From IMG/VR virus record IMGVR_UViG_2974543594_000001, positions 6,679-70,678 of that record: a stretch of 64,000 nucleotides of DNA; one strand, written 5' to 3'. Shown in pieces: positions 1 through 64,000 of this stretch. This stretch comes from a virus. A model generated the notes under the pieces. That model worked only from the letters and a program-made list of their open reading frames with translations, did no database searches and was not told where the DNA came from. How positions within the stretch are numbered: position 1 is the stretch's first letter; each line of letters begins with the position of its first letter. The translations under genes were made by a program, and so were the position numbers.

Positions 1-167
1 GAGAGACGTACCATCTTTAACAAATGTTCGCAGCATAAGTTTAAGTTGTAGATTGGATAATGAGTCCGTTACAACCTAGTACGCCTCTCATCTAAGTATC
101 TTCATTTCTCTGTGGGATTTACTATATATTACTTATATTCTAATTGTAAACCGTCTTGGAGATAGAT

Positions 168-866
168 ATGTCTACTCAACTTAGTATTGAACAGTTTAAA
201 GCTGTAATGCCTTCAAATCACAAGGGAAATATTAACCAAGAGTTAATGGATAAGATTAATCAGGTACTTTCAGACCCCATGATGGGTGAAGTACTGAGAG
301 ATAATCTTATGTCTTACACTCATGTGATGAAGGAAGGCAGGTTTAAGATTGAAGATTATTTATCCGCAGTGAAGTATGTGAGTTTCAAGTTAATGGGCTG
401 CACTAACTTCGAGTCTTACATCAAAACATTCCCTGACCGATACCAAAACTTCTTAAATAATAATGTCCCTACCAAAGATATTCACTGTTATGTATCTGCC
501 TACAACAAGAACAAGTTAGTTAATCTCATCTATGAACAGACTCTGGTTCCTACCCACGTTCTGAATGCTGATGTGTTCCAGAAAGCAATCAACGTACAGG
601 CTGATTTGATGTTGAATGCTAAGAGTGAAAAGGTTAGAACGGATGCAGCTAACTCTCTGCTTAATCATTTGAAACGCCCTGAAGCCAGCAAGATTGAATT
701 GAACGTAGGTCTTCAGGAAGGTGGAGTAATCAGTGAACTCAGAGAAATTACTTCTAAATTAGCTGCGAAGCAGCGCCAACTCATTGAGGGTGGTTCCTAC
801 AGTGCTCAAGAAATTGCTCATTCCAAGTTAACAATTGATGGAGAATCAGAACGTGTCGATGAATAA
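168..866 (+). CDS. hypothetical protein, possible small terminase subunit (upstream of and overlapping terL)
   Basis: Track ORF 156..866 begins with TTG. In-frame ATG at 168 has a GGAG 6 nt upstream. 3' end overlaps the terL start, as in TerS-TerL pairs. Assignment by position only. Confidence 0.35.
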   Translation: MSTQLSIEQFKAVMPSNHKGNINQELMDKINQVLSDPMMGEVLRDNLMSYTHVMKEGRFKIEDYLSAVKYVSFKLMGCTNFESYIKTFPDRYQNFLNNNVPTKDIHCYVSAYNKNKLVNLIYEQTLVPTHVLNADVFQKAINVQADLMLNAKSEKVRTDAANSLLNHLKRPEASKIELNVGLQEGGVISELREITSKLAAKQRQLIEGGSYSAQEIAHSKLTIDGESERVDE

Positions 867-2460
867 AGAAGACCCAATGGTTAAACAGTCTGTTGAGGAG
901 TGGCTCAACTCAGTTGATTATGCCGCCCTCAATGGTAATAACTACGTTCCTTCTGTATTCGCTATTAACTATGTCAACTTTATCAAGTTGGTTAATGGTG
1001 AAGGTGGGGAATCTAACCTTACTCCAGTAGTTCATCTTAAGATGCTTGATGAATTGGCAGGTAAACGTACTCGATTAGCTAATCTTTGCTCTCGTGGTAT
1101 GGCTAAAACTACCCTGTTTGGTGAGTATCTCGTCCTGTATATCGCCCTATATGGGGAGATTGATGGATTTGGTGATATCGAAGGTATGATTTATATCTCT
1201 GACTCTATGGAGAACGGGGTAAAATCACTAAGAAAGAACATCGAATACCGCTATAACAACTCTGAATTCCTTCAGAAGTATATTCCAGAGGCTAAATTCA
1301 CTGATGCTTACATGGAATTTACTAATGCCGATGGGCATAAGTTAGGTGTTCGTATGTTCGGTGCTAAGACTGGCTTACGTGGTACCAAAATTTTTGGTAA
1401 ACGTCCTGTTTTAGCTGTATTGGATGACCTTGTTAGTGATGATGATGCTAAATCTAAGTCAACTATGCAGGCCATCAAGGATACTGTATACAAAGGTGTC
1501 GATTATGCTTTGGACCCTACTCGTAGAAAGATTGTTTTCAGTGGCACACCCTTTAACAAAAACGATATTCTTTATGAAGCAGTGGAATCTGGTGGTTGGT
1601 ACGTCAACGTATTCCCCATTTGTGAGAAATTCCCTTGTTCGAGAGAAGAATTCGTAGGTGCTTGGGAAGACCGCTTTTCATATGACTTCGTTAAGAGCCA
1701 ATATGACCTTGCTGTAGCTACTGGGCAGGTGGCTGCATTCAATCAGGAACTGATGTTGAGGATTACCTCTGATGAAGAAAGGCTTGTACTGGAATCTGAT
1801 ATCCAGTGGTACAAGCGTAAGTCTCTTTTACTGAACAGAGGTATGTTCAATTTCTATATCACTACTGACTTTGCCACCAGCGAGAAACAATCAGCTGACT
1901 ATTCGGTTATCTCTGTATGGGCAATCAATAGCAATGGTGATTGGTTCTGGGTTGATGGTATCTGTCGTCGTCAGCTGATGAACAAGAACTTTGATGACCT
2001 GTTCAGATTGGTAGTTGAGTATCAGCCTCAGTCAGTTGGTATTGAAGTTACTGGCCAGCAGGGTGGATTCATCTCCTTGTTACGTGATGAGATGATGAAC
2101 AGGAACATCTGGTTTAACTTTGCTTCCGATGGGAATAACAACAAGCCAGGTATCAGACCTAACACCAATAAAATGGTGAGATTCAACTCAGTATTGCCTT
2201 GGTTCAAGGCTGGTAAGTTCTTTTTCCCTGAAGAATTAAAAGACGAGAAGATTATGTTGGAAGCTATGGATGAGCTTCGATTAGCTACTGTAGAGGGCTT
2301 TAAATCAAAGCATGACGACTTTATTGATACGATTAGTATGTTGTCATGCCTGAAGGTTTGGAAGCCTTCGCAGGCTTCTGGAGGCTCTATCCAAGAGGAT
2401 AGTGTGTGGGATATGCCTACTCCTTCTCCAGACAATGGAATTGATAGTTATCTCGTCTAA
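838..2460 (+). CDS. terminase large subunit (N4 gp68-like)
   Basis: 541 aa. T7/N4-type TerL architecture and length. Sits at the head of the structural module. ATG at 838; track start 835 is TTG. Confidence 0.8.
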   Translation: MENQNVSMNKEDPMVKQSVEEWLNSVDYAALNGNNYVPSVFAINYVNFIKLVNGEGGESNLTPVVHLKMLDELAGKRTRLANLCSRGMAKTTLFGEYLVLYIALYGEIDGFGDIEGMIYISDSMENGVKSLRKNIEYRYNNSEFLQKYIPEAKFTDAYMEFTNADGHKLGVRMFGAKTGLRGTKIFGKRPVLAVLDDLVSDDDAKSKSTMQAIKDTVYKGVDYALDPTRRKIVFSGTPFNKNDILYEAVESGGWYVNVFPICEKFPCSREEFVGAWEDRFSYDFVKSQYDLAVATGQVAAFNQELMLRITSDEERLVLESDIQWYKRKSLLLNRGMFNFYITTDFATSEKQSADYSVISVWAINSNGDWFWVDGICRRQLMNKNFDDLFRLVVEYQPQSVGIEVTGQQGGFISLLRDEMMNRNIWFNFASDGNNNKPGIRPNTNKMVRFNSVLPWFKAGKFFFPEELKDEKIMLEAMDELRLATVEGFKSKHDDFIDTISMLSCLKVWKPSQASGGSIQEDSVWDMPTPSPDNGIDSYLV

Positions 2461-2509
2461 TTGTTGTTTATAATGTGGTGGATGTTTACCCTTTGACTGA
2501 GACCACATT

Positions 2510-3217
2510 ATGAAATTGAGTGACCTTTTTCAGATGTTATCAACAGGGGAGTTAAACCAACTTAATGTGGGGAATACGGGTAATGGTATCAGAGCAAAAG
2601 ATTACCCTAAAGTTATCACCCAGATTAATCTTGGTTTAACTGACCTGCATTCCCGCTTTCCTTTAAGAGAAGGACAAGTAACCATTCAAATGTATGAGCA
2701 CATTTCTCATTACTATCTGAGGAGACAATTTGCTCAGACAAATCAAGACTCTCAAGAGAAATACAAGTATATTGAGGACAGTCGATTCTATCCATTCCAA
2801 GAGAATGTGATTAGAGTTGAACGAGTAACTAATGAAGTAGGGTATGAATTACAATTAAACAATGATGCAATGTGTTGCGAACTCTTCACACCATCTTTTG
2901 ATTGTATTCAAGTAATTAGACCTATTGATACCAATGCTTTGTTTGTAACGTATCGGGCTAATCACGATTGGATTCCTACTGACACTACAGACCCTAACAC
3001 TGTTGAAGTTGTTCTTCCAGCAAGCCATGTAAAAGCATTATGCTATTTTGTAGCAGCCGCTTTTTACTCAATGATGCCTAGTGATGGAGCAACCCAGAAG
3101 GGTGTAGAGTGGAATGTTAAGTATGAGGCTGAGTGTTCTAAGATTGAAGAACTTGACTTAGACAACGCTAGTCTGAATTCTACAAATGTGAAACCTTGTT
3201 TAAGAGGATGGGTATAA
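2510..3217 (+). CDS. hypothetical virion/tail protein
   Basis: 235 aa ORF between terL and tail spike. Its stop TAA overlaps the ATG of the next gene (TAATG). Confidence 0.4.
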   Translation: MKLSDLFQMLSTGELNQLNVGNTGNGIRAKDYPKVITQINLGLTDLHSRFPLREGQVTIQMYEHISHYYLRRQFAQTNQDSQEKYKYIEDSRFYPFQENVIRVERVTNEVGYELQLNNDAMCCELFTPSFDCIQVIRPIDTNALFVTYRANHDWIPTDTTDPNTVEVVLPASHVKALCYFVAAAFYSMMPSDGATQKGVEWNVKYEAECSKIEELDLDNASLNSTNVKPCLRGWV

Positions 3218-6200
3218 TGTCTACACCTCCAGTTAACTCTTGCAATTCAAGTGCAGGATTGATTGAGAAGTATATCAACTCTGCCTATGACAATGTTAAG
3301 GCTGTTGCAGATAACTTGGATTATCTGGACCAGATTTATCAATTCTTACTTCAGTATGGATTGATTACAAACATTGCTATTAAAGCTCCTGTCCAGGCAG
3401 TGGCTACATCTCCTATTACTTTGTCTGGTAATCAGGTACTGACCTGGTCTGCCCATTCAGGTGATTACTCAGTGTTTGCAACTACAGGCATGAGAGTTTT
3501 AGTTTTAGCTCAGACTAATCCTGTAGAGAATGGCATCTATGATGTTAAAAATAATGCCTGGACTCGTTCAGTAGACTTTGATGGTCCAAAAGATGTAGTT
3601 GATGGGACTCTTGTTTTTTCTTCTCAAGGCGATGTATGGCAAGTAGATGGTCCTCAGTATTCTTTAGTTCCTGGTACTGACCCAATTATTTTTAAAGATA
3701 TTGATTTATTTGCTTATGAAGCTTTGAGAGAAGCTACAGAAAAAGCTCAAGAAGCTGCTGCCAGCGCTGCTGCTGCATTGGCTTCAGAGCAAGCAGCTAA
3801 AGTATCAGAGAATAGTGCAGCCAGTTCTGAAACCAATGCAAGTAATAGTGCTGCTGCTGCCGCTATCTCTGAGACCAATGCTAAGGTGTCTGAGAATGCA
3901 GCTAAGGTATCCGAGAATAATGCAAAAGCTTCTCAGGTAGCAGCTCAGAACTCAGCTTCATTAGCTGAGAGTGTTACCAACAATACTCTGACTTTTGCTA
4001 CAACTGCTGCTGGTATTGCAGGCACAACTAATGGACAGTACTTCCGTGTTCCTCAAGGAAGTGGTGCTACTTTATCTTTTATCTACTATCTGAATAGTTC
4101 TGGTACTGCTCAGGTAGTAGCTGAGATGCCAGGTAAAGGAGCCATTACTAACAATATTAGAAGTTATAGTTCTTTAGCTGTAGCTCAAGCTGACGTAACA
4201 GCAGGGAACATCTTAAATAGTGGATATTGTTATGTCAGAAGTACAGAGGATTCGACTCTAGTAAATGAGTACCAAAACCAATCTGGTACATTGGTTGCTA
4301 CTGGGAAATCAATACCATCTAATGAGGCGTATGACCAGCTCACGGATGACGTGGCGGGAGCTCTGGAGGATATTGAGCAAATCAACAAAACAATGGTGTT
4401 GAAAGATATCGTTCAGACTATTTTCAACTATAGAGATAAGCTGGGCTATCGCCTCTTTTACGCCTTGACGGATGGCGAGTTTGGCACGAAGTTCACCACT
4501 ATCAAACGTAACGGCGTCTACCTAAAAGACCTGACAGTAGCCGTTGATAGTGATGGCTCCGATGTTTATATACAGAACAAACTGGGTCAACGTGTATATA
4601 TCATAAAAGATGGGGTAGTAGCACCCGGGTCTCTTAAGGTTGATGAGGATGGGGCATTCGGTACTGATGCGGCCCACCTTAGCTCAAAAGGTATTAGCTT
4701 TCTCTCAGGTTCCGCCAAAGTCGAAGTCACTGATGGTCCCGAGTTCTTAAAGGTATCCGATAAGCTCGGTAGAGTTAAAACCATCATCGACCACAATGGC
4801 AAGTTGGCTAGCGATGTCATCCCCGAGGACACCGCCTCAACCCACCTAGACAATTTAAACTCGTACAACTTAAACTATTACAGTAAGGTGAGAAGCGAGT
4901 ACAACGCGGATATAGAAAGAGCCGTATTCGCCCTGTCATGGATTTTGGTCTATGGGCAATCCCTGTCCACATCTCAAGAGGGCTTCCCTGCTCTTTCAAA
5001 AGAGGTCTACAGCAACCTCTCTAACCTGATGTTAGGGGACAGTTCTCGACCAAATTCTCGCACAGCCGCGAATTTCGTGCCTGTGGGTAGCCCTGTCCTC
5101 AACCCATTGAAAGCGGTCGTGCAGACGTCGTCTGGCAATGCAATCATGAGTGATTCCGCTGTGGCCGCTCTGGCTGCTGGGTCGCCCAATGAGGGTGAGG
5201 GGGCCGAAGGTTGCGTGAACATGTTCCGCTCCATGTTCCTTCGTCAATTGGGTCTGCTAAAGGACGACACTCGTCGGCTGGTCTTGTCGAACTGTGGTGT
5301 TAACGGCAGAACAATTGAGGCACTATCCAAGGGGGCCAGCCCGGAGCTATACAACAGGGTCAGGGAAGCATATACCCAAATCAAGGCCATCGCCGACTCA
5401 GGCAATATGAGCTTTGGGCTGGCCGCCATCTGCTTCTTGCAGGGCGAATGGAACTACACAACGGCTTATGGCGGGAACAATACCCGTGAAGGTTATAAGG
5501 TTCTTCAAAGACAGCTAAAAGAAGACTTGATTTCTGATTTTGCCCAGAACCAGTATCCACCAGCTATGTATACTTATCAGACCTCTGGTGCTTATACAAG
5601 TGACGCTAACGAGTTAGCAATTGGTATGGCTCAATTAGATTTAGCTCTTGAAAAAACAGGCACGTATGGTGTTACACCATCATATCCTTTTCCTGATAAA
5701 GGTGGTCATTTAACATCCAACGGATATCGCTGGATGTGGATGCACTTTGCTAAAGTAATGTTTCGGACGTTAGTTTTAGGTCAAGGTTGGGAGCCACTTC
5801 ATTGTATTAGCGCTGAAACAAGTAAAAACATTTCTTATCTTAACTACGCTGTTCCTTACCCGCCGTTGAAGTGGGGCAAACCTTATGTCGGCAGAACTGC
5901 CACGGACTATACCAACAAGGGGTATCGTGCGACCGACGATGCCGGAACCCTGCCCATATCCTCGGTTGAAATCGTCCGGGACACTGTGGTTAAAATAACC
6001 TACAGTAGAAACGCTGTTGGTACTGTGAAAATTTGGTATGCGGATAAAACAACGCATAATGGCAATGGCTGCTTAATGGATTCCGACCCTTTCATAGCTA
6101 CTGAGAACTATGTCTATGTAGAAGGCTCGGGCCAATATGCGGATGAAAACATCGCCGAATTGGTTGATAAACCTTATCCTTTAAACAATTGGGCCTGGGC

Positions 6201-6234
6201 TCAAGTAATCTATTCTACTGTTAACGGAGAGTAA
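3217..6234 (+). CDS. tail spike/fiber with Ala/Ser-rich coiled N-terminus and SGNH (sialate O-acetylesterase-like) esterase domain
   Basis: ATG at 3217 with AAGAGG 9 nt upstream. SEN(A)AK repeats from aa 190-260. GQS(L) block, GGNN block and DKGGH (DxxH) blocks resemble SGNH/SASA esterases. GC rises sharply from about nt 4325. Confidence 0.6.
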   Translation: MSTPPVNSCNSSAGLIEKYINSAYDNVKAVADNLDYLDQIYQFLLQYGLITNIAIKAPVQAVATSPITLSGNQVLTWSAHSGDYSVFATTGMRVLVLAQTNPVENGIYDVKNNAWTRSVDFDGPKDVVDGTLVFSSQGDVWQVDGPQYSLVPGTDPIIFKDIDLFAYEALREATEKAQEAAASAAAALASEQAAKVSENSAASSETNASNSAAAAAISETNAKVSENAAKVSENNAKASQVAAQNSASLAESVTNNTLTFATTAAGIAGTTNGQYFRVPQGSGATLSFIYYLNSSGTAQVVAEMPGKGAITNNIRSYSSLAVAQADVTAGNILNSGYCYVRSTEDSTLVNEYQNQSGTLVATGKSIPSNEAYDQLTDDVAGALEDIEQINKTMVLKDIVQTIFNYRDKLGYRLFYALTDGEFGTKFTTIKRNGVYLKDLTVAVDSDGSDVYIQNKLGQRVYIIKDGVVAPGSLKVDEDGAFGTDAAHLSSKGISFLSGSAKVEVTDGPEFLKVSDKLGRVKTIIDHNGKLASDVIPEDTASTHLDNLNSYNLNYYSKVRSEYNADIERAVFALSWILVYGQSLSTSQEGFPALSKEVYSNLSNLMLGDSSRPNSRTAANFVPVGSPVLNPLKAVVQTSSGNAIMSDSAVAALAAGSPNEGEGAEGCVNMFRSMFLRQLGLLKDDTRRLVLSNCGVNGRTIEALSKGASPELYNRVREAYTQIKAIADSGNMSFGLAAICFLQGEWNYTTAYGGNNTREGYKVLQRQLKEDLISDFAQNQYPPAMYTYQTSGAYTSDANELAIGMAQLDLALEKTGTYGVTPSYPFPDKGGHLTSNGYRWMWMHFAKVMFRTLVLGQGWEPLHCISAETSKNISYLNYAVPYPPLKWGKPYVGRTATDYTNKGYRATDDAGTLPISSVEIVRDTVVKITYSRNAVGTVKIWYADKTTHNGNGCLMDSDPFIATENYVYVEGSGQYADENIAELVDKPYPLNNWAWAQVIYSTVNGE

Positions 6235-6236
6235 TT

Positions 6237-6977
6237 ATGTCACTTGTATTTTATTCAGATAACGCTTTTTCTCAAATATCTGACCCGGACGAATATGTGC
6301 CTCCGTTTGATACTACGGGTTTAATGCGTGCGGAAATTTTCGCCCTTACGGGTATTGGGAGCAATCTGATGCCTGGCCAGCCAGACTCTGTTGTTATCGG
6401 TTCACCATCAATGGTTCCGGGCACCCCCTATGCGTCTTTCGCAAATAACGCAAGTATTGCTAATCTTGATTTAAGGATGCCTGACTCGGACCAACAAACA
6501 TGGCTTTTGGTGTGGAACCCGGCCGGCAGTTCACTCCAGCGTTTGATTATGTCGTCCTATGGTTCATCTGGAGGGAGCTCCCTTTTATTTGATGAATTCG
6601 GTAAATTAGCGGCCGCTATTGGTTATAAAACAATCAGCACCGGTGCAACTGCTGTCAAGTATGGAGTTCTATCACAAGCTCTGCCAGCAGGTGTTTCGTT
6701 TCTTTCACTGGTTATGAATGGAAAGACTTTTACAACCAAGAATCATACTTACAACAATGCCGCCACGGTTACATTGACTTCTGACCAGCAGCTTAACCCG
6801 GGTGTTTCCATTCACGTTGGTAAAGGTGCTACATCTTTATGGGGTCAGGCTGCGGCGACTAATCAAATTGCAGCCTATATGGTCTTTAACCGCGTATTGT
6901 CGGATTCTGAAATTGAAACAATTCGTCAGTATCTTTTAAGTAATATCCAGGGTGTCTATCCTGATATTACATTTTAA
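6237..6977 (+). CDS. tail fiber-associated protein (second receptor-binding or assembly component)
   Basis: 246 aa. Starts 3 nt after the tail spike stop. Same elevated GC as the spike C-terminus. Confidence 0.35.
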   Translation: MSLVFYSDNAFSQISDPDEYVPPFDTTGLMRAEIFALTGIGSNLMPGQPDSVVIGSPSMVPGTPYASFANNASIANLDLRMPDSDQQTWLLVWNPAGSSLQRLIMSSYGSSGGSSLLFDEFGKLAAAIGYKTISTGATAVKYGVLSQALPAGVSFLSLVMNGKTFTTKNHTYNNAATVTLTSDQQLNPGVSIHVGKGATSLWGQAAATNQIAAYMVFNRVLSDSEIETIRQYLLSNIQGVYPDITF

Positions 6978-7062
6978 GAATAAACGTGGCGACACGTCGG
7001 GCGGGTACTTCTCCGGCCTTCCAAGAGGAGGGCCAAATTAAAGGTTTTGGATTTGAAAATAA

Positions 7063-7083
7063 CCCCTCCTAAGAGGGGTTTTT
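7063..7083. terminator. bidirectional intrinsic terminator between convergent tail and lysis units
   Basis: CCCCTC-ctaa-GAGGGG hairpin flanked by an A-run upstream and TTTTTATTT downstream. Overlaps the 3' end of ORF 7069..7386. Confidence 0.6.
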
Positions 7084-7386
7084 ATTTGATAACTCTTTAA
7101 TCTCACCAAGGTCTTGTTCTAATGCTGAGTAAAAGAAGTTCAACTTACCGATAGGTATTGGTGCTCTTTTAATAATAGTTAGTATGTGACGGACTCTTGG
7201 TGACTCAATTCTCTTAAGCATCTCATCGATACCTCGACGTAATGCTATATTTGAATTGTTAAATAGAACATTAAGATACAAGGTTAGTAGTGCATCTGGA
7301 TACTCATATATACCTACATCATCTCTGAATTCCTGTTTAGGTAATTCACCATTACGTTCTCTGCGAAGATATGTTTTAACTCTCAT
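7069..7386 (-). CDS. hypothetical protein
   Basis: 105 aa ORF at the end of the inverted lysis unit. Confidence 0.4.
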   Translation of the reverse strand: MRVKTYLRRERNGELPKQEFRDDVGIYEYPDALLTLYLNVLFNNSNIALRRGIDEMLKRIESPRVRHILTIIKRAPIPIGKLNFFYSALEQDLGEIKELSNKNPS

Positions 7387-7570
7387 GACTAATCTCCACA
7401 GCTCGTTGAGCTAGTGCTTCCATCTGAGAAGCCACATAGAAGAATGCCTCTTCATCATAGGCTTCTGAATAGTTATCTGAGAGTCGTCTTAGGTTAGCTA
7501 TCTTCATGGCTTCTAATTCAGCCTGTAAGGCACCTAGACGGCATTGAATCTCTACTAGTTGAGCGTTCAT
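7376..7570 (-). CDS. hypothetical protein
   Basis: 64 aa ORF with GGAG 7 nt before the ATG. Confidence 0.4.
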   Translation of the reverse strand: MNAQLVEIQCRLGALQAELEAMKIANLRRLSDNYSEAYDEEAFFYVASQMEALAQRAVEISHES

Positions 7571-7578
7571 ATTAACTC

Positions 7579-7603
7579 CAATTAAAAAGGCCCCGTAGGG
7601 CCT
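7579..7603 (-). terminator. intrinsic terminator (minus strand)
   Basis: AAGGCCC-uacg-GGGCCUU followed by UUUUUAAUU on the minus strand, 25 nt upstream of the next start. Confidence 0.5.
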
Positions 7604-7652
7604 TAGAGAACGTTATACGGATATAGCATTAATTAGGGGAATACCACTGCTC

Positions 7653-7667
7653 ACTCCCGAAGGGAGT
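7653..7667 (-). promoter_or_regulatory. C-GAA-G triloop hairpin (ACTCCC-GAA-GGGAGT) abutting the spanin stop codon
   Basis: Same core (CCGAAGG) and same strand sense as the early-region GAA-triloop hairpins. About 83 nt upstream of the 7570 start. Confidence 0.3.
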
Positions 7668-8215
7668 TATTTCTTTGTTTGGTCATTGATTCTAGTATTC
7701 TTAGATTCCTCCACCTTACGTATGTAGTCCTGTAGATAATCTAATTTAGCTTGGTCTTCGATTATTCCTCTTCGGATACCGAGAATGTTTCGTCCAGCAG
7801 TTGCAGAGAGTTCGAGTGAGGTTCCATCGCCCATGCTGCTGGTCTTTGCTCCTGTACTTCTGGAGAGCTTACAGGTTGCAAGGTTGGCTTCTGCAAAGAG
7901 CACCCTGCGTTTACCAGAAGCAACATCAGCAGTGAGCTTATCGTTAGCATCTTTTTCATGTTGAAGTTCCTGATATTTTTTAGCATCTAAATCAGCTAAG
8001 TCTTTTTGAAGTTTGTTATTACGGTCTACTTCATTACCTAGTTTAAATGCTGCTTCATCTGATATAGATTTCAGTTTCCCATCATATGAAGACTTCTGTG
8101 TAGCAAGCGCAGTCTCATAATGGTTACTGGTGATATACCAAGATAAAAAAGCTCCCACCAAGATGAGAGCTAGAGCAATTAAACCAAGCTTAATTAACTT
8201 GACTTTATCAATCAT
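7667..8215 (-). CDS. i-spanin (Rz-like)
   Basis: 182 aa with an N-terminal TM helix then a periplasmic charged/coiled region. Contains an embedded out-of-frame lipoprotein ORF. Confidence 0.6.
   Translation of the reverse strand: MIDKVKLIKLGLIALALILVGAFLSWYITSNHYETALATQKSSYDGKLKSISDEAAFKLGNEVDRNNKLQKDLADLDAKKYQELQHEKDANDKLTADVASGKRRVLFAEANLATCKLSRSTGAKTSSMGDGTSLELSATAGRNILGIRRGIIEDQAKLDYLQDYIRKVEESKNTRINDQTKK
7762..7986 (-). CDS. o-spanin (Rz1-like) embedded in Rz
   Basis: 74 aa. Signal peptide with lipobox LLVNAGC. Pro-rich mature part. Lies entirely within the Rz frame. Confidence 0.55.
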   Translation of the reverse strand: MLKNIRNFNMKKMLTISSLLMLLLVNAGCSLQKPTLQPVSSPEVQEQRPAAWAMEPHSNSLQLLDETFSVSEEE

Positions 8216-8223
8216 GTGTTACC

Positions 8224-8715
8224 TCACAATGATTTAACTGCTCGACCAATGGACTCAGCTTCAGACCAAGTCTTGCCATCAAACAGAGCAAGACGTCCTA
8301 CAGCTCTACGGTATACACCGAGAGTAGGTACTCCATCTTGATTTCTGAATTGAGGAAGTTTGGTTCTGAGGGTTGCTACGTCACCTTCTCTAACTGCTTT
8401 ACCTGTTCCTGTACCTGCTGCCACAGCTTTAGGTCCAACATTAAAGATAAGGTCACAGATAGCATCAAACTGAGACTGGTTAAATTTCTTACTGGCAATG
8501 GAATCAGCCAACTGAACAGCTTCATCCATATCTTTATTAAGTAAGGCTAAGGCACCATCAGCAGTGATGGTATCTCCTGGTTTAACATCTGAACCATAGT
8601 GGCCATAACCAATGGTTAGGTACTTTTCCTTAGAGGTAGCTCTATAGGCTCTGGTTCTGAGTTGTTCCCAAGCTGCTGTGAACCTCAGCCCATTCTGTGA
8701 CATGGTTCTACTCAT
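8224..8715 (-). CDS. endolysin, GH24 (T4 lysozyme-like) muramidase
   Basis: 163 aa. E...YLTIGYGH segment matches the phage lysozyme catalytic region. Confidence 0.6.
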   Translation of the reverse strand: MSRTMSQNGLRFTAAWEQLRTRAYRATSKEKYLTIGYGHYGSDVKPGDTITADGALALLNKDMDEAVQLADSIASKKFNQSQFDAICDLIFNVGPKAVAAGTGTGKAVREGDVATLRTKLPQFRNQDGVPTLGVYRRAVGRLALFDGKTWSEAESIGRAVKSL

Positions 8716-9014
8716 TTAAATTCCACCTTTACGAATCTAGCAATATTGCCTCTAGAGCCTACAACACCGATTAGTACAGTTCCATTGACAATCACTTCCC
8801 ATATATCAACATGGGTGTAGTGTTTCATCAGGATTCTGATACCAATAGCTGCTGTAGCTACTATGAGGATGTAAGCCAAGAATGAGTAGATAACTTTGTG
8901 TTGTGCAGAACCTTGTCTGAAGCACATCAGACGGAATGAAATACCAAAGCAGATAACTGCATTGAGAATCTCAAGTGGCCCTAACGACCTTAAGTAATCA
9001 ACGATGACCATCAC
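8712..9014 (-). CDS. membrane protein, putative holin/antiholin
   Basis: 100 aa with 2-3 TM segments. Overlaps the endolysin start. Confidence 0.4.
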   Translation of the reverse strand: MMVIVDYLRSLGPLEILNAVICFGISFRLMCFRQGSAQHKVIYSFLAYILIVATAAIGIRILMKHYTHVDIWEVIVNGTVLIGVVGSRGNIARFVKVEFK

Positions 9015-9385
9015 TGAGTTCCTCCCGTTGGTGAATCGGGAATCTTTGCTTTTGCAATCAGACTTAGGATTAGTTTAATAGCTACCGCAGAAGCTACAAA
9101 TGCTCCAACTGAAAGGTCCACAGTAATATCTGTTCTAGTGAGAGCTGAAGTAACAGCACTCATTATCTTAGATGCATACTCTGAACCAATTATTCCCACT
9201 ACAAAAGAGATTAAGAAAAAACTTAATCTTTTAAATAGGGGAATGTCTGAATTGGTCAATACATAGACCACTGCACCAGCAAATGAACCAATGATGACCC
9301 CAGGTGGGATACCTGCCCAATAAGACAGTAGAGTAGTAGCACCCAAACCTGTCGTGATAGCAGTTCCTGAAACTGGCTCATGCAT
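9011..9385 (-). CDS. putative holin (multi-TM small membrane protein)
   Basis: Internal ATG at 9385 preceded by GGAGG with a 7-nt spacer. 125 aa with about 3 TM segments. The longer 191-aa track ORF is an upstream extension with no RBS. Confidence 0.45.
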   Translation of the reverse strand: MHEPVSGTAITTGLGATTLLSYWAGIPPGVIIGSFAGAVVYVLTNSDIPLFKRLSFFLISFVVGIIGSEYASKIMSAVTSALTRTDITVDLSVGAFVASAVAIKLILSLIAKAKIPDSPTGGTQ

Positions 9386-9539
9386 TTGAAAGCCTCCAAT
9401 ACTCTTCTTAAGAAGTGAGTAAAGAATACAATAGATACACTTAAAAAGATTAGATAAATATGGAGACACGCAGCAAACTAAGTTCAGAAATGCATCAAAA
9501 CATATATACTGCTTGCAAAGTAACTGAGGGATAACCGAA

Positions 9540-11660
9540 ATGGCTAAAGATGAATTACCAACAGTTGACCCAGCACAGTCTGCCAACTTAACTGATTGGA
9601 AAAATGAACCTAATGTAACTGACCTGAAGTCAGATTACGATTCTGCATCTAGCGCTCATAGTGCTCAGATGAGCAAGATTACTGCTTGGCTAGATAACCT
9701 GAATGTTACTGGCCCTGCTAAACCTAAAAAGTTACCAGGCAGGTCTTCAGTACAGCCGATGCTTATTCGTAAGCAAGCTGAATGGAGATACTCAGCTCTT
9801 ACTGAACCATTCCTGAGTACAGATGAATTATTCTCTGTATCTCCAGTTACATGGGAAGACAGACAAGCTGCTATTCAGAACCAGTTAGTACTTAATTATC
9901 AGTTCAATATTAAAATTGATAAGGTACGTTTCATTGATGATTATGTTCGTACTGCTGTTAATGAAGGTACTGTGATTGTTCGTGTTGGCTGGCGTGAACA
10001 AACTCAAAAGATTAAAGAGACTGTTCCTGTATACGCATACTACCCAGCACAGACTCCTGACCAAGTAGCTGCTATTCAGGAAGCTCTTCAGTTAAAGCTG
10101 GAGAACCCTAATGCATACCACAACCTACCAGATGACATTATTGCCTCTGTAGATTATTCCTATGAAAACCGTGGTGCATATGTAGCTAAACAGGAAGGTA
10201 CTCAAGAGGTTGAGTATGACAAGATTATTGTTAACCAGCCTACTGCTGAAGTAGTTAACTCACAGAACGTAGTAATTGACCCAACTTGTAATGGTGATAT
10301 CAAACAAGCTCAGTTTGTTATTTATAGTTTTGAGACTTCTAAGTCGGATTTAGAGAAAGATGGTAGATATAAGAATCTGGATAAGATTTCTGCAAGTATG
10401 TCTAATCCTCTTAATACTCCTGACCATATGACTGAAGACCAGTCTGGTTTCAACTTCAAAGATGAACCACGTAAGAAGTTTATTGCATATGAGTATTGGG
10501 GATATTGGGATATCAATGGTGATGGTAAAACTGTGCCAATCGTAGCTACCTTTGTTGGTAATACGATGATTCGTCTTGAAGAGAATCCATTCCCGGATAA
10601 ACAGATTCCATTTGTTATCGTTCCTTATCTGCCTGTTACTCGCTCTATCTACGGTGAGCCTGACGGTGCTTTACTGGAAGATAACCAGAAGATTATTGGA
10701 GCTACTACTCGTGCCATGATTGATATTCTGGCTCGTAGTGCTAATGGTCAAACTGGTATTCGTAAAGACATGCTGGATGTGACTAACAGACGTAAGTTTG
10801 ATAAGGGCGAAGACTATGAATTCAATGCAAACGTGGACCCAAGACAAGGTGTCTATATGCATACGTCTCCTGAGATTCCTCAGTCAGCGCCTCTGATGAT
10901 TCAGTACCAGAACAATGAAGCTGAGTCTCTTACTGGTGTTAAATCATTCTCACAAGGTATTGCATCACAGGCTTTAGGTGATGTAGCTGCTGGCATTCGT
11001 GGAGCATTGGATGCTGCTTCTAAACGTGAATTAGGCATTCTTCGTAGATTGGCTCAGGGCATTGTAGATATTGGTTATAAGTTTGTATCTATGAATGCTG
11101 AGTTCTTATCTGAAGAAGAAGTTGTACGAATCACCAATGATGATTTCGTATCAGTTCGTAGAGATGAGTTGGCTGGAAACTTTGACCTTAAGTTAAGTAT
11201 TTCTACTGCTGAGGCAGATAATCAGAAGGCTCAAGAATTGGCATTCATGCTTCAGACTATGGGTAATAGCCTTCCATTTGAAATGTCTCAGATGGTACTG
11301 AGTGATATTGCTCGACTAAGAAATATGCCTGACTTAGCTAAACGAATTGAGAAGTATCAGCCTCAACCAGACCCACTTGCACAACGCAAAGCTGAGCTGG
11401 AAATTGCATTATTAGAGGCTCAAATCGCAGAAACCCAATCTAAAGCGATTGAAAACAGAGCTTCAGCAGGGTATAAAGCTACACAAGCTGGAAACGTTCA
11501 GAGTGATACAGACCTTAAAAATCTGGATTATGTTGAACAAGAGTCTGGTGTTAAACAGGCTCGTGATGTTGAACGTATTCAAGCTCAAGCTCAAAGCCAA
11601 ACTCAAACCAAGATTGTGGACTATATCCTCAAGACTGGTAAGCCACTTAGTGAAATCTAA
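9540..11660 (+). CDS. portal protein (N4 gp59-like)
   Basis: 706 aa. Size and position (before scaffold and MCP) fit T7/N4-type portals. Divergent from the lysis unit. Confidence 0.7.
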   Translation: MAKDELPTVDPAQSANLTDWKNEPNVTDLKSDYDSASSAHSAQMSKITAWLDNLNVTGPAKPKKLPGRSSVQPMLIRKQAEWRYSALTEPFLSTDELFSVSPVTWEDRQAAIQNQLVLNYQFNIKIDKVRFIDDYVRTAVNEGTVIVRVGWREQTQKIKETVPVYAYYPAQTPDQVAAIQEALQLKLENPNAYHNLPDDIIASVDYSYENRGAYVAKQEGTQEVEYDKIIVNQPTAEVVNSQNVVIDPTCNGDIKQAQFVIYSFETSKSDLEKDGRYKNLDKISASMSNPLNTPDHMTEDQSGFNFKDEPRKKFIAYEYWGYWDINGDGKTVPIVATFVGNTMIRLEENPFPDKQIPFVIVPYLPVTRSIYGEPDGALLEDNQKIIGATTRAMIDILARSANGQTGIRKDMLDVTNRRKFDKGEDYEFNANVDPRQGVYMHTSPEIPQSAPLMIQYQNNEAESLTGVKSFSQGIASQALGDVAAGIRGALDAASKRELGILRRLAQGIVDIGYKFVSMNAEFLSEEEVVRITNDDFVSVRRDELAGNFDLKLSISTAEADNQKAQELAFMLQTMGNSLPFEMSQMVLSDIARLRNMPDLAKRIEKYQPQPDPLAQRKAELEIALLEAQIAETQSKAIENRASAGYKATQAGNVQSDTDLKNLDYVEQESGVKQARDVERIQAQAQSQTQTKIVDYILKTGKPLSEI

Positions 11661-11669
11661 TATCTCATA

Positions 11670-12023
11670 ATGAGGACACACGACATGAGTCAAGTAGAAC
11701 AAATTCGAATCACTATTGAACAGAAGAAAGAAATGATTGCTTTAGGTGATGCTCTTTCTCGCATCGTTAAGAATCGTGATTGGAAGAAACTGGTTGATAC
11801 CGAGTTCTTCGAAAACGAACCTAAGCGACTTGTATCTCTTCTGGCTCACCCTGCAATGCAGGACGAGGCTTCCCAGACTGAAATTCGTAATCAGATGTTA
11901 GCCATTGCGTATTTCCGTCAGTTCTTGGCTCGCACGGAAATGTTTGCTGAACAGGCTCGTGGTTCTCTGCCTGCTGACCAAGCAACCGAAGTCGAGCTGT
12001 TAGAAGAAGACGTACAGGAGTAA
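11670..12023 (+). CDS. hypothetical head protein
   Basis: 117 aa ORF between portal and scaffold. Confidence 0.4.
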   Translation: MRTHDMSQVEQIRITIEQKKEMIALGDALSRIVKNRDWKKLVDTEFFENEPKRLVSLLAHPAMQDEASQTEIRNQMLAIAYFRQFLARTEMFAEQARGSLPADQATEVELLEEDVQE

Positions 12024-12029
12024 TAGCAT

Positions 12030-13142
12030 ATGGCTGGAAACAGTGTTGAACAATCTATTCTTAGTATGTCTGATGCTGATTTCCTAAATGCTCCGATGCC
12101 GACCTTTGAGTCGGCATCTTCACATGAGCAAACGGAAACTCAGACTGAAAAGAAAGAAGAAGTAGAAGTTGAAACAACTACTACTCAAACTGAAAATACA
12201 GAAGATACTGAGACTGAAACTACTGAAGAAGTTGATACTCCTACAGAGCAAGAAACTCAATCTACTGATACTCAGAAAGAAACAGAATCAACTGAACAAG
12301 AGAATAAATCTACTGAGGCTGAACCTGAAGTAGCTGATGCTCAAGCTCAGTTGAATAAGTTGTTTGCTCCATTCAAAGCGAATGGTCGAGATATTAAAAT
12401 CGACTCAGTTGATGAAGCTATTAAGCTAATGCAACAGGGAGCAAACTATAATAAAAAGATGGCAGCCTTGAAACCATCTTTAAAAGTTCTTAAGATGTTG
12501 GAAAATAATGGTCTGCTTGATGAGCAAAAGATTACTTATCTAATCGATTTAGATAAAAAGAATCCTGATGCTATCAGCAAACTCATTAAAGAGAGTGGTA
12601 TTGACCCTCTCGATGTAAATACACAGGAAGAACCGAAGTACACACCTGGTAATTACTCAGTCTCGGATGCACAGGTTAATCTAGATACGGTGTTGGATAG
12701 CATTGAGCATACTCCAACATACAATCGGACAATGACCGTCATTCTCGATGAATGGGATGATAACAGTAAACGTGCACTTGCAAATGAACCAAATCTTATT
12801 CCACTCATCAATGAGCATGTGGCAAATGGAATCTTTGACACAATCGCCTCTGAGATGATGAAGCAAAGAGCATTGGGGAATTTGAGTGGTCTTTCAGATT
12901 TACAGGCGTATGAAGCTATTGGTAAACAGCTCGCTGCTCAGGGCGCATTCAATAAGAAGCCAACCCAAGAGCCAGTAGAAGTTAAACCAAAAGTACCTAC
13001 GCAAGATGATACTGAAAGGGCTGCAAAGCGTAAGGCTGCAAGTCCATCCAAACAGACTCAGGCAACTAAAGAGCCAGACTTAAATCCTCTGTCTATGTCT
13101 GATGAAGAGTTTGAGAAAGCGTTTAACTCTAAGTTTCGATAA
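12030..13142 (+). CDS. scaffolding protein
   Basis: 370 aa. Extremely acidic T/E/Q-rich N-terminus. Directly upstream of MCP. Confidence 0.5.
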   Translation: MAGNSVEQSILSMSDADFLNAPMPTFESASSHEQTETQTEKKEEVEVETTTTQTENTEDTETETTEEVDTPTEQETQSTDTQKETESTEQENKSTEAEPEVADAQAQLNKLFAPFKANGRDIKIDSVDEAIKLMQQGANYNKKMAALKPSLKVLKMLENNGLLDEQKITYLIDLDKKNPDAISKLIKESGIDPLDVNTQEEPKYTPGNYSVSDAQVNLDTVLDSIEHTPTYNRTMTVILDEWDDNSKRALANEPNLIPLINEHVANGIFDTIASEMMKQRALGNLSGLSDLQAYEAIGKQLAAQGAFNKKPTQEPVEVKPKVPTQDDTERAAKRKAASPSKQTQATKEPDLNPLSMSDEEFEKAFNSKFR

Positions 13143-13158
13143 TCGAGGGTGATTAACT

Positions 13159-14328
13159 ATGAAGTATGGTGCTCCTAATACTACGCCTTCTAGTGTTGGT
13201 CCACAGATTCGTCTGGACTACTACTATAAGAAAGCGCTCGTTGATGCAGCTAAAGAAATGTACTTTGGTCAGTTGGCTGATGTAACCAACATGCCTAAGA
13301 ATATGGGTAAAACCATTAAGCTGTATCACTACATCCCACTGCTGGATGACCGTAACGTCAACGACCAAGGTATTGATGCTGCTGGTGCCACTATTGCTAA
13401 CGGTAACCTGTATGGTTCTAGCAAAGATATCGGTACCATCCCGGCTAAAATGCCAGCTCTGACTGAGAACGGTGGTCGTGTTAACCGTGTTGGTTTTACC
13501 CGTATTCAGCTGCAAGGCACTATCAAGAAATTCGGTTTCTTCTATGAGTGGACTCAGGAAGCAATGGATTTCGATACTGATGAAGAGCTGGATATGCACC
13601 TGATTCAGGAAGCTGTTAAAAGTGCTAACGAAATCACTGAAGACCAGTTGCAGATTGACCTGCTAAATGGTGCTGGTGTTGTTCGTTATCCGGGTGCTGC
13701 TACCTCTAACGCAGATATGACTGGTGAAGGTACTGCTACTGTAGTTACCTATGACGGTCTGGTTAAGATGGGTATTACTCTGAATGACAACCTGTGTCCT
13801 ATGCAGACCAAGCTGATTGCTGGTTCTCGCATGGTTGATACTCGTGTTATTCCTGGTGCTCGTGCTCTGTACATTGGTTCTGAACTGGAACTGATGCTGC
13901 GTAAGATGAAAGACCCGTTTGACAATGCAGCTTTCATCCCGGTTCAGCAGTACGCTGATGCTGGTACTATCCTGCAAGGTGAGATTGGTTCTATCGCCTC
14001 TTTCCGCATCATCGTTGTTCCTAAGATGCTGAAATGGGCAGGTGCTGGTAAAGCAGTTACTACCAACCCAGGTTACTACGCTACTTCTGGCAAGTATGAC
14101 GTATTCCCAATGCTGTGTGTTGGTTCTGGCTCCTTTACCACTATTGGTTTCCAGACAGATGGTAAAACTGTTAAGTTCGTTACCTACACCAAGAAACCAG
14201 GCATCGAGACTGCATCTTATGCAGACCCGTATGGCGAAATGGGCTTCACCTCAATCAAATGGTACTACGGTTCACTGATTCTGCGTCCTGAATGGATTGC
14301 ATTGTTCAAGACTGTAGCTCAGATGTAA
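13159..14328 (+). CDS. major capsid protein (N4 gp56-like)
   Basis: 389 aa. GAGGG RBS. Very biased codon usage typical of highly expressed genes. Strong terminator follows. Confidence 0.7.
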
Positions 14329-14345
14329 TTGAGGTTTTGACTAAG

Positions 14346-14371
14346 AGAGTGGGGAAACCCACTCTTTTTTT
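14346..14371 (+). terminator. intrinsic terminator after MCP
   Basis: 8-bp stem AGAGTGGG/CCCACTCT with a GAAA tetraloop, then T7. Confidence 0.7.
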
Positions 14372-14441
14372 ATCTAAAAAATACGATACACTTAGCTAGA
14401 CCAAAACTGGTTCCACCCAGAGTCCTAAAAGGAAAACTTCT

Positions 14442-14996
14442 ATGTCTGAACTGAATGAATTAGATGTACTGAAACAGCGTGCTGACCAATTAGGTATTTC
14501 TTACCATCCTAATATCGGTGTGGATAAACTGCGTGAGAAAGTGAATGCAGTCTTAGAAGGTAAGAATGAAAATGTATCTGAGGAAGAAACTGTGACTGAA
14601 ACCAAATCAACTACCAAGTCTGTTGCTCAACTCAGAGCTGAAGCTGCTGATGATGCTATGAAACTGGTTCGTATTCGTCTGACTTGTATGGACCCATCTA
14701 AGGCTGACTACCACGGTGAAATTATTACTGTCGGTAATGATGTAGTTGGTAACGTTAAAGTGTTTGTTCCTTACCGTGAAGAATTCTATGAAAATGGTTA
14801 TCACGTTCCGAACATCATTTATAAGTTCTTACGTGACCGTGAATATGCTTCTGTCAAAACTATTAAAGGTCCTAAGGGAGATACCCAACAGACATTTCTG
14901 GCTAAAGCATACAGTATTGAAGTACTGCCTCAACTGACTGAAGCAGAGCTGGAAGCTCTTAAAGCTCAGCAGGCTGCCTCTAAATCTATTGATTAA
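14442..14996 (+). CDS. hypothetical virion protein
   Basis: 184 aa ORF after MCP. Confidence 0.4.
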   Translation: MSELNELDVLKQRADQLGISYHPNIGVDKLREKVNAVLEGKNENVSEEETVTETKSTTKSVAQLRAEAADDAMKLVRIRLTCMDPSKADYHGEIITVGNDVVGNVKVFVPYREEFYENGYHVPNIIYKFLRDREYASVKTIKGPKGDTQQTFLAKAYSIEVLPQLTEAELEALKAQQAASKSID

Positions 14997-15007
14997 GGAG
15001 TAGAGCA

Positions 15008-15757
15008 ATGGCTGATTATGTTATTCAACCCATTACCAACGAAGACCTAACTACTAAGGTCGTTGATGGTACAGGTATCTTTGATGAGTTAATGACAGCA
15101 GCCAATGCTCATCTTACCTATCAATGGGAACAAGACCGTATTACTGGCTCATCATATGCTGAAGTATATCTGGGCCAGTTAACGGCAGTATTAGGACAGG
15201 CTGTACTCTTCCTTACTGAAAGAGATAAGACGTACCTGAATAACCTTCTGGTACAGTCGCAAATTAAATTAGCAGATGCACAGGTAGCTTTGGCTGCTCA
15301 GGATTTACTGAACAAGCAGCAAGAATTACTGAATGCTCAGAAGCAGATGGAACTGATGGAACAGCAGATTCAATTAGCTGAGAAGCAAGTTGAACTGGCT
15401 GATAAAGAGCTTCTGGTTAAAGACAAGGAAATGCAATTACTGGATAAACAGATTGCTGTTCAAGAAGCTACTGCTGATTTAACCAGACAGAAGATTAAAA
15501 CTGAGATGGCTCAGATTGCTGACTCTGTTGATGGTGTTGCTGTTACTGGTATTCTGGGTGCCCAGATTGCTCTGTATAAACAACAGAGAGATGGGTTCCT
15601 TCGAGATGCTGAGCAGAAAGCACTTAAGATTGTGGCTGATACTTGGATTACTCGTAAGACAGTGGATGACGGAACTCCACTTCCAACAGGCTTTGATACA
15701 GCTGCTGTGGATGCCTTTACGAGAAAAGTCGCAGATGGGGTTCAGGTTAATTACTAA
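15008..15757 (+). CDS. coiled-coil virion structural protein
   Basis: 249 aa. AAGGAG RBS. Long Q/L/E heptad-like region. Confidence 0.45.
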   Translation: MADYVIQPITNEDLTTKVVDGTGIFDELMTAANAHLTYQWEQDRITGSSYAEVYLGQLTAVLGQAVLFLTERDKTYLNNLLVQSQIKLADAQVALAAQDLLNKQQELLNAQKQMELMEQQIQLAEKQVELADKELLVKDKEMQLLDKQIAVQEATADLTRQKIKTEMAQIADSVDGVAVTGILGAQIALYKQQRDGFLRDAEQKALKIVADTWITRKTVDDGTPLPTGFDTAAVDAFTRKVADGVQVNY

Positions 15758-15761
15758 GGAG

Positions 15762-15781
15762 AGGGGCTTCGGCCCCTTTTT
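15762..15781 (+). terminator. intrinsic terminator
   Basis: AGGGGC-ttcg-GCCCCT then TTTT, ending about 6 nt before ATG 15787. Confidence 0.55.
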
Positions 15782-15786
15782 ACTCT

Positions 15787-18117
15787 ATGGGATTATTTAG
15801 TCGTAAAAAGGTTATCTCGGTAGCTTCACAGACATTCAACTTATCTGGGGATAAAGAGCAAACCAACTTTCTTAGAAAGACTATTAACTCCGCTATCATG
15901 GCTGGGACAGATATTTCTGCCACTATGCAAAATTCATATTTGAATGGCATGGGTATCAAGATTGACCAGACATATCGATACGCTAGAGATTACTCTCCTA
16001 CAGGCTTACCTGAAGGACGTATTGGCTATGGCACATTGAACCAAGAGGATTTGATGGATGTACTCTCATCCCTCAACTCCGGTAAACAAGTTGCCTTAGT
16101 CATGTCAGATTTCGGTACAGTAGACCTTGGTTATTGGACTGAGGATTACTTAACCAAAACCTATGATTGGGATGAAGACCACGGTGGATTTGGTAATCCT
16201 CCTCCAGGTGTTCCTACCAATGCTAATTATCAATACTCAATTGATAATAATGGTGTAGTCACTATTGAATATCTGGATGGAGAAACTGTAGTACATACAG
16301 AAACAGTTTCATTCCCGGATGTGAATCTAACTAGTGATTACTATCAGGTTATTTATCGTGTACGAGAAGCCGGTACCCCTACAACTACTGTAGATGAACG
16401 AGACTACCAGATTGGTGATGTGGATGATGAAGTAACTACCCATGATGTTAATAACAACTTTGGTGAGTATACCTACACGACTACTACAGTAAAAACTGAA
16501 GTAGATATACTGGCTCTCAAAACCACTATCACAACTACTGTTACAGTGGATACCCTATCCCGTAAACAATACTTTATGTACGAAGCTGGCACAGGTACCT
16601 ATCCTATTCTGGATGATATCCTCGATGATGATGTAGCTAGTAGCGACTACTATCCTATCGTTCCTCTGAGGGTATATAACAAGGATTGGTCCAATCCTGC
16701 CAATGTTCCGGCAGATGAATACAAGGCCAATAAGAACATCCTGAGACGTATCGGGGTTAGTCTTACTGAACTTGGAGATAAGCTTAATGAAAACCCTGAT
16801 GTAGGTGATATTGACCATGCATTCTTTGTATTGGGTATCTCACTTAATTCGAAGTACCCATCGTCAATCTCATACCTGCATGAGTATTTTAAGTTTCTGG
16901 CTCAACATTCCCCTTCACAGAAGGAAGCCTATCTAACTTGGTACAACGATAACGTTGTTACTATTAATGGTGTTACAGGAAAGAATAGTCCTAAGCCTCC
17001 AGTAAATAAGCTAAAAATTACACAAAAACCTTATGATGTAACCATCAGCTATCAGTATGCTTCATACATTGTGAAGACTGGTGTCATTGGTACAAAAGGA
17101 ACTATTACCAGAGAGCTTGGTACAGCAGCTGCTATCACTATCATTAATGAGTTTGACCAGTCTACTGAGTTAACTGCTGACGTATCTGTTATCTATTTCA
17201 GAAAACAGATTTCAGCTACTCAATATGAAGAGATAGAGCTATGTGGTTTAGAACATATAAACAATGTTTATAAAGGTCACAATGTTTCTACCAGTGCTAA
17301 GAAGAGTTTAGAAAGTAGAGATGGTAATGAAGCATTCCTCATTCCATTATGTCGTTCTGTTGTATTGGATATGAGTCTGGTAGACCGTACTCAAATGACA
17401 TTCGACTGTTTGCACTTAGTAGCTAACTCCTATCAGGAGAAGAAACTTAAGTGGTATCAATCTGGATGGTTCAAAGTAATAGTTATTGTTATTGCCATCG
17501 TCGTATCTGTTATCTCATTAGGCTCATTAACGGCAGGTGCATCAGCAGCTGCTTCTGCTGCAACAGCAGCAGGTACATCCGCAGCAGCAGCAGTAGCTGT
17601 TTATTTAGGCACGCAAATTGCTATTGGTGTAGTTGTGGCTGTAGCTGTGCAACAAGTCATTAAAAGAGTAGCACCAGAAATCGGTGTTATTATTGCTGTA
17701 GTTGCTTTGGCTTATGGTGTTTCATCTCAAGCAGGTGCTGGTGGTACTAAAGGATTACCTTACGCTTCAGAAGTATTACAATTAGTACCTGCGGTAACTA
17801 AAGGTGTTAACCAGAGGCTTCAAAGTGATTTGCAGGCGGTGATGAAAGAGATGAGAGTTCAACAGGAACTTTATGAAGATAGAATGGAACAGATTAAAGA
17901 TGCAATGAATGCTCTTAATGGAAACCAAGATATCTCTATCGAGGATTTAACTCGTGGTGGATATCTGAATCTGTTTGAGACAGCTCAATCATTCTTTAAT
18001 AGAACATTACTTCAGAATCCTGGTGCTCTTACTTTGAATACCATTCAGGATTTCGTTACCACACTGTTAGCATTACCTGATGACCTTACTAATGTTCCAG
18101 CTATGCCATTTAAATAA
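15787..18117 (+). CDS. virion internal/tail-tube protein with long hydrophobic Ala/Val/Ile segment
   Basis: 776 aa. A run of about 120 aa of hydrophobic residues (aa 560-690) suggests a membrane-inserting ejection protein. Confidence 0.45.
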   Translation: MGLFSRKKVISVASQTFNLSGDKEQTNFLRKTINSAIMAGTDISATMQNSYLNGMGIKIDQTYRYARDYSPTGLPEGRIGYGTLNQEDLMDVLSSLNSGKQVALVMSDFGTVDLGYWTEDYLTKTYDWDEDHGGFGNPPPGVPTNANYQYSIDNNGVVTIEYLDGETVVHTETVSFPDVNLTSDYYQVIYRVREAGTPTTTVDERDYQIGDVDDEVTTHDVNNNFGEYTYTTTTVKTEVDILALKTTITTTVTVDTLSRKQYFMYEAGTGTYPILDDILDDDVASSDYYPIVPLRVYNKDWSNPANVPADEYKANKNILRRIGVSLTELGDKLNENPDVGDIDHAFFVLGISLNSKYPSSISYLHEYFKFLAQHSPSQKEAYLTWYNDNVVTINGVTGKNSPKPPVNKLKITQKPYDVTISYQYASYIVKTGVIGTKGTITRELGTAAAITIINEFDQSTELTADVSVIYFRKQISATQYEEIELCGLEHINNVYKGHNVSTSAKKSLESRDGNEAFLIPLCRSVVLDMSLVDRTQMTFDCLHLVANSYQEKKLKWYQSGWFKVIVIVIAIVVSVISLGSLTAGASAAASAATAAGTSAAAAVAVYLGTQIAIGVVVAVAVQQVIKRVAPEIGVIIAVVALAYGVSSQAGAGGTKGLPYASEVLQLVPAVTKGVNQRLQSDLQAVMKEMRVQQELYEDRMEQIKDAMNALNGNQDISIEDLTRGGYLNLFETAQSFFNRTLLQNPGALTLNTIQDFVTTLLALPDDLTNVPAMPFK

Positions 18118-18128
18118 TGAGGTGACAT

Positions 18129-18608
18129 ATGGCTTTTGATTTGAATTTTGGTGGTTATCAAACCAGCCAACTTCCATTATTTGACTCTGGGTATAATCCT
18201 ACTCAGAGTTCAGTATTAGGTACTAATCTATCCACCCCCATTACAGGTGGAACACCAGCAGCTAGTGGTTTAGGAAGTACATTTGCTTCTTGGCTTCCGT
18301 CTGAAGATACGATGCGTACTTTGTTTGGTGGTACTAATCCTGAGACAGGATTTCAATCAAGTGGAATTGTATCTCCATTGGCTCAAGGTTTAGGTGCATT
18401 GTTCCAAGGCTGGACAGGTATGCAGCAGTTAGATTTAGCTCGTGACCAGTTAAATTTCCAGAAGAATGCTTTTAACACTAACTTGCGAAATCAGACTCAA
18501 GCCTACAATACAGCACTTGAAGACCGTATTAGAGGACGTACTTCTAACTATGATGGTAAAGAACAGGATGTTCAAAACTACCTGAACCAGAATCGTTTGA
18601 ACTTCTAA
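18129..18608 (+). CDS. hypothetical virion protein
   Basis: 159 aa, G/S/T-rich. GAGGTG RBS. Confidence 0.4.
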   Translation: MAFDLNFGGYQTSQLPLFDSGYNPTQSSVLGTNLSTPITGGTPAASGLGSTFASWLPSEDTMRTLFGGTNPETGFQSSGIVSPLAQGLGALFQGWTGMQQLDLARDQLNFQKNAFNTNLRNQTQAYNTALEDRIRGRTSNYDGKEQDVQNYLNQNRLNF

Positions 18609-18617
18609 GAGGTAGAT

Positions 18618-20042
18618 ATGGCTCAGATTACTTGGAGAAATATTGATGCTCCTGACTTAACTGGAGTTGCAAGACTTCAGCAAGTTGGTGCTCAAGGTAT
18701 CCGTGATGCCATCTCTGGCTTACTTGGAACCTTTGACCAGCAGCGTCAATTAAGTAATTTAAATTTTGATACAGCACGTACTCAGAATACTGCTGCATTA
18801 CAGAATGAGTTACTTAACTATCGTGACCCTAACCAGTTACAAGAGGCAATGCCTCAGTATGCTGCTGATGCCTTACGTCAAAGATTTGGTGCAGCATTAG
18901 ACCAGAATGCTATTAACCAAACTTTGGCTACTCGTCCGGGTCAGTTAAGACAGGATATGACTGGTCAAATCCAGTTAGACCAATTACAGAAAGAACAGGC
19001 TTCTCAACCTTATGAGAACCAATTCTATTCTTTATTGGCTGCTAACCCTGCTCAGGCTGAAGCATTCCTTAAACAGAATGAAGCTAACTTTACAGACTCT
19101 CGTCAACTCTATGGTGACCTTACTGCTCGTAGACAGCAGATTGAACAGCTTAGTTTACAGAGAGCGCAGCTTGCTGACGCTCGTGCTGCAAGGGCTGCTG
19201 CTAACTCTGAGAGAGCTGCTGCTGCAAAAGAGCGTGGTAACTTCCGTAGCTATGCTCAGGAATTAAACCAATGGGTTCTGGATAATCCAGATAAACCAAT
19301 GGGCGCTAAAGCTGCTGAACTTCAGAAGAAATATGATATCAACCCGGTTACAGGTAATCAGGTTGCTACTGCTGTTGGTCAGAACATTCAGGCGTTAGGT
19401 GCTCCTACTCCTGAACAAGCTGCTGCATTAACTTCATTGACTAACCAGAATGCTCAGGCAGGTCAGCAGTTTAAACAGGATGCTACACAGGATGTACAAG
19501 CAGCATTCATTAGACAAGGTGTAGACCCTACTGTATTCGGTTTACAGGATGATACTAAGACTTCTGCCGATGATGTTATTAAGAGTCTCCAGTCACGTCT
19601 GAGTGACCCTAATGAAGTTATTGAAGCATATAGCCGAGTTAAAAAGGCATACCCTGGAGCTACTCCTAGTACCGTTGGTTACATTATTGAGAAGTCATTG
19701 TCTCCGGGTAGATGGGGTGGCTTTGCTGATGGGGTAACAGTATCGTTTGGAGATGTTGAAGACATTGCTAAACAAACAAGACAAACAGCTAACAATGCTG
19801 CTGCACGTCAAGCCTATATCGATGCTCTACGTTTAGTTGAATCATCAGGAGATTCCTTAGTTAAGGAAGCAAACGCCCCTTTGATTCAGTATCAACGCTC
19901 ACTGCCTAAAGCTAATATTACTGGTGAGGCTCTCCCTAAATTAACTCCAGTAGTGCCGGACTATACCGGTAAACGAAAAGAGTTAACTAAGTTCTTGGAT
20001 GAACGATTAGGTGACCCGAAATTCAATAGTAATACTCGTTAA
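18618..20042 (+). CDS. hypothetical virion protein (Q/A-rich)
   Basis: 474 aa. AAGAGG RBS. Confidence 0.4.
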   Translation: MAQITWRNIDAPDLTGVARLQQVGAQGIRDAISGLLGTFDQQRQLSNLNFDTARTQNTAALQNELLNYRDPNQLQEAMPQYAADALRQRFGAALDQNAINQTLATRPGQLRQDMTGQIQLDQLQKEQASQPYENQFYSLLAANPAQAEAFLKQNEANFTDSRQLYGDLTARRQQIEQLSLQRAQLADARAARAAANSERAAAAKERGNFRSYAQELNQWVLDNPDKPMGAKAAELQKKYDINPVTGNQVATAVGQNIQALGAPTPEQAAALTSLTNQNAQAGQQFKQDATQDVQAAFIRQGVDPTVFGLQDDTKTSADDVIKSLQSRLSDPNEVIEAYSRVKKAYPGATPSTVGYIIEKSLSPGRWGGFADGVTVSFGDVEDIAKQTRQTANNAAARQAYIDALRLVESSGDSLVKEANAPLIQYQRSLPKANITGEALPKLTPVVPDYTGKRKELTKFLDERLGDPKFNSNTR

Positions 20043-20050
20043 GTACAAAA

Positions 20051-20076
20051 ATCCCTCCTAGTGAGGGATTTCTTTT
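20051..20076 (+). terminator. intrinsic terminator upstream of vRNAP gene
   Basis: ATCCCTC-ctagt-GAGGGAT then TTCTTTT. Confidence 0.5.
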
Positions 20077-20116
20077 AGTACACTTCTATCAGTTAATTCC
20101 CTTCTGAGGATTCCTA

Positions 20117-23100
20117 ATGGCTACCGGATTTGAAAAAGAACAACAGTTATCTGGTGTTGGGGCGCAAAAAGCACAAGAACTAAATCAAGCTACTCAGCAG
20201 AAACGTGTAGAGATGGGTGCTCCTGTTCCGGGAGTAGAGATTGATTTTCCTGTTGGTTCTCCGGGTTACCAGAGAGCACAGGAAGCTATTCGTTTAGCAG
20301 AAGCAGGCCCTAAATATACTCGTGAGCAGATGACTCAGATGCTTACTGCTGCTCCTACTGCTCCTGCTAATACTGGCAATATTAATGATTTTAGTATTCC
20401 AGAGGCACAGCCAATCACTCCTGAGATGCAGGCTAACTACGATGCTATTGCACGTACTAAACCTTTCTATCGCAAGATGATTAATCCTCAAGTGTCTCCA
20501 GAATTTGGTGGTACTGGTCCATTTGACCCGAACCATCCAAATTATCAGGCACCTACACAACAGGCTCAAATCCCCGCTAATCAGCAGTATCTGGAAGATT
20601 TGCAGTATATGCCTATGGCTGCTTTACAGCAGAAGTATGGGCCTCAAGCTGCAAGAGATAAGTTATCTCTGAATATTGCTAAAGCAAATACTGATGAATT
20701 CTCTGGTCAGGGTATTGAAGCCAGTGACATTGGTAATGCAGCTCAAGTCTGGTTAGGTAACACAGCTCGCTTTGCTACTGGTTTAGGTAATCTGGCTTTA
20801 CAGAATACTCAGGATTTAATTGCTGATGTAACTGGACGTGATGACCTAGCAGGTCAACCTACTCTGTTAGACCAAGCTGGTATTGATAAACCTCTGAAAG
20901 AATTTACAGAGGAACAAAGAGGTCAATACTCTCCGGGTATCCTGTATGAACAGTCTGTGATTGAAGCACAGAAAGAACAGTTCAAAAATCAGGGTGCTCA
21001 GCGTGAAGCTGCTGACATTGCTAAAGGTGATAATCCATTAGTCGCTGGTGCTAAGGAACAGTTACGTCAGTTTGTTAACACTGCTGAACAATATGGAGAT
21101 AAGCCGGGTGCATTAACTACTCTGATTGCAGAATCTGCTCCTGATTTATTAACTGGTGGTTTAGTAGGTAAGTTAGCTACTCGTGGTGCATTCAAAGAAC
21201 TGGTTAAAGAGTATGGTGAAGATTTTGCTACCAAGTTAGCTGCTACCAAATATGGTAGAGAAAAACTTCAGGATGCTGCTGAGAATGCATTTGTTGGTTA
21301 TGTTGGCTTCCAAGAAGCTGGCTCTAACATGCAGCAAACTCTCGACCAGATTGATGGTATGACTAATGCTCAGCTTGCTGAGAAGTCTCCTATGTACAGA
21401 GACCTCATCGCTGAAGGCATGTCTGAAGAACAAGCCAGAAGACAAGTACGTACTCAGGCCGGTAACGTCACAGCTGCTGTAGCAGGTACGCTGGGTGCGT
21501 TAACAGGTAAACTTGCTGCTCCATTTGAATCTCGAATTTTCTCTCCTTCATTATTAGAAGGTACAGGATTCTCAAGTGCTGCATCACGCATCCTTGGTAA
21601 TACGCTTAGAGAGACTGTTGAGGAAGCATCGCAAGGGGCTACTGGTCAATTTGGCTCTAATCTCGGGGTACGGACTTCTGCTGATGAATCTCAGTCCCTC
21701 TCTGAAGATATTGGTTCAAACGTTGCTGAGTCTGCTCTTGCTGGTGCGGGTATGGGTGCTTTCGGTTCGGCTGTTAGTGAAACACCTAGAGCAATTCAGG
21801 AAGGAATCCAGCAGGGTCGTAGTGCATTTAATGAGAGACAAGCTCAAAGAGAGCAGACCAGAGCACAGGACTTCAGAAACACTGTAAATACTGCTAACGA
21901 ATCTGTTCAGCAGACTTCTCCACAGCCTGACACTACTGCTACTACAGAAGCAGCCCCTGCTACTAAAGCTGTAGATGCTGTTACTGAACCAGCTGCAAAA
22001 GAAGTCTTTAAAGCTATCCCAGAAGAAGAAATCAGTTCTCCTGGCTCTATTCTGCGTATTGCTCGTGCAATTCGTAATCGTCAACTGGATGAAGCTTCAA
22101 GACGTGACCTTGCTACTGTTGGTAACAACGTTATCTCTGCTTATGAAGAAGCTCTGCCTAACATTCAGGCACAGATGCAATCTGCTCCAGAAGAACAGAA
22201 AGCTCAGTACCAGACTGCTATTGATAATATCAATGCAGTACTGAGTAATCCTGATGTACAAGCCATCAAGACTACTGCTGAGAGCTTTAAACTGACTCCT
22301 GATGAAATGACTAAAGTCATGGAATCACTTCCTTCTGAAATTACTCCAGAGACTTACCAGTCTCCAGAAGTACAGCAGGGAGTTAAATCTGTTCTGGCTC
22401 AAATGAATTTAGACGCTGCATCTATCACTCCTGAGACAGCAGATAAACTGATTAACTCAGCTGATGCTATTGGTTTAAGCCAACAAGACTTAAACAAGCT
22501 GAGAGTCATCTCTGCTACCGGTAAAGCCATGAGCCAGGTAGGTCAGGATGTACGTCAGGGTTCTGATGGATTTATTGGTATCCAGCAGTATCAGCAAGGT
22601 ATCTTCCGTGCATTAGCTCTGAATGATACTAAACGTGCTCAGGGTCTGTTAGACCATCTGAACCGTTTTGCTACGCACATGGAAACCAAAGCAGATGCCT
22701 TTGAACAAGCTGCTCAGAATTTCACTGGTAATCGGCCTGTAGAGGTAATCAACCCTACTACTGGTCAGCCATATATGTCACTGGATGGAAATCCTATGAC
22801 CTATCATCCTGTACGTTCTAAGAACTTAGTACAGGAAATCCGTAATGATGCTGCTGCTGTAAGACAAGCGCACACCATTACTGGTCAACTGGTAGATGGT
22901 AAGCCTGTTGATGTGCCTGCTCAGTCTGAGCCTATGGCTTCTGAAGATGTGAATTCTCAGGAACAGACTCCTGCTCCAGAGGCCACTTCTGAAGAAGCAC
23001 CTGTAGAAACTACTTCTGAGCAGACTTCTACAGAAGCTCCTACAGAGGCTTCTGAGAGCACGAATCAGGAAGAGGTACAAACACCTGCCGAGACTACAGA

Positions 23101-26100
23101 AACACAGCCAGAGGCTGTTACAGAAGCTCCAGCACAGGTTAATGAAGAACCTGTTCAGGGTGAGCTGTTTGATAAACCAGAGACTGTAGAATCTGATATT
23201 CAGATTCAGGAAGAGCCTACATCTGTTGAAACAGATTTAATGGATGAGTCGCAGTTAGACCTTGGTTTAGAAAAAGGTGTTAACTATGACATTCTGAATG
23301 GATTGCAGACAGAGACTGTACGTTCTGATGCTAAATCTACTTCAGATGTTGATAAAGAATACCAGGCTACTAACCAAGTTAAAAAATGGTTTAAGCCTAC
23401 TGGTAAACGCTCTGCATTCCTGAGAACTAGTAACTTCTCTGGAAGACTTAATAGCATCTTTACTAATGGTTCTAATCCTATTACTCAGATTCAGAATCTG
23501 TTTAAAGGGTTCATTAATCCTGAGCAAGTAACTGCTAAAGAAGTCAGTGTATTGCGTCAATTTGCTGGATTAGTTCCTGCTGTTGAACAATCACTGATTC
23601 AGTCTTGGGGTAAATTAACTCCTGAAGGTCAACGTATCTTCTGGGAAACCTATCCTGTCGAATACTTTGATGAAGTACGTAACATCAATGGTGAGAATGT
23701 TTATTTCTTACCTCAGCCAGTTATTGAAGCAATGACTGCTGGAATGATGCAGTGGTTTGTTCGTAATGCATCTGAAACTCTGTTCAATGATGACAGAGCA
23801 GTTATGGATATTCTTGGTTTAGATAACAAGACCAGACCTACTGTAGAACAGGTAGACCTTTTACGTGATGTAGGTACTGACCGTCAGAATATCATCGATG
23901 ACTTAAGCAGAGAGATTTTTGGAATCTTAGGTATCACTGCTGACCCTAATACTCCTATCTCTGTTCGTGATACTGTGTCTAAAGCACTGGCAGCCGAAGT
24001 ACTGAACGTCATGATTAATGCTGGTTTAGTTCAGGAAACTGTTGTTAAGAATAGTGAATTAGCTGCTGTTGGCTCAATTAAAGTTAATAGTTCAAACATC
24101 AAGAATTCTCGTGTGTTCATTAAAATGAATCCAGAGTCAGAAGCTTCCCTACAGTTAGTAAAACTGATGGAGGATTCTAATGACTTGTTGGGCCAGCTGA
24201 CTAACCCATCTCGTGAAAGAGCTAATGCATTCTTTGATGTTCCGCCTAAAGGGCAGTCAACCAAAGTTAAGAATGGTGGTGGTCAGGATATTCCCGAGAA
24301 GATGCTTGCTGCTCGTAACAAAGCTAGTAAACAACCTCACTTCATTAACGTGGGTCTGCATGACCTTCTGTTAGATAAGTTAGGTATTGAATGGACTGGC
24401 AGAATGTTAGGCATTCAATCTGAAGAGAATGCTAACGGTGCTCACCTGAAATCTATTCAGGGTTCTAATCGTACCATCGAACGAGACATTAACACTTTAG
24501 TTAATGGTTTAACTCGTATGGTAGAAGCAGGTAAAGACCTTGCTACTACCCCAATCTACTTTGCTTATAACGTCATCAGTAACTACCGTATGATGCTGAA
24601 CTCGGGTGACCTGAATCCACAGTCTGCTAAGTTACATCGTGAATTGGTTACTGTTGCACCTTCTACTATTGAGTTAAATAACCCTCTGCATGGTGCATTC
24701 CTTGATTACGCTATTGCTCAGGGCTTGGATATTTCTATTGATAAGCTGTCTTCTAATACAGCCAGAGAACGCTTAAATAAAGCTATTGATACTGGTCTAT
24801 TTAGGGATGCCATCAACATCTTGAAAGCTGCTGAGATTCAGGACTCTATTAGTGATGCTGATGCAGAGACTCTGTTACAGGCTGTTAATGCAGGCAAGGA
24901 GAAGACTAAAACTCTTCATGCACTGTATGCACAGGCTCAATACGAACTGGCTGTAGAGCAAGGTAAAGAGTCATTCCAGACTCACATCATGTTAGAACTT
25001 GATGGTGTTACTAACGGCCCATTTAACTCTATTATCCATCTTGGATTAAAAGATATTAACCAAGACCTTCTGGATAAACTGGAGAAGGGTGGTTTGTTCT
25101 ATGGTCAGTCTGACCGTCTGTATAACGATGCTGCTGAAGAACCAGGATTCTTAGACCTGTATAAGACTGCTGCTGCTGGTACGCAGGAGTATGTTAACAA
25201 TATGATGGACTCTGTACGGAATATTCCAAACCGTATTGCAGCTCTCAGCAGCAAATCTAAGCGTCAGCAGCAGAAAGAGTTGCGTGAGATTGAACGTCTG
25301 AAGAATCAGATGAGAGTTACTCTTGCTGCATCTAAATTAATTGGTGATGTGAACATCGTTGAAGGTGAAGATGTTGAACACCCAATTCAGATTGGTCGTG
25401 GATTACTTAAGAATCCTGTAACCGTAACAGTCTATTCTGGCGGTGCTAATGCCATTAATAGAAAGATTGCTATGGGTATTGTTAATGGTTACTACGAGGC
25501 AATTACTGAAGCATTAAGAGCAGTAGATTCAGCAACCACTGTTGAAGAAAGGGATGCTGCAATTGCTCATATCCAAGACCTGACTCAGACTACAAATGAG
25601 TTAACTTCTGCTCGTGTATTCCGCAATGGTGATTGGGTTAATATCGGAGAACCTATTAATTTAGGGTCTGATGTAACCCAATTTAAATTCTCTGGAGAAC
25701 AAATTGATGCTATCACTCAAAATATTAAAATCGGGATTGGCGCTGCTGTTAATCAGTCTATTGCTACTGAATTTGGTACTGTAGTTAAACGTGGCAAGAT
25801 GATGGTTTATGCTGCTGCCGTTATGCATGAAGTATTCATGTCACGTTGGAACAAAGAGGTATCTCGTTTAGAGGAAGAGCTTCGTAAAGCAGGTAAACTC
25901 TCTAAATTTGAGTCTCTGTCCCAGCAGCAATACAACGACATTAAGCAGTATCTGATTGGCTCTATGCCTATCTTCAATTCATGGTTCACTGCTAATAACT
26001 TAGATGTAGACCAGTTAAATACCGGTATTCTTCTGAGTGAAGAAGCACGTCAACCTGTTGATAATTACAGAATGGAATCAAGAGGTCGCAGAGAACTGGA

Positions 26101-29100
26101 TGGTAAAATGCGTAGGTCTACCTTTGGTGTAGACATGCCTACCTATACCGAACCGGGTACTCGTGTAATGCCTTTACTGGTTCAGTCTGTAGAAGCAGCC
26201 ATGCAAGCCATTGCTCGTGATATTAACCCGAATAACGCACTTAACGTATTTGATGGTTATATTAATGCTGTCGAGCATCTTGAGTCTGGCTCACAAGCCA
26301 TTAACCAAGGTGTATTCCAGAGCTGGAATGAATTCGATTTACTGCAAGACTTTACTAATCGCTTTGAACAAGCGATGGAAGGAGTTGATGTTGATGCTGA
26401 GCTAGATGTGGTTGCTGCCAATAGTCTGCAACAGTCATTTGACTCTATTGCTGAAGACCTTGGCTTAGAGCCGGGTATTTACCCAATTTCCCCGGAAATA
26501 CTGAATGACTTCTTAAAAGAGTTAAAGAAAGAAGCTGCTACTCAGACTGCTATCAAACAAGGTTTGTTAGGTGGTGAGGCTATCACTTCTATTAACCAGA
26601 TGACTGGCGCTAACATTCCATTCAATGTACAGAATGGTAAGCAGGTTACTGAGCAGACTGATGAGCTGATTGATACCAGAACTCCTTTGGAACAGTTAGT
26701 AGCTAATACTGAACTGCCTACTGTCGAATCTATTTCTCTGCCTTTAGGTAGAGTTACCATTCCTCCTAGCCGTCAAATGGCTGAGGCTTTAGATAGAAAT
26801 GGTAGAACTCTGCGTGGACATGAAGGTGTTAAAGTTCTGGCTAAAGGTGATGTGGTTGCTGCGGTAAGAGAAGCAGCTAAATCCCTGCCATCTCGTCAGA
26901 ATAAAATCACTGGATTTATTCTTGATAAGATTGAGAAAGCCATCCCTAATGACATTAATGTGTATGTAGGCTCCCCAGAGGCTCTGTCAGATGTTCAATG
27001 GAAACTGAATCCTGGTAGAAGAGTTAAGTTTACTTCTAACTTCTTAGGGCTTACAGAAGGCCAGAATATCTATATTGGTTCTCAGTCTATTGAGACAGTG
27101 ATGCATGAATTAATCCATGCTGCTACTGCCAATACTGTTCAGGCTTATTACACTGACCCAGCTAGTCTGACTCCAAATCAGAGAACTGAGGTTGCTTCTA
27201 TTGAAGCTCTCATGACTAAGTTTGTTAACGAGTACACATACGTTAACCCAGAAACAAATTCTGTAGTTAGTCTGATTAATGACCATATTGAGAGTGGTGA
27301 TATGGCTCAGGCTACTGCTGAATTCATTGCATGGGGTTTAGTTAACCCAAGAATGATTGATGCAATGACTCAGAAAACTGTTGCTGGTAAGGTCACTAAT
27401 GTACTGAAACAGATGGCTGATGCTATCAAGCGCCTGTTTGCAATTGGTTCTAATCCAGAAATTAACTCTTACTGGTCAAGACTGCTTGGGCATACTGTTG
27501 CATTGACTGACACTACAACCTCTGTGAGCACAGCTGATGAAACCAGTTTTGCACAGCGTAATGCTAACAACATTAACAGACTGGATGCTGAAACCTTATT
27601 CAATAAACTGAACCCAGGTAAAGCAACTCAAGACCACATCAATCATCTGACTGACACTCTGGATTATCTCCAGTCAAATATCGTTAGAGTGATTAAACAA
27701 TCTGGTCAACAGATTTCTGGTCTGGACCATTTCCAAGAGAAACTCTTGGTAGATAGCATTGACCCTGAGATTGATAAGTCTCCTGATGCTCTGATTGCTC
27801 ATGGTTTTGACATGAGTGAGAAAGAGGCGTTTGTCTTCAAGATGCTTCAGGTATCTATGAAGTATGGTCTGGAGAATTTCTCTCCAAGTGTTCTGGTAGC
27901 TCGTAGCCTGTATGCTCAGGCAAGAGACCAGTTGAAGGTTAGTGATTTCCTCACTGACCCTAACAACACGTCTGCTACTGAGATGGCTCTGGCTAAACAG
28001 AGATATGATGCTGTATTTGGTAATACTGCTATCACCACTGATGCTACCGGTCGTACTAATAGACTGGCTAACTTCATTGCACTGGCAGAAACTCATGAGC
28101 CTCTGAGAAATAAACTGGCTCAGATGAGTGTTAAACGTACTCGTTCAGCACCGGCCTCTACTATCAGAGAACACATTGGTGATTTAGTTAATTCCATTCT
28201 GACTTGGCTGTCAGGATTGGCTACTAAATCTCTGTCCAATGCTACTGTTGCTACTCGCTTAACTAAACTGGCTAAAAACATTAGTCATGTTGATAGTGAA
28301 GCCAGAGATAATCTGTTAGGTAGAGTTGAACGTGGTAGTGAAGAAATCTCACAGACTGTTCAGGATAAACTGAATGCCTTTGGTCACATGGTTAGAAACC
28401 AGTTACTCAAGGTACAGAAGATTGTTCCTAAGTCTGTAGCCTTTGGTATCAATGCTGGTTCTGCTGTATTCAATGACCAAGATGCTCAGGATGTGCGTAC
28501 AGCAATTACCACTATCATGATGAACATTCATCAGAATGGTAAGTTGGGTACTCTGGCTGAACTGGTTAATGAATTCATTGGTTCCAATGAAACTAACCAG
28601 ACTATTCATACTCTGTTAACTCAGAAGAATATGGCTGCTGATAGAGCACGTCAGATTATTCGTGAAATGGTTCCGGGTATGATTGAGCAGACTTTCGTTT
28701 CATTAAACCAGACTGAGAAAGAAGCTATTCAGAAGGTGGTTGCTAACACTGATATGGCTTACTTGTTTGCTAATGGATACAGCTTAGCTCGCCTGAATGA
28801 GTTACTGACTAATCCAAATGAACTGGCTAAAGAGATTGCTTCTATGGAATCTCAGCTCAATTCAATTGGTGCTCAGAATGCACCATTCTACATCAAGTCT
28901 GCTAAAGGCTTGGCTAAACAAATGGTGCATGGAGTTAGTCCACTGGTTTATCAGTTACCGAATGCTGCATCTATTGCTCGCTTAATCGGTACTGGCAAAG
29001 TCAGACCTAACGATACTGTCGTTAATTCAGCTACTCAGCTGATTGATACTCTAGCTTCACTGTCAGCTCTGACTGAATTGTCACAAGCTGATAAAGAAAC

Positions 29101-31006
29101 TGTGAGTAACGTCATTAGCAGAGAGATGACTAAAGGCGAACCAAATAACAATGGGATGACTTTTACGCTGAAATACTACAGCAGTTTACAGGGTGCTGAG
29201 TTAGCCAAGTCTGGTAAAAATCAATCTCTGGCAGCTGTAAAAGGTTATACGCCTACTCTGACAGACCCAAATAAAAAGGTCATTGTGGCATCCGTTTTAG
29301 ATGAGCCAAGTCTGGTTCGCAGAGGCTATGTCAGAGGTGCTCAGTTTGCTCGTGACCCGAATGACCTGAGTAAAGAACCAATGTACTACTACCACTCAAA
29401 TAATGGTGGTGAGCCTCGTTGGATTGCTGGGGTAATGAGCACCCTTCAAACCACCGTAGGTGGTGTAAACCCAATCTCAGGTAGAAGTGTTAATGGTTCA
29501 ATGACTCCGGGTATCTGGGGCAGCAAAGAGAAGACTACATTAGCTACCCTGAAACGTGGTCAAATTGATGACCTGTTTGATGCTAATAAGCCTATGCCTA
29601 CTGGATTCAGTAGCTACATGCAGCCTACTCTGAACAGGGCTGGTTCAATCATGGGATACTCTTATCAGATTCCTCGTGCTAACAAAGAAGCACATCTGGA
29701 TATTGATAATGATTTCACTAAAGTAATGGCGGCTTGGGAAGGTCGTATTGCTGAGGAGATTCAGGCTGAGAAATACAATGAGATGCTTCTTCAGAGATTG
29801 CGTGAGATGTATGTGAAGGATGCTCGCCAAGGCAATGCATACCAGTACATCACTATTAATAAGAACTCAACTGACCCACAGCTCAAAGAGATTTATGAAC
29901 TGATGCCAATTGAGATGAAAGAAGCTGCCAAAGAGATTTGGCCTAATGGTGATATCAAGGTACGTAAAGACTTACTGAATAATGCATTTGGTTATCGTGA
30001 GCCTTCAGTACTGAATATGTGGACTGGTCAGACTGGTTACTCTAAAGAGTTCCAGAAAGCCTTTGTGAGTATCGCAGAGACATTCTTAGGTAAGAATGCT
30101 GCTAAGTATCTCCGCTTAGGTGAGCGTGGGATTATGGAATTTGTGAAGGAAATGAAAGATTGGATTGTTGTACGTTCAGTAGTCGTATCAGCAGCCAACA
30201 TTGTTTCCAACATGGTTCACTTAGCGACTGTAGGTGTCAGTCCAGTTACTATGGCTAAAGACATGTCTGTAGCTGTACTGGCTGCTGAAGAATACAGAAG
30301 AAACGAGAAACTCATTAACGAGTATTCTCACTATCTGGCTGTAGGACATAATCCTAAGATGGCTGATGAGTATCAGAGAAAAATTTCTGAACTCAAAGAT
30401 TCACAGGCTCGTAACCCTGTTGCTGATTTAATCAAAGCTGGTTTACTGCCTACCATCGCAGAGGATTTAGGTCAGCAGGATGATTACTCTCTGAAAGATA
30501 AACTGTTAACTAAGATGGATGAATACACTTCTGCTGTTCCAGACAGTGTTAAAAGGGTTGCCAAGGAAGTTGCACTTTCAAGAGATAGTCACATCTACTT
30601 CTTACTGAACCGTTCAATTCAGTATGGTGACTTCGTTGCTAAGTATTCTCTGTATAAACAGCTGACTACTCGCAAGAATAATCCAATGGATAAAGATAGT
30701 GCTATTGCACGAGTAATGGATGAATTCGTTAACTATGACATTCTTCCTAGCCGTACCAGATTCTATCTGGATGCAATGGGATTAACTTGGTTCCTGAACT
30801 ATAAGATTAGAATTCAGAAAGTTATTCTCAGAACGATTCGTGAGAATCCACTGAGAGCACTGTTCCTGATGTTCAGTAATAGTTGGGAATCAAACCTGCC
30901 GAACATCACTGATGCTAACTTAGTGACTGGCAGCCTGAATTATAACATTGGGTTTGGTACTGCATTGAATGGATTCACAGTACACCCGCTGGTTGAACTG
31001 TACTAA
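20117..31006 (+). CDS. virion-encapsidated RNA polymerase (vRNAP, N4 gp50-like)
   Basis: 3629 aa. Central region has T7-like motifs. Motif A region is DGVTNGPFNSIIHLG at about aa 1629. Motif B-like tyrosine is in GGLFYGQSD. Motif C-like is VFDGY at about aa 2044. A D-to-D spacing of about 415 aa fits the N4 mini-vRNAP. Confidence 0.8.
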   Translation: MATGFEKEQQLSGVGAQKAQELNQATQQKRVEMGAPVPGVEIDFPVGSPGYQRAQEAIRLAEAGPKYTREQMTQMLTAAPTAPANTGNINDFSIPEAQPITPEMQANYDAIARTKPFYRKMINPQVSPEFGGTGPFDPNHPNYQAPTQQAQIPANQQYLEDLQYMPMAALQQKYGPQAARDKLSLNIAKANTDEFSGQGIEASDIGNAAQVWLGNTARFATGLGNLALQNTQDLIADVTGRDDLAGQPTLLDQAGIDKPLKEFTEEQRGQYSPGILYEQSVIEAQKEQFKNQGAQREAADIAKGDNPLVAGAKEQLRQFVNTAEQYGDKPGALTTLIAESAPDLLTGGLVGKLATRGAFKELVKEYGEDFATKLAATKYGREKLQDAAENAFVGYVGFQEAGSNMQQTLDQIDGMTNAQLAEKSPMYRDLIAEGMSEEQARRQVRTQAGNVTAAVAGTLGALTGKLAAPFESRIFSPSLLEGTGFSSAASRILGNTLRETVEEASQGATGQFGSNLGVRTSADESQSLSEDIGSNVAESALAGAGMGAFGSAVSETPRAIQEGIQQGRSAFNERQAQREQTRAQDFRNTVNTANESVQQTSPQPDTTATTEAAPATKAVDAVTEPAAKEVFKAIPEEEISSPGSILRIARAIRNRQLDEASRRDLATVGNNVISAYEEALPNIQAQMQSAPEEQKAQYQTAIDNINAVLSNPDVQAIKTTAESFKLTPDEMTKVMESLPSEITPETYQSPEVQQGVKSVLAQMNLDAASITPETADKLINSADAIGLSQQDLNKLRVISATGKAMSQVGQDVRQGSDGFIGIQQYQQGIFRALALNDTKRAQGLLDHLNRFATHMETKADAFEQAAQNFTGNRPVEVINPTTGQPYMSLDGNPMTYHPVRSKNLVQEIRNDAAAVRQAHTITGQLVDGKPVDVPAQSEPMASEDVNSQEQTPAPEATSEEAPVETTSEQTSTEAPTEASESTNQEEVQTPAETTETQPEAVTEAPAQVNEEPVQGELFDKPETVESDIQIQEEPTSVETDLMDESQLDLGLEKGVNYDILNGLQTETVRSDAKSTSDVDKEYQATNQVKKWFKPTGKRSAFLRTSNFSGRLNSIFTNGSNPITQIQNLFKGFINPEQVTAKEVSVLRQFAGLVPAVEQSLIQSWGKLTPEGQRIFWETYPVEYFDEVRNINGENVYFLPQPVIEAMTAGMMQWFVRNASETLFNDDRAVMDILGLDNKTRPTVEQVDLLRDVGTDRQNIIDDLSREIFGILGITADPNTPISVRDTVSKALAAEVLNVMINAGLVQETVVKNSELAAVGSIKVNSSNIKNSRVFIKMNPESEASLQLVKLMEDSNDLLGQLTNPSRERANAFFDVPPKGQSTKVKNGGGQDIPEKMLAARNKASKQPHFINVGLHDLLLDKLGIEWTGRMLGIQSEENANGAHLKSIQGSNRTIERDINTLVNGLTRMVEAGKDLATTPIYFAYNVISNYRMMLNSGDLNPQSAKLHRELVTVAPSTIELNNPLHGAFLDYAIAQGLDISIDKLSSNTARERLNKAIDTGLFRDAINILKAAEIQDSISDADAETLLQAVNAGKEKTKTLHALYAQAQYELAVEQGKESFQTHIMLELDGVTNGPFNSIIHLGLKDINQDLLDKLEKGGLFYGQSDRLYNDAAEEPGFLDLYKTAAAGTQEYVNNMMDSVRNIPNRIAALSSKSKRQQQKELREIERLKNQMRVTLAASKLIGDVNIVEGEDVEHPIQIGRGLLKNPVTVTVYSGGANAINRKIAMGIVNGYYEAITEALRAVDSATTVEERDAAIAHIQDLTQTTNELTSARVFRNGDWVNIGEPINLGSDVTQFKFSGEQIDAITQNIKIGIGAAVNQSIATEFGTVVKRGKMMVYAAAVMHEVFMSRWNKEVSRLEEELRKAGKLSKFESLSQQQYNDIKQYLIGSMPIFNSWFTANNLDVDQLNTGILLSEEARQPVDNYRMESRGRRELDGKMRRSTFGVDMPTYTEPGTRVMPLLVQSVEAAMQAIARDINPNNALNVFDGYINAVEHLESGSQAINQGVFQSWNEFDLLQDFTNRFEQAMEGVDVDAELDVVAANSLQQSFDSIAEDLGLEPGIYPISPEILNDFLKELKKEAATQTAIKQGLLGGEAITSINQMTGANIPFNVQNGKQVTEQTDELIDTRTPLEQLVANTELPTVESISLPLGRVTIPPSRQMAEALDRNGRTLRGHEGVKVLAKGDVVAAVREAAKSLPSRQNKITGFILDKIEKAIPNDINVYVGSPEALSDVQWKLNPGRRVKFTSNFLGLTEGQNIYIGSQSIETVMHELIHAATANTVQAYYTDPASLTPNQRTEVASIEALMTKFVNEYTYVNPETNSVVSLINDHIESGDMAQATAEFIAWGLVNPRMIDAMTQKTVAGKVTNVLKQMADAIKRLFAIGSNPEINSYWSRLLGHTVALTDTTTSVSTADETSFAQRNANNINRLDAETLFNKLNPGKATQDHINHLTDTLDYLQSNIVRVIKQSGQQISGLDHFQEKLLVDSIDPEIDKSPDALIAHGFDMSEKEAFVFKMLQVSMKYGLENFSPSVLVARSLYAQARDQLKVSDFLTDPNNTSATEMALAKQRYDAVFGNTAITTDATGRTNRLANFIALAETHEPLRNKLAQMSVKRTRSAPASTIREHIGDLVNSILTWLSGLATKSLSNATVATRLTKLAKNISHVDSEARDNLLGRVERGSEEISQTVQDKLNAFGHMVRNQLLKVQKIVPKSVAFGINAGSAVFNDQDAQDVRTAITTIMMNIHQNGKLGTLAELVNEFIGSNETNQTIHTLLTQKNMAADRARQIIREMVPGMIEQTFVSLNQTEKEAIQKVVANTDMAYLFANGYSLARLNELLTNPNELAKEIASMESQLNSIGAQNAPFYIKSAKGLAKQMVHGVSPLVYQLPNAASIARLIGTGKVRPNDTVVNSATQLIDTLASLSALTELSQADKETVSNVISREMTKGEPNNNGMTFTLKYYSSLQGAELAKSGKNQSLAAVKGYTPTLTDPNKKVIVASVLDEPSLVRRGYVRGAQFARDPNDLSKEPMYYYHSNNGGEPRWIAGVMSTLQTTVGGVNPISGRSVNGSMTPGIWGSKEKTTLATLKRGQIDDLFDANKPMPTGFSSYMQPTLNRAGSIMGYSYQIPRANKEAHLDIDNDFTKVMAAWEGRIAEEIQAEKYNEMLLQRLREMYVKDARQGNAYQYITINKNSTDPQLKEIYELMPIEMKEAAKEIWPNGDIKVRKDLLNNAFGYREPSVLNMWTGQTGYSKEFQKAFVSIAETFLGKNAAKYLRLGERGIMEFVKEMKDWIVVRSVVVSAANIVSNMVHLATVGVSPVTMAKDMSVAVLAAEEYRRNEKLINEYSHYLAVGHNPKMADEYQRKISELKDSQARNPVADLIKAGLLPTIAEDLGQQDDYSLKDKLLTKMDEYTSAVPDSVKRVAKEVALSRDSHIYFLLNRSIQYGDFVAKYSLYKQLTTRKNNPMDKDSAIARVMDEFVNYDILPSRTRFYLDAMGLTWFLNYKIRIQKVILRTIRENPLRALFLMFSNSWESNLPNITDANLVTGSLNYNIGFGTALNGFTVHPLVELY

Positions 31007-31031
31007 AAGAAAAGCCTCAAGGAAGAGGCTT
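31003..31031 (-). terminator. intrinsic terminator overlapping 3' end of ORF 31017..31220
   Basis: AAGCCTC-aaggaa-GAGGCTT. On the minus strand it is followed by UUCUUUUAG. Confidence 0.45.
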
Positions 31032-31220
31032 CTCTGCATAGAAAACGTCAAATCCTGCAAAGTCTTCAGGGCAATGGATTTTCTCTTGATAAGAATCTCC
31101 GAATTTATATCTTGTATATTCGAAGTACTTACCGTCCCATACAGCTTCAGTAGCATTACGACAGTGTCCTTGGTACTTCTGACCAACAACTAATTCATCC
31201 TTTGGGATGTGTTTACGCAT
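31017..31220 (-). CDS. hypothetical protein
   Basis: 67 aa ORF, last gene of the minus-strand block. Confidence 0.4.
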   Translation of the reverse strand: MRKHIPKDELVVGQKYQGHCRNATEAVWDGKYFEYTRYKFGDSYQEKIHCPEDFAGFDVFYAEKPLP

Positions 31221-31235
31221 ACATATGTACCTATA

Positions 31236-31257
31236 AGAAAAGCCCCGATTAAGGGGC
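31236..31257 (-). terminator. intrinsic terminator
   Basis: GCCCC-gattaa-GGGGC with U-rich tracts on both sides. The stop codon of the upstream gene sits in the loop. Confidence 0.45.
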
Positions 31258-31488
31258 TTTATAACTATCTTCAGTAAATTCTATGAAATAACCAATCTTC
31301 TGCTTCTCTGAATCAGAAAAGTCCTGTGTTGCCATTAATTCTAAACCTTTCAATAGTTCAGCATATAGCTTCTGAACATTAATAGTTTGAATGTCTACTC
31401 CATCAGGAGGTGTGATTCCATAGAATAATTCGGATAATACACCGTTTTCTACATAAGCTTTTAAAGAAGCAAATCCAGATTTAGCCAT
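31249..31488 (-). CDS. hypothetical protein
   Basis: Track ORF 31249..31566 trimmed to the ATG at 31488 (M27). This removes the 70-nt overlap with the DUF1653 gene. Confidence 0.4.
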   Translation of the reverse strand: MAKSGFASLKAYVENGVLSELFYGITPPDGVDIQTINVQKLYAELLKGLELMATQDFSDSEKQKIGYFIEFTEDSYKAP

Positions 31489-31495
31489 AACTTGC

Positions 31496-31699
31496 CTACA
31501 CTTTTTTGTGAAATGACTCATGCCATGTATGCAGAGGTCTAGACCAAACAGCATTGGTAAACCCAATGGTTTGATAGACTACTGTCACAGGGTACTTATG
31601 AGCATTTTCTAATCTGGCTTGAGTATTGGTTAACATCAGAATGCGGTAATGACCTCCATTCTTATGAATCCATACTTCACCAGCTACAGGTGTATCCAT
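31496..31699 (-). CDS. DUF1653 family protein
   Basis: 67 aa. GxWxHxKGGxYRIL...VVYQ pattern is typical of DUF1653. Confidence 0.55.
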   Translation of the reverse strand: MDTPVAGEVWIHKNGGHYRILMLTNTQARLENAHKYPVTVVYQTIGFTNAVWSRPLHTWHESFHKKV

Positions 31700-31962
31700 T
31701 ATTTCTTACCTTCGTAGAAGTACACTGCGTATACAACTAAAGGCCAGAATACTGCAAAGATGCATAACCAAGTTAAGTATGCTGGGATTAGGATGGCGTA
31801 GTAAACTCCATCATCATCAAAGCATTCTCTTAACTTGCTTCTCTTTTCATTGACCTTATTTCCATTTCGGATATGAAGGGTGTAAAGAGTTACACATAGA
31901 CCGATTAAAAACCAGAGGGTAAACATATTATCTCCAACCTCATCCTTGAGGTTTGTCGTCAT
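31699..31962 (-). CDS. small membrane protein
   Basis: 87 aa with two predicted TM helices. Confidence 0.45.
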   Translation of the reverse strand: MTTNLKDEVGDNMFTLWFLIGLCVTLYTLHIRNGNKVNEKRSKLRECFDDDGVYYAILIPAYLTWLCIFAVFWPLVVYAVYFYEGKK

Positions 31963-32092
31963 CCTGTTGATTAAGTGCCATATAGATGAACCAGAATATG
32001 CCTGCTATCACAGCAACTGTCAGAACTAGAGGCCATGCAAAGAAGACCCCTACTATGAGAGCAGTAATGAAAGCAGCTTTAAGTGCTTTCAT
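31940..32092 (-). CDS. small hydrophobic membrane peptide (not in the ORF track)
   Basis: 50 aa: MKALKAAFITALIVGVFFAWPLVLTVAVIAGIFWFIYMALNQQDDDKPQG. GGAG 5 nt upstream of the ATG at 32092. Confidence 0.45.
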   Translation of the reverse strand: MKALKAAFITALIVGVFFAWPLVLTVAVIAGIFWFIYMALNQQDDDKPQG

Positions 32093-32105
32093 CTTGGCTC
32101 CTTAA

Positions 32106-32543
32106 TTAGTTGCGAGCAAAGAGAGAACGAGTTTTCTGGCCTTCTAAGTATGCATCTACATCTGGGTCAGCATCGTCTGGGGTCTGAGGTTCTTCTTCTG
32201 GTTTGGTGTCAATTACATCTTCACCGACCACTGGAAGCTCCGCAGGAGCTTCTACAGCTTCTGCCCTCATGATTCCATGCCGAGGTTCAACGGTACGCTC
32301 TATGACCTCTGTACGAAGCCCTACACTGCCTTCAGATTTCTCTGTGCGGTTAATTGCTTGGGTTGGTACATGAGATTCAGTCAGCTTCTGTGGGACGATA
32401 TCCAGAGTGGCTGAGTAACCATTTTCACCACGACCTGCTTTCAGGTCGATAGTGATATCGTTACCTGGAGCTACATTGATGACACGGAAAGCATAGTCTT
32501 TCAGAGCTTCCAGGATTTCATCTTGGTTTAAAGTTATCTGCAT
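32106..32543 (-). CDS. hypothetical protein with acidic C-terminus
   Basis: 145 aa ORF. Confidence 0.4.
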   Translation of the reverse strand: MQITLNQDEILEALKDYAFRVINVAPGNDITIDLKAGRGENGYSATLDIVPQKLTESHVPTQAINRTEKSEGSVGLRTEVIERTVEPRHGIMRAEAVEAPAELPVVGEDVIDTKPEEEPQTPDDADPDVDAYLEGQKTRSLFARN

Positions 32544-32563
32544 GATAATTCCTTATTAATCAA

Positions 32564-33070
32564 TTAGTTACCATGATTTTCATGGAAATTAAATTTAGCT
32601 TTTGCATCGTCCCTAGCCTTAATGGCATCTTGAATAGATGCAAAAGTACCTAAATTATGATGCTTACCCTGGGAATAAATCCTTACAATCCAATTACCAA
32701 CCCTAGTTGGATAAACTCCAGTATGTCCTGAAGTATTGTTTTTGAATTTAGATTTATTCTTTTGGTTCACATCTTGAGGTACTTCCCTGTAATTACTAAA
32801 ACGGTTATCAGTTCTTATGTGATTGATATGGTCAATTTGCCCTTTGGGCCATTTACCTGTTTTAAGTAACCAAGCAACTCTATGCAGTTGATATACTTTT
32901 TTATCAATACCAATAACTAGATATCCGTGTTTAGATAAACTTCCGGCTACCATTCCAGCTCTAACTTGTGAATTACGGTTAACTTTCCATCGCATTTCAC
33001 CTGTGTCTGGATTATACGAAAGGAGTTCACTAGCTCTCTGGAATGAAAGCATATTAATCAATTTCCTCAA
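32564..33070 (-). CDS. HNH homing endonuclease with AP2 DNA-binding domain
   Basis: IDHINHIRTDNR is an HNH motif. GVYxxxxGNWIVRIxxxGKHHNLGTFASIQDA is an AP2 domain. Free-standing; overlaps the rusA-like start by 17 nt. Confidence 0.7.
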   Translation of the reverse strand: MRKLINMLSFQRASELLSYNPDTGEMRWKVNRNSQVRAGMVAGSLSKHGYLVIGIDKKVYQLHRVAWLLKTGKWPKGQIDHINHIRTDNRFSNYREVPQDVNQKNKSKFKNNTSGHTGVYPTRVGNWIVRIYSQGKHHNLGTFASIQDAIKARDDAKAKFNFHENHGN

Positions 33071-33437
33071 TAAAAATTTCTACTCTTGGCTTCTCTCGGT
33101 CTATAGACCCAAACCGAAAAGCCAATTCAGGAACATAAAGATAATTGTCATCTGGGAGTTTCCCTAGTTCTACTAGAGCATCTGCAAAAAACTTATCGAC
33201 AATGGAACATGCATTACCAACATCACTTAAGTGACGTGTACCTGGATAAAAGACATATGTAATACGAACCTTCTGAAAGGTCGGCAGCTGTAAAATCTGC
33301 TCTTCCATAATCTTTTTGAAGTTAACTTTGGCAGTATCCAATGCAAATCTATTCTCATTCCTGTATGTGTTCAGGTTGAGGGTGAATAGTTTGTTCTTGG
33401 ATTTGTGTACCCGGAGAGGTGCGATAAGTTTATGCAT
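33054..33437 (-). CDS. rusA: RusA-like Holliday junction resolvase
   Basis: 127 aa. The C-terminal half aligns in pattern with E. coli RusA (R..Y..P...D..N......DAL...G...DD). Confidence 0.5.
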   Translation of the reverse strand: MHKLIAPLRVHKSKNKLFTLNLNTYRNENRFALDTAKVNFKKIMEEQILQLPTFQKVRITYVFYPGTRHLSDVGNACSIVDKFFADALVELGKLPDDNYLYVPELAFRFGSIDREKPRVEIFIEEID

Positions 33438-33440
33438 GAA

Positions 33441-33686
33441 TTAAAGTCTCTTGTCATTAAAAATGACAGTGTAACCCTGAGACTTAAACCATTCGAGTTG
33501 CTTTAGTACGTGCGTTCTCATAAGTGACTTGGCGGAAGCATGTTCCCAACCAGTCAGGAGAACATCAATCTCTTTATCATCTGGGTTATCAATAATCCCT
33601 TGGATGATTTTATGAGATAACTTCTGGTATGCTGTACCAGAGACATTTTGGAACATCCTTACTTTAATAGTCATAAGAGCGCCCAT
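33441..33686 (-). CDS. hypothetical protein
   Basis: 81 aa ORF. Confidence 0.4.
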   Translation of the reverse strand: MGALMTIKVRMFQNVSGTAYQKLSHKIIQGIIDNPDDKEIDVLLTGWEHASAKSLMRTHVLKQLEWFKSQGYTVIFNDKRL

Positions 33687-33691
33687 TTAAA

Positions 33692-33720
33692 AGCCCACCG
33701 GAGTGGGCTTATTTTTTATT
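33692..33720. terminator. bidirectional intrinsic terminator after SSB-like gene
   Basis: AGCCCAC-cgga-GTGGGCT with an A-run before and T-run after. Confidence 0.5.
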
Positions 33721-34459
33721 ACTTAGAGAACAGAGATTTGGTTGGTTGTTTAGCAGCTGACGGAGCACCTGTTTTCACACCATCTAAACCTTTGGCTCTG
33801 TTGATGGTTTTACCAGCAAACTTGCTCTCCCAATCATTCTTGAATTTAGCTTCAGTTACCTGAGCTTCAATTTCAGGAACGGTGAGACCATCGTCTGCAC
33901 GGAAGAATTTGTTGATTTCATTAATGTCACGAGTCTCACCAGATGGCACATAAATTTTCTTACCATTGGAATCAACTTCACCTGAATCGACATTCTTGTC
34001 TACAGTGATACGTTGCAGACCAGTGAGAATCTGTTGACCAGTCAGCTCAACAAATACTTCAACTTCTGTCGGGACTTCACCTTTGGCATCGAAGTCATAC
34101 AGCTTGATGACTTTCTTCTCCAATTCACATTCACCAATTTCTTTACCTACTGTCAGCAGAGCTAAGCTATTGGCTGTGATAAAACCTGGCAAATAATGTT
34201 CTTTATTAGTACGAGTATCGATGTAAGTATTCTTGTTACCTTTGGCATCACCAGAAGTCATCCAGAGTTGCTGGCGTACTTCTTTGCCATTGATATCGAG
34301 AATGACGTTCAGTGCTAAGGCACCACCACCTGATTTAGACAGGTAGCCTACTTTGACTGTACTTGGATAAATGGCAGAGTCTAATGCACCGCCTCCACCA
34401 AGCACGTCCTTCTCACCTTCAACGCCAGCTTTGGTAGTCAGATTATTTAACAGAGACAT
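33719..34459 (-). CDS. putative ssDNA-binding protein (N4 gp45-like position)
   Basis: 246 aa, Gly-rich N-terminus. Adjacent to a Sak4-like ATPase. Assignment by context and size only. Confidence 0.35.
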   Translation of the reverse strand: MSLLNNLTTKAGVEGEKDVLGGGGALDSAIYPSTVKVGYLSKSGGGALALNVILDINGKEVRQQLWMTSGDAKGNKNTYIDTRTNKEHYLPGFITANSLALLTVGKEIGECELEKKVIKLYDFDAKGEVPTEVEVFVELTGQQILTGLQRITVDKNVDSGEVDSNGKKIYVPSGETRDINEINKFFRADDGLTVPEIEAQVTEAKFKNDWESKFAGKTINRAKGLDGVKTGAPSAAKQPTKSLFSK

Positions 34460-34468
34460 ATTTTATCC

Positions 34469-35200
34469 TTAATCTTCTTCGTAGAATTCTTTGATTCGAT
34501 TTAATACTTTCATTGCATCGTTATCGATGAATGTTTCAGACGTCTTCCACATAAAACGTGGAGAACGAATACGTTCATGGACCGTATCTTTAGTGATACA
34601 GGTCTGGAACACATGCTTGAAGCCAAGCATTTCTTCCTCTGGAGTCACCACCAATAAATCATTTTCATAATTCTTGAGGTGCTTCAGTTGCATCTTTTTG
34701 GCATAGACAATACAAGTAAAGTACGCCTCAATACCTTGGTTCTTGAGAGCACCCTTAACAGGGATTTTGGTCTCAATGACCATCTCATTCTCATTGAGCT
34801 GAGATAAGGTATGAGCAGTAAAGATTACTCGTTTAGTAGACTTAGCTACCTTGTCCTGCATCAGATTCTTGAAGAACTGGTTATAGTCCGCCCATCCTTT
34901 CATGGTATTGGTTGAGTTCACTACATAGAGTGACTCAAACATATCCATCAGGAATGTAATGGAATCCACAACAATGGTATGAATATGTGGCATATTCTCT
35001 GCTGCATCGAATGCCTCATACACTTGAAGTGGGTCTGTGATTACATACCTGTCAAACTTGTTTGGAAATGGCAGACGCTTACCTGATTCACAGTTCAGGT
35101 ACATTACACCCGGATGGTCTGGCAACGTCATTAACGATGCAGATTTACCAGACGAAGATGCACCCGCAATGAGTAGCAGGTCTTTGATTGGTTCTGACAT
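34469..35200 (-). CDS. Sak4-like RecA-fold ATPase (AAA_24 type)
   Basis: 243 aa. Walker A is AGASSSGKS. Walker B-like is VVDSITF. Size and SSB adjacency are typical of Sak4. Confidence 0.4.
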   Translation of the reverse strand: MSEPIKDLLLIAGASSSGKSASLMTLPDHPGVMYLNCESGKRLPFPNKFDRYVITDPLQVYEAFDAAENMPHIHTIVVDSITFLMDMFESLYVVNSTNTMKGWADYNQFFKNLMQDKVAKSTKRVIFTAHTLSQLNENEMVIETKIPVKGALKNQGIEAYFTCIVYAKKMQLKHLKNYENDLLVVTPEEEMLGFKHVFQTCITKDTVHERIRSPRFMWKTSETFIDNDAMKVLNRIKEFYEED

Positions 35201-35250
35201 TATTTCTCCTGATGGATTGGAGTAAAGACTATAAAGCCTCTTAACAGAGG

Positions 35251-37425
35251 CTATTTCTCAGAGATTTTCTTACTTACGCTGCGCATGATAGTACTATGAA
35301 TTTCAATCTCTGGGAGTCCGTTATCCAGCTTGGCATTGAAGCCAAGTACCTTATCCAGAATAGACTGATAGTTCATGCCTGTATCAGCTAACATCATAGC
35401 AAATTTCAGCAGTTGATTGTTGCGATTTCCTGCCCCCATACGTTGGGCAAACCAACGTTCAAGGTTGTCGAGATTGCTCAAATCAACCATAGTCTTCTTC
35501 AACTCATCGTTCTTACTTGTCTTTGGAATGAACGCCAGTGCATCAAGAATTTCACCCTCATTGAAGAAAGTCTTGCCCGGATGGGTAGACCACTTTCTGC
35601 AACGTTGACTGGTTTGTTCATCTACAGAGAACGGTAACCATTCGAAGATGTTGTTCATGAATTCTCTGAATTCATTTTCATCGAGTTTCAGATGATAGTT
35701 GATTGGCATAATGAGTCTGAACCGGTCACCATATCCTTCGGTCTGGTGCCGCTTGGTTGTATGGATGAAGTACATATAGTCTTTCATCAATACCTTAACC
35801 TCTTCCAATGAAGTTCCTTCATCAACATCGATAACTACAACGTTGAATCCCGGAATCATATTGGCTCCATCCCTGTGACCATTACCAACATTACCTTTGA
35901 GTATTGCATGGTTAACCCAATGCATATCTTCCATCTGACATAGCTGCATCAGATTCTCAAAGGAGATTTGTTCAGACAGGTAGTCATATGCTACATGACC
36001 GCTGTAACTTACTGTTAGCTTATCAAGTGATGTTGGCTTAAGAGCCTCACCCTTGAAGAACTCAATACCATCAATGAATGTCTTCTTGATGATAATGTGA
36101 TGCTTATAGCCGTAAGCAATGGCTAAGTTCATTAGCTCTTGCTTCTGAGAGTTACTGCCTTTGTAGAATGGTAAGTCCTCTACCAAATCTACATGAGTTA
36201 CTTCCTTGCCTACTTCTGCAATGTAGTTGGCTAACTTCACATAGTTCTTCTCACGACTAAGAATTCTGTTAAAAGCTTCACCAGACTCTTCGACTAACTT
36301 AATCGCAGACATAAGCTGTGATTCTGTTACTTCTGGGGTCTCGTCAACAAATGCATACACCCCAGATAACTTGAGTGCTTTAAAGTATCTGTGACGTAGT
36401 TCTGCTTTACGAATCTCTTCGTGGTCAGGGAGCTTATCAGCTAACTGTTCACAGTGAAGTTTGTAGGCAATGAGCTTAATGCTCACATCTCTGTTAACCA
36501 TGATATGTTGGTTAAACTTAACTGCATCTGCCAACATACCAAAGTGTTGAGATAGTCTCACTACAGTGGCATTAGAGGTAGAGTCAGTAAGCATGTCGAA
36601 GATTTGTTCTGGAGTCATCTCTGCTTCGAAATCCTCTTTACGAGAATATCCAAACAGACAACGTCTTGCATAACCTGCTTCCAGCAGAGCATAGAACTCA
36701 TCTTCTTCTTTACCACCATTCAGCAAACTACTTGGTGTACCAAACATGAGCATGTTAGATGGAGTTTTACCATCCAACTCTTCTGCTCGCTGTGAGTCTG
36801 CTGTGTTTTTGATTAACTTCTGTTTAATCTGCCCTTGGTCATATAACTCAAGGAATGCAGTTAACAGGTCGGTGTTAGCAATCAGGTTCTTACCTAATTC
36901 ATCACACTCGAAAGATGCTGCACCAGCATTAGCTAACAACAGTTTATGACGTAACTGCTTGAGAGCAGGTACAGTACCACTATCAAATGAATAGGCTAAT
37001 GCACCAGTTGAGGCGAATTCCTTCTCAACTTTAACCAATTCATCTGCTGGGTCTGTACCATTTTTAGAAGCTCTTTGAGCAGCTATATCAACAAGGTTCT
37101 GTTGAGCTACAAATGGGAATGTATCATTGAGAAATGCCCGTTTAAACTGGCTTAAGAACTGTCCTTCAATGATGTTGGTTGAGTGTCCTTTACCTGAGCC
37201 AGATGGGGCTAAGTTCAGGACATAGACGTTTACAGGAAGTTTACCTCTATCCAGTGTATCCAACGTGCAACGCATGTTAGATGCCATCTTAGCTAAGAAG
37301 TAACTTACCTGTACCCTAAAGAACAGACGGTTATTGTTAAGTGTCTTTTTACAGAGCACATCAACAATCTGTTCAGTAATGGGATGATAAGTCGCAGATG
37401 ATAAATCAAACATTGGATTCCTCAA
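35251..37425 (-). CDS. putative DNA primase (AEP-like C-terminal domain)
   Basis: 724 aa. VVVIDVDEG (hhhDhD) and a downstream H-containing strand in the C-terminal 200 aa. Sits within the replication gene cluster. Confidence 0.4.
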   Translation of the reverse strand: MRNPMFDLSSATYHPITEQIVDVLCKKTLNNNRLFFRVQVSYFLAKMASNMRCTLDTLDRGKLPVNVYVLNLAPSGSGKGHSTNIIEGQFLSQFKRAFLNDTFPFVAQQNLVDIAAQRASKNGTDPADELVKVEKEFASTGALAYSFDSGTVPALKQLRHKLLLANAGAASFECDELGKNLIANTDLLTAFLELYDQGQIKQKLIKNTADSQRAEELDGKTPSNMLMFGTPSSLLNGGKEEDEFYALLEAGYARRCLFGYSRKEDFEAEMTPEQIFDMLTDSTSNATVVRLSQHFGMLADAVKFNQHIMVNRDVSIKLIAYKLHCEQLADKLPDHEEIRKAELRHRYFKALKLSGVYAFVDETPEVTESQLMSAIKLVEESGEAFNRILSREKNYVKLANYIAEVGKEVTHVDLVEDLPFYKGSNSQKQELMNLAIAYGYKHHIIIKKTFIDGIEFFKGEALKPTSLDKLTVSYSGHVAYDYLSEQISFENLMQLCQMEDMHWVNHAILKGNVGNGHRDGANMIPGFNVVVIDVDEGTSLEEVKVLMKDYMYFIHTTKRHQTEGYGDRFRLIMPINYHLKLDENEFREFMNNIFEWLPFSVDEQTSQRCRKWSTHPGKTFFNEGEILDALAFIPKTSKNDELKKTMVDLSNLDNLERWFAQRMGAGNRNNQLLKFAMMLADTGMNYQSILDKVLGFNAKLDNGLPEIEIHSTIMRSVSKKISEK

Positions 37426-38408
37426 TCTGAAATATTAAGTTCACCTGATGCCAGATACTTATCTTTCTGAGTACAACTTGCGTAGACACTACAGAATCTA
37501 CACGCTTTCACTTCACCCGGTACTGTAACTACAATCCCTACTCCACCATCCTTCGCTAAAGCTAGGTTGGCATCATGGAGATTGTCATGGTTACTGGTAC
37601 TACGCCCCATCTTCTGGGGATTTTTGTAGTACTTATACTTAGGTTCTGTACGCCATAACTCTTCATCTGTACATTCAGGAAGCTCTGGTTCAGGAGTGTC
37701 TTTGTATCGTTCTAACGCAGACAACTTGGAGGCGATATACTGCTCCGTTTCCTGTACAGATTTCAACTGCAATGGATATTCTAAAATCTTCTGTTGAGGA
37801 TAATCCTTATTACTTCTGGCTTGGTTTGCAGACCAATCAACGAAGAGATAATCAATGTACATGTGGTCATGCTTGATTTTCTCTGGGTTGAGCCAGCGGT
37901 AAATACTACCCTGCATTCTAAACTTCTCGTCATTGGACTTATTCGTATAAGTGAATACGCTGGTGGACTTAACGTCCCTCAGTCGATATTCCATCACCAT
38001 GTCGAACTTCCCGCCAATGGTCCAACCTTTGAATTCCTTTTCAACACGAGTTTCTAACCAGATTGGAATGATATCGTCATTCAGTTCTTCTTCACTTGGA
38101 TTGATACGAATCGCATCAATGACTCTCTTGGGATAACCAAGAGCTTTCAGCGATTCTCGATAATTACCTTTCCAGGCTCTCTCAATCGCATCGTGGAAGG
38201 CTGAACCCATCCGGTTAGGGATTTGTGAGGATATGTCTACAGCAACGTCTGTAGTGCCTGTGAGACGCTTCATTAACGTTAGCTGACGAACACTCTTCAA
38301 TAAGCTAGTTGCAGAGATGTAGTTTGGCTTCTCAACATAATCGTAATCATCTTGAGCCAACCAAACTGCCATCGATAAAGCGATGTTAGTATTGTTGGTC
38401 AGTTTCAT
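37422..38408 (-). CDS. PD-(D/E)XK exonuclease, Cas4/RecB-like with C-terminal Fe-S cysteine cluster
   Basis: 328 aa. FD...EYRLRDVK core. CRFCSVYASC (C-x2-C-x5-C) plus an upstream Cys. Confidence 0.5.
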   Translation of the reverse strand: MKLTNNTNIALSMAVWLAQDDYDYVEKPNYISATSLLKSVRQLTLMKRLTGTTDVAVDISSQIPNRMGSAFHDAIERAWKGNYRESLKALGYPKRVIDAIRINPSEEELNDDIIPIWLETRVEKEFKGWTIGGKFDMVMEYRLRDVKSTSVFTYTNKSNDEKFRMQGSIYRWLNPEKIKHDHMYIDYLFVDWSANQARSNKDYPQQKILEYPLQLKSVQETEQYIASKLSALERYKDTPEPELPECTDEELWRTEPKYKYYKNPQKMGRSTSNHDNLHDANLALAKDGGVGIVVTVPGEVKACRFCSVYASCTQKDKYLASGELNISD

Positions 38409-38410
38409 GA

Positions 38411-39058
38411 TTACGCCTTCTTATCAGAAGGGATGCCAATAGAGGCATTCAGATTGGCGAAGTCGATTGCAGGTAATCCAGCGCGGACTACTTCGATATC
38501 AGTTGGAATCAGCTCTGCTGCTTCAGGCCATACTTCAACTAGACGTTTGGTAGTAGATACAGAGTAAACTACTGCTTTAACGTTTTCTTTGATGCTTCTA
38601 GCAGAAGAATCTAATTCTTCTACGACTTTCTCTGCATCAAGGAACTTCTGAACCAGTGGGTTATCAGCAGTTAAGGTTGGTTTATTGCCAGCGTCTAGAC
38701 GGATAAACTTAAGCCCTTTAAACTCTTCTAAGGATAAAACAGTTTGAGATGGATACTGTACGTTCATCCCTGCAATATTAATCTTGTCAGCATTCCATGT
38801 GCTGTAGTCTCTTGGGTCTCTAACCAAGATACCTTCATCCTTTAAGGATTGAACCTTTTCTTGAATAGTATTGAATCTGTCGCAGAGACGACGATAAGCC
38901 TTCAGACCACCAAATGCAGCGATTAAACATTCCATTTTAATCTTTTCTACATTTTGTCTGGCTTCTTTTAAACGCTTAGGAAATCCAGATTTTTCCATTG
39001 CAGCAGCAACGATTTTGTCACGAGCATCATTAGTTAAACGAGTAGACATATACATCAC
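38411..39058 (-). CDS. hypothetical protein
   Basis: 215 aa ORF. Confidence 0.4.
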   Translation of the reverse strand: MMYMSTRLTNDARDKIVAAAMEKSGFPKRLKEARQNVEKIKMECLIAAFGGLKAYRRLCDRFNTIQEKVQSLKDEGILVRDPRDYSTWNADKINIAGMNVQYPSQTVLSLEEFKGLKFIRLDAGNKPTLTADNPLVQKFLDAEKVVEELDSSARSIKENVKAVVYSVSTTKRLVEVWPEAAELIPTDIEVVRAGLPAIDFANLNASIGIPSDKKA

Positions 39059-39802
39059 CTATTTAGTGAGAGCAGCCCAAGAGATTGGGAATAGAGGTTT
39101 AATGACTTCACGAACCATCTCTGCTAATTGTTGGATTTCAACTTGCGCATGAGAGTCACTACGCTTGTTGTAGAAGTTTGCGAAGGCAAGTAAGTTACCA
39201 GTCCAAGTCCAGTTAACCTCTACACCCTGTGGAAGGATGAAGCGAGCTTGCTCAGGAGCAACATCATCTTCAATCATCTTCTCGTAGAGATGGATAGCTG
39301 CATTAACATGGGAAGCATACACTTCTTTCCATGTATCATTTTCTGGATGGATACCTGCGCTACCCTGCTTAATACTTCCTTCTGGCTTGTTTCGAAACTC
39401 AGGTATGAAGATTTCAGGGGTGGTACTGATATACCGACGAGACTCTTCATTTTCTACCAGTCCCTGTTTATGCTTAAAGCATTGGGTTCTGATAGGAATT
39501 GGTGCCTGCATTTGTAAAGTAATTGCTGTATGAGCAAATGGAGTCCAGTGGGTAGCTTGATGACGAATGGAGTGATATAACTCTTCTTCAGCATTTTCAG
39601 GATATGCTGCGGTCATTCCTTGGCGAATTAACTGAAGTATCCCTGCTTTATCCTTGCTACTAATCCCTTCTGCAAGGTAACGAATCAAAGAAGCATTCTG
39701 AGCTTCTGTTCGTACACTTGCATCAGTTTGAGCAAATGATTGACGAGCTACATCTACAATGCGCTTGTCTGACCCCATATGGTCAACATAGATAACTTTC
39801 AT
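39059..39802 (-). CDS. ThyX-like flavin-dependent thymidylate synthase homolog with non-canonical active-site motif
   Basis: 247 aa. Clear ThyX pattern: HxTPFxH, APIxxRxQ, RADSHAQxEIQQ. The RHRxxS signature reads KHKQGL here. Confidence 0.55.
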   Translation of the reverse strand: MKVIYVDHMGSDKRIVDVARQSFAQTDASVRTEAQNASLIRYLAEGISSKDKAGILQLIRQGMTAAYPENAEEELYHSIRHQATHWTPFAHTAITLQMQAPIPIRTQCFKHKQGLVENEESRRYISTTPEIFIPEFRNKPEGSIKQGSAGIHPENDTWKEVYASHVNAAIHLYEKMIEDDVAPEQARFILPQGVEVNWTWTGNLLAFANFYNKRSDSHAQVEIQQLAEMVREVIKPLFPISWAALTK

Positions 39803-39803
39803 G

Positions 39804-40166
39804 TTAGCGCCTTCTGAAATGTTCTTTAAACTTCTGAGTCATTTGTTCCTCATCTAACTCAAGAGATAGTTGTTCTGGGACAGGCATTGCAGCTTCACCA
39901 GCTAAAGCAAAGTAAGCAGCCCCATCGACATAATCGTCTAGCTTAAAGCTCCCACCAGATGCTCTAGCTGCTTTCAAGAAAACCATGAACATCCAACCCT
40001 GCTCCTCTGTAAGGTTCAGGTTATACATGGCATTGAATGAAGCTACAGTTCGAGCCATAGAACGCTCTGACTCTTGGTCACGCTCACTTGCTCTATCACC
40101 AATACAACGAGATGCTTCCTGCAAAATGGCAGGAGCACTATCAATAGGGAACTGTAAAATTGTCAT
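39804..40166 (-). CDS. hypothetical protein
   Basis: 120 aa ORF. Confidence 0.4.
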   Translation of the reverse strand: MTILQFPIDSAPAILQEASRCIGDRASERDQESERSMARTVASFNAMYNLNLTEEQGWMFMVFLKAARASGGSFKLDDYVDGAAYFALAGEAAMPVPEQLSLELDEEQMTQKFKEHFRRR

Positions 40167-42754
40167 TTTTTATATTTCTCCGGGTGCAGATACTTATCCA
40201 ATCCAACTTCACATGTATTCAGAATATCCTCTACAGAAGCTCCGTTCTTAAGAGAGATATCATTAGCCCATGATGGATAGAAAACACTGAGTTCTCCGCC
40301 AAGTTTCACTTCATCGTGATAAATGTCGGGATGGTCTTGCCACTGAACACACTCAACCAAGTTGTCATTTACCCATTTCACAATTTCGATATCATCTGGA
40401 ACCAGATAATACTGAGCATCATGAATCTGAGCGCATGGCTTGATTACATCTGCATATGGAGAATTCCAGACTCGTTCCATGAACTCGTTAGCTGCTCGGT
40501 TATTCAGTAAGCACCATGATTGACCTAAAGCATTACCGGCAGTTCTACCTTCAGCTTTAGCTTCATATGGAGTCTTACTGGTTCCCCAGACAACTTTCTT
40601 AATTAATGGAGTACGAATCCTTAATCCGAATGCACCAGTGATATAACCATCTCTGCTGGCTTGAGCTAACTTATCGTTAACCCATTCATCAGAGACCCAA
40701 TAAAGTTCATGGTATCTTTGTTCAACTGTCTTGGCCTTCTCTTCAGAGAAGCCACAGTTAGCCATTAGTGTGTGATAAGTACCTTGATAGGTAAGTGCAA
40801 AAGTAGGTGCTTTAGAATCTTGTCTAAAGTCTGGATACACGTCAGCAATGCTATTGATACTTAAAACTGTATCAACAATATCTGGCATGTGTTCGCCGAA
40901 ATAAGCGAATGCTCTGAGAGAATGACCATCATACCCATCAGTATAAACTTTAAGTTTATTAGGGTCTTTGGTTGTCAGAGCTGAAATGCGGTCTTCTAAA
41001 CTAGCGAAATCCAGTCCAATAAGTAACTTACCTTTTGCTGCCTTAAAGCATCGCTTGATTGGCTTAGCATAGGGACTCTTAGAGGATGGAATCTGCTGCA
41101 TGTTTGGTTTTGATGAACTCAAACGACCGGATACAGTACCGCCTAAGTTATAACTACCGAAGAGATAGTGCATCCCATCTTCGGCTAAAGGTGCTTCTTC
41201 AAATGCTGGAATAAATGCAGATAGGATTTTCTCTACCTTTGAATACTTAATAAGGCATTCGAGAATCTTTTTATGTCTTTCATTTGTTGTATGGTTAATT
41301 AATTTATCCAATGTATCAGCACCTGTAGCGGGCTGTTTGGAATCAGTTAAATCGATTACAGGTAAACCCATAATGCTATACAACAGTTCCTGCATCTGAA
41401 GGTTTGAATTTGGATTAAATTCTATCGCTAATGTTTCATCATCAGACAGAGTGATTCTCTTTGTCTTCAGACTGGCATTACGTGTTTCTACATGGTTAAC
41501 CCTTAACCTATGAACCAGAACATCAACGACACTGAAAGCATTGATTGCTCTCAGATAGCCATCTCGTTCTTTTTCCATGTCTGCTTTAACCTTTTTAACC
41601 TCTGCCATATCAATAGGCATACCGGTTAACTGCATCTGAATAATATTTTTCAGAGAAGGTAGCATCAGTTCATTGTAGATATTCCATTGGTCATCCAGGA
41701 CCATTGTGTCTGCATGTTTATCAGCCACATACCAAGTGCTTAAGCAGTCAACAAGGTTGTACTCCAGAAGCTCTTTGACAGGAATTTTAGTAATGTCATC
41801 AATATCTTCTTGTGCATAGTTTCCAGCAAACTCATGAGATTGGGCTTTTAGCCCTAACTCATTCCCTGCACAAGAATTGGTAGCCAGATACGTAACAATC
41901 TTAGTATCGTGAAAATCACGACACATAGTATGTAAGCCCTTAAGCAGTCCTTTCTGGTCTAGCAGTCCTTTCATCCAAAGCTGATGGATAAGTACTGTTA
42001 AGTCATAACCAGCGTTATGCCAAATCAGTTTGCCTTTATAAGTTTCAAAGAACTTCTTAAGAGCCAACCTTATCCTATTAGCTTTTTCTGGTTCATTCGT
42101 GTAATCAACAGCGAATGCTCCACCGTTATGTTGGTCCCATGCAAAACCAATGGTACCGACACCTGCTGTATAGAACTTGAGGCTAAATGCCTCTATATCT
42201 GAAGCCAGTATTGGATACTGATGGAGAGAATCTAACCAAGATTCAATATCTTCAACAGTCTCAGGATAGTAAGCAGAATGGATAATACCTTGTCCAAGTT
42301 CCTGATAAGACTTTTGTACCTTACCCACCAGTGCCTGTAAGCCTAAATCAATCTTGCCTTGGATATTGGGGTCATAAAACAGACCACCATAGTTAGGGCA
42401 AAGAATGATGTTCAGGTGCTCAAAACCTTTAAGCGCACATGGCAAAGAATAGCCATAATAAGGCTCTGCTTTTGTTTGCTTGGTTAGAGTCTTGAAATAG
42501 GCTGTATCACAGCACAGGACATACTCTGTGCGTAGATTACATAGCTCTGGGAGAAGTTGGGCTAGATAGTCTTTCTGCAACTTTACAGGTGCTTTCTTCC
42601 CATTATATTCAAGGTCGAATGCAATAAATTGACTTGGCTTTAAACCAGTAGGGTCAATGTAATGTTCCTGTAACTCTTTCTTCCTAAGTTGTTGAGGCTT
42701 AATGAGAATAGCAATTGGATATCTTGAAGCTTGTTCAAAGATTATGTGTCTCAT
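40163..42754 (-). CDS. DNA polymerase, family A with 3'-5' exonuclease (N4 gp39-like)
   Basis: 863 aa. Motif A is DFASLEDR. Motif B is RQDSKAPTFALTYQG. Motif C is QIHDAQYY. Exo motifs in the N-terminal third. Confidence 0.85.
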   Translation of the reverse strand: MRHIIFEQASRYPIAILIKPQQLRKKELQEHYIDPTGLKPSQFIAFDLEYNGKKAPVKLQKDYLAQLLPELCNLRTEYVLCCDTAYFKTLTKQTKAEPYYGYSLPCALKGFEHLNIILCPNYGGLFYDPNIQGKIDLGLQALVGKVQKSYQELGQGIIHSAYYPETVEDIESWLDSLHQYPILASDIEAFSLKFYTAGVGTIGFAWDQHNGGAFAVDYTNEPEKANRIRLALKKFFETYKGKLIWHNAGYDLTVLIHQLWMKGLLDQKGLLKGLHTMCRDFHDTKIVTYLATNSCAGNELGLKAQSHEFAGNYAQEDIDDITKIPVKELLEYNLVDCLSTWYVADKHADTMVLDDQWNIYNELMLPSLKNIIQMQLTGMPIDMAEVKKVKADMEKERDGYLRAINAFSVVDVLVHRLRVNHVETRNASLKTKRITLSDDETLAIEFNPNSNLQMQELLYSIMGLPVIDLTDSKQPATGADTLDKLINHTTNERHKKILECLIKYSKVEKILSAFIPAFEEAPLAEDGMHYLFGSYNLGGTVSGRLSSSKPNMQQIPSSKSPYAKPIKRCFKAAKGKLLIGLDFASLEDRISALTTKDPNKLKVYTDGYDGHSLRAFAYFGEHMPDIVDTVLSINSIADVYPDFRQDSKAPTFALTYQGTYHTLMANCGFSEEKAKTVEQRYHELYWVSDEWVNDKLAQASRDGYITGAFGLRIRTPLIKKVVWGTSKTPYEAKAEGRTAGNALGQSWCLLNNRAANEFMERVWNSPYADVIKPCAQIHDAQYYLVPDDIEIVKWVNDNLVECVQWQDHPDIYHDEVKLGGELSVFYPSWANDISLKNGASVEDILNTCEVGLDKYLHPEKYKK

Positions 42755-43007
42755 TATCTAAGTTAACCTCTGGTAAATCTGGTGGAGAATCGAGTAGGTC
42801 CATAAGTCTATACTCTCTGCCTTCACTTTTCAGCTCAGCCATGAAGTCAAACAGCTCATCTGTGATAGCTGGTACTTCAAGAAAGTAGGTTCTGGACATA
42901 CCCACATCTGTATACCTTGACTCATGTAGCTGTGTAGGGAGTCCATTCCTCAAGAGGGTGTACTCAACAGCTATGAGTTTTGATATGACAAATGCGTATC
43001 TCATCAA
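42735..43007 (-). CDS. hypothetical protein
   Basis: 90 aa ORF. Confidence 0.35.
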   Translation of the reverse strand: MMRYAFVISKLIAVEYTLLRNGLPTQLHESRYTDVGMSRTYFLEVPAITDELFDFMAELKSEGREYRLMDLLDSPPDLPEVNLDNETHNL

Positions 43008-43483
43008 ATCACCAATCGAGACATTACATAGAATGAAATGAGTTTGTAGATTTCTGGGTCAGGGTGAATCCCCGGTATGGGAGATTTATTTCTTACATCA
43101 ATGAATGCTTCATCAAGAGCTTTATGCATGAATTGTGGGACATAACAATACAACTGTCCTACCTCATCCATACGAGCAATAATCCTTCTGAAGTATCCCT
43201 CAATCCTGTTCCAGTCTTCCTTCACCTTAATCTTGAGTAACCAAACTTCTTTGGCTCTCTCAAGTAACTCTGGTTTACAACCAAAAGCTAAGTTATCTGA
43301 ACCCTCTTTAAAAATCATGTTATCAACCATGAATCCTTGAGGGGTATCATTAGCCATACATAGCTTATGCTCCTCTTCTAGTACAAATGAACAGAAGGGG
43401 TCGGTGATTTTATTACAAATCCAATCCAGTAATTCTATTTTGAATTTGGTTTTAGTGTAGGCACTTTTATCTATCATAATCAC
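43004..43483 (-). CDS. hypothetical protein
   Basis: 159 aa ORF. Confidence 0.4.
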   Translation of the reverse strand: MIMIDKSAYTKTKFKIELLDWICNKITDPFCSFVLEEEHKLCMANDTPQGFMVDNMIFKEGSDNLAFGCKPELLERAKEVWLLKIKVKEDWNRIEGYFRRIIARMDEVGQLYCYVPQFMHKALDEAFIDVRNKSPIPGIHPDPEIYKLISFYVMSRLVI

Positions 43484-44724
43484 CTCATGAATCGAGGAGG
43501 ATTACCATAAAAGACTACTCTCGTAGTAGCCCTACTAACTGCAACATACAGTAAACGTGCTAATTGGCTTATGTCCTTACAGACACATAAATCACCAATG
43601 TCTATGTAGACAGTATGGTAGGTAGAACCCTGAGATTTATGGACAGTTGAAGCATATGAAAATCGCAAGTCTGCGAATCCATTCTTCAATCTGAAGTACT
43701 CAACCCAATCTTTTCTGTCAGCAGCTAACTTAATGAACTTCTGAAGTTCACTGTAATCTACTGGCTGACGTACATAAGTACCAAGACCAATATCAACGAA
43801 ATAGTAAGGTACTACATCGTCATAATTTATTTCACTTACGTAATAAACAGCATAGTTCTTTTCAATAACAGTGCGTTTAGAACCACACTCGATACTGTTG
43901 TTAGAGACAACATTGTCACCAACTTGAACTATAGGTGGTAAGTTCTTCTTGGTTCTTATGTATTGGTTGTAGCCTTGAACGGTATTATTGGTAAATACGA
44001 GGATTTTATGACCGGGAGATTCCTGTTGGATGAAATGAGTTTGCATTGCGCCTCTCATTGCATCGTCCCCTAAGAAGTCTATGACTCCGGGAACTGGAAT
44101 TATTGGTCTGAAGACACCCGTTTCTACTGTCTCACGTAACTGAGCATTGAGTAGAGTTAACTCTGGACTATTATTAGTCCTCATTTGGGTATTAAGATAT
44201 GAAGTGAGATAGCCTGAATTGAATACAGGGCTTATCTGCTCTGACACTGGCGCTAACTGACAATGGTCACCGATAAAAACTATCTTACAGTTTTTACGAG
44301 TGCCTTCTTCAATTAGGTTCAGTAATGGAGTATCTGCCATTGATGCTTCGTCCAGCAGGACTAGAGTATCTGACAGTGGTTGAAAATTCTTACCTTTAGT
44401 GGTGATGGTTTCACCAGTCCTATAGTCATCTCTGACCATTAAACCTAAAGCAGAATGTATGGTTTTTACTGTGGTTTTAAATCTTTCCTGAAGTACTTCA
44501 GCAGCTTTATTAGTTGTAGCTGATACAACAACATTGTTGAGAGGCTCAGCACCTAATATGGTTGCAATACGATGACTGCTTGGAAGCATCTCAATCATAT
44601 GATTGAGCATATATGTCTTGCCTACTCCGGGTGGACCAGAGATAACCATATGCTTTGCTGGAGTACACAGAAAAGACATAAACTGCTTTGCAGCAGAGTC
44701 CTGACAACTAGTCAGATTTGCCAT
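43480..44724 (-). CDS. SF1 Dda/RecD-like DNA helicase
   Basis: 414 aa. Walker A is GPPGVGKTY. LLDEASM. TVHKSQGSTY. Confidence 0.8.
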   Translation of the reverse strand: MANLTSCQDSAAKQFMSFLCTPAKHMVISGPPGVGKTYMLNHMIEMLPSSHRIATILGAEPLNNVVVSATTNKAAEVLQERFKTTVKTIHSALGLMVRDDYRTGETITTKGKNFQPLSDTLVLLDEASMADTPLLNLIEEGTRKNCKIVFIGDHCQLAPVSEQISPVFNSGYLTSYLNTQMRTNNSPELTLLNAQLRETVETGVFRPIIPVPGVIDFLGDDAMRGAMQTHFIQQESPGHKILVFTNNTVQGYNQYIRTKKNLPPIVQVGDNVVSNNSIECGSKRTVIEKNYAVYYVSEINYDDVVPYYFVDIGLGTYVRQPVDYSELQKFIKLAADRKDWVEYFRLKNGFADLRFSYASTVHKSQGSTYHTVYIDIGDLCVCKDISQLARLLYVAVSRATTRVVFYGNPPRFMR

Positions 44725-44974
44725 CTTCGTGCCTCATGAAAGCTAACTTAAGTAATTCATACTTGGTTCTAGCAATGAACTTAACCTGGATATCTTTATC
44801 CATTGGTTCAATTCGTTCAGGCCCCCTATATTCACTGACATACAGTTCAGCCCTACTCAATAACTCAAGCAGGGCTTTACCGTCTTCAATGGGGAGAATG
44901 ATTTTAAAATCATAACTGAACTGAACACACATCATGTTTCCACGATATGATTTGTTTGGAGATTCTTCTGACAT
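44708..44974 (-). CDS. hypothetical protein
   Basis: 88 aa ORF. Confidence 0.35.
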   Translation of the reverse strand: MSEESPNKSYRGNMMCVQFSYDFKIILPIEDGKALLELLSRAELYVSEYRGPERIEPMDKDIQVKFIARTKYELLKLAFMRHEDGKSD

Positions 44975-45042
44975 ATTCCCCCTAGTATTTTAAGTAGAGG
45001 TCCAGTATCCAAAGAATGCCCAAGATGAAAGTCATGATGATG

Positions 45043-45390
45043 TTATTCATGCTTCGTAGAGGCACGTAGAAGTGATTCTACGACGATTTGTTCAGGAGAC
45101 TTATCGTATCCCTTGCCCGGCTGAGTAAACGCTTTAGAATCGTTCTCAACGAGTCTATCAACGATACTCGCGCAGTTCATTGATTCAATGTTCATGTGCT
45201 TAGAAATAGCTGCCATTAACATTGAAATGAAGTATCTGCGGTCTGTTTCGTACAGTTTCTGTTCCTCAGCTGATTCAAAGTCTACCTGAAAGTGTTCAGG
45301 TATAGGTTTACCAGCAGGACTAAAATTAATAACACCAAATTTCACTATTTTCATTTGAGCACCTATGCAGATGTGAAGTAACCAAAGCAA
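45043..45390 (-). CDS. hypothetical protein
   Basis: 115 aa ORF. True start may be the internal MKIVKFG. Confidence 0.35.
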   Translation of the reverse strand: MLWLLHICIGAQMKIVKFGVINFSPAGKPIPEHFQVDFESAEEQKLYETDRRYFISMLMAAISKHMNIESMNCASIVDRLVENDSKAFTQPGKGYDKSPEQIVVESLLRASTKHE

Positions 45391-45403
45391 CTGCCGGAGG
45401 CAG

Positions 45404-46084
45404 TTACTTGATTTGCACCATTGTTAACCGTCCCTTCTCGAACACTGCACCAGTGTCGATATAGTTTTGGTTATGGTATTGCACAGGGTCTTTGGCAGGT
45501 GTGTGTCCGAAATAGAATTCGTCAGCACCTTTAATGACAGTACCTCTTGAGTTTTGGTTTTTAACCATACGTTCACGATTCCAAAGCAAAGCTTCTACGT
45601 CAACGTCTTTACCAAACTCGTACTGATTTGAAGGGTAGTCTGCATGGCAGATAACAATAGTTTTGTCATCTACTGAGACTTCAATGATACCCGGCAGGTC
45701 TGCTGCCTGAGTAAAGAGTTCGAGCACCTCTGGTTTCTGTTCTTCTGGAACTTCCAAAATCCATGTGCCTCCATTATGAAACCAGTTCATATAGGCTACA
45801 TCTCCATCATGGGTATTTGGTTCAGAAGCTAATGCATTGAGTGCCATAACTTCATGGTTACCCAATACAGTTTTAAACCAAGGTTCCTTGATTAGGCGTA
45901 AACAGCCTAAACTATCAAAACCTCGGTCAATTAAATCACCAACAGAAATGAGTAAATCAGTTTGAGTATCAAACTGGTTAGCCCATAACTGCTGTTGTAA
46001 TTCTGTGAGGCAGCCATGCAAATCTCCGACAACGAAGATTCGTTTATATTGGCTACCATCAATCTTCATATAGAGATTTTTCAT
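45404..46084 (-). CDS. calcineurin-like metallophosphatase (lambda PPase/ApaH-like Ser/Thr phosphatase)
   Basis: 226 aa. GDLHGC, GDLIDRG and GNHE motifs. Confidence 0.75.
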   Translation of the reverse strand: MKNLYMKIDGSQYKRIFVVGDLHGCLTELQQQLWANQFDTQTDLLISVGDLIDRGFDSLGCLRLIKEPWFKTVLGNHEVMALNALASEPNTHDGDVAYMNWFHNGGTWILEVPEEQKPEVLELFTQAADLPGIIEVSVDDKTIVICHADYPSNQYEFGKDVDVEALLWNRERMVKNQNSRGTVIKGADEFYFGHTPAKDPVQYHNQNYIDTGAVFEKGRLTMVQIK

Positions 46085-46152
46085 ACGACCTCCAGTAGTA
46101 GCTAGAATACGCCCCCATAGGAGGCGTATCCGAGCGCTACTGCATCGATAGA

Positions 46153-47595
46153 TTAATCTACGATGCGTTCGTGCATTTCTGCTACCTGACCGGTAACTTT
46201 GCTGACCGCCGCTTCAATTGCCGGAGCAACTGCGTTAGCGATAACTTCGTTAAAGGTCGGCTCTTTCACTTTCGGCTTGCTCTGCTCTTCGAGCAGCTTA
46301 CGCTGGGCCTGAATGGTCAGAGCGGAATCCAGCAGTGCTTTACCGCTGATTTGCTCGATAACAGTACCCGGCTCCTGATACTGGAGCTGGTGCAGCTTGG
46401 CACGTTTAACCACTTCAGCGATAACCGCCGGAATGGTACCTGCCAGCGCTTCGCCAACCAGAGTCAGGTCTTCAGATGCGTCGATGGTGTCACGACCGTA
46501 CAGGCGAACCAGTTTTTCAACTGCTTTCGCATCCGGCGGAGTCACATCGATGATGGCATCCAGACGGCCCGGACGCAGCATCGCTGGGTTGATGTTTTCG
46601 AGGTGGTTGGTAGTCAGAACGGTGATGATGCGAGAAGATTTAGTGTCGATACCATCCAGAATGTTCAGGATATCGTCCATCTTCACGCTACGTTCACCGG
46701 ATACAGCACGGTCGATATCTTCACAGAAGATAACGCACGCTTTGTCGCTGTACTGCTTAGCGAACTGAATCGCATCAGACAGCTCATCAGAGCGCGGCAC
46801 GTAAACGTAGGTAACGCCAGTTTTAACCGCGATAGACGCAGCAACTGTCGCAGCCATAGTTTTACCAGTACCGTATGGCCCACCCAGCAGTACGCCGCGT
46901 TTAACCGGCATGTGGTTGGCGATGCAGTCTTCAACGCGCTCAATCGGCGTGAACAGGTTGGTTTCAATCAGCTGGTTAACATCATCGGAATAAACCAGAG
47001 AATCGCGCGAGATACCTTGCAGATTCATGAATTCCGGTTCCGGCATTTCCAGCAGGTCGCCATCGTTATCGCGGAAGCGAATCTTAATCGCCTGACCCAT
47101 ATAGATGGATTCAGTGCGCAGTTTGTCTTCCACGGTATCGAACAGCAGCTCGATGGTACGCTCATCGGCGCGCAGTACTTTGGCTACCAGCTCAAAGCTG
47201 ATACGGCCATCTTTCTTGGCGACAGAGGTCTGAACAAAGCCTTCAACCTGCGGCAGAGAGAAGCGGCCCCACGGCACTTTTTTGGTACGGCCATAGCCGA
47301 CTTGTACGTCCAGCATCTGCGGAGGATTAGAGCCAAAGAAGCCCGGAGTCGCTTCAGCAGCAGCCCAGCCGTAACGTTCGGTCAGCGCGTTCATCAGCGC
47401 ATGGGCACCATCCCACGGGAATACGTTGTAGGTACGGCGCACAACAACTTCTTCTTCGTCGTACTTCTGACGACGCTTCAGCAGGTCGATAGCATCACCC
47501 AGCTTCATCTGCTCGGGCAGAATGATTTTTTCGCCGTGACGCACGACTTCTGCTACGTGAACTTCTTTTTCGTCTTGTTGAAGAGTTTTAGCCAT
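46153..47595 (-). CDS. classic-clade AAA+ ATPase with about 230-aa unique N-domain, encoded on a host-like GC-rich island
   Basis: 480 aa. Walker A is GPYGTGKT. Walker B is VIFCEDID. Sensor 1 is TTNH. SRH is PAMLRPGRLD. GC is clearly above the flanks and a long antisense ORF is a side effect. Confidence 0.7.
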   Translation of the reverse strand: MAKTLQQDEKEVHVAEVVRHGEKIILPEQMKLGDAIDLLKRRQKYDEEEVVVRRTYNVFPWDGAHALMNALTERYGWAAAEATPGFFGSNPPQMLDVQVGYGRTKKVPWGRFSLPQVEGFVQTSVAKKDGRISFELVAKVLRADERTIELLFDTVEDKLRTESIYMGQAIKIRFRDNDGDLLEMPEPEFMNLQGISRDSLVYSDDVNQLIETNLFTPIERVEDCIANHMPVKRGVLLGGPYGTGKTMAATVAASIAVKTGVTYVYVPRSDELSDAIQFAKQYSDKACVIFCEDIDRAVSGERSVKMDDILNILDGIDTKSSRIITVLTTNHLENINPAMLRPGRLDAIIDVTPPDAKAVEKLVRLYGRDTIDASEDLTLVGEALAGTIPAVIAEVVKRAKLHQLQYQEPGTVIEQISGKALLDSALTIQAQRKLLEEQSKPKVKEPTFNEVIANAVAPAIEAAVSKVTGQVAEMHERIVD

Positions 47596-47675
47596 TTCGA
47601 TTTACCTTTTCAGATTGGGATAAAATTACATTGTTTGAATGAAGAGAGTTAATTTCTCTTTCTTTTTCCGAGGCA

Positions 47676-47690
47676 AGCGCCGGAGGCGCT
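47676..47690 (-). promoter_or_regulatory. GGA-triloop hairpin AGCGCC-GGA-GGCGCT upstream of the AAA+ gene
   Basis: 6-bp GC stem with a 3-nt loop and no U-tract. 80 nt upstream of ATG 47595. Confidence 0.25.
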
Positions 47691-47826
47691 TTACCCTTTA
47701 CCGAACACAGGAATCACTCTGTAACCTTGATTGCGAGCAATCCGGGCTACATGTGTTTTCTTGGTTCGAATAATAAGAGTGCTGGGAATGCGAAATACAT
47801 CCCAAGCAATAGGAGATTTGGACACG

Positions 47827-48639
47827 TTACTCACCAAACTTAAGTTTGTTTTGGAAAGTACTGGATTTGACTTCATCTCGGGAAAGCTTGCCGTCCTGAA
47901 TGAAATACTGAGTAATTAACGTATTAACCATACGAATACCCAACGTATTCATCTCATAGTTATCTTTGATAAATGCTGAGATATCAGAGACAGCTTTATC
48001 TCTCTTAACTTCTGGAAATAAATCCAGATACATTGAGAGAGTAGATGAGCCTTTAAGTATATTAATTAAAGACTCCAGACTGACTTTGACAGTGTTGTAT
48101 ACCAAACCAACACGACCTAAGAACTCAGTCTTCACACCAAAGCTACGGAGCTTATCCAGAGTAATATCTGGTTCTCCGTTGAATGCTCCGGCGAAGACAA
48201 ACAGGACGTTACTTACAGGCACGTCCACATACTTGCCATAGTCGCCAAACACTGAGGTACACTCAGCTTCTAGAACCTTCAGGAATTCATTCTGAACTCC
48301 ATTAGTAGATTCATGGGCCAACTCACTATTGTTATTGCCTGCGATAAATAACTTGTCGAATTCATCTACAAAGCAAATAACAGGATTACCGTTGGCTTGG
48401 CGTAAAGGAGCTAAAGCTTTGCTTAAGCTATTACCCGATAAGCCTTCTTTGGTTAGCTGAGCAGCATTAATTTCGATGTAGTCCATCTTATGCTGGTCAG
48501 CCAGAGACTTAATTAAAAAGGTTTTTCCAGTACCACTTTCGCCAGTCAGAATGAAGTGAGGTCTCAACTGACATTCACTGGCTTTAAAGATAGAAAAGAT
48601 ACGGGAAATATCTTTCCTGAGTTGTTCTTGCTCTTTCAT
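47827..48639 (-). CDS. ClpX/HslU-like AAA+ unfoldase module (no N-terminal zinc finger, no cognate ClpP seen)
   Basis: 270 aa. ILTGESGTGKT, QLTKEGLSG, ICFVDEFDKL, NGVQNEFLKVLE, VLFVFAGAF and FLGRVGLVY parallel ClpX blocks. Confidence 0.6.
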   Translation of the reverse strand: MKEQEQLRKDISRIFSIFKASECQLRPHFILTGESGTGKTFLIKSLADQHKMDYIEINAAQLTKEGLSGNSLSKALAPLRQANGNPVICFVDEFDKLFIAGNNNSELAHESTNGVQNEFLKVLEAECTSVFGDYGKYVDVPVSNVLFVFAGAFNGEPDITLDKLRSFGVKTEFLGRVGLVYNTVKVSLESLINILKGSSTLSMYLDLFPEVKRDKAVSDISAFIKDNYEMNTLGIRMVNTLITQYFIQDGKLSRDEVKSSTFQNKLKFGE

Positions 48640-49049
48640 TAGCAGATTTTCCTAAGACTTTTGTCATTAACTTGGATATACCAAGGCAGGTTTCTGCACA
48701 GATGTTTTTTAAGATTCCAGAGAGTATCATTCATGTTGTTATATTCATCGGGATGAACATAACGAACCAGACGTACATCACAGTCCAGAATCTCAATACC
48801 CAAAGTGAAATCCACAATGGTTCCATCAGCCATGAGACTCACGTAGTGAGCTATACACATATCTGAGTAGATAATAACTACTTCAACAACGCCTACAGCT
48901 AATCCAGTCTTTACAGCCTGAGCAGCATTGATATGGCATTTGTAGTTATACTGAGGAACAGATTTATCAGGGATTCCTACTACAAGCTTATGCTTGTAAT
49001 CTTTGAGAGCTTGCTCTCTTGCCAGTAACATCGCCTTCTTTAGAAACAT
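48639..49049 (-). CDS. hypothetical protein
   Basis: 136 aa ORF. Confidence 0.4.
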   Translation of the reverse strand: MFLKKAMLLAREQALKDYKHKLVVGIPDKSVPQYNYKCHINAAQAVKTGLAVGVVEVVIIYSDMCIAHYVSLMADGTIVDFTLGIEILDCDVRLVRYVHPDEYNNMNDTLWNLKKHLCRNLPWYIQVNDKSLRKIC

Positions 49050-49052
49050 GGT

Positions 49053-49310
49053 TTACTCCAAGTATTTTCTGAATACGCCTGCGAAGCAGGAGTCTCCCTC
49101 TTGAAGTCCATGCTCCTGACATAAGCCATGATGGTCTAATCGACAGTCATGACCGACATAATCTAAAGCATCTTGGATAGCCTGCTTTAAATCCTCTGGC
49201 AATTCGAATTCTGGTTCAGGTGGTGGTTGTTTCCATCCACATAACTGACAGTCCATACCGTCAACATAAGAACCGCATTCGGTATTTTGGCAATACAGGT
49301 AAAGACCCAT
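49053..49310 (-). CDS. Cys/His-rich small protein (putative zinc-binding)
   Basis: 85 aa. CQNTEC...CQLC and HDCRLDHHGLCQEH. Confidence 0.4.
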   Translation of the reverse strand: MGLYLYCQNTECGSYVDGMDCQLCGWKQPPPEPEFELPEDLKQAIQDALDYVGHDCRLDHHGLCQEHGLQEGDSCFAGVFRKYLE

Positions 49311-49315
49311 ATGAC

Positions 49316-49345
49316 CTCCAAAAAAATGCCCTCACAAGGAGGGCA
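49316..49345 (-). terminator. intrinsic terminator
   Basis: TGCCCTC-acaag-GAGGGCA. On the minus strand it is followed by U7 and then GGAGG for the next gene. Confidence 0.55.
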
Positions 49346-49390
49346 AAAACATCTGAAAGGTAAACTTAAAAAGATTACCCGCCACGTATA

Positions 49391-50488
49391 TTAACTGTTT
49401 ACGTGAATCAGTTGTCCGAACTTAACTTCTGCTCTTGGGTTATCAAGGCAAACCCAAATAACATTAGGTACAGGTGCTTTCTCCATTTGACGACAGTCTA
49501 AATCAGAGAAGACAACTATCAGTTCGGGTTTCTCTTTAGCTGCGTGGTCATACACGCAACCTAATGAGGTACCTCCTCTACCAGTGAATTCACATTGACT
49601 GATATCATCTCCTTCCTCTAACTCATACACATTATGAATCTTCGTATCGAAGGTGCAGACAGTAATCCTTTTTGGATTAAGCTGTTTTTTAATGGCATGA
49701 ATTTCACTGATGTATACAGTGAACTGTGCATCAGTAACTGAACCAGAGATATCAGTATAAAAAATGATATGCTCTAGTCCTTCAGAGTTTAATGAAGGAA
49801 GATAGATATCTGGAAGAAAACGTCTATTGACCTTCTTCCACGAATAATCATTTCGAGTCATCTCATTAACAAAGTTTCTGAGAATGTCATTCCACGGCAG
49901 TTTTGGATTTAGTAAATCCTCTAGATAGGCTCGTATGTCTCCGGGAATATCGCCGTATTGACCACGTTGAGACGCAGCAATACTGCTTCGGATAAGCATA
50001 GAGTCAATCTGAGTATTGACCTGTTCATCCGATAGACCTTGGTTTTTTTTAATATCTAAACCAAATCCACCAGAAGGTATTGGAGGGGGATTACTGAACA
50101 GCAAATCGTAGATTTGTGGAGCACTCATACCATCGTACTTGTGGTCCATCAATCCAGACTCCATCGCATAGCCAGCGTCATCCAACATATTATTTATGTA
50201 GTAGTCGCAGGCATAGTTCCAGATGGTTGGATTTCTTCCCGATAGTCTCGACATGTGTTTTAACACAACATGCCAGGTTTCATGGGCGAGAAGTGTCACC
50301 CTCATCGGCCTGGATAAATCCATAAAGAACTTTGGATTTATTTCTATACTCAACCCATCAGTACAAGCTGTGGGTACATCATCATTCCAGTTCAACTGAA
50401 GTGAGCAGAACATAGAACAGATGAAAGTATTCTTTCTTATCGAGAACAAATCTACTTTTGCTAAATCTAACGCTTTATCTTTATCCAT
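49391..50488 (-). CDS. VWA-domain protein with N-terminal HExxH metallopeptidase-like domain (DUF2201-like)
   Basis: 365 aa. HETWHVVLKH in the N-terminal half. C-terminal half has a VWA-like DxSGS motif (DISGS). Immediately downstream of the MoxR ATPase. Confidence 0.55.
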   Translation of the reverse strand: MDKDKALDLAKVDLFSIRKNTFICSMFCSLQLNWNDDVPTACTDGLSIEINPKFFMDLSRPMRVTLLAHETWHVVLKHMSRLSGRNPTIWNYACDYYINNMLDDAGYAMESGLMDHKYDGMSAPQIYDLLFSNPPPIPSGGFGLDIKKNQGLSDEQVNTQIDSMLIRSSIAASQRGQYGDIPGDIRAYLEDLLNPKLPWNDILRNFVNEMTRNDYSWKKVNRRFLPDIYLPSLNSEGLEHIIFYTDISGSVTDAQFTVYISEIHAIKKQLNPKRITVCTFDTKIHNVYELEEGDDISQCEFTGRGGTSLGCVYDHAAKEKPELIVVFSDLDCRQMEKAPVPNVIWVCLDNPRAEVKFGQLIHVNS

Positions 50489-50499
50489 GCAGGGTCTCC

Positions 50500-51516
50500 T
50501 TAGAGCATACCTGCACCAGACTCGTTAGCGTATTTCATCACCCAATCCTGAACTTCAGGAACTTGAACAATGGCAGGCCGTGCTTTAACAGCACTACTTA
50601 AAGTTACGATTTGGAATTCAACCGGCAGTTTATTGATAAACTTCATCAACTGAGCACCGTTATTGGGGTCAATCTTAGAAGCAACATAACCAGCATATGC
50701 GTATTTAATGTCTGGTCTGTTCTCAATTTCAATGCCTTCTGGGTCTTTGAGAATTTCTTCGATAGTCTTAATCTTTCCATAGATTGAAGTATATTCGATG
50801 AACTCTCTCGCAGCCCCCGGACCAATTATCCCAGAGATAATGCCAAAGTCATTATCAATGGTGAGTTCTAAGCCATGAGAAACACGGCTGGTAAAATCCC
50901 AAGTACGAGGACATGGGAATGGGTTTTTAAGGTCCTGTGGGTTGAATTTATGGAACAGGTCTTCCTTAAACATTAAGAAAGATAGGATGCGATGGTCGAT
51001 GGCATTATCCAATGCCCAGATTTTCCAATCATCGAAGTTCGCTTCCAGTTCCAAATTGACGATACGTGACAGAGTTGCACTACTCATTGTAGTGGTGATA
51101 GCTCCATCAGTATCTTTGTTACCTGCCGCTGCAATATATACGTCAGGATGAAGTTTGGTTTGACCAACCATCCCATCCAATAACTTATACGCAGCAGCTT
51201 GAACAGCTTTTGGCGCTGTATTCATCTCATCGAGGAACAGCAGCCAGCCGTTATAACCTTCAGGTATTTTATCCCCTAAGATGGGGATATCTTTTGGTGG
51301 GTGATAAACCGAACGCCCGTTTTCAATATTAGGAAATCCGAGCAAGTCAGTTGGGTCACACTGACCTAAGCGTAGGTCAATAACCAGCAACTTAAACTCT
51401 TTGGCTATCTGACGAATAATCGCAGATTTACCAATGCCCGGACTACCTTTGATAAACGGGACCAATTTAGCGCCGAAAGCACGCTCTATGGCACGCTTAA
51501 TAGCTATTGGTCTCAT
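50500..51516 (-). CDS. MoxR/CbbQ-type AAA+ ATPase (AAA_5)
   Basis: 338 aa. Walker A is GSPGIGKS. Walker B is LLFLDEMN. Paired with the VWA protein. Confidence 0.65.
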   Translation of the reverse strand: MRPIAIKRAIERAFGAKLVPFIKGSPGIGKSAIIRQIAKEFKLLVIDLRLGQCDPTDLLGFPNIENGRSVYHPPKDIPILGDKIPEGYNGWLLFLDEMNTAPKAVQAAAYKLLDGMVGQTKLHPDVYIAAAGNKDTDGAITTTMSSATLSRIVNLELEANFDDWKIWALDNAIDHRILSFLMFKEDLFHKFNPQDLKNPFPCPRTWDFTSRVSHGLELTIDNDFGIISGIIGPGAAREFIEYTSIYGKIKTIEEILKDPEGIEIENRPDIKYAYAGYVASKIDPNNGAQLMKFINKLPVEFQIVTLSSAVKARPAIVQVPEVQDWVMKYANESGAGML

Positions 51517-51531
51517 ACATCACCTACCCGA

Positions 51532-51858
51532 TTAAACTTTGAGAAGGCGGCGAGAATCCATCAGGAATGGAATTACGTCACCATCTTCATCGACGATGTG
51601 GACAATGCAATCAAAAATCATTGCTGAGTTTGGGGTATTGCTGGCACCACCTTCGAGGTCCCAACCTCTTTTAGGGTTGGCAAGAATTTCGGTGACAATA
51701 CCCGGACGGTCAACTGTCGGAAAACGGAAGAACCCTTCATTAGCAGGGTTGATGATGACGATATCACCTACTGACACCGGCTGGTGAGATACCACCATTG
51801 CATTGAATGCATTACGCAGTGCATCAATCTTTTCTAAACTGATTTCTGGCTTAGACAT
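51532..51858 (-). CDS. hypothetical protein
   Basis: 108 aa ORF directly upstream of the MoxR gene. Confidence 0.4.
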   Translation of the reverse strand: MSKPEISLEKIDALRNAFNAMVVSHQPVSVGDIVIINPANEGFFRFPTVDRPGIVTEILANPKRGWDLEGGASNTPNSAMIFDCIVHIVDEDGDVIPFLMDSRRLLKV

Positions 51859-51878
51859 TTTTGTTTACCTCTTTCAGA

Positions 51879-51905
51879 TGAAAAATAAGGAGCCAAATGA
51901 CTCCT
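51879..51905 (-). terminator. intrinsic terminator
   Basis: AGGAG-(8 nt)-CUCCU then UAUUUUUCAUC on the minus strand. Confidence 0.4.
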
Positions 51906-51909
51906 ATAC

Positions 51910-51926
51910 AACGCACGGAGTGCGTT
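51910..51926 (-). promoter_or_regulatory. GGA-triloop hairpin AACGCAC-GGA-GTGCGTT overlapping stop of 51925..52335
   Basis: 7-bp stem with a 3-nt loop and no U-tract. Confidence 0.25.
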
Positions 51927-52335
51927 AGGCTTCCGGGTTTAAGAAATAGATGCCCGGTAAACCAACATCGATGGTGTATTGAGATTCTTGCCGGACAATC
52001 TGGGGAGTAGTGCCAAATTGCATGTAGAAATGCGCCAAAATCACTGAAGCTTTTGAGGTTTCCATCATGACAATATGTTCCGGCAGACCATCTTCCAGCA
52101 TGTACTTTTGAATTTGTTCGATTACAGCAGCACGTTCAGCAGCTTCAGGAGACATGGTTTTTTTAGCCATTTCAGCTATAAAGTTCATGCCACCTTCCAT
52201 ACCCAGCTTAGAACCGTATACAGCAGTCAGAGTACGAGCACAGTTAATAAATGGCTCTTCTTTTTCACTGTGCAGCCATGACAGTACAGTCATGATGGTT
52301 TCTTTGCTTGGCAGTACTACTTCAGTCTTTTCCAT
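51925..52335 (-). CDS. hypothetical protein
   Basis: 136 aa ORF. Confidence 0.4.
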   Translation of the reverse strand: MEKTEVVLPSKETIMTVLSWLHSEKEEPFINCARTLTAVYGSKLGMEGGMNFIAEMAKKTMSPEAAERAAVIEQIQKYMLEDGLPEHIVMMETSKASVILAHFYMQFGTTPQIVRQESQYTIDVGLPGIYFLNPEA

Positions 52336-52645
52336 CTGTTTTACCTTCAGATTGATTGAGAATTTGAGTTAACAGCTTACTGATACCTTCTCCGAGTTCA
52401 TCTACTCGCTCAGCTATCTGCTGTAATGAAGTGAGTTCGCTTTCACGAATCTCTTTGTTGATTAAGAATTTGGCTAAGCTATTAAAGTTCTGGAAGTAAC
52501 CACAGTTAGTTAACTGGTCCTGACCTGCTTTAACGCCACTCTTAATCTTTTTACGTTCAACCAAAACAAACGTGTAGTTGTTGGACGAAACAATATATTT
52601 ATCACCCAACTCTACGTTAAGTTTTGAACCTGATTCTTTAGCCAT
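52322..52645 (-). CDS. hypothetical protein
   Basis: 107 aa. AGGAG RBS. Confidence 0.4.
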   Translation of the reverse strand: MAKESGSKLNVELGDKYIVSSNNYTFVLVERKKIKSGVKAGQDQLTNCGYFQNFNSLAKFLINKEIRESELTSLQQIAERVDELGEGISKLLTQILNQSEGKTDGKD

Positions 52646-52654
52646 CTGGTTCTC

Positions 52655-52682
52655 CTAAAAACAAAGCCACCCGGAGGTGGCT
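52655..52682 (-). terminator. intrinsic terminator 20 nt upstream of next start
   Basis: AGCCACC-uccg-GGUGGCU then UUUGUUUUU. Preceded by a second hairpin AGCGCC-gta-GGCGCT at about 52695-52709. Confidence 0.55.
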
Positions 52683-52708
52683 CTAACCAAGGATAGCGCC
52701 GTAGGCGC

Positions 52709-52882
52709 TTAGACAGGATAAGTTTTATCGAGACACTTGTTTAAGTTATGGCGATTGATGTACTCACGACGCTCTTCTTGTAGACGAGCTATTTCAGCTT
52801 CGTGCCCAACAATCGCTTTATCTATCTCAGCGATATTATGCTTATGTCTGTCCCAATCGAATTTGTTCATTGGCTCAGTCAT
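52709..52882 (-). CDS. small protein translationally coupled to dut (not in the ORF track)
   Basis: 57 aa: [57 protein letters not shown]. Its ATG overlaps the dut stop (TAATG). Confidence 0.35.
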   Translation of the reverse strand: MTEPMNKFDWDRHKHNIAEIDKAIVGHEAEIARLQEERREYINRHNLNKCLDKTYPV

Positions 52883-53331
52883 TATTTAGTTCCTGTTGAA
52901 TTAAAGCCGCCTTCACCACGTTCAGTAGCTTCAAAAGAATCTACTACAACGAATTCAGGACGCTCTACAGGGACGATTACCATTTGGGCAATACGGTCAC
53001 CAGGGTTAACTGTGAAAGGCTCTGTAGAGCGATTCCACAAGCTCACCATAAGCTCTCCCTGATAGTCACTATCAATGAGGCCAGTGAGGTTACCTAACAC
53101 GATACCGTGTTTGTGACCTAAGCCAGAACGAGGAAGAATCATTGCTGCTTTTGATACATCTTCCAGATGAATAGCAATACCAGTTTCAACCAGCTTGGTT
53201 TCACCCGGAGCAAGAGTAAATGGCATAGCTACGTTAGCTCTTAAATCTACACCAGCAGAGCCATCAGTAGCTGGAGCTGGGATACACATTGAAGGGTTTT
53301 TAAAAACGAGAGTTCTTAGCTTAACTTTCAT
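52882..53331 (-). CDS. dut: dUTPase (trimeric)
   Basis: 149 aa with all five dUTPase motifs: [35 protein letters not shown]. Confidence 0.85.
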
Positions 53332-53380
53332 AAGAGTTCCTGTTTAACTTTGTAGAAATGCCATAGCATCCTATAGCATT

Positions 53381-53412
53381 TATAAAAAATTAAAATGCCC
53401 TCCGAAGAGGGC
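53381..53412 (-). terminator. intrinsic terminator after SPFH gene
   Basis: GCCCUC-uucg-GAGGGC then AUUUUAAUUUUUUAU on the minus strand. Confidence 0.6.
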
Positions 53413-53418
53413 ATAGAA

Positions 53419-54279
53419 TTACTTAAATGATACGAACGGGGTAACACTACCCTGCGTCATGTAAGTTGGCAGAGCACCGTTCCATTTCTCAATAGACCGA
53501 AGGTCTTTCATCTGAGGATAGCGGTTCAGGGCTTCACCTACTTTAGCGATAGCTTCTGCTTCAGCATTTGCCTTCATGATAACGGCATCAGCTTCTGCCT
53601 GTGCTTCTTTACGCTTAACGTCAGCCGCACCGTCAGCCTGAGCACGAGCCATGTTCGCTTCAGCTTCACGCTGCAATACTTCCTGAGTACGTTGCAGAGT
53701 GGTCTGGTTCGCAGTCACTTTCGCGTTGATAGAGGCGATAACGGTTTCCGGGTATTCCGGCTTCCCAACGTAGGACAGGCTGATGACGTCGATACCAATC
53801 GGAGCCATCTCTTCCTGCATTTCTTTCAGCGCAGCATCCAGAAGGTCAGCTTTACCGCCATCAATGAACTTGTCGGTAGTCATACGACTAGCCAGACGGT
53901 TCAGGCTATCAGCGATTTTCTGCTTCATGTCTGTATCGGTAATGTCATCGATACCCTTACGATATGTTTGGAAGACAGTAGTCACTTTGGTCGGATTGAC
54001 CTTGTAAGCCATACCGATGTGATAGCCGATGGTTGTACCATCCGACATTTGGAAGTTAAACGTATCGTCATACGTCTTCATCTGTTTGAAGGTCGGGAAC
54101 GTATAGACGGTTGTGTTCCAACCAGTCCAATAACGACCGACACCGACGACTTCGCCTACGCCTTTATCATCGCCCAGCTTGTTCACTTTAATACCGACGT
54201 GACCAGGTTCTACACGGTCACAGCCAGTTAAAGTTAATGCACCTAATACCAGTGCAACTGTCAAAAATACTTTTTTCAT
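53419..54279 (-). CDS. SPFH/band-7 (stomatin-prohibitin-flotillin-HflK/C) lipoprotein
   Basis: 286 aa. Signal peptide plus lipobox LTGC. SPFH core (VEPGHVGI...). C-terminal Ala/Glu-rich coiled coil. GC-rich island. Confidence 0.65.
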   Translation of the reverse strand: MKKVFLTVALVLGALTLTGCDRVEPGHVGIKVNKLGDDKGVGEVVGVGRYWTGWNTTVYTFPTFKQMKTYDDTFNFQMSDGTTIGYHIGMAYKVNPTKVTTVFQTYRKGIDDITDTDMKQKIADSLNRLASRMTTDKFIDGGKADLLDAALKEMQEEMAPIGIDVISLSYVGKPEYPETVIASINAKVTANQTTLQRTQEVLQREAEANMARAQADGAADVKRKEAQAEADAVIMKANAEAEAIAKVGEALNRYPQMKDLRSIEKWNGALPTYMTQGSVTPFVSFK

Positions 54280-54461
54280 GGGAAATATTTCCTAATCAGA
54301 GGTTTAAAAATACGGTACAGACATACCGGATAAAGGACTGTAATAGCGATACCGCTTAACACTGACATGGTATCTTTTGCAGAAATCATGGCTGGTAGTA
54401 CCCCAACATATAAAATAAGAGTAACGATTAGGGTGGCTACTAAATAGAAGGCAAGCTTCAT
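54276..54461 (-). CDS. small two-TM membrane protein
   Basis: 61 aa. Overlaps the SPFH start by 4 nt. Confidence 0.45.
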   Translation of the reverse strand: MKLAFYLVATLIVTLILYVGVLPAMISAKDTMSVLSGIAITVLYPVCLYRIFKPLIRKYFP

Positions 54462-54739
54462 TTATCGGTTCCTTTTGGATTGATAGCCGAATTTGGAAGA
54501 CAGCTGATACTGTAGCTATCACTGGTATAACTAATAATTTTTCGAGTTCCGGGTACATAAAGTACCCAGCAAGTTACTTCAGCATCATCATCATGAATCC
54601 GTTGAATATCGACTTTCTCGAACGTTGGATTGATACCAGAATCGCTGCCGTAGGCAGCCGATAAGAAACCAACCATAATTGCAGATAGAATTACGGTAAG
54701 CAGTGCTACATCGAGCACTACTCGTCTATAACTACGCAT
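54458..54739 (-). CDS. single-TM membrane protein with small beta-rich C-domain (possible NfeD-like partner of SPFH)
   Basis: ATG at 54739 (M15 of the track ORF). One TM helix, then about 60 aa soluble domain. The NfeD idea rests on layout only. Confidence 0.35.
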   Translation of the reverse strand: MRSYRRVVLDVALLTVILSAIMVGFLSAAYGSDSGINPTFEKVDIQRIHDDDAEVTCWVLYVPGTRKIISYTSDSYSISCLPNSAINPKGTDK

Positions 54740-54862
54740 ATGTAATCCTCTGGATGCAGAAGGACAGAGATATATCTCCATCCATCCCAGACATAAATCT
54801 TGATAGATTCATCAATGAAGACGTTATGAATGGGGTAGATATTTCCATCCCAGGCATACATC

Positions 54863-55210
54863 TTAGTGAAGGGTTTTAGGTTCTTCGCCCGAATAGGCTT
54901 CAACCTCACCTTGGTATTCGGCTGTGGTTGGGATTGTTGGGTCTGAGCATTCATACCAGTATCCATCTTCAGCTTTCCAGAAGAGCCATTTACCTCTAAG
55001 GTCTCTGGCAATAAGGTCGTGGTTAGGGGCATCACCCGGAATTGGGCTACGGAATGTAACATCAGCGATATCGACTAACTCATCGACACCTGATTGTTCA
55101 TGCTGTACCCAAACCTTGTCGTAATAGAATGCTTTGATAATTACGTTAGACCCATGACCTTCAGGGTCTTTGATAAATTGCATTCTCATCATTAAACCGA
55201 TAGTAATCAT
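54863..55210 (-). CDS. hypothetical protein
   Basis: 115 aa ORF. Confidence 0.4.
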   Translation of the reverse strand: MITIGLMMRMQFIKDPEGHGSNVIIKAFYYDKVWVQHEQSGVDELVDIADVTFRSPIPGDAPNHDLIARDLRGKWLFWKAEDGYWYECSDPTIPTTAEYQGEVEAYSGEEPKTLH

Positions 55211-55590
55211 TAATCCATTCTCCCAATTAATCTCGCTTCGCCATTGACCGTATACACGGTCATGGCTCGCTCGTATTGCCAGAACTTGATATCAAGCCCT
55301 TTAGTGTTATTCAGATAATAAACAGCAATTGGATATTGCGGTTCATCCCCCGGATAGGTTAGTAAACCATTATTGAATTTGGATTCAGTTTCTGAAGGGA
55401 GCATAGGCTCCCCGTATGAGTAGATTTCCCAAATCCTGTGACCTACATCATCTTCATTTTCAGAAGACAAGACAGCACGATTAACAATCTCTGGTATGTA
55501 CCCGAGAGAGTCACGTATACGGTCACGGTTAATACCTACGTAATGACCTGTTGGGTCAATATCGATAGTTACAGCCGTGAAAATAGACAT
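55210..55590 (-). CDS. hypothetical protein
   Basis: 126 aa ORF. Confidence 0.4.
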   Translation of the reverse strand: MSIFTAVTIDIDPTGHYVGINRDRIRDSLGYIPEIVNRAVLSSENEDDVGHRIWEIYSYGEPMLPSETESKFNNGLLTYPGDEPQYPIAVYYLNNTKGLDIKFWQYERAMTVYTVNGEARLIGRMD

Positions 55591-55598
55591 AGTTTCTC

Positions 55599-56837
55599 CT
55601 ACGAAAGCATATAATTACTTTGACGGATATATTTAGACAGGTTGTTAGACAGCTTAGCGACAGGGATACGCTTACCAGATATCTGAGATGCAATAGCAGA
55701 CAGCATGTTGCTATCAGCAATCTGTGCAAAGATATCGATGTAGTTCTGACGTACATGGTTCATGTACAGAGGATGACACTTAAAGCAATCATGGATTGCA
55801 ATCAGTGCAAATGGCTTATGAGCCAACATCTTCTCGATGATTTCAATGAGTTCTCTTCGAACCCAATGAGGAATCATGTGAACATTGAGGTGGTCAATAA
55901 ACTCAATCAGAACAGCAGATACAAATTTATGGGATTCAGTTAATTTAAGAGCCTGTGCAAGCCTTGTATCATCTACTGAATAGTTGACGATACCTTTCGT
56001 ATTAGAAGCCGTCAGAAGCTCATACACACGCTGTACTTTGAGCAAATCGTAGTTAGCACGACGATTCATCTCACGAACAATCATCCCATCTACAGAGTGA
56101 ATGACATTCGCTGCAAGTGACAGACCAGCTTTCTGACCTTGGTTAACCCAATAGCGGTGAGTGAACGAGCTATTCAGCTCATTAACTTCAAAGCTATCTT
56201 CCATTGGAACCATGACTTTAACTACAGCATTGAATCCATCTGGAAGAGTCCAGTGATGTTGTAGAGCATTTGCCTGCCATAAGGCAATCAAGTCATCACG
56301 GAGCATGTTTGCACCTGGAGCAATGATTTGAACCATCTCATAGAACTTCTGAAGCTCTATGGTGTTCTCACCAAACAGGTTTACAGGATTAGCTCTGGAC
56401 CCATAGAAATGGGTCATAGTCGCATCCTTGGTATGAGAACGTTCAATCTTGTCCAGTTTGCCATCCAGTAAGTCACCCATGACTTTATAGCCATCGGTGT
56501 ATGCATCATGACGTACATCAGGATTAACCATGTTCACAGTCTCTGCTGTGACTTTACAGCCTGTCAGTGCTGCCATGCACTGTAGACCAGATGCAGTAGC
56601 ATCCATACCTACCAGATATCCTGTAGGCAGTCCTGCCTTGGTATCTTCATAGCACAACTTACCTGCGTAGAATTGTGCAGGTTCATCTGCATCATCCACC
56701 AAACCAGATAAGTTATCTTTATTTGCTTCGAACCAGTTTAACCGGTCTTCAAACAACTCCTTGTCTAAACCAAAGGAGTTAGCAATATCTAATTTGATAT
56801 ACTGGAACGGAGTGAACGTCTGCATTTTGAGTCTCAC
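55599..56837 (-). CDS. phage RNAPII large subunit (N4 gp16-like; C-terminal half of a T7-like RNAP)
   Basis: 412 aa. GMDATASGLQCMAALTG resembles T7 DGSCSGIQHFSAM (motif A). THFYGS is motif B-like. IAIHDCF is motif C. Confidence 0.8.
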   Translation of the reverse strand: MRLKMQTFTPFQYIKLDIANSFGLDKELFEDRLNWFEANKDNLSGLVDDADEPAQFYAGKLCYEDTKAGLPTGYLVGMDATASGLQCMAALTGCKVTAETVNMVNPDVRHDAYTDGYKVMGDLLDGKLDKIERSHTKDATMTHFYGSRANPVNLFGENTIELQKFYEMVQIIAPGANMLRDDLIALWQANALQHHWTLPDGFNAVVKVMVPMEDSFEVNELNSSFTHRYWVNQGQKAGLSLAANVIHSVDGMIVREMNRRANYDLLKVQRVYELLTASNTKGIVNYSVDDTRLAQALKLTESHKFVSAVLIEFIDHLNVHMIPHWVRRELIEIIEKMLAHKPFALIAIHDCFKCHPLYMNHVRQNYIDIFAQIADSNMLSAIASQISGKRIPVAKLSNNLSKYIRQSNYMLS

Positions 56838-57043
56838 TTATTAAGTTGAGAGAAAGTTTGGATAATTTTATCTGCGTAATACTTTTTAGTTTGAGGCTGT
56901 AAAAGCCAGCAGCCCATACAATGGAACTCACACTTACCCCAATCAGCTATATTGAGATAATTACCTTTGCAAGCTGCTGCTGTATTATTTGATACAGCCC
57001 AATATCTTAATTCTGACAAAATAATTAAAAGTTCCTTATTCAT
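56834..57043 (-). CDS. small Cys4 protein, MNxELIxIL paralog family
   Basis: ATG at 57043 inside track ORF 56834..57220. MNKELLIILSEL...C-x11-C-x3-C-x2-C. Confidence 0.5.
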   Translation of the reverse strand: MNKELLIILSELRYWAVSNNTAAACKGNYLNIADWGKCEFHCMGCWLLQPQTKKYYADKIIQTFSQLNK

Positions 57044-57272
57044 CAGGAATGATTCCCAGCAGCCTCCCTGCTGAGTCCAGACCAAAGATGGTCTGTTTAA
57101 TTTCATCCTCTGACATATAGAACAATGCACATTTAGTTTTGTCGTGATTCTCACCACAGAACTTTTCACATGCAGGATGGGTACTACAGAAGTGAGTTTC
57201 CAACTCATCCGGGATATCACGTAACAACAGAGTGATTTTGATGAGTTGTTCTGGTTTAGATAATTCAGCCAT
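57036..57272 (-). CDS. small Cys-rich protein, distant member of the same family
   Basis: 78 aa. ELSKPEQLIKITLLL N-terminus and a C-x5-C-x3-C...C pattern. Confidence 0.4.
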   Translation of the reverse strand: MAELSKPEQLIKITLLLRDIPDELETHFCSTHPACEKFCGENHDKTKCALFYMSEDEIKQTIFGLDSAGRLLGIIPDE

Positions 57273-58195
57273 TATTCCTCCACTGGAACGAGTTCTTTAT
57301 CAGCCAACTGAAGTATGGCTTTACGATAAGTATTACCCTGATAGGACACATGGTACCCCTGGCAATAAGTACGACCACGTTTGTCATACTTGTGAGTCAG
57401 ATAAAACCTGTTTCCTTCGTTAATTAACATGGCAAATACCTTCATGGATTCACGTTCCATTTTCAGGAACGATTCCACTCGTGCTTGCCATTCATCATGA
57501 GTTTCCTCACTCTTTGGTGAGTCCAGATGCTTACGGTTATCACGAATATTTCGGATAACACGGTCATCAAGTGCAAACGCTACTGAATTAAATCTGTTGA
57601 TATTATCCAGACAGATATCCAGTTCATGATGATTGTTCTTCAGGATTAGAGAATCCCATTCAATAGATAGATACCCACTGCCTTTGTTATCTTTAACAGG
57701 TCTTGGTGGGACTACCATTGGAGGAAGATACTGATACTGATTGATGAGTTTGAGAGTTTTTGGTTCAAGCTGGATACGACTAACCAATTCCATTGAACCA
57801 GTGTTACTGAGCTTGGCTGGAATTACATCTACCAAATCTACGATTGCTGCTAAACCAATAAGTTCTCCAGCAGTTCGTATGGCTTCTTTCTGAGACATGT
57901 TTTTAATCATGCCTGAAACCATACCAACTATCTGGGTGTACTTGGCTACACCGAACTGAGCTAATGAACCAGCTACATCGATATAGAAATCTTCAAATAT
58001 ATCTGAATCCAGAATGGCTAATCGACGGTTCTTACTTTCAAAGTAATCACCCATCTGCCATTCTTTGGCTGCCTCTACTGCCTTATTAACTAGCGCCATA
58101 ATATCTGGTGACTCTTTTAATTCTTTTCTTATGAGGTCACGAGCTTGATGTTTTGAATACATAGTTTCAATGAGGAGTTGAGTGTCATAATTCAT
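57272..58195 (-). CDS. phage RNAPII small subunit (N4 gp15-like; N-terminal half of a T7-like RNAP)
   Basis: 307 aa. YDKRGRTYCQGYHVSYQGNTYRK matches the T7 RNAP DxRGR...PQGND region. Confidence 0.75.
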   Translation of the reverse strand: MNYDTQLLIETMYSKHQARDLIRKELKESPDIMALVNKAVEAAKEWQMGDYFESKNRRLAILDSDIFEDFYIDVAGSLAQFGVAKYTQIVGMVSGMIKNMSQKEAIRTAGELIGLAAIVDLVDVIPAKLSNTGSMELVSRIQLEPKTLKLINQYQYLPPMVVPPRPVKDNKGSGYLSIEWDSLILKNNHHELDICLDNINRFNSVAFALDDRVIRNIRDNRKHLDSPKSEETHDEWQARVESFLKMERESMKVFAMLINEGNRFYLTHKYDKRGRTYCQGYHVSYQGNTYRKAILQLADKELVPVEE

Positions 58196-58431
58196 GATAT
58201 GGCTTCCATTGATTTATGGATTTGAGCGACGAAGCTATCGTCGGGATTGTGCATCCTGTCATCACTTAAAGGACAACATTCGCAATATACGTTTGGGCAT
58301 CTAAACGTTTTACATATTTCATCCTTTGGTTTGTAATCCTCATTCTCGTATAGTCTTAATATCCCTATAAGAATGATTATGAGTTCTTGGTTCATGGACA
58401 CCTCAATAGGTGCAGACAACAAACCTGTCAT
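58192..58431 (-). CDS. small Cys-rich protein, MNxELIxIL paralog family
   Basis: MNQELIIILIGIL...CKTFRC...CECC. Confidence 0.5.
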   Translation of the reverse strand: MTGLLSAPIEVSMNQELIIILIGILRLYENEDYKPKDEICKTFRCPNVYCECCPLSDDRMHNPDDSFVAQIHKSMEAIS

Positions 58432-58906
58432 CTAACAATGGTTCGATACGTTTCTTAACGTCTCTCCACTGAAGTTCTCCAGCACCACATCCCGGTCGAG
58501 GCAATACAACTTTCTGCCAACCATATTGGTTAGCCAGTTGAACCAACTGTCTGCATGAACGTTCAATCAAATCGATTTTAGCTTTACATGCCCAGCCTGG
58601 GATTGTCTGACCTTCCGGGAAGAACTTATGCTTAACAAAGTTTGTACCATCACTGATTTCAGTGATTGGTTTAACTGGAAACGATACTACCCAGATACCA
58701 TTGTGAGTTAGTAATGCATGTACATTATTGCCTTCCTGCGCAATCTTAAGTCCCAGCACTTTATCTAAGCCCGGAACTACCATACGCATTTGCTTGGCAA
58801 TACCTGCACCCATTACAGCAGCACCATTACTTTTTACAAATCCATTGGTTGTAATGCATACGGCATCACAATCCATCTCAAGGATATTGCCTTTGGCTTC
58901 TAACAT
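58403..58906 (-). CDS. Macro domain protein (ADP-ribose binding/hydrolase)
   Basis: 167 aa. GNILEMDCDAVCITTN...AAVMGAGIA and the C-terminal LPRPGCGAG diphosphate-binding loop. Confidence 0.6.
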   Translation of the reverse strand: MLEAKGNILEMDCDAVCITTNGFVKSNGAAVMGAGIAKQMRMVVPGLDKVLGLKIAQEGNNVHALLTHNGIWVVSFPVKPITEISDGTNFVKHKFFPEGQTIPGWACKAKIDLIERSCRQLVQLANQYGWQKVVLPRPGCGAGELQWRDVKKRIEPLLDDRFVVCTY

Positions 58907-58938
58907 GATTACCTCTGATTGTTGAATTCCACCCCTAA

Positions 58939-58951
58939 CAGCCGAAGGCTG
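58939..58951 (-). promoter_or_regulatory. C-GAA-G triloop hairpin CAGCC-GAA-GGCTG, candidate vRNAP hairpin promoter
   Basis: 5-bp stem and GAA loop on the template (+) strand. About 33 nt upstream of the Macro gene start. No U-tract. Confidence 0.4.
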
Positions 58952-58972
58952 AGGAGCGAAGCGACAGAAAAA

Positions 58973-59203
58973 CTAGAACGTCTGAATAACTTTATGAAGA
59001 CAGAATATATAGATATTTTCAGTTAAATCTTTTCTGGTAAAGTAGCAATTATCACATTGAACACCTGAGCATTTAGGGATTCTATGTAATCTCATAAGCC
59101 TGCATAATTCAGGTTTACTCTCGATGAATATAATTCCTGAGCTTGAAGTATATTCAACCCTATGACATAGGGATTCTATTATTTTAATTAGTTCCCTATT
59201 CAT
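58973..59203 (-). CDS. small Cys-rich protein, MNxELIxIL paralog family
   Basis: MNRELIKIIESLC...CSGVQCDNC. Confidence 0.5.
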   Translation of the reverse strand: MNRELIKIIESLCHRVEYTSSSGIIFIESKPELCRLMRLHRIPKCSGVQCDNCYFTRKDLTENIYIFCLHKVIQTF

Positions 59204-59385
59204 AGTATTCTTTCACCTAATTCAAGAAATTTAGTTATATAAAATTTTTCTGAGGTAAATACTTTTTTCATTAAAGGGCAGGAATCACATTCAACACTAT
59301 CACAACTAAATAAATCTTTAGTCTCATGACATAGTTTTTCTGTACTACGAATAGCTCTAAGAATAACTATCAATTCATTATTCAC
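59200..59385 (-). CDS. small Cys4 protein, MNxELIxIL paralog family
   Basis: GTG start. MNNELIVILRAI...C-x8-C-x4-C-x2-C. Confidence 0.45.
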   Translation of the reverse strand: MNNELIVILRAIRSTEKLCHETKDLFSCDSVECDSCPLMKKVFTSEKFYITKFLELGERIL

Positions 59386-59557
59386 AAGAAATACCTATTA
59401 CATATCTTATGCCCATTATGTATTCAGTAGGTCCAGATAAGATGCAATATGGGCATCTAATTTTTCTGCACTTTGGATTATTAAAACTATTTAAGCAGAT
59501 GTTATAATTCTCCTTCTTAGATATCTCATTAAGAATAGTTAATAATTCTTTATTCAT
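59378..59557 (-). CDS. small Cys4 protein, MNxELIxIL paralog family (not in the ORF track)
   Basis: 59 aa: MNKELLTILNEISKKENYNICLNSFNNPKCRKIRCPYCILSGPTEYIMGIRYVIGISCE. GGAGAG RBS. Confidence 0.5.
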   Translation of the reverse strand: MNKELLTILNEISKKENYNICLNSFNNPKCRKIRCPYCILSGPTEYIMGIRYVIGISCE

Positions 59558-59724
59558 ATTATTCTCTCCCCAAATTGAATTAAGTGGTATGCATAATTAT
59601 CAATATGTTTTCTATCAATACAACAATTACGACATGATATTCCAGCACAATTTACATCTTTAATTTTATAACAAAGATGTTTATCCAAAATGGATGAGAG
59701 AATAATAATTAATTCTTGGTTCAT
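59554..59724 (-). CDS. small Cys4 protein, MNxELIxIL paralog family (not in the ORF track)
   Basis: 56 aa: MNQELIIILSSILDKHLCYKIKDVNCAGISCRNCCIDRKHIDNYAYHLIQFGERII. Stop overlaps the next ATG (ATGA). Confidence 0.5.
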   Translation of the reverse strand: MNQELIIILSSILDKHLCYKIKDVNCAGISCRNCCIDRKHIDNYAYHLIQFGERII

Positions 59725-59733
59725 ACATACCCC

Positions 59734-60000
59734 TTAAAAGGGCATGGTACTTCCAATGACTACACTGAAAATAGCATCCCTGAGAGTTTTGAAATAACGT
59801 GTACCAACATAGTACATGTTCTTTTTATTAACAGGGCGCTTGAGAATGTATGCTGATGTACCATTAATGTGGACACCCCATAATTTCTCTTCACGACTGT
59901 AAGTCACTGTATACTCAGGAACAAATCCCAGATTAACAGTTCTTACTTTACTGGTTTCTTTCACTTTCTTTGACATATTGATATCCTCTTGGATTGACAA
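59734..60000 (-). CDS. hypothetical protein
   Basis: 88 aa basic protein, unrelated to the paralog family. Confidence 0.4.
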   Translation of the reverse strand: MSIQEDINMSKKVKETSKVRTVNLGFVPEYTVTYSREEKLWGVHINGTSAYILKRPVNKKNMYYVGTRYFKTLRDAIFSVVIGSTMPF

Positions 60001-60044
60001 CTATCTAACAAGACATTGATATTGGACTACCAATATCGATAGCC

Positions 60045-60269
60045 CTATTTATAGAGTCTTTTATTAGTAACTATTATTTGATTGGAATATCCAAATACTT
60101 CTTTAATACCTAAAGGACAATGGTCACATCCTCTTTTTGTTCTACACCATTCTAATTTATCAAATAGTATGTACTCACAGAGTTCATCTATTGGACCTAT
60201 ATCATGTGCCATTCGAGATGTAGCTTTTAATCTCATGGCTCTGAGTATTTCTATTAATTCAGGATTCAT
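60045..60269 (-). CDS. small Cys4 protein, MNxELIxIL paralog family
   Basis: MNPELIEILRAM...C-x10-C-x5-C-x2-C. Confidence 0.5.
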   Translation of the reverse strand: MNPELIEILRAMRLKATSRMAHDIGPIDELCEYILFDKLEWCRTKRGCDHCPLGIKEVFGYSNQIIVTNKRLYK

Positions 60270-60483
60270 TTAATACTCTACTGGTTTTAGATACACCTGA
60301 TGGATAGTTACTTTCTTGTTCAACAGATGCAAATATTGGGCAGTTATGGCAACTGACATGAGCGCATCTTGGAATAGAATCCATATTATCCATATCGCAT
60401 ACAGTCCTACATAAATCATCTTTGGTTTCTCTGTAGCTGCTATTTACTATCGAATAGATTATTTGAGTTAATTCATTATTCAT
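60259..60483 (-). CDS. small Cys-rich protein, MNxELIxIL paralog family
   Basis: MNNELTQIIYSIV...CRTVC...CAHVSCHNC. Confidence 0.5.
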   Translation of the reverse strand: MNNELTQIIYSIVNSSYRETKDDLCRTVCDMDNMDSIPRCAHVSCHNCPIFASVEQESNYPSGVSKTSRVLNES

Positions 60484-60512
60484 GACTATCTCTCAGCGGC
60501 ATGTTAAAGCCC

Positions 60513-60680
60513 TCATTTCGAGGGCTTAGCGATTGTTCTGATGAGGACACCTAAGTAATAGGGTAGAGATATGATTCCAACCATTACACAGAACAGGAAC
60601 CATACTGCTGATGCTACAAACCAGAACAACCCAATGAGCGTGCGCAGCACGATGAACAGCAACAACAGGAATATATTCAT
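60513..60680 (-). CDS. small hydrophobic membrane peptide (not in the ORF track)
   Basis: 55 aa: MNIFLLLLFIVLRTLIGLFWFVASAVWFLFCVMVGIISLPYYLGVLIRTIAKPSK. ATG overlaps the upstream stop (ATGA). Confidence 0.4.
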   Translation of the reverse strand: MNIFLLLLFIVLRTLIGLFWFVASAVWFLFCVMVGIISLPYYLGVLIRTIAKPSK

Positions 60681-60859
60681 TTGATGACCTCACATGAATC
60701 AGTAGTTAACTTGATTGCACTACGAGGAATCCCGTTGGCAATCTTCTCTTTGACACACTTCATTTGATGCTGGTATTGCACTGTATCTTCATCAACAATG
60801 GTTATTGTTATCTTACCGAAACAAACCATAAACAGTAGAAACACTGCTAATAGACGCAT
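60677..60859 (-). CDS. small secreted or lipoprotein-like protein
   Basis: ATG at 60859 (GGAGG upstream). MRLLAVFLLFMVCFGK signal-like N-terminus. The track start is TTG inside the upstream terminator. Confidence 0.4.
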   Translation of the reverse strand: MRLLAVFLLFMVCFGKITITIVDEDTVQYQHQMKCVKEKIANGIPRSAIKLTTDSCEVIK

Positions 60860-60868
60860 GTCCCCTCC

Positions 60869-60896
60869 AAAAAATAAAGGGAACCCGAAGGTTCCC
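60869..60896 (-). terminator. strong intrinsic terminator after GC-rich 143-aa gene
   Basis: GGGAACC-uucg-GGUUCCC then UUUAUUUUUU on the minus strand. Confidence 0.65.
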
Positions 60897-60904
60897 AATA
60901 TCGA

Positions 60905-61336
60905 TTACGATGCCAGTGCATTCAGAATCGCACTGACTGCGCTGGTGGATGCGGTATGCTCGGTCTGCTCTTTACGGCGATAGAGCTGAACCTGCAACTT
61001 CGGCAGCTCCTGACCGCTACCAGCTTCCAGTTCACCACCCATTTTGACCAGAGCTTTCAGCAGCTCATTACGAGCAGCAGCCTGGTTGTTCCAGACTTCG
61101 TTGTTACCACGGATAACCAGCTCGCTCATGGTATCCAGCGGCAGGCCATACGGCAGAGACAGGAACGTATCCACCATATCCCCGTTTTCATCAGGCATCG
61201 GAACGGTTACGCCGATGTTGATGAAGAATTCAGCTTGCGGACGGTCGCCAGACTGCTGACGATTTCCGTTACCCTTACCACCCAGAGCTGCGCCGATGAT
61301 AGAACGAGCTTCGTTAGAGTTGTTGATAGTAGCCAT
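60905..61336 (-). CDS. hypothetical protein on GC-rich island
   Basis: 143 aa. Host-like GC and codon usage. Flanked by upstream GAA-triloop hairpins and a downstream terminator. Confidence 0.5.
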   Translation of the reverse strand: MATINNSNEARSIIGAALGGKGNGNRQQSGDRPQAEFFINIGVTVPMPDENGDMVDTFLSLPYGLPLDTMSELVIRGNNEVWNNQAAARNELLKALVKMGGELEAGSGQELPKLQVQLYRRKEQTEHTASTSAVSAILNALAS

Positions 61337-61379
61337 GATAAATACCTCTCAAGTTAAACGGTTTTTGGATTATTCCACC

Positions 61380-61394
61380 AGCGACGAAGTCGCT
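61380..61394 (-). promoter_or_regulatory. C-GAA-G triloop hairpin AGCGAC-GAA-GTCGCT, candidate vRNAP hairpin promoter
   Basis: 6-bp stem and GAA loop. About 44 nt upstream of ATG 61336. Confidence 0.4.
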
Positions 61395-61431
61395 CTTACA
61401 GGAGAAAGGAGAACTTAAGGAAGAACTCCAC

Positions 61432-61448
61432 CACCGTCGAAGACGGTG
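61432..61448 (-). promoter_or_regulatory. C-GAA-G triloop hairpin CACCGTC-GAA-GACGGTG, candidate vRNAP hairpin promoter
   Basis: 7-bp stem and GAA loop. Core GTCGAAGAC is identical to the hairpin at 63902-63918. Abuts the stop of 61456..61833. Confidence 0.4.
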
Positions 61449-61455
61449 ATGAAGA

Positions 61456-61833
61456 TTAGTACCGGAAGATAAAGACTGGTTTACCCAGCTTGGTCATGTA
61501 GTCAATCATGTGCTTAGTACCACGGGATTCACCATCCCAGAATGCTACCAGCACATCAGCTACATCACCCATGTCTTCATTACGAATGAAGCCTGCACGT
61601 CTAGGCTCTGACTTCCAGTCAGCAGGGAACTTATGGATAGGTAGCTTGTAGTGATAGTACCAAAGGTTAAACCCTGTGATATCAGTACCACGAGCCATAC
61701 CACACACCAGTTCTGAATCATCTGCGATGCTACCATCCATAACTAATTGCTTGATGCATGAGTCCATGTACACCATGTCGGTGAAGTCCCTTCCACCGGC
61801 TACGATTACTTTCAAAAGACCTCCTGAATACAC
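61456..61833 (-). CDS. DUF2493-like (SLOG superfamily, Rossmann-fold) protein
   Basis: 125 aa. VIVAGGRDFTD...GMARGTD...FPADW...AGFIRNEDM...VLVAFWDGESRGT matches the DUF2493 block order. Confidence 0.55.
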   Translation of the reverse strand: MYSGGLLKVIVAGGRDFTDMVYMDSCIKQLVMDGSIADDSELVCGMARGTDITGFNLWYYHYKLPIHKFPADWKSEPRRAGFIRNEDMGDVADVLVAFWDGESRGTKHMIDYMTKLGKPVFIFRY

Positions 61834-62054
61834 GGATGATTGAACGTAACAATGCGACGAGGAGCGCAGTTATCACTACGTGTTACCTGCTTAGTCAGCT
61901 CCCTCTTCTTCATGCGAGCTACGTCTGCTTTGGTACCCTGGATTAATGACTTACGCATCATGGTTATCTCCATGCTTAATAGCTAAGTAAACGACGATGC
62001 CACCTACAATGGCACCAACTAAAGACCAGAATAACTCTGTGTACCAGATATCCA

Positions 62055-62294
62055 TTAACGTACTCCGTTTAAAATTCTGTCGTGTTCTACAATCCCAGAA
62101 GCTTTAGCTTTCAGTTTGATTGCACGAATAGCACTAGCTTTATCTGTATGCAGCTTTCTCTGCATATCTTTAATTTCTGAATCAATTAATAAATCTACAT
62201 ACAGATAGTTGATTAACCACATGGCTGTAAGAGCTGATTCAATTACAAGTGGTTTAGGTATGCACTGTTCACTACTTACTGAACATGTATCCAT
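62055..62294 (-). CDS. hypothetical protein
   Basis: 79 aa ORF. Confidence 0.35.
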   Translation of the reverse strand: MDTCSVSSEQCIPKPLVIESALTAMWLINYLYVDLLIDSEIKDMQRKLHTDKASAIRAIKLKAKASGIVEHDRILNGVR

Positions 62295-62693
62295 TTAGTT
62301 CACCTTCGGTACTAAGTTAATTAACTGTTTAGCGATAGCTTCACACTCATCGACACAGTACTCCTCATCTCTCCAGACTCCGTCTGTGTACAGGAATGAG
62401 TGCTCCATAACTGTGCCCTTGTACTTCTCCGGGCATTTCATCCTGTCACCTGCATGAGCACAGTCAAATCCAATGACAGTCTTACCGTTAGACCAGTCTG
62501 GTATTCCTTGATAGGTGATACCTCCATGTGCTGCGATGTATATATCATCGTCCCCGCACCCATCGAACCTTCTGTTCTCAATGGCTGCTGGAACTTCTAC
62601 ATAACCACAATGATGTGAACCATCATTAACCAGTAGTACACATGCATTCAGGCCAGCTTCAGTAACCCATGACTTAACAACTTTGTATGACAT
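62295..62693 (-). CDS. hypothetical protein (Cys/His-rich, possible hydrolase)
   Basis: 132 aa. GSHHCGYV, AAHGGITY and GFDCAHAGD blocks. No confident family assignment. Confidence 0.4.
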   Translation of the reverse strand: MSYKVVKSWVTEAGLNACVLLVNDGSHHCGYVEVPAAIENRRFDGCGDDDIYIAAHGGITYQGIPDWSNGKTVIGFDCAHAGDRMKCPEKYKGTVMEHSFLYTDGVWRDEEYCVDECEAIAKQLINLVPKVN

Positions 62694-62695
62694 GA

Positions 62696-62815
62696 TTAGT
62701 TCTCCAGTATTCTTTTGATGAATGAGACTAGTTTGTAACGTTCAATGAATGGCAGATAACTATGTTTCTCCCATTCAATTTGAACACACTCTAATACTGT
62801 CATTTGACTGAGCAT
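62696..62815 (-). CDS. small protein (not in the ORF track)
   Basis: 39 aa: MLSQMTVLECVQIEWEKHSYLPFIERYKLVSFIKRILEN. GGGGAG RBS 4 nt upstream. Confidence 0.3.
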   Translation of the reverse strand: MLSQMTVLECVQIEWEKHSYLPFIERYKLVSFIKRILEN

Positions 62816-62890
62816 ATAGCTCCCCTGACCACCTAGATAGTCTCTAAGTGGTCTATGGTATGTTTGTGTGGGATTGGGATAGTTAAGGTA

Positions 62891-63202
62891 TTAGTTTGAA
62901 TACTCTTCTATGAGCTTGATAAGTATGTCTCCATGACATGCTTTAGGCTTACAGAAACAACCTAATGTCTTACCTTTAAGCTCAAGTAGTTGTAGATATA
63001 GGTCAGGCTCCTGATGTAGTCTCTGACGTATGTACTGCTCGTACATTGCAATGCATAATTCTCTGCCATATGCTTGAACTGTATAAGGATTTCCCCATAC
63101 ACTACCTCTGCCGATATAGACATCGTATGGTTCCTTGTACTTGTTGACTACACGAGTGGATGGTTCTGGAATTGAACCAATGATTGGTTTGATGATTCCC
63201 AT
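62891..63202 (-). CDS. DUF4326 family protein
   Basis: 103 aa. YIGRGSVWGNPY and C-terminal GCFCKPKACHGD match DUF4326 hallmarks. Confidence 0.5.
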   Translation of the reverse strand: MGIIKPIIGSIPEPSTRVVNKYKEPYDVYIGRGSVWGNPYTVQAYGRELCIAMYEQYIRQRLHQEPDLYLQLLELKGKTLGCFCKPKACHGDILIKLIEEYSN

Positions 63203-63231
63203 TTGAGTACCTCTGGCTTATTCATCCAAGA

Positions 63232-63244
63232 GTACCGAAGGTAC
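63232..63244 (-). promoter_or_regulatory. C-GAA-G triloop hairpin GTACC-GAA-GGTAC, candidate vRNAP hairpin promoter
   Basis: 5-bp stem and GAA loop. 30 nt upstream of ATG 63202, in a 256-bp AT-rich non-coding region. Confidence 0.4.
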
Positions 63245-63423
63245 AAGAGATAGTTTCTAAGTGATGTATAGGATTTGTATAGTACCTAGAAGAGATTTAA
63301 ATAGGTACAGGTAAGCTACCCTATTACCTCTTATTAAAACCTCTCACAATGCTTCCTAGAGCGTTATAGCGATATGTATCTATATACAGTACTTACTATC
63401 TATCAGATGTGTTGTGTGAATTG

Positions 63424-63441
63424 ATTTTAAATACCTGCTCC
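63424..63441 (-). terminator. hairpin CCTGCTC-cgaa-GAGCAGG downstream of first early gene
   Basis: 7-bp stem. On the minus strand it has a UUCG loop followed by GUAUUUAAAAU (weak U-tract). Confidence 0.35.
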
Positions 63442-63458
63442 GAAGAGCAGGCATACGG

Positions 63459-63794
63459 TTATTTATTGAGGTGCTTAGCTACCAGTGCATCGAATACCTT
63501 CTTAACGTCTTCATCTGCTCCAGCCATAGCTTTGGTTGCTTCTGCATGTACCTCTGCTACTTCTTTAGCTGCTTCCATAACATATTTGGTACGGAAGATT
63601 TCACCCTCTACCTCACGTTTGATGGCACGATGATGACGGAGATTCTCAATCTCATCATTACCCCATTCGGTTAAGGCTACAGCCATATTTGCGGTATTAG
63701 CTACAGCTACTGCACCACGCTCAATAGCATTGAGAGCAGATACAGTTGAAGAAGATACAGCACCGAAGATACCAATAGAGTTTACAGGTTTCAT
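63459..63794 (-). CDS. hypothetical early protein
   Basis: Second ATG (MKPVNS...) has GGAG 6 nt upstream. The track start 63800 abuts the GGAG. Confidence 0.45.
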   Translation of the reverse strand: MKPVNSIGIFGAVSSSTVSALNAIERGAVAVANTANMAVALTEWGNDEIENLRHHRAIKREVEGEIFRTKYVMEAAKEVAEVHAEATKAMAGADEDVKKVFDALVAKHLNK

Positions 63795-63819
63795 ACACAT
63801 CTCCAGACAATTTAAAGGA

Positions 63820-63837
63820 GCCTATGTATCCATAGGC
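63820..63837 (-). promoter_or_regulatory. hairpin GCCTATG-tatc-CATAGGC 20 nt upstream of first early gene
   Basis: 7-bp stem. Followed on the minus strand by CCTTTAAATTG. Confidence 0.3.
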
Positions 63838-63901
63838 AGACCATGTCAAATATATGGCATATAGCTCATACGAGTAAGCAGACATGGATGCATTACTCCA
63901 G

Positions 63902-63918
63902 TAGAGTCGAAGACTCTA
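63902..63918 (-). promoter_or_regulatory. C-GAA-G triloop hairpin TAGAGTC-GAA-GACTCTA, candidate vRNAP hairpin promoter
   Basis: 7-bp stem and GAA loop. Core GTCGAAGAC shared with 61432-61448. About 100 nt upstream of the first early gene. Confidence 0.4.
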
Positions 63919-63933
63919 GATTGTGTGAAGTAT

Positions 63934-63944
63934 GGGGGGGGGGG
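63934..63944. repeat. poly-G homopolymer tract (10-11 G)
   Basis: Directly visible run of G in an otherwise AT-rich early leader, 15 nt upstream of the 63902 hairpin. Confidence 0.6.
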
Positions 63945-64000
63945 TACTTTGGTTAAAATTTATTTGTGTGAAGTAATACTACTATCAGACAAAATTATAA

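Follow-up and report, generated by a model that had tools for sequence, protein, structure and literature searches.

In cellular genomes, the gene for an ATPase of the helix-2-insert clade may adjoin a gene for a VWA protein with an intact MIDAS, as in NorQ/NorD, CbbQ/CbbO, RavA/ViaA and CoxD/CoxE, and two reports describe such MoxR-VWA pairs as remodelling a client or inserting a metal into it (PMC9976466, PMC13036017). In bacteriophage N4 the adjacent gp24 (AAA+ ATPase) and gp25 (vWFA protein) belong to a set of approximately 14 genes regarded as core to, or a signature of, the N4-like phages (PMC4193335; PMC7650795). Bacterial conflict systems with MoxR, vWA and FtsH-type AAA proteins have also been described (PMC7159879); these "ternary" systems (Kaur et al. 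2020, eLife) join a MoxR-vWA pair to a further AAA protein of the classical clade. Among AAA proteins, the mitochondrial folded-protein translocase Bcs1 and the chambered chaperone YjoB of Bacillus subtilis share an ED Walker B motif and the absence of pore loop 1 (PMC9565160; PMC7994207).

Here, we analysed a block of minus-strand genes at positions 45404-51516 of a 64-kb window (the whole stretch of DNA studied). The window is 100% identical to Klebsiella phage KpCHEMY26 (Schitoviridae, Pylasvirus) and the block to GenBank MN163281 / NC_049467, thus the phage has already been sequenced and the block genes are already annotated in GenBank, with the labels Ser/Thr phosphatase, "metalloprotease", "CLP protease", metallopeptidase and NTPase. 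The six proteins named in an earlier note on this DNA are all genuine minus-strand ORFs, and the boundaries it gave are exact, since the phosphatase stop codon ends on base 45404 and the MoxR-like start codon begins on base 51516. Profile searches also bore out its domain calls (three AAA+ ATPases, a zinc-peptidase/VWA protein and a phosphatase); it had left out a 136-aa ORF (48639-49049, phrog_6596) and a doubtful 61-aa ORF (47691-47876). The block belongs to the middle (replication) genes and is followed directly by the helicase and DNA polymerase genes. Its three ATPases each come from a separate AAA+ clade and are thus not tandem duplicates; no NCBIfam equivalog cutoff was reached, and the block encodes no FtsH-, Clp- or Lon-type ATP-dependent protease. 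The reading we favour, at somewhat better than even chances and with its steps argued by analogy, is that the block, in the N4-like middle region, is a mosaic and not one system: at least four modules, each with its own inheritance and its own transcription.

The MoxR-like ATPase (AAA_5, PF07728; helix-2-insert clade; phrog_1297) is a 338-aa protein encoded at 50500..51516 on the minus strand, an ortholog of N4 gp24 (38% identity, E 5e-81) and a Schitoviridae core gene product. It matched AAA_5 with 26.3 bits against a cutoff of 22, and the midasin AAA domain was its only solved relative found by sequence. The gp24 homologs of N4, LUZ7, Frozen and B2 all keep Walker A (SPGxGKS), Walker B (LDE), N133 and R151 unchanged. 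In phage Pylas the homologous gene is interrupted by an intron carrying an HNH gene. The adjacent gene (49391..50488, minus strand) encodes the 365-aa ortholog of N4 gp25 (37% identity), in which a zinc-metallopeptidase-like domain with an HExxHxxxxH motif (PF13203, DUF2201_N "putative metallopeptidase", E 3e-43) is fused to a VWA/MIDAS domain (PF09967, VWA-like, E 1e-24). Five subfamilies show no change at H69, E70, H73, H78, the MIDAS residues D246/S248/S250, the GRGGT307 motif or D329, and the catalytic and MIDAS residues of the gp24/gp25 orthologs stay invariant at 34-38% identity. The VWA protein occurs family-wide, in 665 phage records with jumbo phages included; a sequence search found no solved relative of it. 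In RefSeq, an "HNH endonuclease" label has been propagated to gp25 and many of its homologs, and is contradicted by their domain content.

The two KpCHEMY26 proteins are full-length orthologs of gp24 and gp25, in the same adjacent order and at the same middle-region position, and no substantive difference between the two pairs was found; Walker, HExxH and MIDAS residues are common to both. The pair is present even in phages such as N4 that have none of the other block genes. Since it is listed among the N4-like core genes, we regard it as core machinery and not as an accessory counter-defence gene. The phage proteins differ from the cellular MoxR-VWA pairs in two respects: the VWA protein carries the N-terminal DUF2201_N domain, and the ATPase is matched weakly by AAA_5 and by no NCBIfam model. 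By analogy with the cellular pairs, a MoxR-type ring would spend ATP on remodelling a client that the VWA protein binds through its MIDAS site, and as the zinc-peptidase site is invariant, the VWA protein may also cut that client. The pair might thus act as a gated, site-specific protease or as a maturase. Its occurrence in every N4-like phage and in many jumbo phages argues that it more likely serves phage replication or assembly than host range.

The second ATPase (47827..48639, minus strand; PF00004 and AAA_2) is a 270-aa ClpX-clade AAA+ core without the ClpX-specific accessory elements. Among solved structures, ClpX ATPase modules came closest to it (E 1e-14), while its score against the NCBIfam ClpX model, 63 bits, is far under the cutoff of 359. 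In comparison to E. coli ClpX, the protein keeps Walker A, Walker B, the "GVQ..LK..E" box, the Arg finger and the sensor-2 Arg, but has no zinc-binding domain, has lost the RKH loop, carries a 33-aa deletion at the ClpP-docking IGF loop, and has GLSG in place of the pore-1 GYVG, so that the aromatic residue is gone. An "AQLTxEGxSGNSL" motif is invariant in six homologs. Judged by these motifs, the protein cannot pair with ClpP by the known mode, and as every ClpP-coupling and threading element is lost from its sequence, it would be a stand-alone remodeller. Full-length homologs occur in 163 phage records. In unrelated phages the gene lies among replication and nucleotide-metabolism genes (near RNase H, ThyX, a DNA ligase-like gene and primase in Proteus phage PM135 and Acinetobacter phage HD01), and in LUZ7 it stands directly ahead of the MoxR gene.

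The third ATPase, a 480-aa protein of the classical AAA clade (46153..47595, minus strand; PF00004, with the NPAMLRPGRLD stretch), has "FtsH metalloprotease" as its GenBank label. Its first ~225 aa, ahead of the ATPase domain, form a predicted helix-grip-like alpha+beta N-domain. The domain search gave AAA only, with no M41 peptidase domain, and no membrane anchor or segment was detected; Walker B is ED and not DE, and pore loop 1 is absent. The earlier note had called the block related to proteolysis, which goes too far for the ClpX-like protein with its missing IGF loop and for the 480-aa protein; the gp25-like protein is the only block member with a plausible protease site. The 480-aa protein has both motor hallmarks in common with Bcs1 and YjoB. 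The link is, however, incomplete: the phage protein has no membrane helix, its N-domain searched alone did not retrieve those of Bcs1 and YjoB, its ATPase domain is closest by sequence profile to p97/Cdc48 D2 and not to Bcs1/YjoB, and Foldseek TM-scores were low (0.33-0.47).

The codon usage of this gene is the most strongly host-adapted in the window, above that of the major capsid protein: as a proxy for expression only, the codon adaptation index is 0.628, while the capsid gene reaches 0.598 and the neighbouring genes 0.20-0.31. The bias is retained in two diverged relatives (0.669 in B2 and 0.613 in Erwinia phage Frozen), and it persists although 30% of the same-residue codons differ between KpCHEMY26 and B2. 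The 480-aa protein is thus probably very highly expressed. Its 61 phage records are scattered among unrelated phages. In Gordonia phage Keelan a homolog of ~31% identity lies in reverse orientation, with the genes for tail chaperone and tape measure on either side, whereas the homologs of Delftia phage PhiW-14 and of a ~100-kb Salmonella phage-like contig are found among recombination and replication genes. In prophage McProf, a similarly distant (~31%) homolog lies in a lysogeny-expressed region near a toxin cassette (PMC8191103).

The remaining genes are smaller. The 226-aa product of 45404..46084 (minus strand; PF00149) is a PPP-family Ser/Thr phosphatase of the lambda NinI/PrpA/PrpB type, with GDLHG, GDLIDRG and GNHE motifs and a match to phrog_246 "NinI-like Ser/Thr phosphatase" (E 2.5e-84). 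It shares the PPP fold and metal-binding motifs with lambda NinI and E. coli PrpA/PrpB, and the NCBIfam PrpA and PrpB models match it at full length; as its scores of 248 and 210 bits lie under the respective equivalog cutoffs of 326 and 332, it would be a phage paralog. By these matches it is an ordinary lambda NinI/PrpA-like enzyme. A putative zinc binder of 85 aa (49053..49310, minus strand) has seven Cys and four His, arranged as an N-terminal CX4C...CX2C followed by a second His/Cys cluster, and all of these residues are conserved in Shigella phage B2. It matched phrog_28967 only, with no Pfam or curated family, and occurs in 16 phage records (15 at full length), all in Humphriesvirinae. 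The 136-aa protein (48639..49049, minus strand; phrog_6596) is only 46% identical in B2, while neighbouring genes show 89-95%, and it is also found in unrelated siphoviruses; the gene thus behaves as a mobile accessory. The spacer between the ClpX-like and 480-aa AAA genes (47596..47826, minus strand) holds the doubtful 61-aa ORF and, in sequence and RNA folds, a GC hairpin (47676-47690), and gave no Rfam match. The 61-aa ORF is annotated in KpCHEMY26 and Pylas, and the counterpart region in B2 is 71% identical (protein, 56 aa).

Terminator scans and RNA folding suggest that these genes are not transcribed together. A hairpin resembling an intrinsic terminator (49327..49345, minus strand), followed by a run of seven T, ends the MoxR-VWA unit, and the Pylas record has a terminator annotated at the same place. 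A second one (51888-51905, minus strand) lies upstream of a 108-aa ORF that precedes the MoxR gene, thus the pair appears to be bracketed as a unit of its own. A perfect 12-bp stem-loop lies 21 nt past the stop codon of the 480-aa AAA gene (46105..46131, minus strand); it folds at -33.7 kcal/mol (z -5.0), none of 200 shuffles folds as well, and the Pylas record marks a terminator there too. It is likely a terminator or 3' stabiliser isolating the 480-aa AAA gene from the phosphatase gene. Together, the predicted hairpins and terminators would give at least three or four transcription units within the block. Inheritance is also uneven: identity to B2 is 95%, 89%, 78%, 72% or 46% depending on the gene. 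The slot between gp25 and the helicase gene is variable, holding dCTP deaminase, gp27-gp32, rIIA/rIIB and gp35-gp36 in N4 and nothing in LUZ7. However, in two subfamilies (Humphriesvirinae and Erskinevirinae) only a few kb separate the ClpX-like gene, the 480-aa AAA gene and the MoxR/VWA pair, and as the ClpX-like gene also precedes MoxR in LUZ7, some functional coupling between them is possible.

The earlier note had proposed that the six genes form one toolkit which unfolds or degrades host proteins at takeover, the phosphatase reversing host signalling. The remodelling, peptidase or phosphatase character of all the domains fits such a proposal, as do the clustering of the genes and its recurrence in Erwinia phage Frozen (order ClpX-like, 480-aa AAA, MoxR, VWA), where a contiguous trio resembles the bacterial ternary systems. 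That likeness appears to be an analogy only, because the third bacterial component has two FtsH-type AAA domains and the systems carry effectors and Ubl-conjugation genes, while the phage protein has one AAA domain, is found alone in many phages and is missing in N4. What speaks against a single toolkit are the hairpins between modules, the widely differing distributions (each ATPase is found alone in unrelated phages), the core pair existing in phages without the other genes, and two "unfoldases" devoid of protease domain, ClpP-docking loop and aromatic pore loop. Thus, while the domain types stand, their union into one toolkit does not, and we consider it improbable. Counter-defence, which the earlier note had also raised, or superinfection exclusion could be the task of the 480-aa AAA, the ClpX-like protein, the phosphatase and the small proteins, with an abundant AAA ring sequestering or dismantling a host immune complex. 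A sporadic, mobile distribution over unrelated phage families, the hypervariable slot that the genes fill, the accessory or lysogeny-expressed positions of the actinophage homologs and an abundance, suggested by codon usage, that would suit a stoichiometric inhibitor all agree with this. However, no search tied a block gene to host defence, PADLOC yielding weak, generic AAA similarity only (IetA 47 bits, TRIP13 24 bits), the accessory proteins are better conserved against B2 (89-95%) than the core pair (72-78%), which is unusual for arms-race genes, and PhiW-14 and the Salmonella phage-like contig place the 480-aa homolog in replicative surroundings. For the MoxR/VWA pair the claim is not upheld, and for the other genes it seems unlikely, if less so than the toolkit.

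A role of all or most of the block in DNA replication or virion assembly, e.g., the loading or remodelling of replisome proteins, or the folding or packaging of the 3,600-aa virion RNA polymerase or the capsid protein, is a better candidate, and still a doubtful one. The position upstream of helicase and polymerase, the gapless LUZ7 order (ClpX-like, MoxR, VWA, helicase, polymerase), the T5-like and Acinetobacter ClpX-like homologs that adjoin RNase H, a ligase-like gene, primase and SSB, and the clamp loaders among the secondary PHROG matches of ClpX-like homologs all point in this direction. Moreover, gp24/gp25 are universal to the same degree as the polymerase, and the Pylas gp24 gene carries its homing intron; such introns usually reside in conserved, often essential genes. 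On the other hand, no DNA-binding or clamp-loader signature reached significance, and gp24 and gp25 are not known to be components of the N4 in-vitro replication system. As for the 480-aa protein, N4 has no homolog of it, and the B2 homolog was absent from the virion by mass spectrometry (PMC11654681). The earlier note had set the block apart from DNA replication, and none of the seven proteins has a documented replication role; its caveat, that the homologs might prove to be universal core replication factors of N4-like phages, comes close to what was found, in that the MoxR/VWA genes are core genes with a replication role not documented.

The mosaic reading thus remains the one we prefer, the block being most likely a set of independent ATP-driven remodelling and chaperone modules. 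Two of its genes belong to the core of every N4-like phage; the rest are mobile accessories. The modules would be the MoxR-VWA pair, the ClpX-clade ATPase, the 480-aa AAA protein, and the lambda-type phosphatase with the two small accessory proteins. Because the 480-aa protein combines an ED Walker B, no pore loop 1 and capsid-like codon usage, it would probably be an abundant, non-threading chaperone or holdase for folded clients, and it is this abundant, non-threading AAA family that makes up the part of the block worth following.

The minus-strand block at 45404-51516 matches Klebsiella phage KpCHEMY26 (MN163281 / NC_049467), a Pylasvirus of the Schitoviridae, subfamily Humphriesvirinae, with 100% identity; coordinates in the record are those of the window plus 6678. 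Phages Pylas and MY01 share 96% identity with the block, and Ithacavirus phages that infect Salmonella and Shigella about 80%. The block belongs to the middle genes on the minus strand: upstream of it stand the early genes and the RNAP II subunits, and the helicase, DNA polymerase and primase genes follow downstream. All six genes listed in the earlier note are present with exact boundaries, and the domains assigned to them are right at the superfamily level; two ORFs are absent from the inventory, one of 136 aa (48639-49049) and a doubtful one of 61 aa. Each of the three ATPases falls in a different AAA+ clade, namely classical AAA, ClpX/HslU-like and helix-2-insert (MoxR/midasin type), so they are not duplicates of one another. 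GenBank already labels the block genes as Ser/Thr phosphatase, 'metalloprotease', 'CLP protease', metallopeptidase and NTPase, and since the components also come from known families, the block itself is no discovery. The interval 44500-52500 has fewer sigma-70-like promoter matches than expected (6 against 16.8) and more terminator-like hairpins (12 against 5.6), which fits transcription by the phage's own RNA polymerase II. An Rfam scan of the same interval gave no match.

The gene at 46153-47595 encodes a 480-aa AAA protein which carries the FtsH label in GenBank. We rejected this identity, as the protein scores 49 bits against an FtsH equivalog cutoff of 600 and PF00004 is the sole domain detected; searches for an M41 peptidase domain and for N-terminal membrane helices or a membrane-like segment found neither. 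In its Walker B motif, VIFCED, no residue varies among 44 homologs (58-100% identity), and the ED order, rather than DE, is kept by 119 of the 125 scorable representatives of its more distant relatives. Strand 2 and helix 2, between which classical AAA proteins carry the aromatic pore loop 1, are joined by a segment that has 7 residues fewer than that of Cdc48 and retains only two residues in an AlphaFold model (pLDDT 82.7), and an aromatic pore-1 motif occurs in none of 138 relatives. An ED Walker B was described as an exceptional trait of Bcs1 and YjoB (PMC9565160), and the absence of pore loop 1 was described for Bcs1 (PMC7994207); the phage protein has in common with the Bcs1/YjoB group both this Walker B order and the lack of a substrate-threading pore loop 1. 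When the model was compared with the PDB by Foldseek, Bcs1 structures took ranks 1-5 (about 430 aligned columns) and YjoB rank 21, with low TM-scores of 0.33-0.47, while the sequence profile is closest to p97 D2. In its Walker B order and lack of pore loop 1, the motor of the 480-aa protein is of the Bcs1/YjoB type; the assignment covers the motor and not the N-domain, for which the NTD fold of that group was not found.

Relatives of the N-domain number 1,135 at E <= 1e-3 among 50%-identity cluster representatives, and most of them are 470-510 aa long. We considered fused domains in the longer relatives (560-860 aa), however, their extra N-terminal extensions match no Pfam family. Full-length homologs are scattered among Humphriesvirinae, Erskinevirinae and some Pseudomonas Schitoviridae, and are also found in the unrelated podovirus KPP25 and in a huge uncultured phage. 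The homolog of the Delftia myovirus PhiW-14 lies between UvsX and the gp41 helicase, and that on a ~100-kb phage-like contig from Salmonella assemblies stands beside HU, SSB, helicase and primase genes. More distant homologs, about 31% identical, are located in reverse orientation between the tail chaperone and tape measure genes of Gordonia phages, and in a lysogeny-expressed accessory region of the Mycobacterium prophage McProf. No conserved partner gene accompanies the AAA gene in KPP25, PhiW-14, Keelan, the Erwinia phage Frozen, McProf or the Salmonella phage-like contig. Between KpCHEMY26 and the Shigella phage B2 the protein is 89% identical, compared with 78% for the core MoxR-like ATPase and 72% for the VWA protein of the block.

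The GC content of the 46-48 kb interval is 0.50, against about 0.41 elsewhere. In the 480-aa gene, 37 of 41 leucines are encoded by CTG, arginine exclusively by CGT or CGC, and the codons TTA, CTA and TCA are absent. We calculated the codon adaptation index with the E. coli weights of Sharp and Li for the 59 window ORFs of at least 90 aa. The 480-aa gene ranks at the top with 0.628, against values of 0.598 for the major head protein, whose identity was confirmed, 0.408 for SSB and 0.20-0.31 for its own neighbours. The homologs of B2 (0.669, neighbours 0.23-0.33) and Frozen (0.613, neighbours 0.29-0.48) behave in the same way, with a GC3 of only 0.45 in the B2 gene. Recent horizontal transfer as the source of the high GC was rejected: 129 of the 426 codons for shared residues differ between KpCHEMY26 and B2, and the bias is nevertheless kept in both B2 and Frozen, so that it is maintained by selection and was not inherited through recent transfer. 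A search of PLSDB plasmids with the AAA gene gave no match either. Downstream of the stop codon there is a perfect 12-bp hairpin (-33.7 kcal/mol, z -5.0), and the B2 homolog is not among the virion proteins detected by mass spectrometry (PMC11654681). Taken together, the codon bias, the 3' hairpin and the absence from the B2 virion point to an abundant non-structural protein. A 493-aa antisense ORF at 46171-47652 (+) was rejected as a gene, since it is codon-registered with the AAA gene and its open frame is fully explained by the lack of TTA, CTA and TCA codons in the latter, making it an artefact of extreme codon bias.

Elsewhere in the window, a 143-aa early-region protein (60905-61336, minus strand; phrog_4099) has the third-highest codon adaptation, 0.574, and is a further candidate for very high abundance; our guess is that it could be a counterpart of the N4-like ssDNA-binding transcription cofactors. 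Codon adaptation is also elevated (0.505) for an SPFH/HflC-like lipoprotein at 53419-54279 (-), assigned to phrog_200 and labelled 'SPFH serine protease' in GenBank.

The MoxR-like ATPase (338 aa, 50500-51516) and the VWA protein (365 aa, 49391-50488), encoded by genes 11 bp apart, are the orthologs of N4 gp24 and gp25, with full-length identities of 38% and 37%, respectively; no homolog of the other block genes was found in the first 32 kb of N4. Both N4 genes are among the 14 core genes of Chan et al. 2014, where gp24 is given as 'Unknown' and gp25 as 'vWFA domain' (PMC4193335), and both were counted as signature genes by Wittmann et al. 2020 (PMC7650795). Homologs of gp25 are present in 665 phage records, which cover every Schitoviridae subfamily sampled and several jumbo or Vequintavirinae-like myoviruses. 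The pair is thus core machinery. We compared its residues in KpCHEMY26, N4, LUZ7, Frozen and B2, at 34-38% identity. In the ATPase, which matches PF07728 (AAA_5) with 26.3 bits (curated cutoff 22) and has the midasin AAA domain as its only solved relative by sequence, the Walker A SPGxGKS, the Walker B LDE, N133 and S150-R151 are invariant across five subfamilies. The VWA protein matches PF13203 (148.7 bits, cutoff 23.2) and PF09967 (87.1 bits, cutoff 26.4), and all five phages keep its MIDAS site (DxSxS, GRGGT, D, i.e., DxSxS...T...D), the HExxHxxxxH and WNxAxDxxIN motifs, and the zinc site H69, E70, H73 and H78. A canonical terminator lies 3' of the VWA gene at 49327-49345 (-), where one is also annotated in the Pylas record, and a terminator-like hairpin at 51888-51905 (-) precedes a 108-aa ORF upstream of the MoxR gene.

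By analogy with NorQ/NorD-type pairs, the MoxR ring may remodel a client bound at the MIDAS site of the VWA protein. The fused, invariant zinc site suggests that the client may also be cleaved, in a putative peptidase step. Our search yielded no solved or characterised member of the DUF2201-type VWA metallopeptidases, and in the literature we found neither a functional study of N4 gp24/gp25 or DUF2201 nor a Schitoviridae transcriptome naming these ATPases. No bacterial neighbourhood was obtained among the best 120 profile-search matches to gp25, because nearly all of them are short fragments or phage-sized contigs of ~70 kb.

The gp25 family (phrog_1314; 49391-50488 (-) in the window, 11164-12306 of the N4 stretch) is labelled 'HNH endonuclease' in PHROGs, and this label has been carried into RefSeq for N4 gp25 and many of the 665 homologous records. 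We rejected it, since these proteins consist of a DUF2201_N zinc-peptidase domain and a VWA domain, and no HNH motif was detected. An HNH homing endonuclease is encoded by the ~860 bp intron that splits the MoxR-like gene of Pylas (5404-7273 of the Pylas stretch). The KpCHEMY26 gene (50500-51516) is uninterrupted, although its GenBank note still reads 'ATPase split by intron', a wording that seems to have been taken over from Pylas. Another HNH endonuclease gene (39804-40166, minus strand) adjoins the DNA polymerase gene, and the polymerase of phage B2 is annotated as two CDS with an HNH gene between them (1129-1677 of the B2 stretch), which suggests that homing endonucleases or introns circulate among this subfamily's replication genes.

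The 270-aa product of the gene at 47827-48639 has ClpX ATPase modules as its best solved relatives and keeps the core of the HCLR clade (Walker A/B, Arg finger, sensor-2 Arg), with GESGTGKT, VDEFDK, FLGR and LGIR aligning to the E. coli ClpX motifs. Its NCBIfam ClpX equivalog scores, 63.5 bits (cutoff 359) and 54.3 bits (cutoff 370.75), nevertheless stay far below the cutoffs. Unlike ClpX, it begins at about residue 81 of the E. coli protein and so has no N-terminal C4 zinc-binding domain, the aromatic GYVG pore-1 loop is replaced by GLSG (family consensus EGxSGNSL), six residues are deleted at the position of the RKH loop, and the ClpP-docking IGF region falls in a 33-residue deletion. For these reasons a role as a Clp protease subunit was rejected. 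The replacement loop AQLTxEGxSGNSL is invariant in 6 homologs from four phage groups and is therefore functional, though unlike its ClpX counterpart. The protein has full-length homologs in 163 records. In LUZ7 the gene immediately precedes the gp24 homolog, and in T5-like Proteus phage PM135 and Acinetobacter phage HD01 it lies amid RNase H, ThyX, DNA ligase-like, primase and SSB genes. A link to a metallopeptidase in PM135 did not hold, as the neighbour so labelled is an Rv2179c-like exoribonuclease unrelated to DUF2201_N.

The doubtful 61-aa ORF (47691-47876, minus strand) shares 50 bp with the 3' end of the ClpX-like gene, and a hairpin at 47676-47690 (-), with a 6-bp GC stem and a 3-nt loop, follows it directly. 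The KpCHEMY26 and Pylas records both annotate this ORF; in B2, where only a shorter ORF is annotated, protein-level conservation of the region is 71%. The 136-aa protein is a mobile accessory that also occurs in unrelated siphoviruses, while Humphriesvirinae alone carry the 85-aa Cys/His protein. The phosphatase (45404-46084) shows all PPP motifs in its translation (GDLHG, GDLIDRG, GNHE) and matches PF00149 (47.9 bits) and the 'NinI-like' phrog_246 (E 2.5e-84); with equivalog scores below the cutoffs for PrpA (248 vs 326 bits) and PrpB (210 vs 332 bits), it is a phage paralog and neither PrpA nor PrpB proper.

The earlier note had read these genes as one toolkit for degrading or remodelling host proteins, or for countering host defence. 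Gene linkage, distribution and proteolysis motifs do not support a single toolkit. Schitoviridae differ widely in what lies between gp25 and the helicase: in N4 this hypervariable slot holds dCTP deaminase, gp27-gp32, rIIA/rIIB and gp35-gp36, in Frozen gp25 is followed by dCTP deaminase, Dam, ThyA and rIIA, in LUZ7 the slot is empty, and in KpCHEMY26 it holds two small proteins, two ATPases and the phosphatase. Given this varying content, the block is most likely a mosaic. Some room is left for functional coupling of the ATPases, since their cluster partly recurs in Frozen and LUZ7 and bacterial MoxR-vWA-FtsH conflict systems exist (PMC7159879); PADLOC defence-system models gave only weak generic AAA matches to the block. 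A more plausible counter-defence candidate than any block gene is the protein annotated in GenBank as a macro-domain 'ADP-ribose binding protein' (58403-58906, minus strand), because such proteins can reverse ADP-ribosylation.

Beyond the mosaic, we offer a tentative reading that we consider rather unlikely. The 480-aa AAA would stand as the founding phage example of a large AAA family that is uncharacterised and, with the capsid-protein-like abundance that its codon usage predicts, would act as a soluble cage or holdase engulfing folded proteins; diverse phages would make it in bulk, either for folding a phage client or for sequestering a factor of the host. Separately, gp24/gp25 would form a zinc protease gated by ATP, targeted through the MIDAS and essential to every N4-like phage. 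If the 480-aa protein is indeed a chambered chaperone or sequestering ring, it would to our knowledge be the first phage example of this mechanism.

The labels 'FtsH metalloprotease', 'CLP protease' and, for gp25 homologs in RefSeq, 'HNH endonuclease' are contradicted by the sequences and are spreading through hundreds of phage records. The value of the block comes mainly from the universal gp24/gp25 pair and from a probably abundant, non-threading AAA family. Gp24/gp25 are uncharacterised but universally conserved in a family used for phage therapy, and their invariant catalytic sites make direct mutational tests possible. The 480-aa AAA, which joins a non-threading motor of the Bcs1/YjoB type to translational selection stronger than on any other gene of the genome, stands out as a probably abundant infection-phase protein that is worth purifying.

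Follow-up and report, generated by a model that had tools for sequence, protein, structure and literature searches.

The GC-rich gene gp41 of the AT-rich, N4-like Klebsiella phage KpCHEMY26 (Schitoviridae) is an old, vertically inherited phage gene rather than recently imported DNA, and its GC excess is very probably a side effect of long-standing translational selection rather than of recent transfer. The gene lies in the window that we analysed, a 64,000-nucleotide stretch of this phage, and its product matches phrog_10440 over its full length (E 1e-269). Taken as a whole, we think it probable that gp41 is a vertically inherited, codon-optimised middle gene that forms its own transcription unit and encodes a Bcs1/YjoB-like ATPase. 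In particular, gp41 would be a middle gene of an N4-like phage under long-standing selection for the codons that its host translates fastest. A template-strand C-GNA-G hairpin, of the kind used by RNA polymerases of the N4 family, would promote the gene and a strong hairpin would end the unit, a dedicated arrangement that would fit very high expression of gp41. The product would be a soluble AAA+ ATPase of the single-ring type and of the Bcs1/YjoB kind, with an alpha/beta N-domain, an ED Walker B motif and no aromatic pore loop 1, and may act as an ATP-driven oligomeric chaperone or remodeller of folded or partly folded clients that does not thread them, rather than as a protease.

Table 1. 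Features at the gp41 locus (positions are those of the window)
Feature	Position	Strand	Basis
CDS, 480-aa soluble AAA+ protein (KpCHEMY26 gp41, phrog_10440)	46153..47595	-	ORF, annotation, composition, codon table
N-terminal domain, aa 1-203	46987..47595	-	
AAA module, aa ~204-440, classic clade	46276..46986	-	Pfam PF00004, PDB phmmer, Foldseek
Walker A GPYGTGKT, aa 239-246	46858..46881	-	G239, G242, G244, K245 and T246 invariant in alignment
Walker B VIFC-ED, aa 288-293, acidic pair inverted (ED not DE)	46717..46734	-	alignment
Arginine fingers R341 and R344 in LRPGRLD (second region of homology)	46564..46575	-	invariant
C-terminal extension, aa 441-480, long helix 448-479	46156..46275	-	AF2 secondary structure
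Terminator-like RNA structure, 12-bp inner hairpin (46105-46131) in 6-bp outer stem, no clean U-tract	46097..46141	-	
A-rich, unstructured 5' leader with conserved ...CTGAAAAGGTAAA... ribosome-binding region	47596..47667	-	fold z = +0.78; conserved in SP-058 and Pollock
GG at positions 13-14 after the loop, candidate transcription start	47668..47669	-	register shared with other hairpins
Template-strand hairpin AAGCGCC-GGA-GGCGCTT (C-GNA-G triloop class), promoter-like, possibly also terminator of the upstream unit	47675..47691	+	
Small upstream ORF gp40, 61 aa, stop codon overlaps hairpin base	47691..47876	-	conserved, unannotated in SP-058 and Pollock
493-aa antisense ORF, by-product of codon choice, not a gene	46171..47652	+	stop-codon depletion, broken in relatives

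An earlier note on this DNA had described a 1.44-kb AAA+ gene whose GC-rich composition sets it apart from its flanks, and the analysis bears out both the gene, a 480-aa ORF with a Pfam AAA match, and its contrast with the surroundings. In 200-nt windows, GC content steps up from 0.38 to 0.515 near position 46,100 and down from 0.50 to 0.42 near position 47,550, that is, at the two ends of the CDS, and the interval 46,001-47,000 is the most GC-rich (0.515) of the 64 1-kb windows. The GC content of the gp41 CDS is 0.529, compared with 0.415 ± 0.023 (maximum 0.488) for non-overlapping gene-sized windows elsewhere (z = 5.0); among the 52 annotated CDS of at least 100 aa the corresponding z is 3.5. 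In this same set of 52 CDS, the GC3 of gp41 is 0.572 versus 0.368 ± 0.063 (z = 3.3), its GC1 is 0.647 (z = 2.5) and its GC2 is 0.370 (z = 0.1), such that the excess resides in codon positions 3 and 1 and not in position 2. Note that although the gp41 island is the strongest in the window, there is a second GC-rich island of like composition (GC 0.535, GC3 0.569) at the N4 gp2-like gene (60,905-61,336).

The gp41 gene is written almost exclusively in enterobacterial optimal codons. CTG encodes 37 of the 41 leucines and CCG 18 of the 22 prolines, arginine is encoded solely by CGT and CGC, and the rare-tRNA codons AGA, AGG, ATA, CTA, TTA and GGA are all avoided. Optimal codons that end in A or T are favoured as well (CGT, GGT, GTT, TCT, ACT, GAA and AAA). 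GC3 is raised because the preferred host codons are mostly, though not all, G/C-ending, and GC1 is raised because the choice falls on CTG over TTR for leucine and on CGY over AGR for arginine. The codon adaptation index (CAI), which the earlier note had proposed as a check, is higher for gp41 (0.628) than for any other of the 52 CDS of at least 100 aa, including that of the major capsid protein (0.598), and is uniformly high along the gene (0.54-0.73). (The CAI weights were those of the E. coli table of Sharp & Li (1987) rather than of Klebsiella; the codon counts of gp41 themselves are independent of these weights.) The other most optimised genes in the window are those of the capsid protein and the gp2-like protein, and gp41, at 480 aa, is the longest of the strongly optimised genes. 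This codon usage suggests that the phage makes large amounts of the gp41 protein.

The same codons could instead have been selected not for abundance but because they make translation faster, better timed or more accurate, or because they free it from rare tRNAs depleted by host defences or by the phage's own shut-off. In keeping with this idea, there are no tRNA genes in the phage window, every rare-tRNA codon is shunned in gp41, and no strongly optimised gene of the window is longer. However, given that the other genes at the top of the CAI ranking are those of the capsid and gp2-like proteins, and that the LUZ7 analogue of the latter is the most expressed gene of that phage, abundance is the simplest common factor, and we regard selection for speed or tRNA independence as rather unlikely to be the explanation.

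A further alternative would attribute the GC excess to the amino-acid composition of the protein, to a DNA- or RNA-level signal within the gene, or to a real antisense gene; the elevated GC1 and the presence of a full-length antisense ORF are what one might cite for it. However, codon position 2 depends most on amino-acid content, and GC2 is normal; much of the rise in GC1 comes from synonymous choices at leucine and arginine, the CAI is high throughout the gene, and there is no match to an Rfam family anywhere in the window. By coordinate arithmetic the antisense ORF is codon-aligned with gp41, such that antisense stops correspond to sense TTA, CTA and TCA codons; gp41 has none of these, against 19.0 expected from usage in the rest of the genome. 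The antisense frame is open because the choice of optimal codons removes TTA, CTA and TCA, as the earlier note had surmised in ascribing the 493-aa ORF to stop-codon depletion, and the frame is interrupted in four of the six relatives described below (three stops in Pollock, one in phiEaP8, two in Frozen and two in KPP25). We therefore consider it highly improbable that amino-acid content, an internal signal or an antisense gene produced the island.

The earlier note had left two origins open for the composition of the gene, recent horizontal acquisition or strong selection for host-like codons, and had proposed looking for the gene in related phages. We compared it with Pollock, SP-058, phiEaP8, Frozen, Littlefix and KPP25, and found in all six a homologue with the matching compositional and codon anomaly, an outcome that the earlier note had itself named as one that would refute its reading. 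The genome backgrounds of these relatives span 35-59% GC and four host genera, and the homologue is first in GC in five of the six. CTG accounts for 70-93% of leucine codons in the homologues, which contain no AGR and no ATA codons, and the CAI of the homologue ranks first or second in all four enterobacterial relatives. The Pollock homologue, with a GC3 of just 0.30, nevertheless has the highest CAI among the 32 genes examined at the locus. The optimised-codon signature also extends to PhiW-14 (Nc 29, GC3 0.86), to a lambdoid prophage and to a 100-kb element of Salmonella. Moreover, the position and synteny of the locus are kept across the Humphriesvirinae, and the anomaly also extends to the Erwinia and Pseudomonas relatives.

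Synonymous divergence was assessed as the fraction of conserved-residue codons that differ. In the comparison with SP-058 this fraction is 0.309 for gp41 and 0.398 ± 0.072 for its neighbours, and in the comparison with Pollock it is 0.426 for gp41 and 0.434 ± 0.044 for its neighbours. Thus gp41 lies within the range of its neighbours, being ~1.2 SD lower against SP-058 and no different against Pollock. Note that strong purifying selection on synonymous sites might show a larger drop in divergence than this, which counts against translational selection.

If gp41 had been acquired recently from the host or another GC-rich donor, and had not yet ameliorated to the AT-rich phage, then the sharp compositional steps at its ends and a composition near that of Klebsiella (whose GC content is ~57%) would be accounted for. 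The family is also patchy among unrelated phages and absent from N4 itself, and so has moved between phages over the long term. However, the anomaly tracks the codon preferences expected of each phage's host group rather than one shared donor composition, and the enrichment of A/T-ending optimal codons, the GC3-poor but CAI-rich Pollock gene, the retained synteny and the neighbour-like divergence also count against recent acquisition. No direct repeats bracket gp41, its neighbours are a phosphatase gene and an AAA/ClpX-like gene rather than mobility genes, a search for gp41-like DNA found nothing similar in E. coli genomes, and the best protein matches sit on phage-sized contigs. A tail-fibre segment at ~4,700-5,600 differs from gp41 in combining a GC3 of 0.55-0.60 with a CAI of only 0.22-0.26, and shows how imported DNA would look. 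These findings leave recent acquisition with very little probability, and of the two origins it is selection for host-like codons that the data support. Hence a GC island in an AT-rich phage can reflect codon adaptation rather than gene transfer, with the tail-fibre segment as the contrasting case.

The earlier note had also remarked that the boundaries of the gene coincide with hairpins. Upstream this is correct: the GGA-triloop hairpin (AGCGCC-GGA-GGCGCT) is present at 47,676-47,690, its stem extends to 7 bp, and it is kept in SP-058 and Pollock with a compensatory G:C to C:G change in the stem. Downstream it is not, in that the 12-nt perfect palindrome TAGATTAATCTA (46,149-46,160) that overlaps the gp41 stop codon is not conserved in relatives, and the probable functional structure is a 12-bp hairpin that lies 22-48 nt past the stop. 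The RNA structure that contains this hairpin has a folding energy of -27.2 kcal/mol (z = -4.14; 0 of 200 shuffles fold as well), and in SP-058 and Pollock the hairpin is retained, with compensatory changes; at the equivalent place the Erwinia and Pseudomonas relatives have canonical terminators, with a stem and a T-run. Flanked by a conserved N4-type hairpin on its upstream side and by a strong one on its downstream side, gp41 may form its own hairpin-promoted transcription unit, a proposition to which we give about an even chance.

N4 promoters consist of a template-strand hairpin with a stem of 5-7 bp, a 3-nt loop with a central purine and C:G closure (PMC4496689). The hairpin upstream of gp41 agrees with these rules in strand, stem, G-N-A loop of 3 nt and closing C:G pair, and the identical hairpin scan, applied to N4 as a positive control, recovered exactly three hairpins. 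C-GNA-G hairpins in the phage are biased towards the template strand (16 to 2), and a GG in register is enriched at them (12 of 16, compared with 4 of 71). The specific register in which GG occupies positions 13-14 is found at 7 of the 16 template-strand hairpins, and with a single exception these 7 lie in the middle-gene region. We rejected the upstream hairpin as an N4-type early (vRNAP) promoter: its register is 3 nt off that of N4 and that of the phage's own early-region hairpins. In particular, N4 vRNAP promoters carry TGG at positions 9-11, with the start ~11 nt from the loop centre, whereas the GG of gp41 is 3 nt farther from the loop, and position -8, a conserved G in N4, is C in the gp41 hairpin. 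The middle promoters of LUZ7 are GC-rich hairpins with a stem of at least 6 bp and a G start ~15 bp away, and tandem hairpin promoters precede the most expressed LUZ7 gene, the analogue of the gp2-like gene (PMC9163698); the GC-rich stem and the candidate start geometry of gp41, at ~15 bp from the hairpin, resemble this arrangement. Of note, the upstream hairpin is energetically unexceptional (z = -1.5 as RNA and -2.0 as DNA) and abuts the gp40 stop codon, and could simply be a terminator. Scanning 44-50 kb for sigma-70 promoters and for terminators gave no useful signal, with promoter-like sites below shuffle expectation, and the literature searched contained no transcription start mapping for Humphriesvirinae. 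The hairpin analysis yields candidate sets of early and middle promoters for this group.

At the superfamily level the earlier note was right to call the product a classic AAA+ protein: Pfam AAA (PF00004) matches aa 235-351 with 59.9 bits, against a gathering cutoff of 21.2. The key residues of Walker A, of sensor 1 (N330, in the motif TTNH, which we take to resemble that of BCS1L) and of the arginine fingers are invariant in 42 sequences. The acidic pair of Walker B is inverted to ED in 42 of 42 aligned sequences and in 119 of 120 divergent representatives, in place of the canonical hhhhDE. Pore loop 1 is gone, owing to a 7-residue deletion relative to Cdc48 D1: the sequence TYVYV-P(R/H)x-DEL passes directly into a helix, and the aromatic-hydrophobic-Gly motif of this loop is missing in 114 of the 120 representatives. 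In the N-domain, residues 1-19 are disordered, aa 32-161 form an alpha/beta core and another two strands follow at ~170-189. The earlier note could not place this domain, and on its own the domain indeed matches nothing by sequence and has no more than weak matches by fold; taken as a whole, however, the protein resembles Bcs1 and YjoB. There is likewise no Pfam domain in the N-terminal extensions of longer family members (600-860 aa).

Deposited annotations name members of the family 'metalloprotease; FtsH', '26S proteasome regulatory subunit' or 'cell division protein', and would make gp41 an FtsH-type ATP-dependent metalloprotease or a threading unfoldase of the ClpX/proteasome type. The AAA core does match FtsH, PAN and CDC48 models with E-values of 1e-11 to 1e-17. 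However, it is the core alone that matches, at 41-61 bits against curated cutoffs of 500-1008 (49 bits against 600 in the case of the FtsH model TIGR01241), and the loss of pore loop 1 speaks against threading. The 480 residues contain no HExxH motif, no peptidase or protease domain was matched in Pfam, and no transmembrane segment was found, the maximum Kyte-Doolittle hydropathy (19 aa) being 1.57 and falling inside the AAA small domain. An FtsH-like or threading activity thus has scarcely any likelihood, and the family is currently misannotated as FtsH, Clp or a proteasome subunit. A search of a defence-system library gave only weak AAA-core matches to IetA and TRIP13, which we judged non-specific.

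As a compositional anomaly the gp41 island is ordinary, and its value is as a pointer to an uncharacterised AAA+ family that codon usage marks as probably among the most abundant non-structural proteins in several phage lineages. An exhaustive search (E ≤ 0.001) placed 1088 clusters at 50% identity in the phrog_10440 family. When the gene neighbourhoods in N4-like phages, KPP25, PhiW-14, a Gordonia phage, a lambdoid prophage and a phage-plasmid-like contig were compared, no neighbour or partner gene proved to be conserved. The text of a mass-spectrometry study of virions of the related Shigella phage B2 names no ATPase, which would be consistent with a non-structural role. A first search of the literature for codon usage and AAA proteins in N4-like phages yielded nothing more specific than general papers on codon usage, and one for phage AAA-ATPases, pore loops and anti-defence came back empty.

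Codon adaptation to the host in highly expressed phage genes is a well-known phenomenon, and gp41 shares its enrichment in optimal codons with the genes for the capsid protein and the gp2-like protein. It departs from the usual picture of translational selection in that the gene at the top of the ranking is one for an uncharacterised, non-structural ATPase and not for a component of the virion, a pattern seen in several phage lineages that are unrelated to one another.

Among classic-clade threading unfoldases (Cdc48/p97/VAT and Rpt/PAN), the gp41 AAA core finds its highest sequence similarity; a phmmer search of the PDB with this core gave Cdc48/p97/VAT/AFG2 as best matches (E 5e-25), with Bcs1 outside the best 60. 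Walker A, the sensor-1 Asn and the double arginine finger LRPGR are conserved between them. In contrast to these proteins, gp41 has lost pore loop 1, has an inverted Walker B and one AAA module rather than two, and has an N-domain that is neither a double-psi barrel nor a coiled-coil/OB domain.

By fold, the best matches of gp41 are to Bcs1/BCS1L, a mitochondrial AAA protein that forms heptamers and translocates the Rieske protein in its folded state (PMC7994207). In a whole-chain Foldseek search Bcs1 occupied ranks 1-10 and 13 (E 1e-16 to 1e-14 over 416-445 columns) and YjoB ranks 12 and 17 (~420-430 columns), with TM-scores of only 0.30-0.46. Both gp41 and Bcs1 have an ED Walker B, canonical pore-loop residues are likewise not conserved in Bcs1, and the gp41 model places two strands before a five-stranded RecA sheet, which may correspond to the 7-stranded sheet of Bcs1. 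Unlike Bcs1, gp41 has neither a membrane anchor nor a membrane context, has no match to Pfam BCS1_N, and by sequence scores higher against the p97/VAT D2 domain. (We also tried Bcs1 as the closest protein in the PDB by sequence using the segment from Walker B to the arginine finger alone; p97/VAT/AFG2 ranked first.)

YjoB of Bacillus subtilis (PDB 7w42/7w46) is a soluble, hexameric, 'bucket-hat' AAA+ protein proposed to be a substrate-specific chaperone, and the ED inversion of Walker B has been described as exceptional to Bcs1 and YjoB (PMC9565160). Like gp41, YjoB is soluble, has no transmembrane segment, carries this ED pair and has a single AAA module after a family-specific alpha/beta N-domain of ~160-200 aa that lacks sequence relatives; the N-domain of gp41 has no detectable sequence similarity to that of YjoB. 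The phage protein differs in its C-terminal helix of ~40 aa, and YjoB is restricted to Bacillales whereas the phage family occurs in phages of Proteobacteria and Actinobacteria and, reportedly, of Enterococcus. Motif and modelled-fold evidence together place the gp41 family beside Bcs1 and YjoB, and we tentatively entertain, at somewhat less than even odds, a Bcs1/YjoB-like chaperone mechanism for gp41. A more speculative idea, which we think has a minority chance of being correct, is that phrog_10440 constitutes a large, phage-borne third branch of ED-Walker-B AAA+ proteins, a soluble chambered chaperone that numerous unrelated phages produce, from a dedicated promoter, among their most heavily translated non-structural proteins, and that acts on a folded client; if so, that client could be, for example, a phage complex that is assembled or protected, or a host defence or stress machine that is dismantled. 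Apart from Bcs1 and YjoB, no AAA proteins are known to have been proposed as handling folded clients within a chamber, and the gp41 family thus offers phage cell biology a concrete target that can be tested.

GC content across the 64 1-kb windows of this stretch, which makes up the final 64 kb of Klebsiella phage KpCHEMY26 (NC_049467.1/MN163281.1, 100% identity match; Schitoviridae, Humphriesvirinae, Pylasvirus), is highest at 46001-47000 (0.515 versus ~0.41). In 200-nt windows it steps up at ~46100 and down at ~47550, the ends of the CDS of gp41, a 480-aa AAA+ protein. This gene sits among middle genes transcribed leftward, with gp39 (a ClpX-like 270-aa AAA gene) and gp40 (a small ORF) on one side and gp42 (a NinI-like phosphatase) on the other. 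Its GC content is 0.529 (z=5.0), as compared to 0.415±0.023 and at most 0.488 in gene-sized windows taken without overlap, which bears out the GC-rich island described in the earlier note and its sharp limits. A set of 52 annotated CDS with 100 aa or more served for comparing codon-position GC and codon adaptation index (CAI); within it, gp41 is an outlier at GC3 (0.572 versus 0.368±0.063) and GC1 (0.647 versus 0.524±0.049) and not at GC2 (0.370 versus 0.364). Note that GC-richness is not unique to gp41: an N4 gp2-like gene has a GC of 0.535 and a GC3 of 0.569, and an SPFH/prohibitin-like 'lipoprotein' gene is intermediate in composition.

The codon usage of gp41 is strongly skewed. CTG accounts for 37 of its 41 leucine codons (28% in the rest of the phage) and CCG for 18 of its 22 proline codons (12% in the rest); all 28 arginine codons are CGT or CGC (39% are AGA/AGG in the rest), 28 of the 29 glycine codons are GGT or GGC, ATA is not used for Ile, and His, Asn, Tyr, Phe and Thr are shifted toward C-ending codons. 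Also favoured are the A/T-ending codons CGT, GGT, GTT (52%), TCT (48%), ACT, GAA (74%) and AAA (67%), which are preferred in highly expressed enterobacterial genes. A donor rich in GC would not give rise to this preference for A/T-ending optimal codons; the bias bears the classic mark of translational selection. When computed from relative-adaptiveness weights for E. coli, reportedly those of Sharp and Li (1987), the CAI of gp41 is 0.628, the highest of the 52 CDS and uniformly high over its length; it exceeds that of the genes for the major capsid protein (0.598), the gp2-like protein (0.574) and the SPFH protein (0.505), and the mean of the other CDS is 0.315±0.092. There are no tRNA genes in the window.

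The earlier note had offered recent horizontal acquisition or strong selection for host-like codons as the origin of this composition. We compared gp41 with its homologues in six relatives (Pollock of E. coli, SP-058 of Salmonella, phiEaP8 and Frozen of Erwinia, and Littlefix and KPP25 of Pseudomonas); the GC of their loci ranges from 0.35 to 0.59. The homologue is present with the same anomaly in all six, the outcome that the earlier note had itself named as refuting its reading of recent acquisition. In each, CTG is at 70-93%, AGR and ATA are absent and there are 0-3 antisense-stop codons; the homologue has the highest GC at its locus in five of the six and ranks first or second in CAI in all four enterobacterial relatives. 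Of note, the Pollock homologue has a GC3 of only 0.30 yet the top CAI of the 32 genes examined at its locus, which argues that the constant feature is optimal codons rather than GC. The trend persists farther out, in PhiW-14 (Nc 29.0, GC3 0.86), a lambdoid prophage, a ~100 kb Salmonella element and a Paracoccus N4-like phage. Moreover, as measured by the fraction of differing codons at conserved residues between KpCHEMY26 and its orthologues, gp41 has co-diverged with the surrounding genes: the fraction is 0.309 versus SP-058 (0.398±0.072 for 17 neighbours) and 0.426 versus Pollock (0.434±0.044 for 15 neighbours). No direct repeats bracketing gp41 were found, no DNA similarity to it was found in 5,426 complete E. 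coli genomes, and its best protein matches lie on phage-sized contigs. What imported GC-rich DNA looks like can be seen in the 3' part of the tail-fibre gene, where GC3 is 0.55-0.60 but CAI is 0.22-0.26, the pattern expected of a receptor-binding module exchanged from a GC-richer source; gp41 is unlike it. Because of these tests (the relatives, the more distant backgrounds, the co-divergence, the absent donor trace and the tail-fibre contrast) we reject recent acquisition, and selection for host-like codons is supported as the source. The anomaly is optimal-codon usage, ancient and lineage-wide.

The gp41 family is mobile on much longer time scales, which explains its presence and not its composition. 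Members occur in other Schitoviridae subfamilies, KPP25, PhiW-14, Gordonia and Mycobacterium phages, the lambdoid prophage and a Salmonella contig; N4 itself has none, and no conserved partner gene was found among the loci compared. The prophage member lies ~800 nt downstream of the cI repressor gene in the same orientation. Other members are on ~100 kb Salmonella contigs with Rep3, SSB, primase and HU genes, which by gene content look like phage-plasmids. In Gordonia phage Keelan, the homologue and two small upstream genes stand between the tail-assembly-chaperone and tape-measure genes in opposite orientation, a typical moron position.

The antisense ORF is, as had been proposed, due to stop depletion. 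It is codon-aligned with gp41 (equal phase modulo 3), so that antisense stops would read as sense TTA, CTA or TCA, of which gp41 has 0 versus 19 expected from rest-of-genome usage. Stops break this frame in the Pollock, phiEaP8, Frozen and KPP25 homologues; the ORF is a by-product and no gene.

Coordinates of features in KpCHEMY26 and at related loci
Feature	Position	Detail
gp41 CDS	46153-47595 (-)	
Antisense ORF	46171-47652 (+)	
Upstream hairpin, AAGCGCC-GGA-GGCGCTT	47675-47691	template strand; abuts gp40 stop
Downstream hairpin	46097-46141	12-bp hairpin inside outer stem; -27.2 kcal/mol, z=-4.1
Palindrome TAGATTAATCTA	46149-46160	
Hairpins, GG at 10-11 (N4-like register)	58939-51, 61380-94, 61432-48, 63232-44, 63902-18	in or bordering early region
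Hairpins, GG at 13-14	45389-45405, 47675-47691, 51910-51926, 52695-52709, 54644-54658, 60639-60651, 32234-52	
gp2-like ssDNA-binding gene	60905-61336 (-)	tandem hairpins 61380-61394 and 61432-61448
SPFH/prohibitin-like gene	53419-54279 (-)	GC3 0.49; operon hairpin 54644-54658
Tail-fibre gene	3217-6234 (+)	3' part ~4700-5600
gp40	47691-47876 (-)	61 aa
gp40 counterparts, SP-058 and Pollock	L004 ~18680-18883; L003 ~15669-15872	without annotation
Genes with unreliable names	46153-47595, 49391-50488, 39804-40166, 47827-48639	
Gap without annotated gene	58907-59733	827 nt
Lowest GC in window	59001-60000	0.305
Members in lambdoid prophage and Salmonella contigs	L012 6001-7455; L014 6001-7452	
Keelan homologue	L009 4884-6350	

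gp41 is bounded by conserved hairpins, not quite those first described. The upstream GGA-triloop hairpin is present and is unremarkable in folding energy. SP-058 and Pollock both retain it; their stem differs by a compensatory change (GCGCC/GGCGC to GCCCC/GGGGC), and only the middle base of the loop varies. The palindrome that overlaps the stop codon (12 nt, perfect) was not found conserved in the relatives and is probably due to chance; conserved instead is the downstream hairpin, which SP-058 and Pollock retain through compensatory changes. At the equivalent place, the relatives from Erwinia and Pseudomonas, as well as two more homologues, have canonical stem and T-run terminators.

The upstream hairpin belongs to a C-GNA-G triloop class, with 16 members on the template strand of leftward genes versus 2 on the coding strand, most of them kept in SP-058 and Pollock; triloop hairpins overall are at 2 times shuffle expectation and GGA/TCC loops at 5 times. 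This is exactly the form that vRNAP promoters take in N4, with -9C, -10G, -11G and -12A (PMC4496689). The scan was also run on N4 1-30 kb as a positive control, where it returned exactly three sites (90, 557 before gp2 and 4546 before gp15), all with TGG at positions 9-11 after the loop. The KpCHEMY26 hairpins fall into two registers that differ by 3 nt; GG in either register accompanies 12 of the 16 C-GNA-G hairpins versus 4 of 71 other triloop hairpins (background GG frequency 0.046). All seven GG-at-13-14 hairpins, including that upstream of gp41, lie in the middle-gene region except the one at 60639. We regard the two registers as candidates for the early (vRNAP) and middle promoters of Humphriesvirinae. 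Promoters have been mapped in LUZ7, an N4-like phage: the early ones are hairpins with 3-nt loops, a tandem pair drives Drc (the gp2 analogue and most expressed phage gene), and the middle ones are GC-rich hairpins with a stem of at least 6 bp and a loop of 3-4 nt that precede a G start by ~15 bp (PMC9163698). By this spacing, gp41 transcription would start at ~47668-47669 with a 73-nt unstructured leader. In Littlefix, two C-GGA-G hairpins and then TTTTG stand immediately upstream of the homologue. From sequence, the hairpins of this class may instead be purely terminators. With regard to the promoter reading, the gp2-like gene of KpCHEMY26, which is as GC-rich and codon-optimised as gp41, parallels LUZ7 Drc in having tandem hairpins directly upstream, identical in SP-058 and Pollock. 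The raised GC3 and CAI of the SPFH gene, whose operon also follows a GG-at-13-14 hairpin, suggests that it too may be highly expressed.

Deposited product names in the window are unreliable. gp41, deposited as 'metalloprotease; FtsH', is without a protease domain; gp36 ('HNH endonuclease') is a DUF2201 metallopeptidase and VWA protein, N4 gp25-like; gp49 is named 'phosphofructokinase' and the record note calls the same product an HNH endonuclease; and gp39 ('CLP protease') is an AAA protein with weak ClpX-core similarity. gp40, labelled 'non-conserved', is kept in SP-058 and Pollock (...PIAWD(V/I)FRIP...RTKK...IAR..G(Y/F)RVIPVFG...); read in a different frame, it overlaps the ClpX-like gene at that gene's 3' end, and it ends at the base of the hairpin upstream of gp41. 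(Note that a gap between the macro-domain gene and hyp19, near the early/middle boundary, coincides with the lowest-GC stretch and could be a regulatory region or origin.)

gp41 matches phrog_10440, labelled 'unknown function', end to end. Pfam reports AAA only, the NCBIfam FtsH, CDC48 and PAN models cover only the AAA core (41-61 bits; cutoffs 500-1008), and gp41 has neither HExxH nor a TM segment. The family has an invariant Walker A, sensor-1 Asn and pair of Arg fingers, and its Walker B reads VIFC-ED in place of hhhhDE in 42 of 42 close and 119 of 120 divergent members. The pore loop 1 segment of Cdc48 is deleted in gp41, and the aromatic-hydrophobic-Gly motif is missing at that place in 114 of the 120. 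In sum, gp41 is a soluble AAA+ protein that carries an ED Walker B and lacks pore loop 1.

gp41 is an ordinary compositional feature; what makes it useful is that it points to a phage AAA+ family that is widespread, misannotated and probably very abundant, and that has hallmarks resembling those of Bcs1/YjoB. We propose that gp41 would be very highly expressed in the middle phase from its own hairpin promoter, and that its product would act on folded clients as an ATP-driven chaperone or remodeller, in an oligomeric and possibly chambered form. It may work like Bcs1/YjoB, its best fold matches. Counting against membership, the AAA core is closest by sequence to p97/VAT D2, and Bcs1 is missing from its top 60 sequence matches; we describe gp41 as probably related to Bcs1/YjoB.

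Follow-up and report, generated by a model that had tools for sequence, protein, structure and literature searches.

Klebsiella phage KpCHEMY26 carries a widespread two-gene SPFH lipoprotein cassette of the N4 gp19-gp20 kind

Klebsiella phage KpCHEMY26 (Schitoviridae), a virulent N4-like phage, carries a two-gene cassette in which a 61-aa hairpin with two transmembrane (TM) helices is encoded directly upstream of a 286-aa SPFH/Band-7 lipoprotein. The cassette belongs to a widespread and already annotated phage type, that of N4 gp19-gp20, and as an object it is not new. As an accessory module, it is exchanged among virulent phages, temperate phages and phage-plasmids, and it lies here next to a gene for a 93-aa protein. 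The sequence analysed is a window of 64,000 nucleotides (IMG/VR record IMGVR_UViG_2974543594_000001, positions 6,679 to 70,678), to which all coordinates below refer. Taken as a whole, the reading of the locus as a mobile cassette of two genes that encodes a split HflK/C-like inner-membrane cage for the lytic phase, beside an unrelated backbone gene, has in our judgement an even chance of being right.

Three open reading frames follow one another on the minus strand, where the original prediction had placed them, in the order 93 aa (54,458-54,739), 61 aa (54,276-54,461) and 286 aa (53,419-54,279), and are succeeded by a strong terminator. The 93-aa frame starts with the ATG at 54,739, preceded by the Shine-Dalgarno sequence GAGGA (54,746-54,750, minus strand); a longer reading of 107 aa from 54,781 is possible and is not the annotated version. 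An ATGA overlap is present at both junctions, which bears out the 4-nt overlap that had been described between the SPFH gene and the gene of the small two-TM protein and supports their translational coupling. The intrinsic terminator (53,385-53,414, minus strand) was located by a terminator scan and RNA folding. It begins 5 nt past the SPFH stop codon and consists of the stem-loop AUGCCCUC-UUCG-GAGGGCAU, with a GC-rich stem of 8 bp and a UUCG loop, followed by a T tract that gives the U-rich tail. Its fold energy is -14.5 kcal/mol (z=-3.59 against shuffles), in agreement with the strong terminator expected for this gene. A sigma-70 promoter scan returned 4 sites against 6.5 expected, none of them upstream of the cassette on the coding strand. 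The terminator that is annotated in phage Pollock between the upstream gene and the 93-aa gene was not found in the KpCHEMY26 scan, and this region holds only a structured intergenic sequence.

The SPFH gene had also been described as a GC-rich island. Its GC content is indeed raised, at 0.48 (peak 0.53) against 0.416 for the window, and its GC3 is 0.49 against 0.366 +/- 0.066, but the increase is modest. It has two causes, namely the Ala/Glu codons of the coiled coil (GC1 0.75) and a central segment with a GC3 of 0.5-0.73 that resembles prophage alleles.

The 286-aa protein starts with MKKVFLTVALVLGALTLTGC and has a signal peptide (54,220-54,279, minus strand) in which sequence reading and alignment identify the lipobox L17-T-G-C20, followed by Asp21 at position +2. 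The N-terminus, MKK-VFLTVALVLGALT-LTGC, thus has the basic n-region, the hydrophobic h-region and the [LVI][ASTVI][GAS]C motif of a lipoprotein. G19 and the lipobox Cys20 are invariant in 26 aligned homologues, and a lipobox is present in 113 of 120 close homologues. Pfam assigns residues 22-213 (53,641-54,216, minus strand) to the Band_7 domain (PF01145; E=2.8e-29, 102.8 bits against a gathering cut-off of 23.6), and the protein matches phrog_200 with E=4.1e-99. The AF2 monomer model (pLDDT 77) contains a beta-rich SPFH core with helices and a single Ala/Glu-rich helix of 76 residues (178-253; 53,521-53,748, minus strand), which is predicted from the model, the family alignment and GC1 to form a cage-wall coiled coil; the C-terminal 30 residues are modelled with low confidence. 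Foldseek searches retrieved HflC, HflK, erlin, prohibitin, stomatin, QmcA and flotillin protomers over the full length (E down to 7.5e-14, alignments of 265-316 columns), with HflC, erlin, prohibitin and HflK as the top matches. The protein therefore has the architecture of an SPFH protomer in the AF2 model and the Foldseek alignments, with a membrane anchor, an SPFH core, a long coiled-coil helix and a C-terminal segment. Among solved structures only HflK was matched at the sequence level. The lipoprotein with an LTGC lipobox and an HflK/C-like Ala/Glu coiled coil foreseen in the original prediction is thereby confirmed, as is the SPFH fold for which an HHpred-type check had been proposed.

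Two features of the family are consistent with assembly into a ring or cage, without being proof of it. Insertions and deletions in the coiled coil occur across the family alignment in units of 11 residues, and the coiled coil of KpCHEMY26 carries an 11-residue insertion relative to both N4 gp20 and the 275-aa prophage alleles. The C-terminal signature K265-W-N-G-A-L-P-T272 (consensus K-W-[ND]-G-x-L-P; 53,464-53,487, minus strand), found by alignment, is kept from Staphylococcus Kayvirus to Caulobacter phiCbK homologues; W266, G268 and P271 are invariant in the 26 aligned homologues, and W-x-G-x-x-P is present in 101 of 114 family representatives.

The residues behind the lipobox bear on the location of the protein. 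Among the 113 close homologues with a lipobox, positions +2 and +3 are DR in 104 and DN in 3, giving Asp at +2 in 107. The rule that Asp at +2 leads to retention in the inner membrane derives from E. coli; in non-enteric homologues the residue is Ser, in N4 gp20 it is Tyr, and the Piffle homologue was labelled an outer-membrane lipoprotein by its depositors. According to the mechanism that we propose, the KpCHEMY26 protein would be exported, lipidated at Cys20 and retained in the inner membrane by Asp21, so that the SPFH domain, the long helix and the C-terminal K-W-N-G-x-L-P signature would face the periplasm. This orientation is predicted from the signal peptide, the lipobox, the +2 Asp and the topology of the natural fusions described below.

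The product could instead be a lysogenic-conversion or virulence lipoprotein, placed in the outer membrane or in vesicles, with effects on the host surface or the host animal, and be a mere passenger in lytic phages. PM0222 (OAZ06802.1), a prophage HflK/C-like protein of P. multocida and possible relative of the present family, was detected in cells and outer-membrane vesicles, signals via TLR1/2, as triacylated lipoproteins typically do, and has an effect on capsule, adhesion and virulence; its vesicle location also counts against a place in the inner membrane. Moreover, prophages and plasmids of Enterobacteriaceae often carry the cassette. On the other side, cassette and hairpin are conserved together in numerous strictly virulent phages, jumbo and crAss-like ones among them, for which conversion is irrelevant, and Asp at +2 predicts that the protein stays in the inner membrane in enterics. 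We consider a conversion role very improbable.

The 61-aa protein consists of two hydrophobic helices with no soluble domain and matches phrog_1130 (E=2.8e-15). In the hairpin alignment P23, S27 and G37 are invariant, and the inter-helix motif P23-A-M-I-S-A-K-D-T31 (consensus P-x-[LMF]-[IVMF]-[SN]-x-x-[DSN]-[TSD]; 54,369-54,395, minus strand) recurs across 16 lineages and in fusion proteins. Because basic residues are present at both termini, the motif is predicted to sit in or beside a short periplasmic turn, and the protein would insert in the inner membrane as an N-in/C-in helical hairpin.

It is this hairpin that is the true partner of the SPFH protein, and the unit consists of two genes, not three. 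Of 19 phage or prophage lineages examined, 17 have the hairpin upstream of the SPFH gene. The hairpin gene immediately precedes the SPFH gene, in most cases with an overlap, in KpCHEMY26, MY01, E. coli and Klebsiella prophages, phiP27, SSU5, N4, S6, PAN70, Piffle, phiE125, Maja and the crAss-like cr126_1, and lies one or two genes away in GAP31, GAP32, Clew-1 and vEam_W_28. Conversely, an SPFH gene or a remnant of one directly follows the hairpin in all 38 IMG/VR loci retrieved with it, a count that was obtained with one prophage hairpin as query and covers close relatives only. The hairpin alignment itself offered no stretch conserved enough for a locus search, and a homologue search with the 61-aa protein returned 4 close relatives only. 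In-frame fusions of hairpin, lipobox and SPFH domain occur in P0040 and in at least 17 of the 150 best-scoring representatives at 50% identity; these fusion frames are automated gene calls, and their translation as two products is still possible. As judged from their sequences, the topology of the fusions would fit only with both parts in the same membrane and the SPFH domain outside.

The arrangement resembles that of the SPFH-NfeD operons, such as E. coli QmcA-YbbJ (PDB 8z5g), B. subtilis YuaF-FloT and P. horikoshii PH1510/PH1511, where a small membrane protein is likewise encoded just upstream of the SPFH protein and co-evolves with it; QmcA is also among the fold matches of the phage protein. 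NfeD proteins have three hydrophobic stretches and an OB domain and accompany a cytoplasm-facing SPFH protein, whereas the phage hairpin has two helices and an SPFH partner predicted to face the periplasm.

The original prediction had cast the 93-aa protein in the NfeD role, as part of a three-gene SPFH operon. The 4-nt overlaps and the single shared terminator agree with such an operon, and the soluble part of the 93-aa protein would share the periplasmic side with the SPFH domain. This exported mini-protein has one hydrophobic stretch, at an N-terminus that differs from homologue to homologue and has the look of a signal peptide or signal anchor, and behind it a conserved domain of ~60 aa with two invariant cysteines (Cys57 and Cys80). 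The beta-rich character that had been ascribed to that domain is a low-confidence prediction from a poor AF2 model (pLDDT 62, pTM 0.26). Pfam gave no NfeD or other match to the 93-aa protein even at E<=10, Foldseek with the poor model returned nothing below E=1.7 and no NfeD entry, and the NfeD signature of Pfam is absent from the 61-aa protein as well. NfeD proteins are defined by a length of 140-150 aa and by three hydrophobic stretches together with an all-beta OB domain (PMC2636767), an architecture unlike that of the 93-aa protein. NfeD partners are described only for SPFH1/2/5 families, which face the cytoplasm, and not for the HflK/C type, which faces the periplasm.

Distribution separates the 93-aa gene from the cassette in both directions. 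Its homologues are restricted to Humphriesvirinae (N4-like contigs of ~70 kb) and include those of Pollock and FSL SP-058, neither of which has an SPFH gene; in MY01 a 133-aa gene stands between the homologue and the cassette. The 93-aa gene, in turn, does not accompany the cassette in N4, prophages, SSU5 or any other group checked outside Pylasvirus. The 133/141-aa gene that precedes the hairpin in prophages proved unrelated to the 131-133-aa gene of MY01 and SP-058, hence there is no three-gene cassette in these genomes either. An NfeD-like identity of the 93-aa protein is rejected on the Pfam result and on distribution, with no support from the Foldseek search with the poor AF2 model. Distribution largely refutes the three-gene model, and we find that model hardly credible. 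The 93-aa gene is an unrelated neighbour from the Humphriesvirinae backbone, independent of the SPFH cassette.

The closest described counterpart of the two-gene cassette is the N4 pair gp19 (membrane protein, 68 aa) and gp20 (lipoprotein, 278 aa), which has the same gene order and overlap and likewise lies in a middle-gene block downstream of RNAPII. This kinship was missed in the first reading of the locus. N4 gp20 shares with the KpCHEMY26 protein the lipobox, the SPFH domain, the coiled coil and the C-terminal K-W-N-G-x-L-P signature; identity is 57% for the SPFH proteins and 28% for the hairpins, whose motif is common to both. KpCHEMY26 belongs to the gp19-gp20 type by its PHROG 200 lipoprotein with the motif at residues 265-271 and by the P-x-h-h-S hairpin encoded immediately upstream, a PHROG 1130 member. 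Its SPFH protein is nearer to prophage alleles (72-75% identity) than to N4 gp20, and the nucleotide identity of its gene with the prophage alleles is mosaic.

Members of the SPFH family were found in 522 phage records from unrelated groups, with hosts that range from Staphylococcus to Bacteroides to Caulobacter. A sensitive search with the phiP27 cassette as query detected the cassette in 737 of 5,426 complete E. coli genomes, on chromosome and plasmid, whereas megablast with an E. coli prophage cassette (L011) gave no match among complete E. coli genomes. Among N4-like phages the cassette is patchy, being absent from Pollock and FSL SP-058, and its slot holds other exported proteins in relatives. 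In prophages it is placed between the S24 repressor and the integrase, and in KpCHEMY26 among the N4-like middle genes. On account of these positions we infer that it is made in lytic growth, from an RNAPII-transcribed middle block here and from a pL-like early-left operon in prophages.

Among solved structures, the best match in sequence and fold is the E. coli HflK/HflC cage around FtsH (PDB 7vhp, 7vhq, 7wi3, 9cz2), in which the SPFH domain and the long helix lie on the periplasmic side of the inner membrane, as is predicted for the phage protein. The phage protein is shorter and carries a lipid anchor in place of the N-terminal TM helix of HflK/HflC, and a single SPFH gene with a separate two-TM hairpin as its conserved partner takes the place of the K/C pair. 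The scores of the 286-aa protein are far under the NCBIfam equivalog cut-offs (29.8 against 134.4 bits for TIGR01932 and 27.6 against 159.4 bits for TIGR01933), and there is therefore no specific tie to FtsH.

By analogy with HflK/C, prohibitin and erlin, the SPFH protein would oligomerise to a ring or cage above a patch of inner membrane, and the hairpin, made in 1:1 coupling with it and in putative contact with it, would provide the TM part that HflK/C hold in the same polypeptide, so that the pair would constitute a 'split' HflK/C-like cage. Such a cage could fence off a conserved inner-membrane host component, for which the quality-control protease FtsH is the best candidate, and thereby change membrane-protein turnover in the infected cell; we propose this role with low confidence. 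Modulation of FtsH had already been put forward in the original prediction, next to membrane microdomains and superinfection exclusion, as a possible role. No experiment on any member of the phage SPFH family was found in the searchable literature, where there were only speculation in genome notes (on lysis-lysogeny via HflKC, on adsorption or entry, and on Sec export) and the PM0222 study.

Superinfection exclusion is a rather unlikely reading, by which the hairpin and the periplasmic lipoprotein would block genome entry of later phages at the inner membrane, the SPFH ring clustering or capping a component required for DNA translocation. Most early phage lipoproteins of known function are exclusion factors, and the cassette is similarly accessory, patchy, swapped among unrelated phages, and predicted to be made early and to be located in the envelope. 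The N4 neighbour gene gp18 is annotated as superinfection-exclusion-related, and the other exported proteins found in the same slot in relatives also agree with exclusion. The known exclusion proteins T5 Llp, Cor, Ltp of TP-J34 and T4 Imm (a small two-TM inner-membrane protein) share with the cassette its accessory nature and its predicted early timing and envelope location, but act as monomers on a specific receptor or injection apparatus and have no sequence or fold relation to it. None of the three proteins had a match in PADLOC-DB at E<=0.01, by which membership of a defence system is rejected; no similarity to a known exclusion or defence protein was seen, and no exclusion phenotype is reported for the phage SPFH family in the literature. 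In prophages, the position of the cassette is one where repression would be expected in the lysogen. The phages that carry the cassette, finally, differ widely in entry route and in host, and a universal target is therefore favoured over a specific receptor.

A further possibility, suggested in the original prediction for the lysis-inhibition phenotype of N4-like phages, is that the cage stabilises the envelope or helps to time lysis, reinforcing or organising the inner membrane during a long productive infection and either delaying premature holin triggering or assisting the export of lysis proteins. SPFH proteins are general membrane organisers, and N4 has both lysis inhibition and the cassette. 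A distant SPFH protein of the same family, MbpS of Staphylococcus Kayvirus (23-26% identity, with a shared C-terminal W-N-G-K-x-P), is encoded together with MbpV, with the endolysin gene on one side and tgl on the other; a role in Sec-dependent export is a speculation of the authors of that work. In N4-like phages and prophages, on the contrary, the cassette is away from the lysis genes, and it is missing from close relatives. Among >60 spontaneous rapid-lysis mutants of N4, repeated hits fell in gp61, gp63, gp50 and the terminal repeat, no other change was isolated more than once, and the text makes no mention of gp19 or gp20 (bioRxiv 10.1101/2025.11.12.688109). A non-essential gene of 837 bp would have been a large target in such a selection if its loss abolished lysis inhibition. 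A role of the cassette in N4 lysis inhibition is disfavoured by these mutants and by its patchy occurrence, and we regard the lysis-timing explanation as improbable.

The Kayvirus pair also touches the generality of the hairpin. Like the hairpin, MbpV is encoded by an overlapping small membrane-protein gene before the SPFH gene, but it has one TM helix and a charged tail in place of the two-TM hairpin motif, and MbpS has a TM-helix anchor in a Gram-positive host. This different upstream protein counts against a general hairpin model.

The structures of SPFH cages (HflK/C, prohibitin, stomatin, flotillin, erlin) are now understood, while their biological logic is debated, and a minimal cage with a phage-infection phenotype would be a useful model of SPFH function. 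The present analysis gives this question a sharper object: two genes, of which the one for the 61-aa hairpin is joined to the SPFH gene in many lineages, a predicted position on the periplasmic face of the inner membrane and probable use in the lytic phase. It is possible, if on balance doubtful, that hairpin and SPFH protein make up a self-contained phage 'split' cage, a new partner class that replaces NfeD or the in-chain TM helix, and that phages of Gram-negative, Bacteroidota and possibly Gram-positive hosts use it in lytic growth to enclose a universal inner-membrane machine, for instance FtsH, or to keep competing phages from entering. If so, it would be the first SPFH cage with a viral function, present in about 1 in 7 complete E. 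coli genomes, and the cassette may be a new kind of host-takeover or exclusion device.

With regard to KpCHEMY26 as a candidate for therapy, the cassette is an accessory gene unit common to prophages and is no toxin or resistance gene. The GenBank label 'SPFH serine protease' was rejected, since Pfam shows Band_7 only and no protease domain; the label was probably carried over from stomatin/NfeD-protease operons.

The region at 53300-54900 is identical (100%) to Klebsiella phage KpCHEMY26 (MN163281/NC_049467; Schitoviridae, Humphriesvirinae, Pylasvirus), and shares 93.8% and 82.7% identity with its relatives Pylas and MY01. Three genes lie on its minus strand, encoding a 93-aa protein (54458-54739), a 61-aa hairpin protein (54276-54461) and a 286-aa SPFH protein (53419-54279). 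An ATGA overlap joins the genes at each of the two junctions, GAGGA precedes the first start codon, and 5 nt beyond the SPFH stop codon a GC-rich stem of 8 bp closes a UUCG loop and leads into a T tract (-14.5 kcal/mol, z=-3.6). The open reading frames, 4-nt overlap and dedicated terminator of the original prediction were thus all present. All three genes had been annotated in GenBank beforehand: the 286-aa product as 'SPFH serine protease' or 'lipoprotein', the 61-aa product as 'membrane protein, 2 TMDs N in C in' and the 93-aa product as 'hypothetical protein, TMD N in C out'. In the 123-nt spacer 5' of the 93-aa gene (54740-54862, minus strand) are two imperfect direct-repeat copies (TGCCTGGGATGGAAATATCT / TGTCTGGGATGGATGGAGATATATCT) and a hairpin of 9 bp (GGAGAGAU-AUAU-AUCUCUGUCC region). 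The spacer folds more stably than shuffled sequences (z=-2.5) and lacks a T tract; it is a candidate regulatory or promoter element for phage RNA polymerase. A few genes downstream of the dUTPase gene, at about 50500-51516 (57178-58194 of the record), is an NTPase/ATPase gene described by the depositors as 'split by an HNH intron'.

The 286-aa protein begins with MKKVFLTVALVLGALTLTGC and matches Pfam Band_7 (E=2.8e-29). Its lipobox Cys is invariant in the aligned homologues, and of the 113 close homologues having a lipobox, 107 have Asp at the next position. The AF2 model (pLDDT 77) consists of an SPFH core, a single helix (178-253) and an ill-defined tail; over its whole length, the top Foldseek matches were protomers of the solved SPFH cages HflC, erlin, prohibitin and HflK, followed at lower rank by stomatin, QmcA, flotillin and vault protein. 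The proposed SPFH lipoprotein with a coiled coil is therefore borne out. By sequence, HflK entries were the only relatives of solved structure (E about 3e-4), and the protein scores far under the cut-off of the HflK and HflC equivalog models. Band_7 was the sole detectable domain, which gives no support to the label 'SPFH serine protease' in MN163281 or to the 'serine protease' of several further phage records. In the family alignment, coiled-coil lengths differ among lineages by exactly 11 residues at three separate positions (window 53521-53748), with 11 extra residues in Pylasvirus and in GAP31 and 11 fewer in phiE125, Kayvirus and phiCbK, which suggests that the helical register (three turns) is preserved. 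A C-terminal K-W-[ND]-G-x-L-P...P-F motif is retained from Kayvirus to phiCbK.

The 61-aa protein matches PHROG 1130. As a query against phages, it matched immediately 5' of the SPFH gene in KpCHEMY26, Pylas, MY01, Erwinia S6, SonariX, phiP27 and Stx2 phages; the hairpin ORF is left out of the annotation of phiP27 (2316-2504 of our locus L013) and of the Stx2 phages. More distant phages (SSU5, N4, S6, GAP31, PAN70, Piffle, phiE125, Maja, Clew-1 and the crAss-like cr126_1) carry 5' of the SPFH gene a 49-84 aa two-helix protein with the inter-helix motif P-x-[LMF]-[IVMF]-[SN]-x-x-[DSN]-[TSD]...G. The motif is less clear in vEam_W_28, GAP32 has a nearby two-TM protein without a clear motif, and the exceptions to the two-TM form are phiCbK (a three-TM protein) and Kayvirus (the one-TM MbpV). 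The two genes mostly overlap; in some phages they are one or two genes apart. Two gene calls in these loci appear truncated: Piffle gene 042 (L019 from about 1254) seems to be annotated from too far downstream, losing TM1 of a longer true ORF, and the Clew-1 SPFH gene (L021 from about 1440) was called from an internal Met, which drops the signal peptide and lipobox (ITAGC).

A query with one prophage hairpin retrieved 38 IMG/VR loci, all close relatives, and in every one an SPFH gene or remnant lies directly 3' of the hairpin gene. Moreover, P0040 and no fewer than 17 of the 150 top-scoring family representatives are in-frame fusions of hairpin, linker, hydrophobic segment with lipobox, and SPFH; 12 of them carry the motif by regular expression, and inspection revealed several more fusions that this expression had missed. 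Gene fusions are classical evidence of shared function, and these single-ORF proteins, with the co-occurrence, argue that the 61-aa hairpin is, as judged from sequence, the true partner of the SPFH lipoprotein. They also predict an N-in/C-in hairpin with the SPFH domain outside the same membrane, since the fusion topology is workable no other way; basic residues at both hairpin termini agree with this. The fusions (P0040, P0153, P0162, P0168, P0182, P0185 and others) retain the internal lipobox Cys, which raises the question of whether processing there could split them post-translationally.

The fold class, lipobox, gene coupling, co-occurrence, fusions and distribution of this family are established; experiments on it were absent from the searchable literature, whose authors offer speculation on its role. 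Under the +2 Asp retention rule known from E. coli work, the SPFH protein would be lipidated and kept in the inner membrane. It may oligomerise into a periplasm-facing ring or cage like HflK/C, with the hairpin, at a 1:1 ratio, providing the transmembrane component that other SPFH proteins have in the same polypeptide. The 11-residue steps and the conserved C-terminal motif would suit a cage whose helical wall is closed by a cap. Our leading, still tentative, proposal is that the cassette compartmentalises a universal inner-membrane machine, with FtsH as the best candidate, because SPFH cages recurrently pair with membrane proteases, HflK/C is closest and the cassette has a very broad host range. 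Superinfection exclusion, the most frequent of the known roles of early accessory lipoproteins in phages, is possible at scarcely lower odds.

The 93-aa gene had been proposed as an NfeD-like partner. Published NfeD proteins have 140-150 aa, three hydrophobic stretches and an all-beta domain (PMC2636767), and NfeD pairing is published for the cytoplasm-facing SPFH1/2/5 only. The 93-aa protein departs from this in size and in having one hydrophobic stretch, had zero Pfam matches even at E<=10, and its AF2 model, a poor one, had zero significant Foldseek neighbours. Its family (24 clusters, on short fragments or on contigs of phage size reaching about 72 kb, and 19 phage records) is restricted to Humphriesvirinae-type N4-like phages and is distributed independently of the cassette. 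Pollock, which has no SPFH gene, carries the homologue (gp22) by itself, with an annotated terminator on either side and dUTPase directly after it; in FSL SP-058, also without SPFH, the homologue is followed by a 131-aa membrane protein and then a collagen-repeat protein; in MY01 a 133-aa gene separates it from the cassette; and every other group checked has the cassette without the 93-aa gene. We therefore reject the NfeD identity: the gene is a neighbour of the cassette, not its partner. Its product has a variable N-terminal hydrophobic stretch, as in signal peptides, and about 60 highly conserved residues with an invariant H-D-D-D run and invariant C57 and C80, the two Cys suggesting a disulfide-bonded periplasmic mini-protein. 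The 131-133-aa predicted membrane proteins (MY01, L005:3279-3680; FSL SP-058, L003:3725-4120) are 68% identical, are absent from KpCHEMY26 and Pylas, and are unrelated to the prophage 133/141-aa gene 5' of the cassette.

The hairpin-SPFH feature is an already annotated member of a large known phage family, common and structurally tractable yet uncharacterised, to which we add a definition of the functional unit (the hairpin together with SPFH, in many cases fused), a predicted topology for it, and its mobility. With E=4e-99 the SPFH protein matches PHROG 200 ('lipoprotein'); tblastn found it in 522 phage records, including N4-like phages of several genera, phiP27, Stx2 phages, SSU5-type phage-plasmids, Vequintavirinae, Ounavirinae, jumbo phages, Pseudomonas, Burkholderia, Stenotrophomonas and Caulobacter phages, crAss-like phages and Staphylococcus Kayvirus (MbpS). 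Among 1.84 billion representatives scanned, 182 SPFH clusters reached E<=1e-30 and 760 reached E<=1e-10. Copies of 275 aa, 70-74% identical, are numerous in Enterobacteriaceae genomes. By sensitive search, phiP27-type cassette DNA occurs in 737 of 5,426 complete E. coli genomes, about half chromosomal and half on plasmids; querying complete E. coli genomes by megablast with an E. coli prophage cassette (L011:5813-6828) gave zero matches, which may be a tool or filter effect.

In N4 the counterparts are gp19, a membrane protein of 68 aa, and gp20, a 278-aa lipoprotein (57% identical) whose gene overlaps that of gp19. In both N4 and KpCHEMY26 the cassette lies within the middle-gene block, between RNAPII and the nucleotide-metabolism/replication genes. 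Membrane stabilisation or lysis timing is an improbable role. More than 60 selected rapid-lysis N4 mutants were recurrently changed in gp61, gp63, gp50 and the terminal repeat, with other changes isolated once each and gp19 and gp20 absent from the text (bioRxiv 10.1101/2025.11.12.688109), which disfavours a major part in N4 lysis inhibition as originally suggested. N4 gp18 (L017:2669-2983), just 5' of gp19-gp20, bears the label 'superinfection exclusion, similar to P22 gp17'; its counterpart is missing from the corresponding KpCHEMY26 position.

In E. coli and Klebsiella prophages and phiP27, the cassette is on the same strand as the S24 repressor gene, downstream of it and before xis/int. 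By analogy with lambda this would be the early-left (pL) operon, and from that pL-like position the cassette is probably expressed while the phage grows lytically and not in the lysogen. A conversion or virulence lipoprotein, a role of this kind being reported for Pasteurella PM0222, is the least probable of the roles weighed. The cassette decays in some prophages: five of the 38 loci have a disrupted or truncated SPFH gene beside an intact hairpin gene. In L032 it has an insertion, L055 and L026 keep only an N-terminal fragment of it, and L058 and L059 just the last 61 codons.

The Schitoviridae slot before dUTPase is variable and occupied by exported proteins: Pollock has nothing extra there, SP-058 a membrane protein and a YadA-like collagen-repeat protein, and S6 hairpin-SPFH-'adhesin'; because the content of the slot varies, the cassette behaves as a mobile accessory module. 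The secreted slot proteins of SP-058 (L003:4151-5140) and Erwinia phage S6 (L066:3360-4499), for which one record gives 'tail protein' and the other 'adhesin', are alike in their C-terminal ~50 residues. In that of SP-058, collagen-like G-x-x repeats run over a long stretch, and a segment at the C-terminus is similar to the anchor of trimeric autotransporters (YadA-like); such a product of a virulent phage would reside in the outer membrane.

The SPFH gene had also been placed on a GC-rich island. Its GC is above the window mean (0.48 versus 0.416; GC3 0.49 versus 0.366 +/- 0.066), but the excess is only modest, and it is due to the Ala/Glu-rich helix (GC1 0.75) and a central segment with GC3 of 0.5-0.73, comparable to that of prophage alleles (0.59-0.63). 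This centre (53700-54190, minus strand; about residues 31-195) has 69-79% nucleotide identity to the congener MY01 and 73-82% to enterobacterial prophage alleles; the 5' and 3' ends have low GC3 and 86-92% identity to MY01. The mosaic pattern suggests recombination or allele exchange between virulent-phage and prophage-type alleles.
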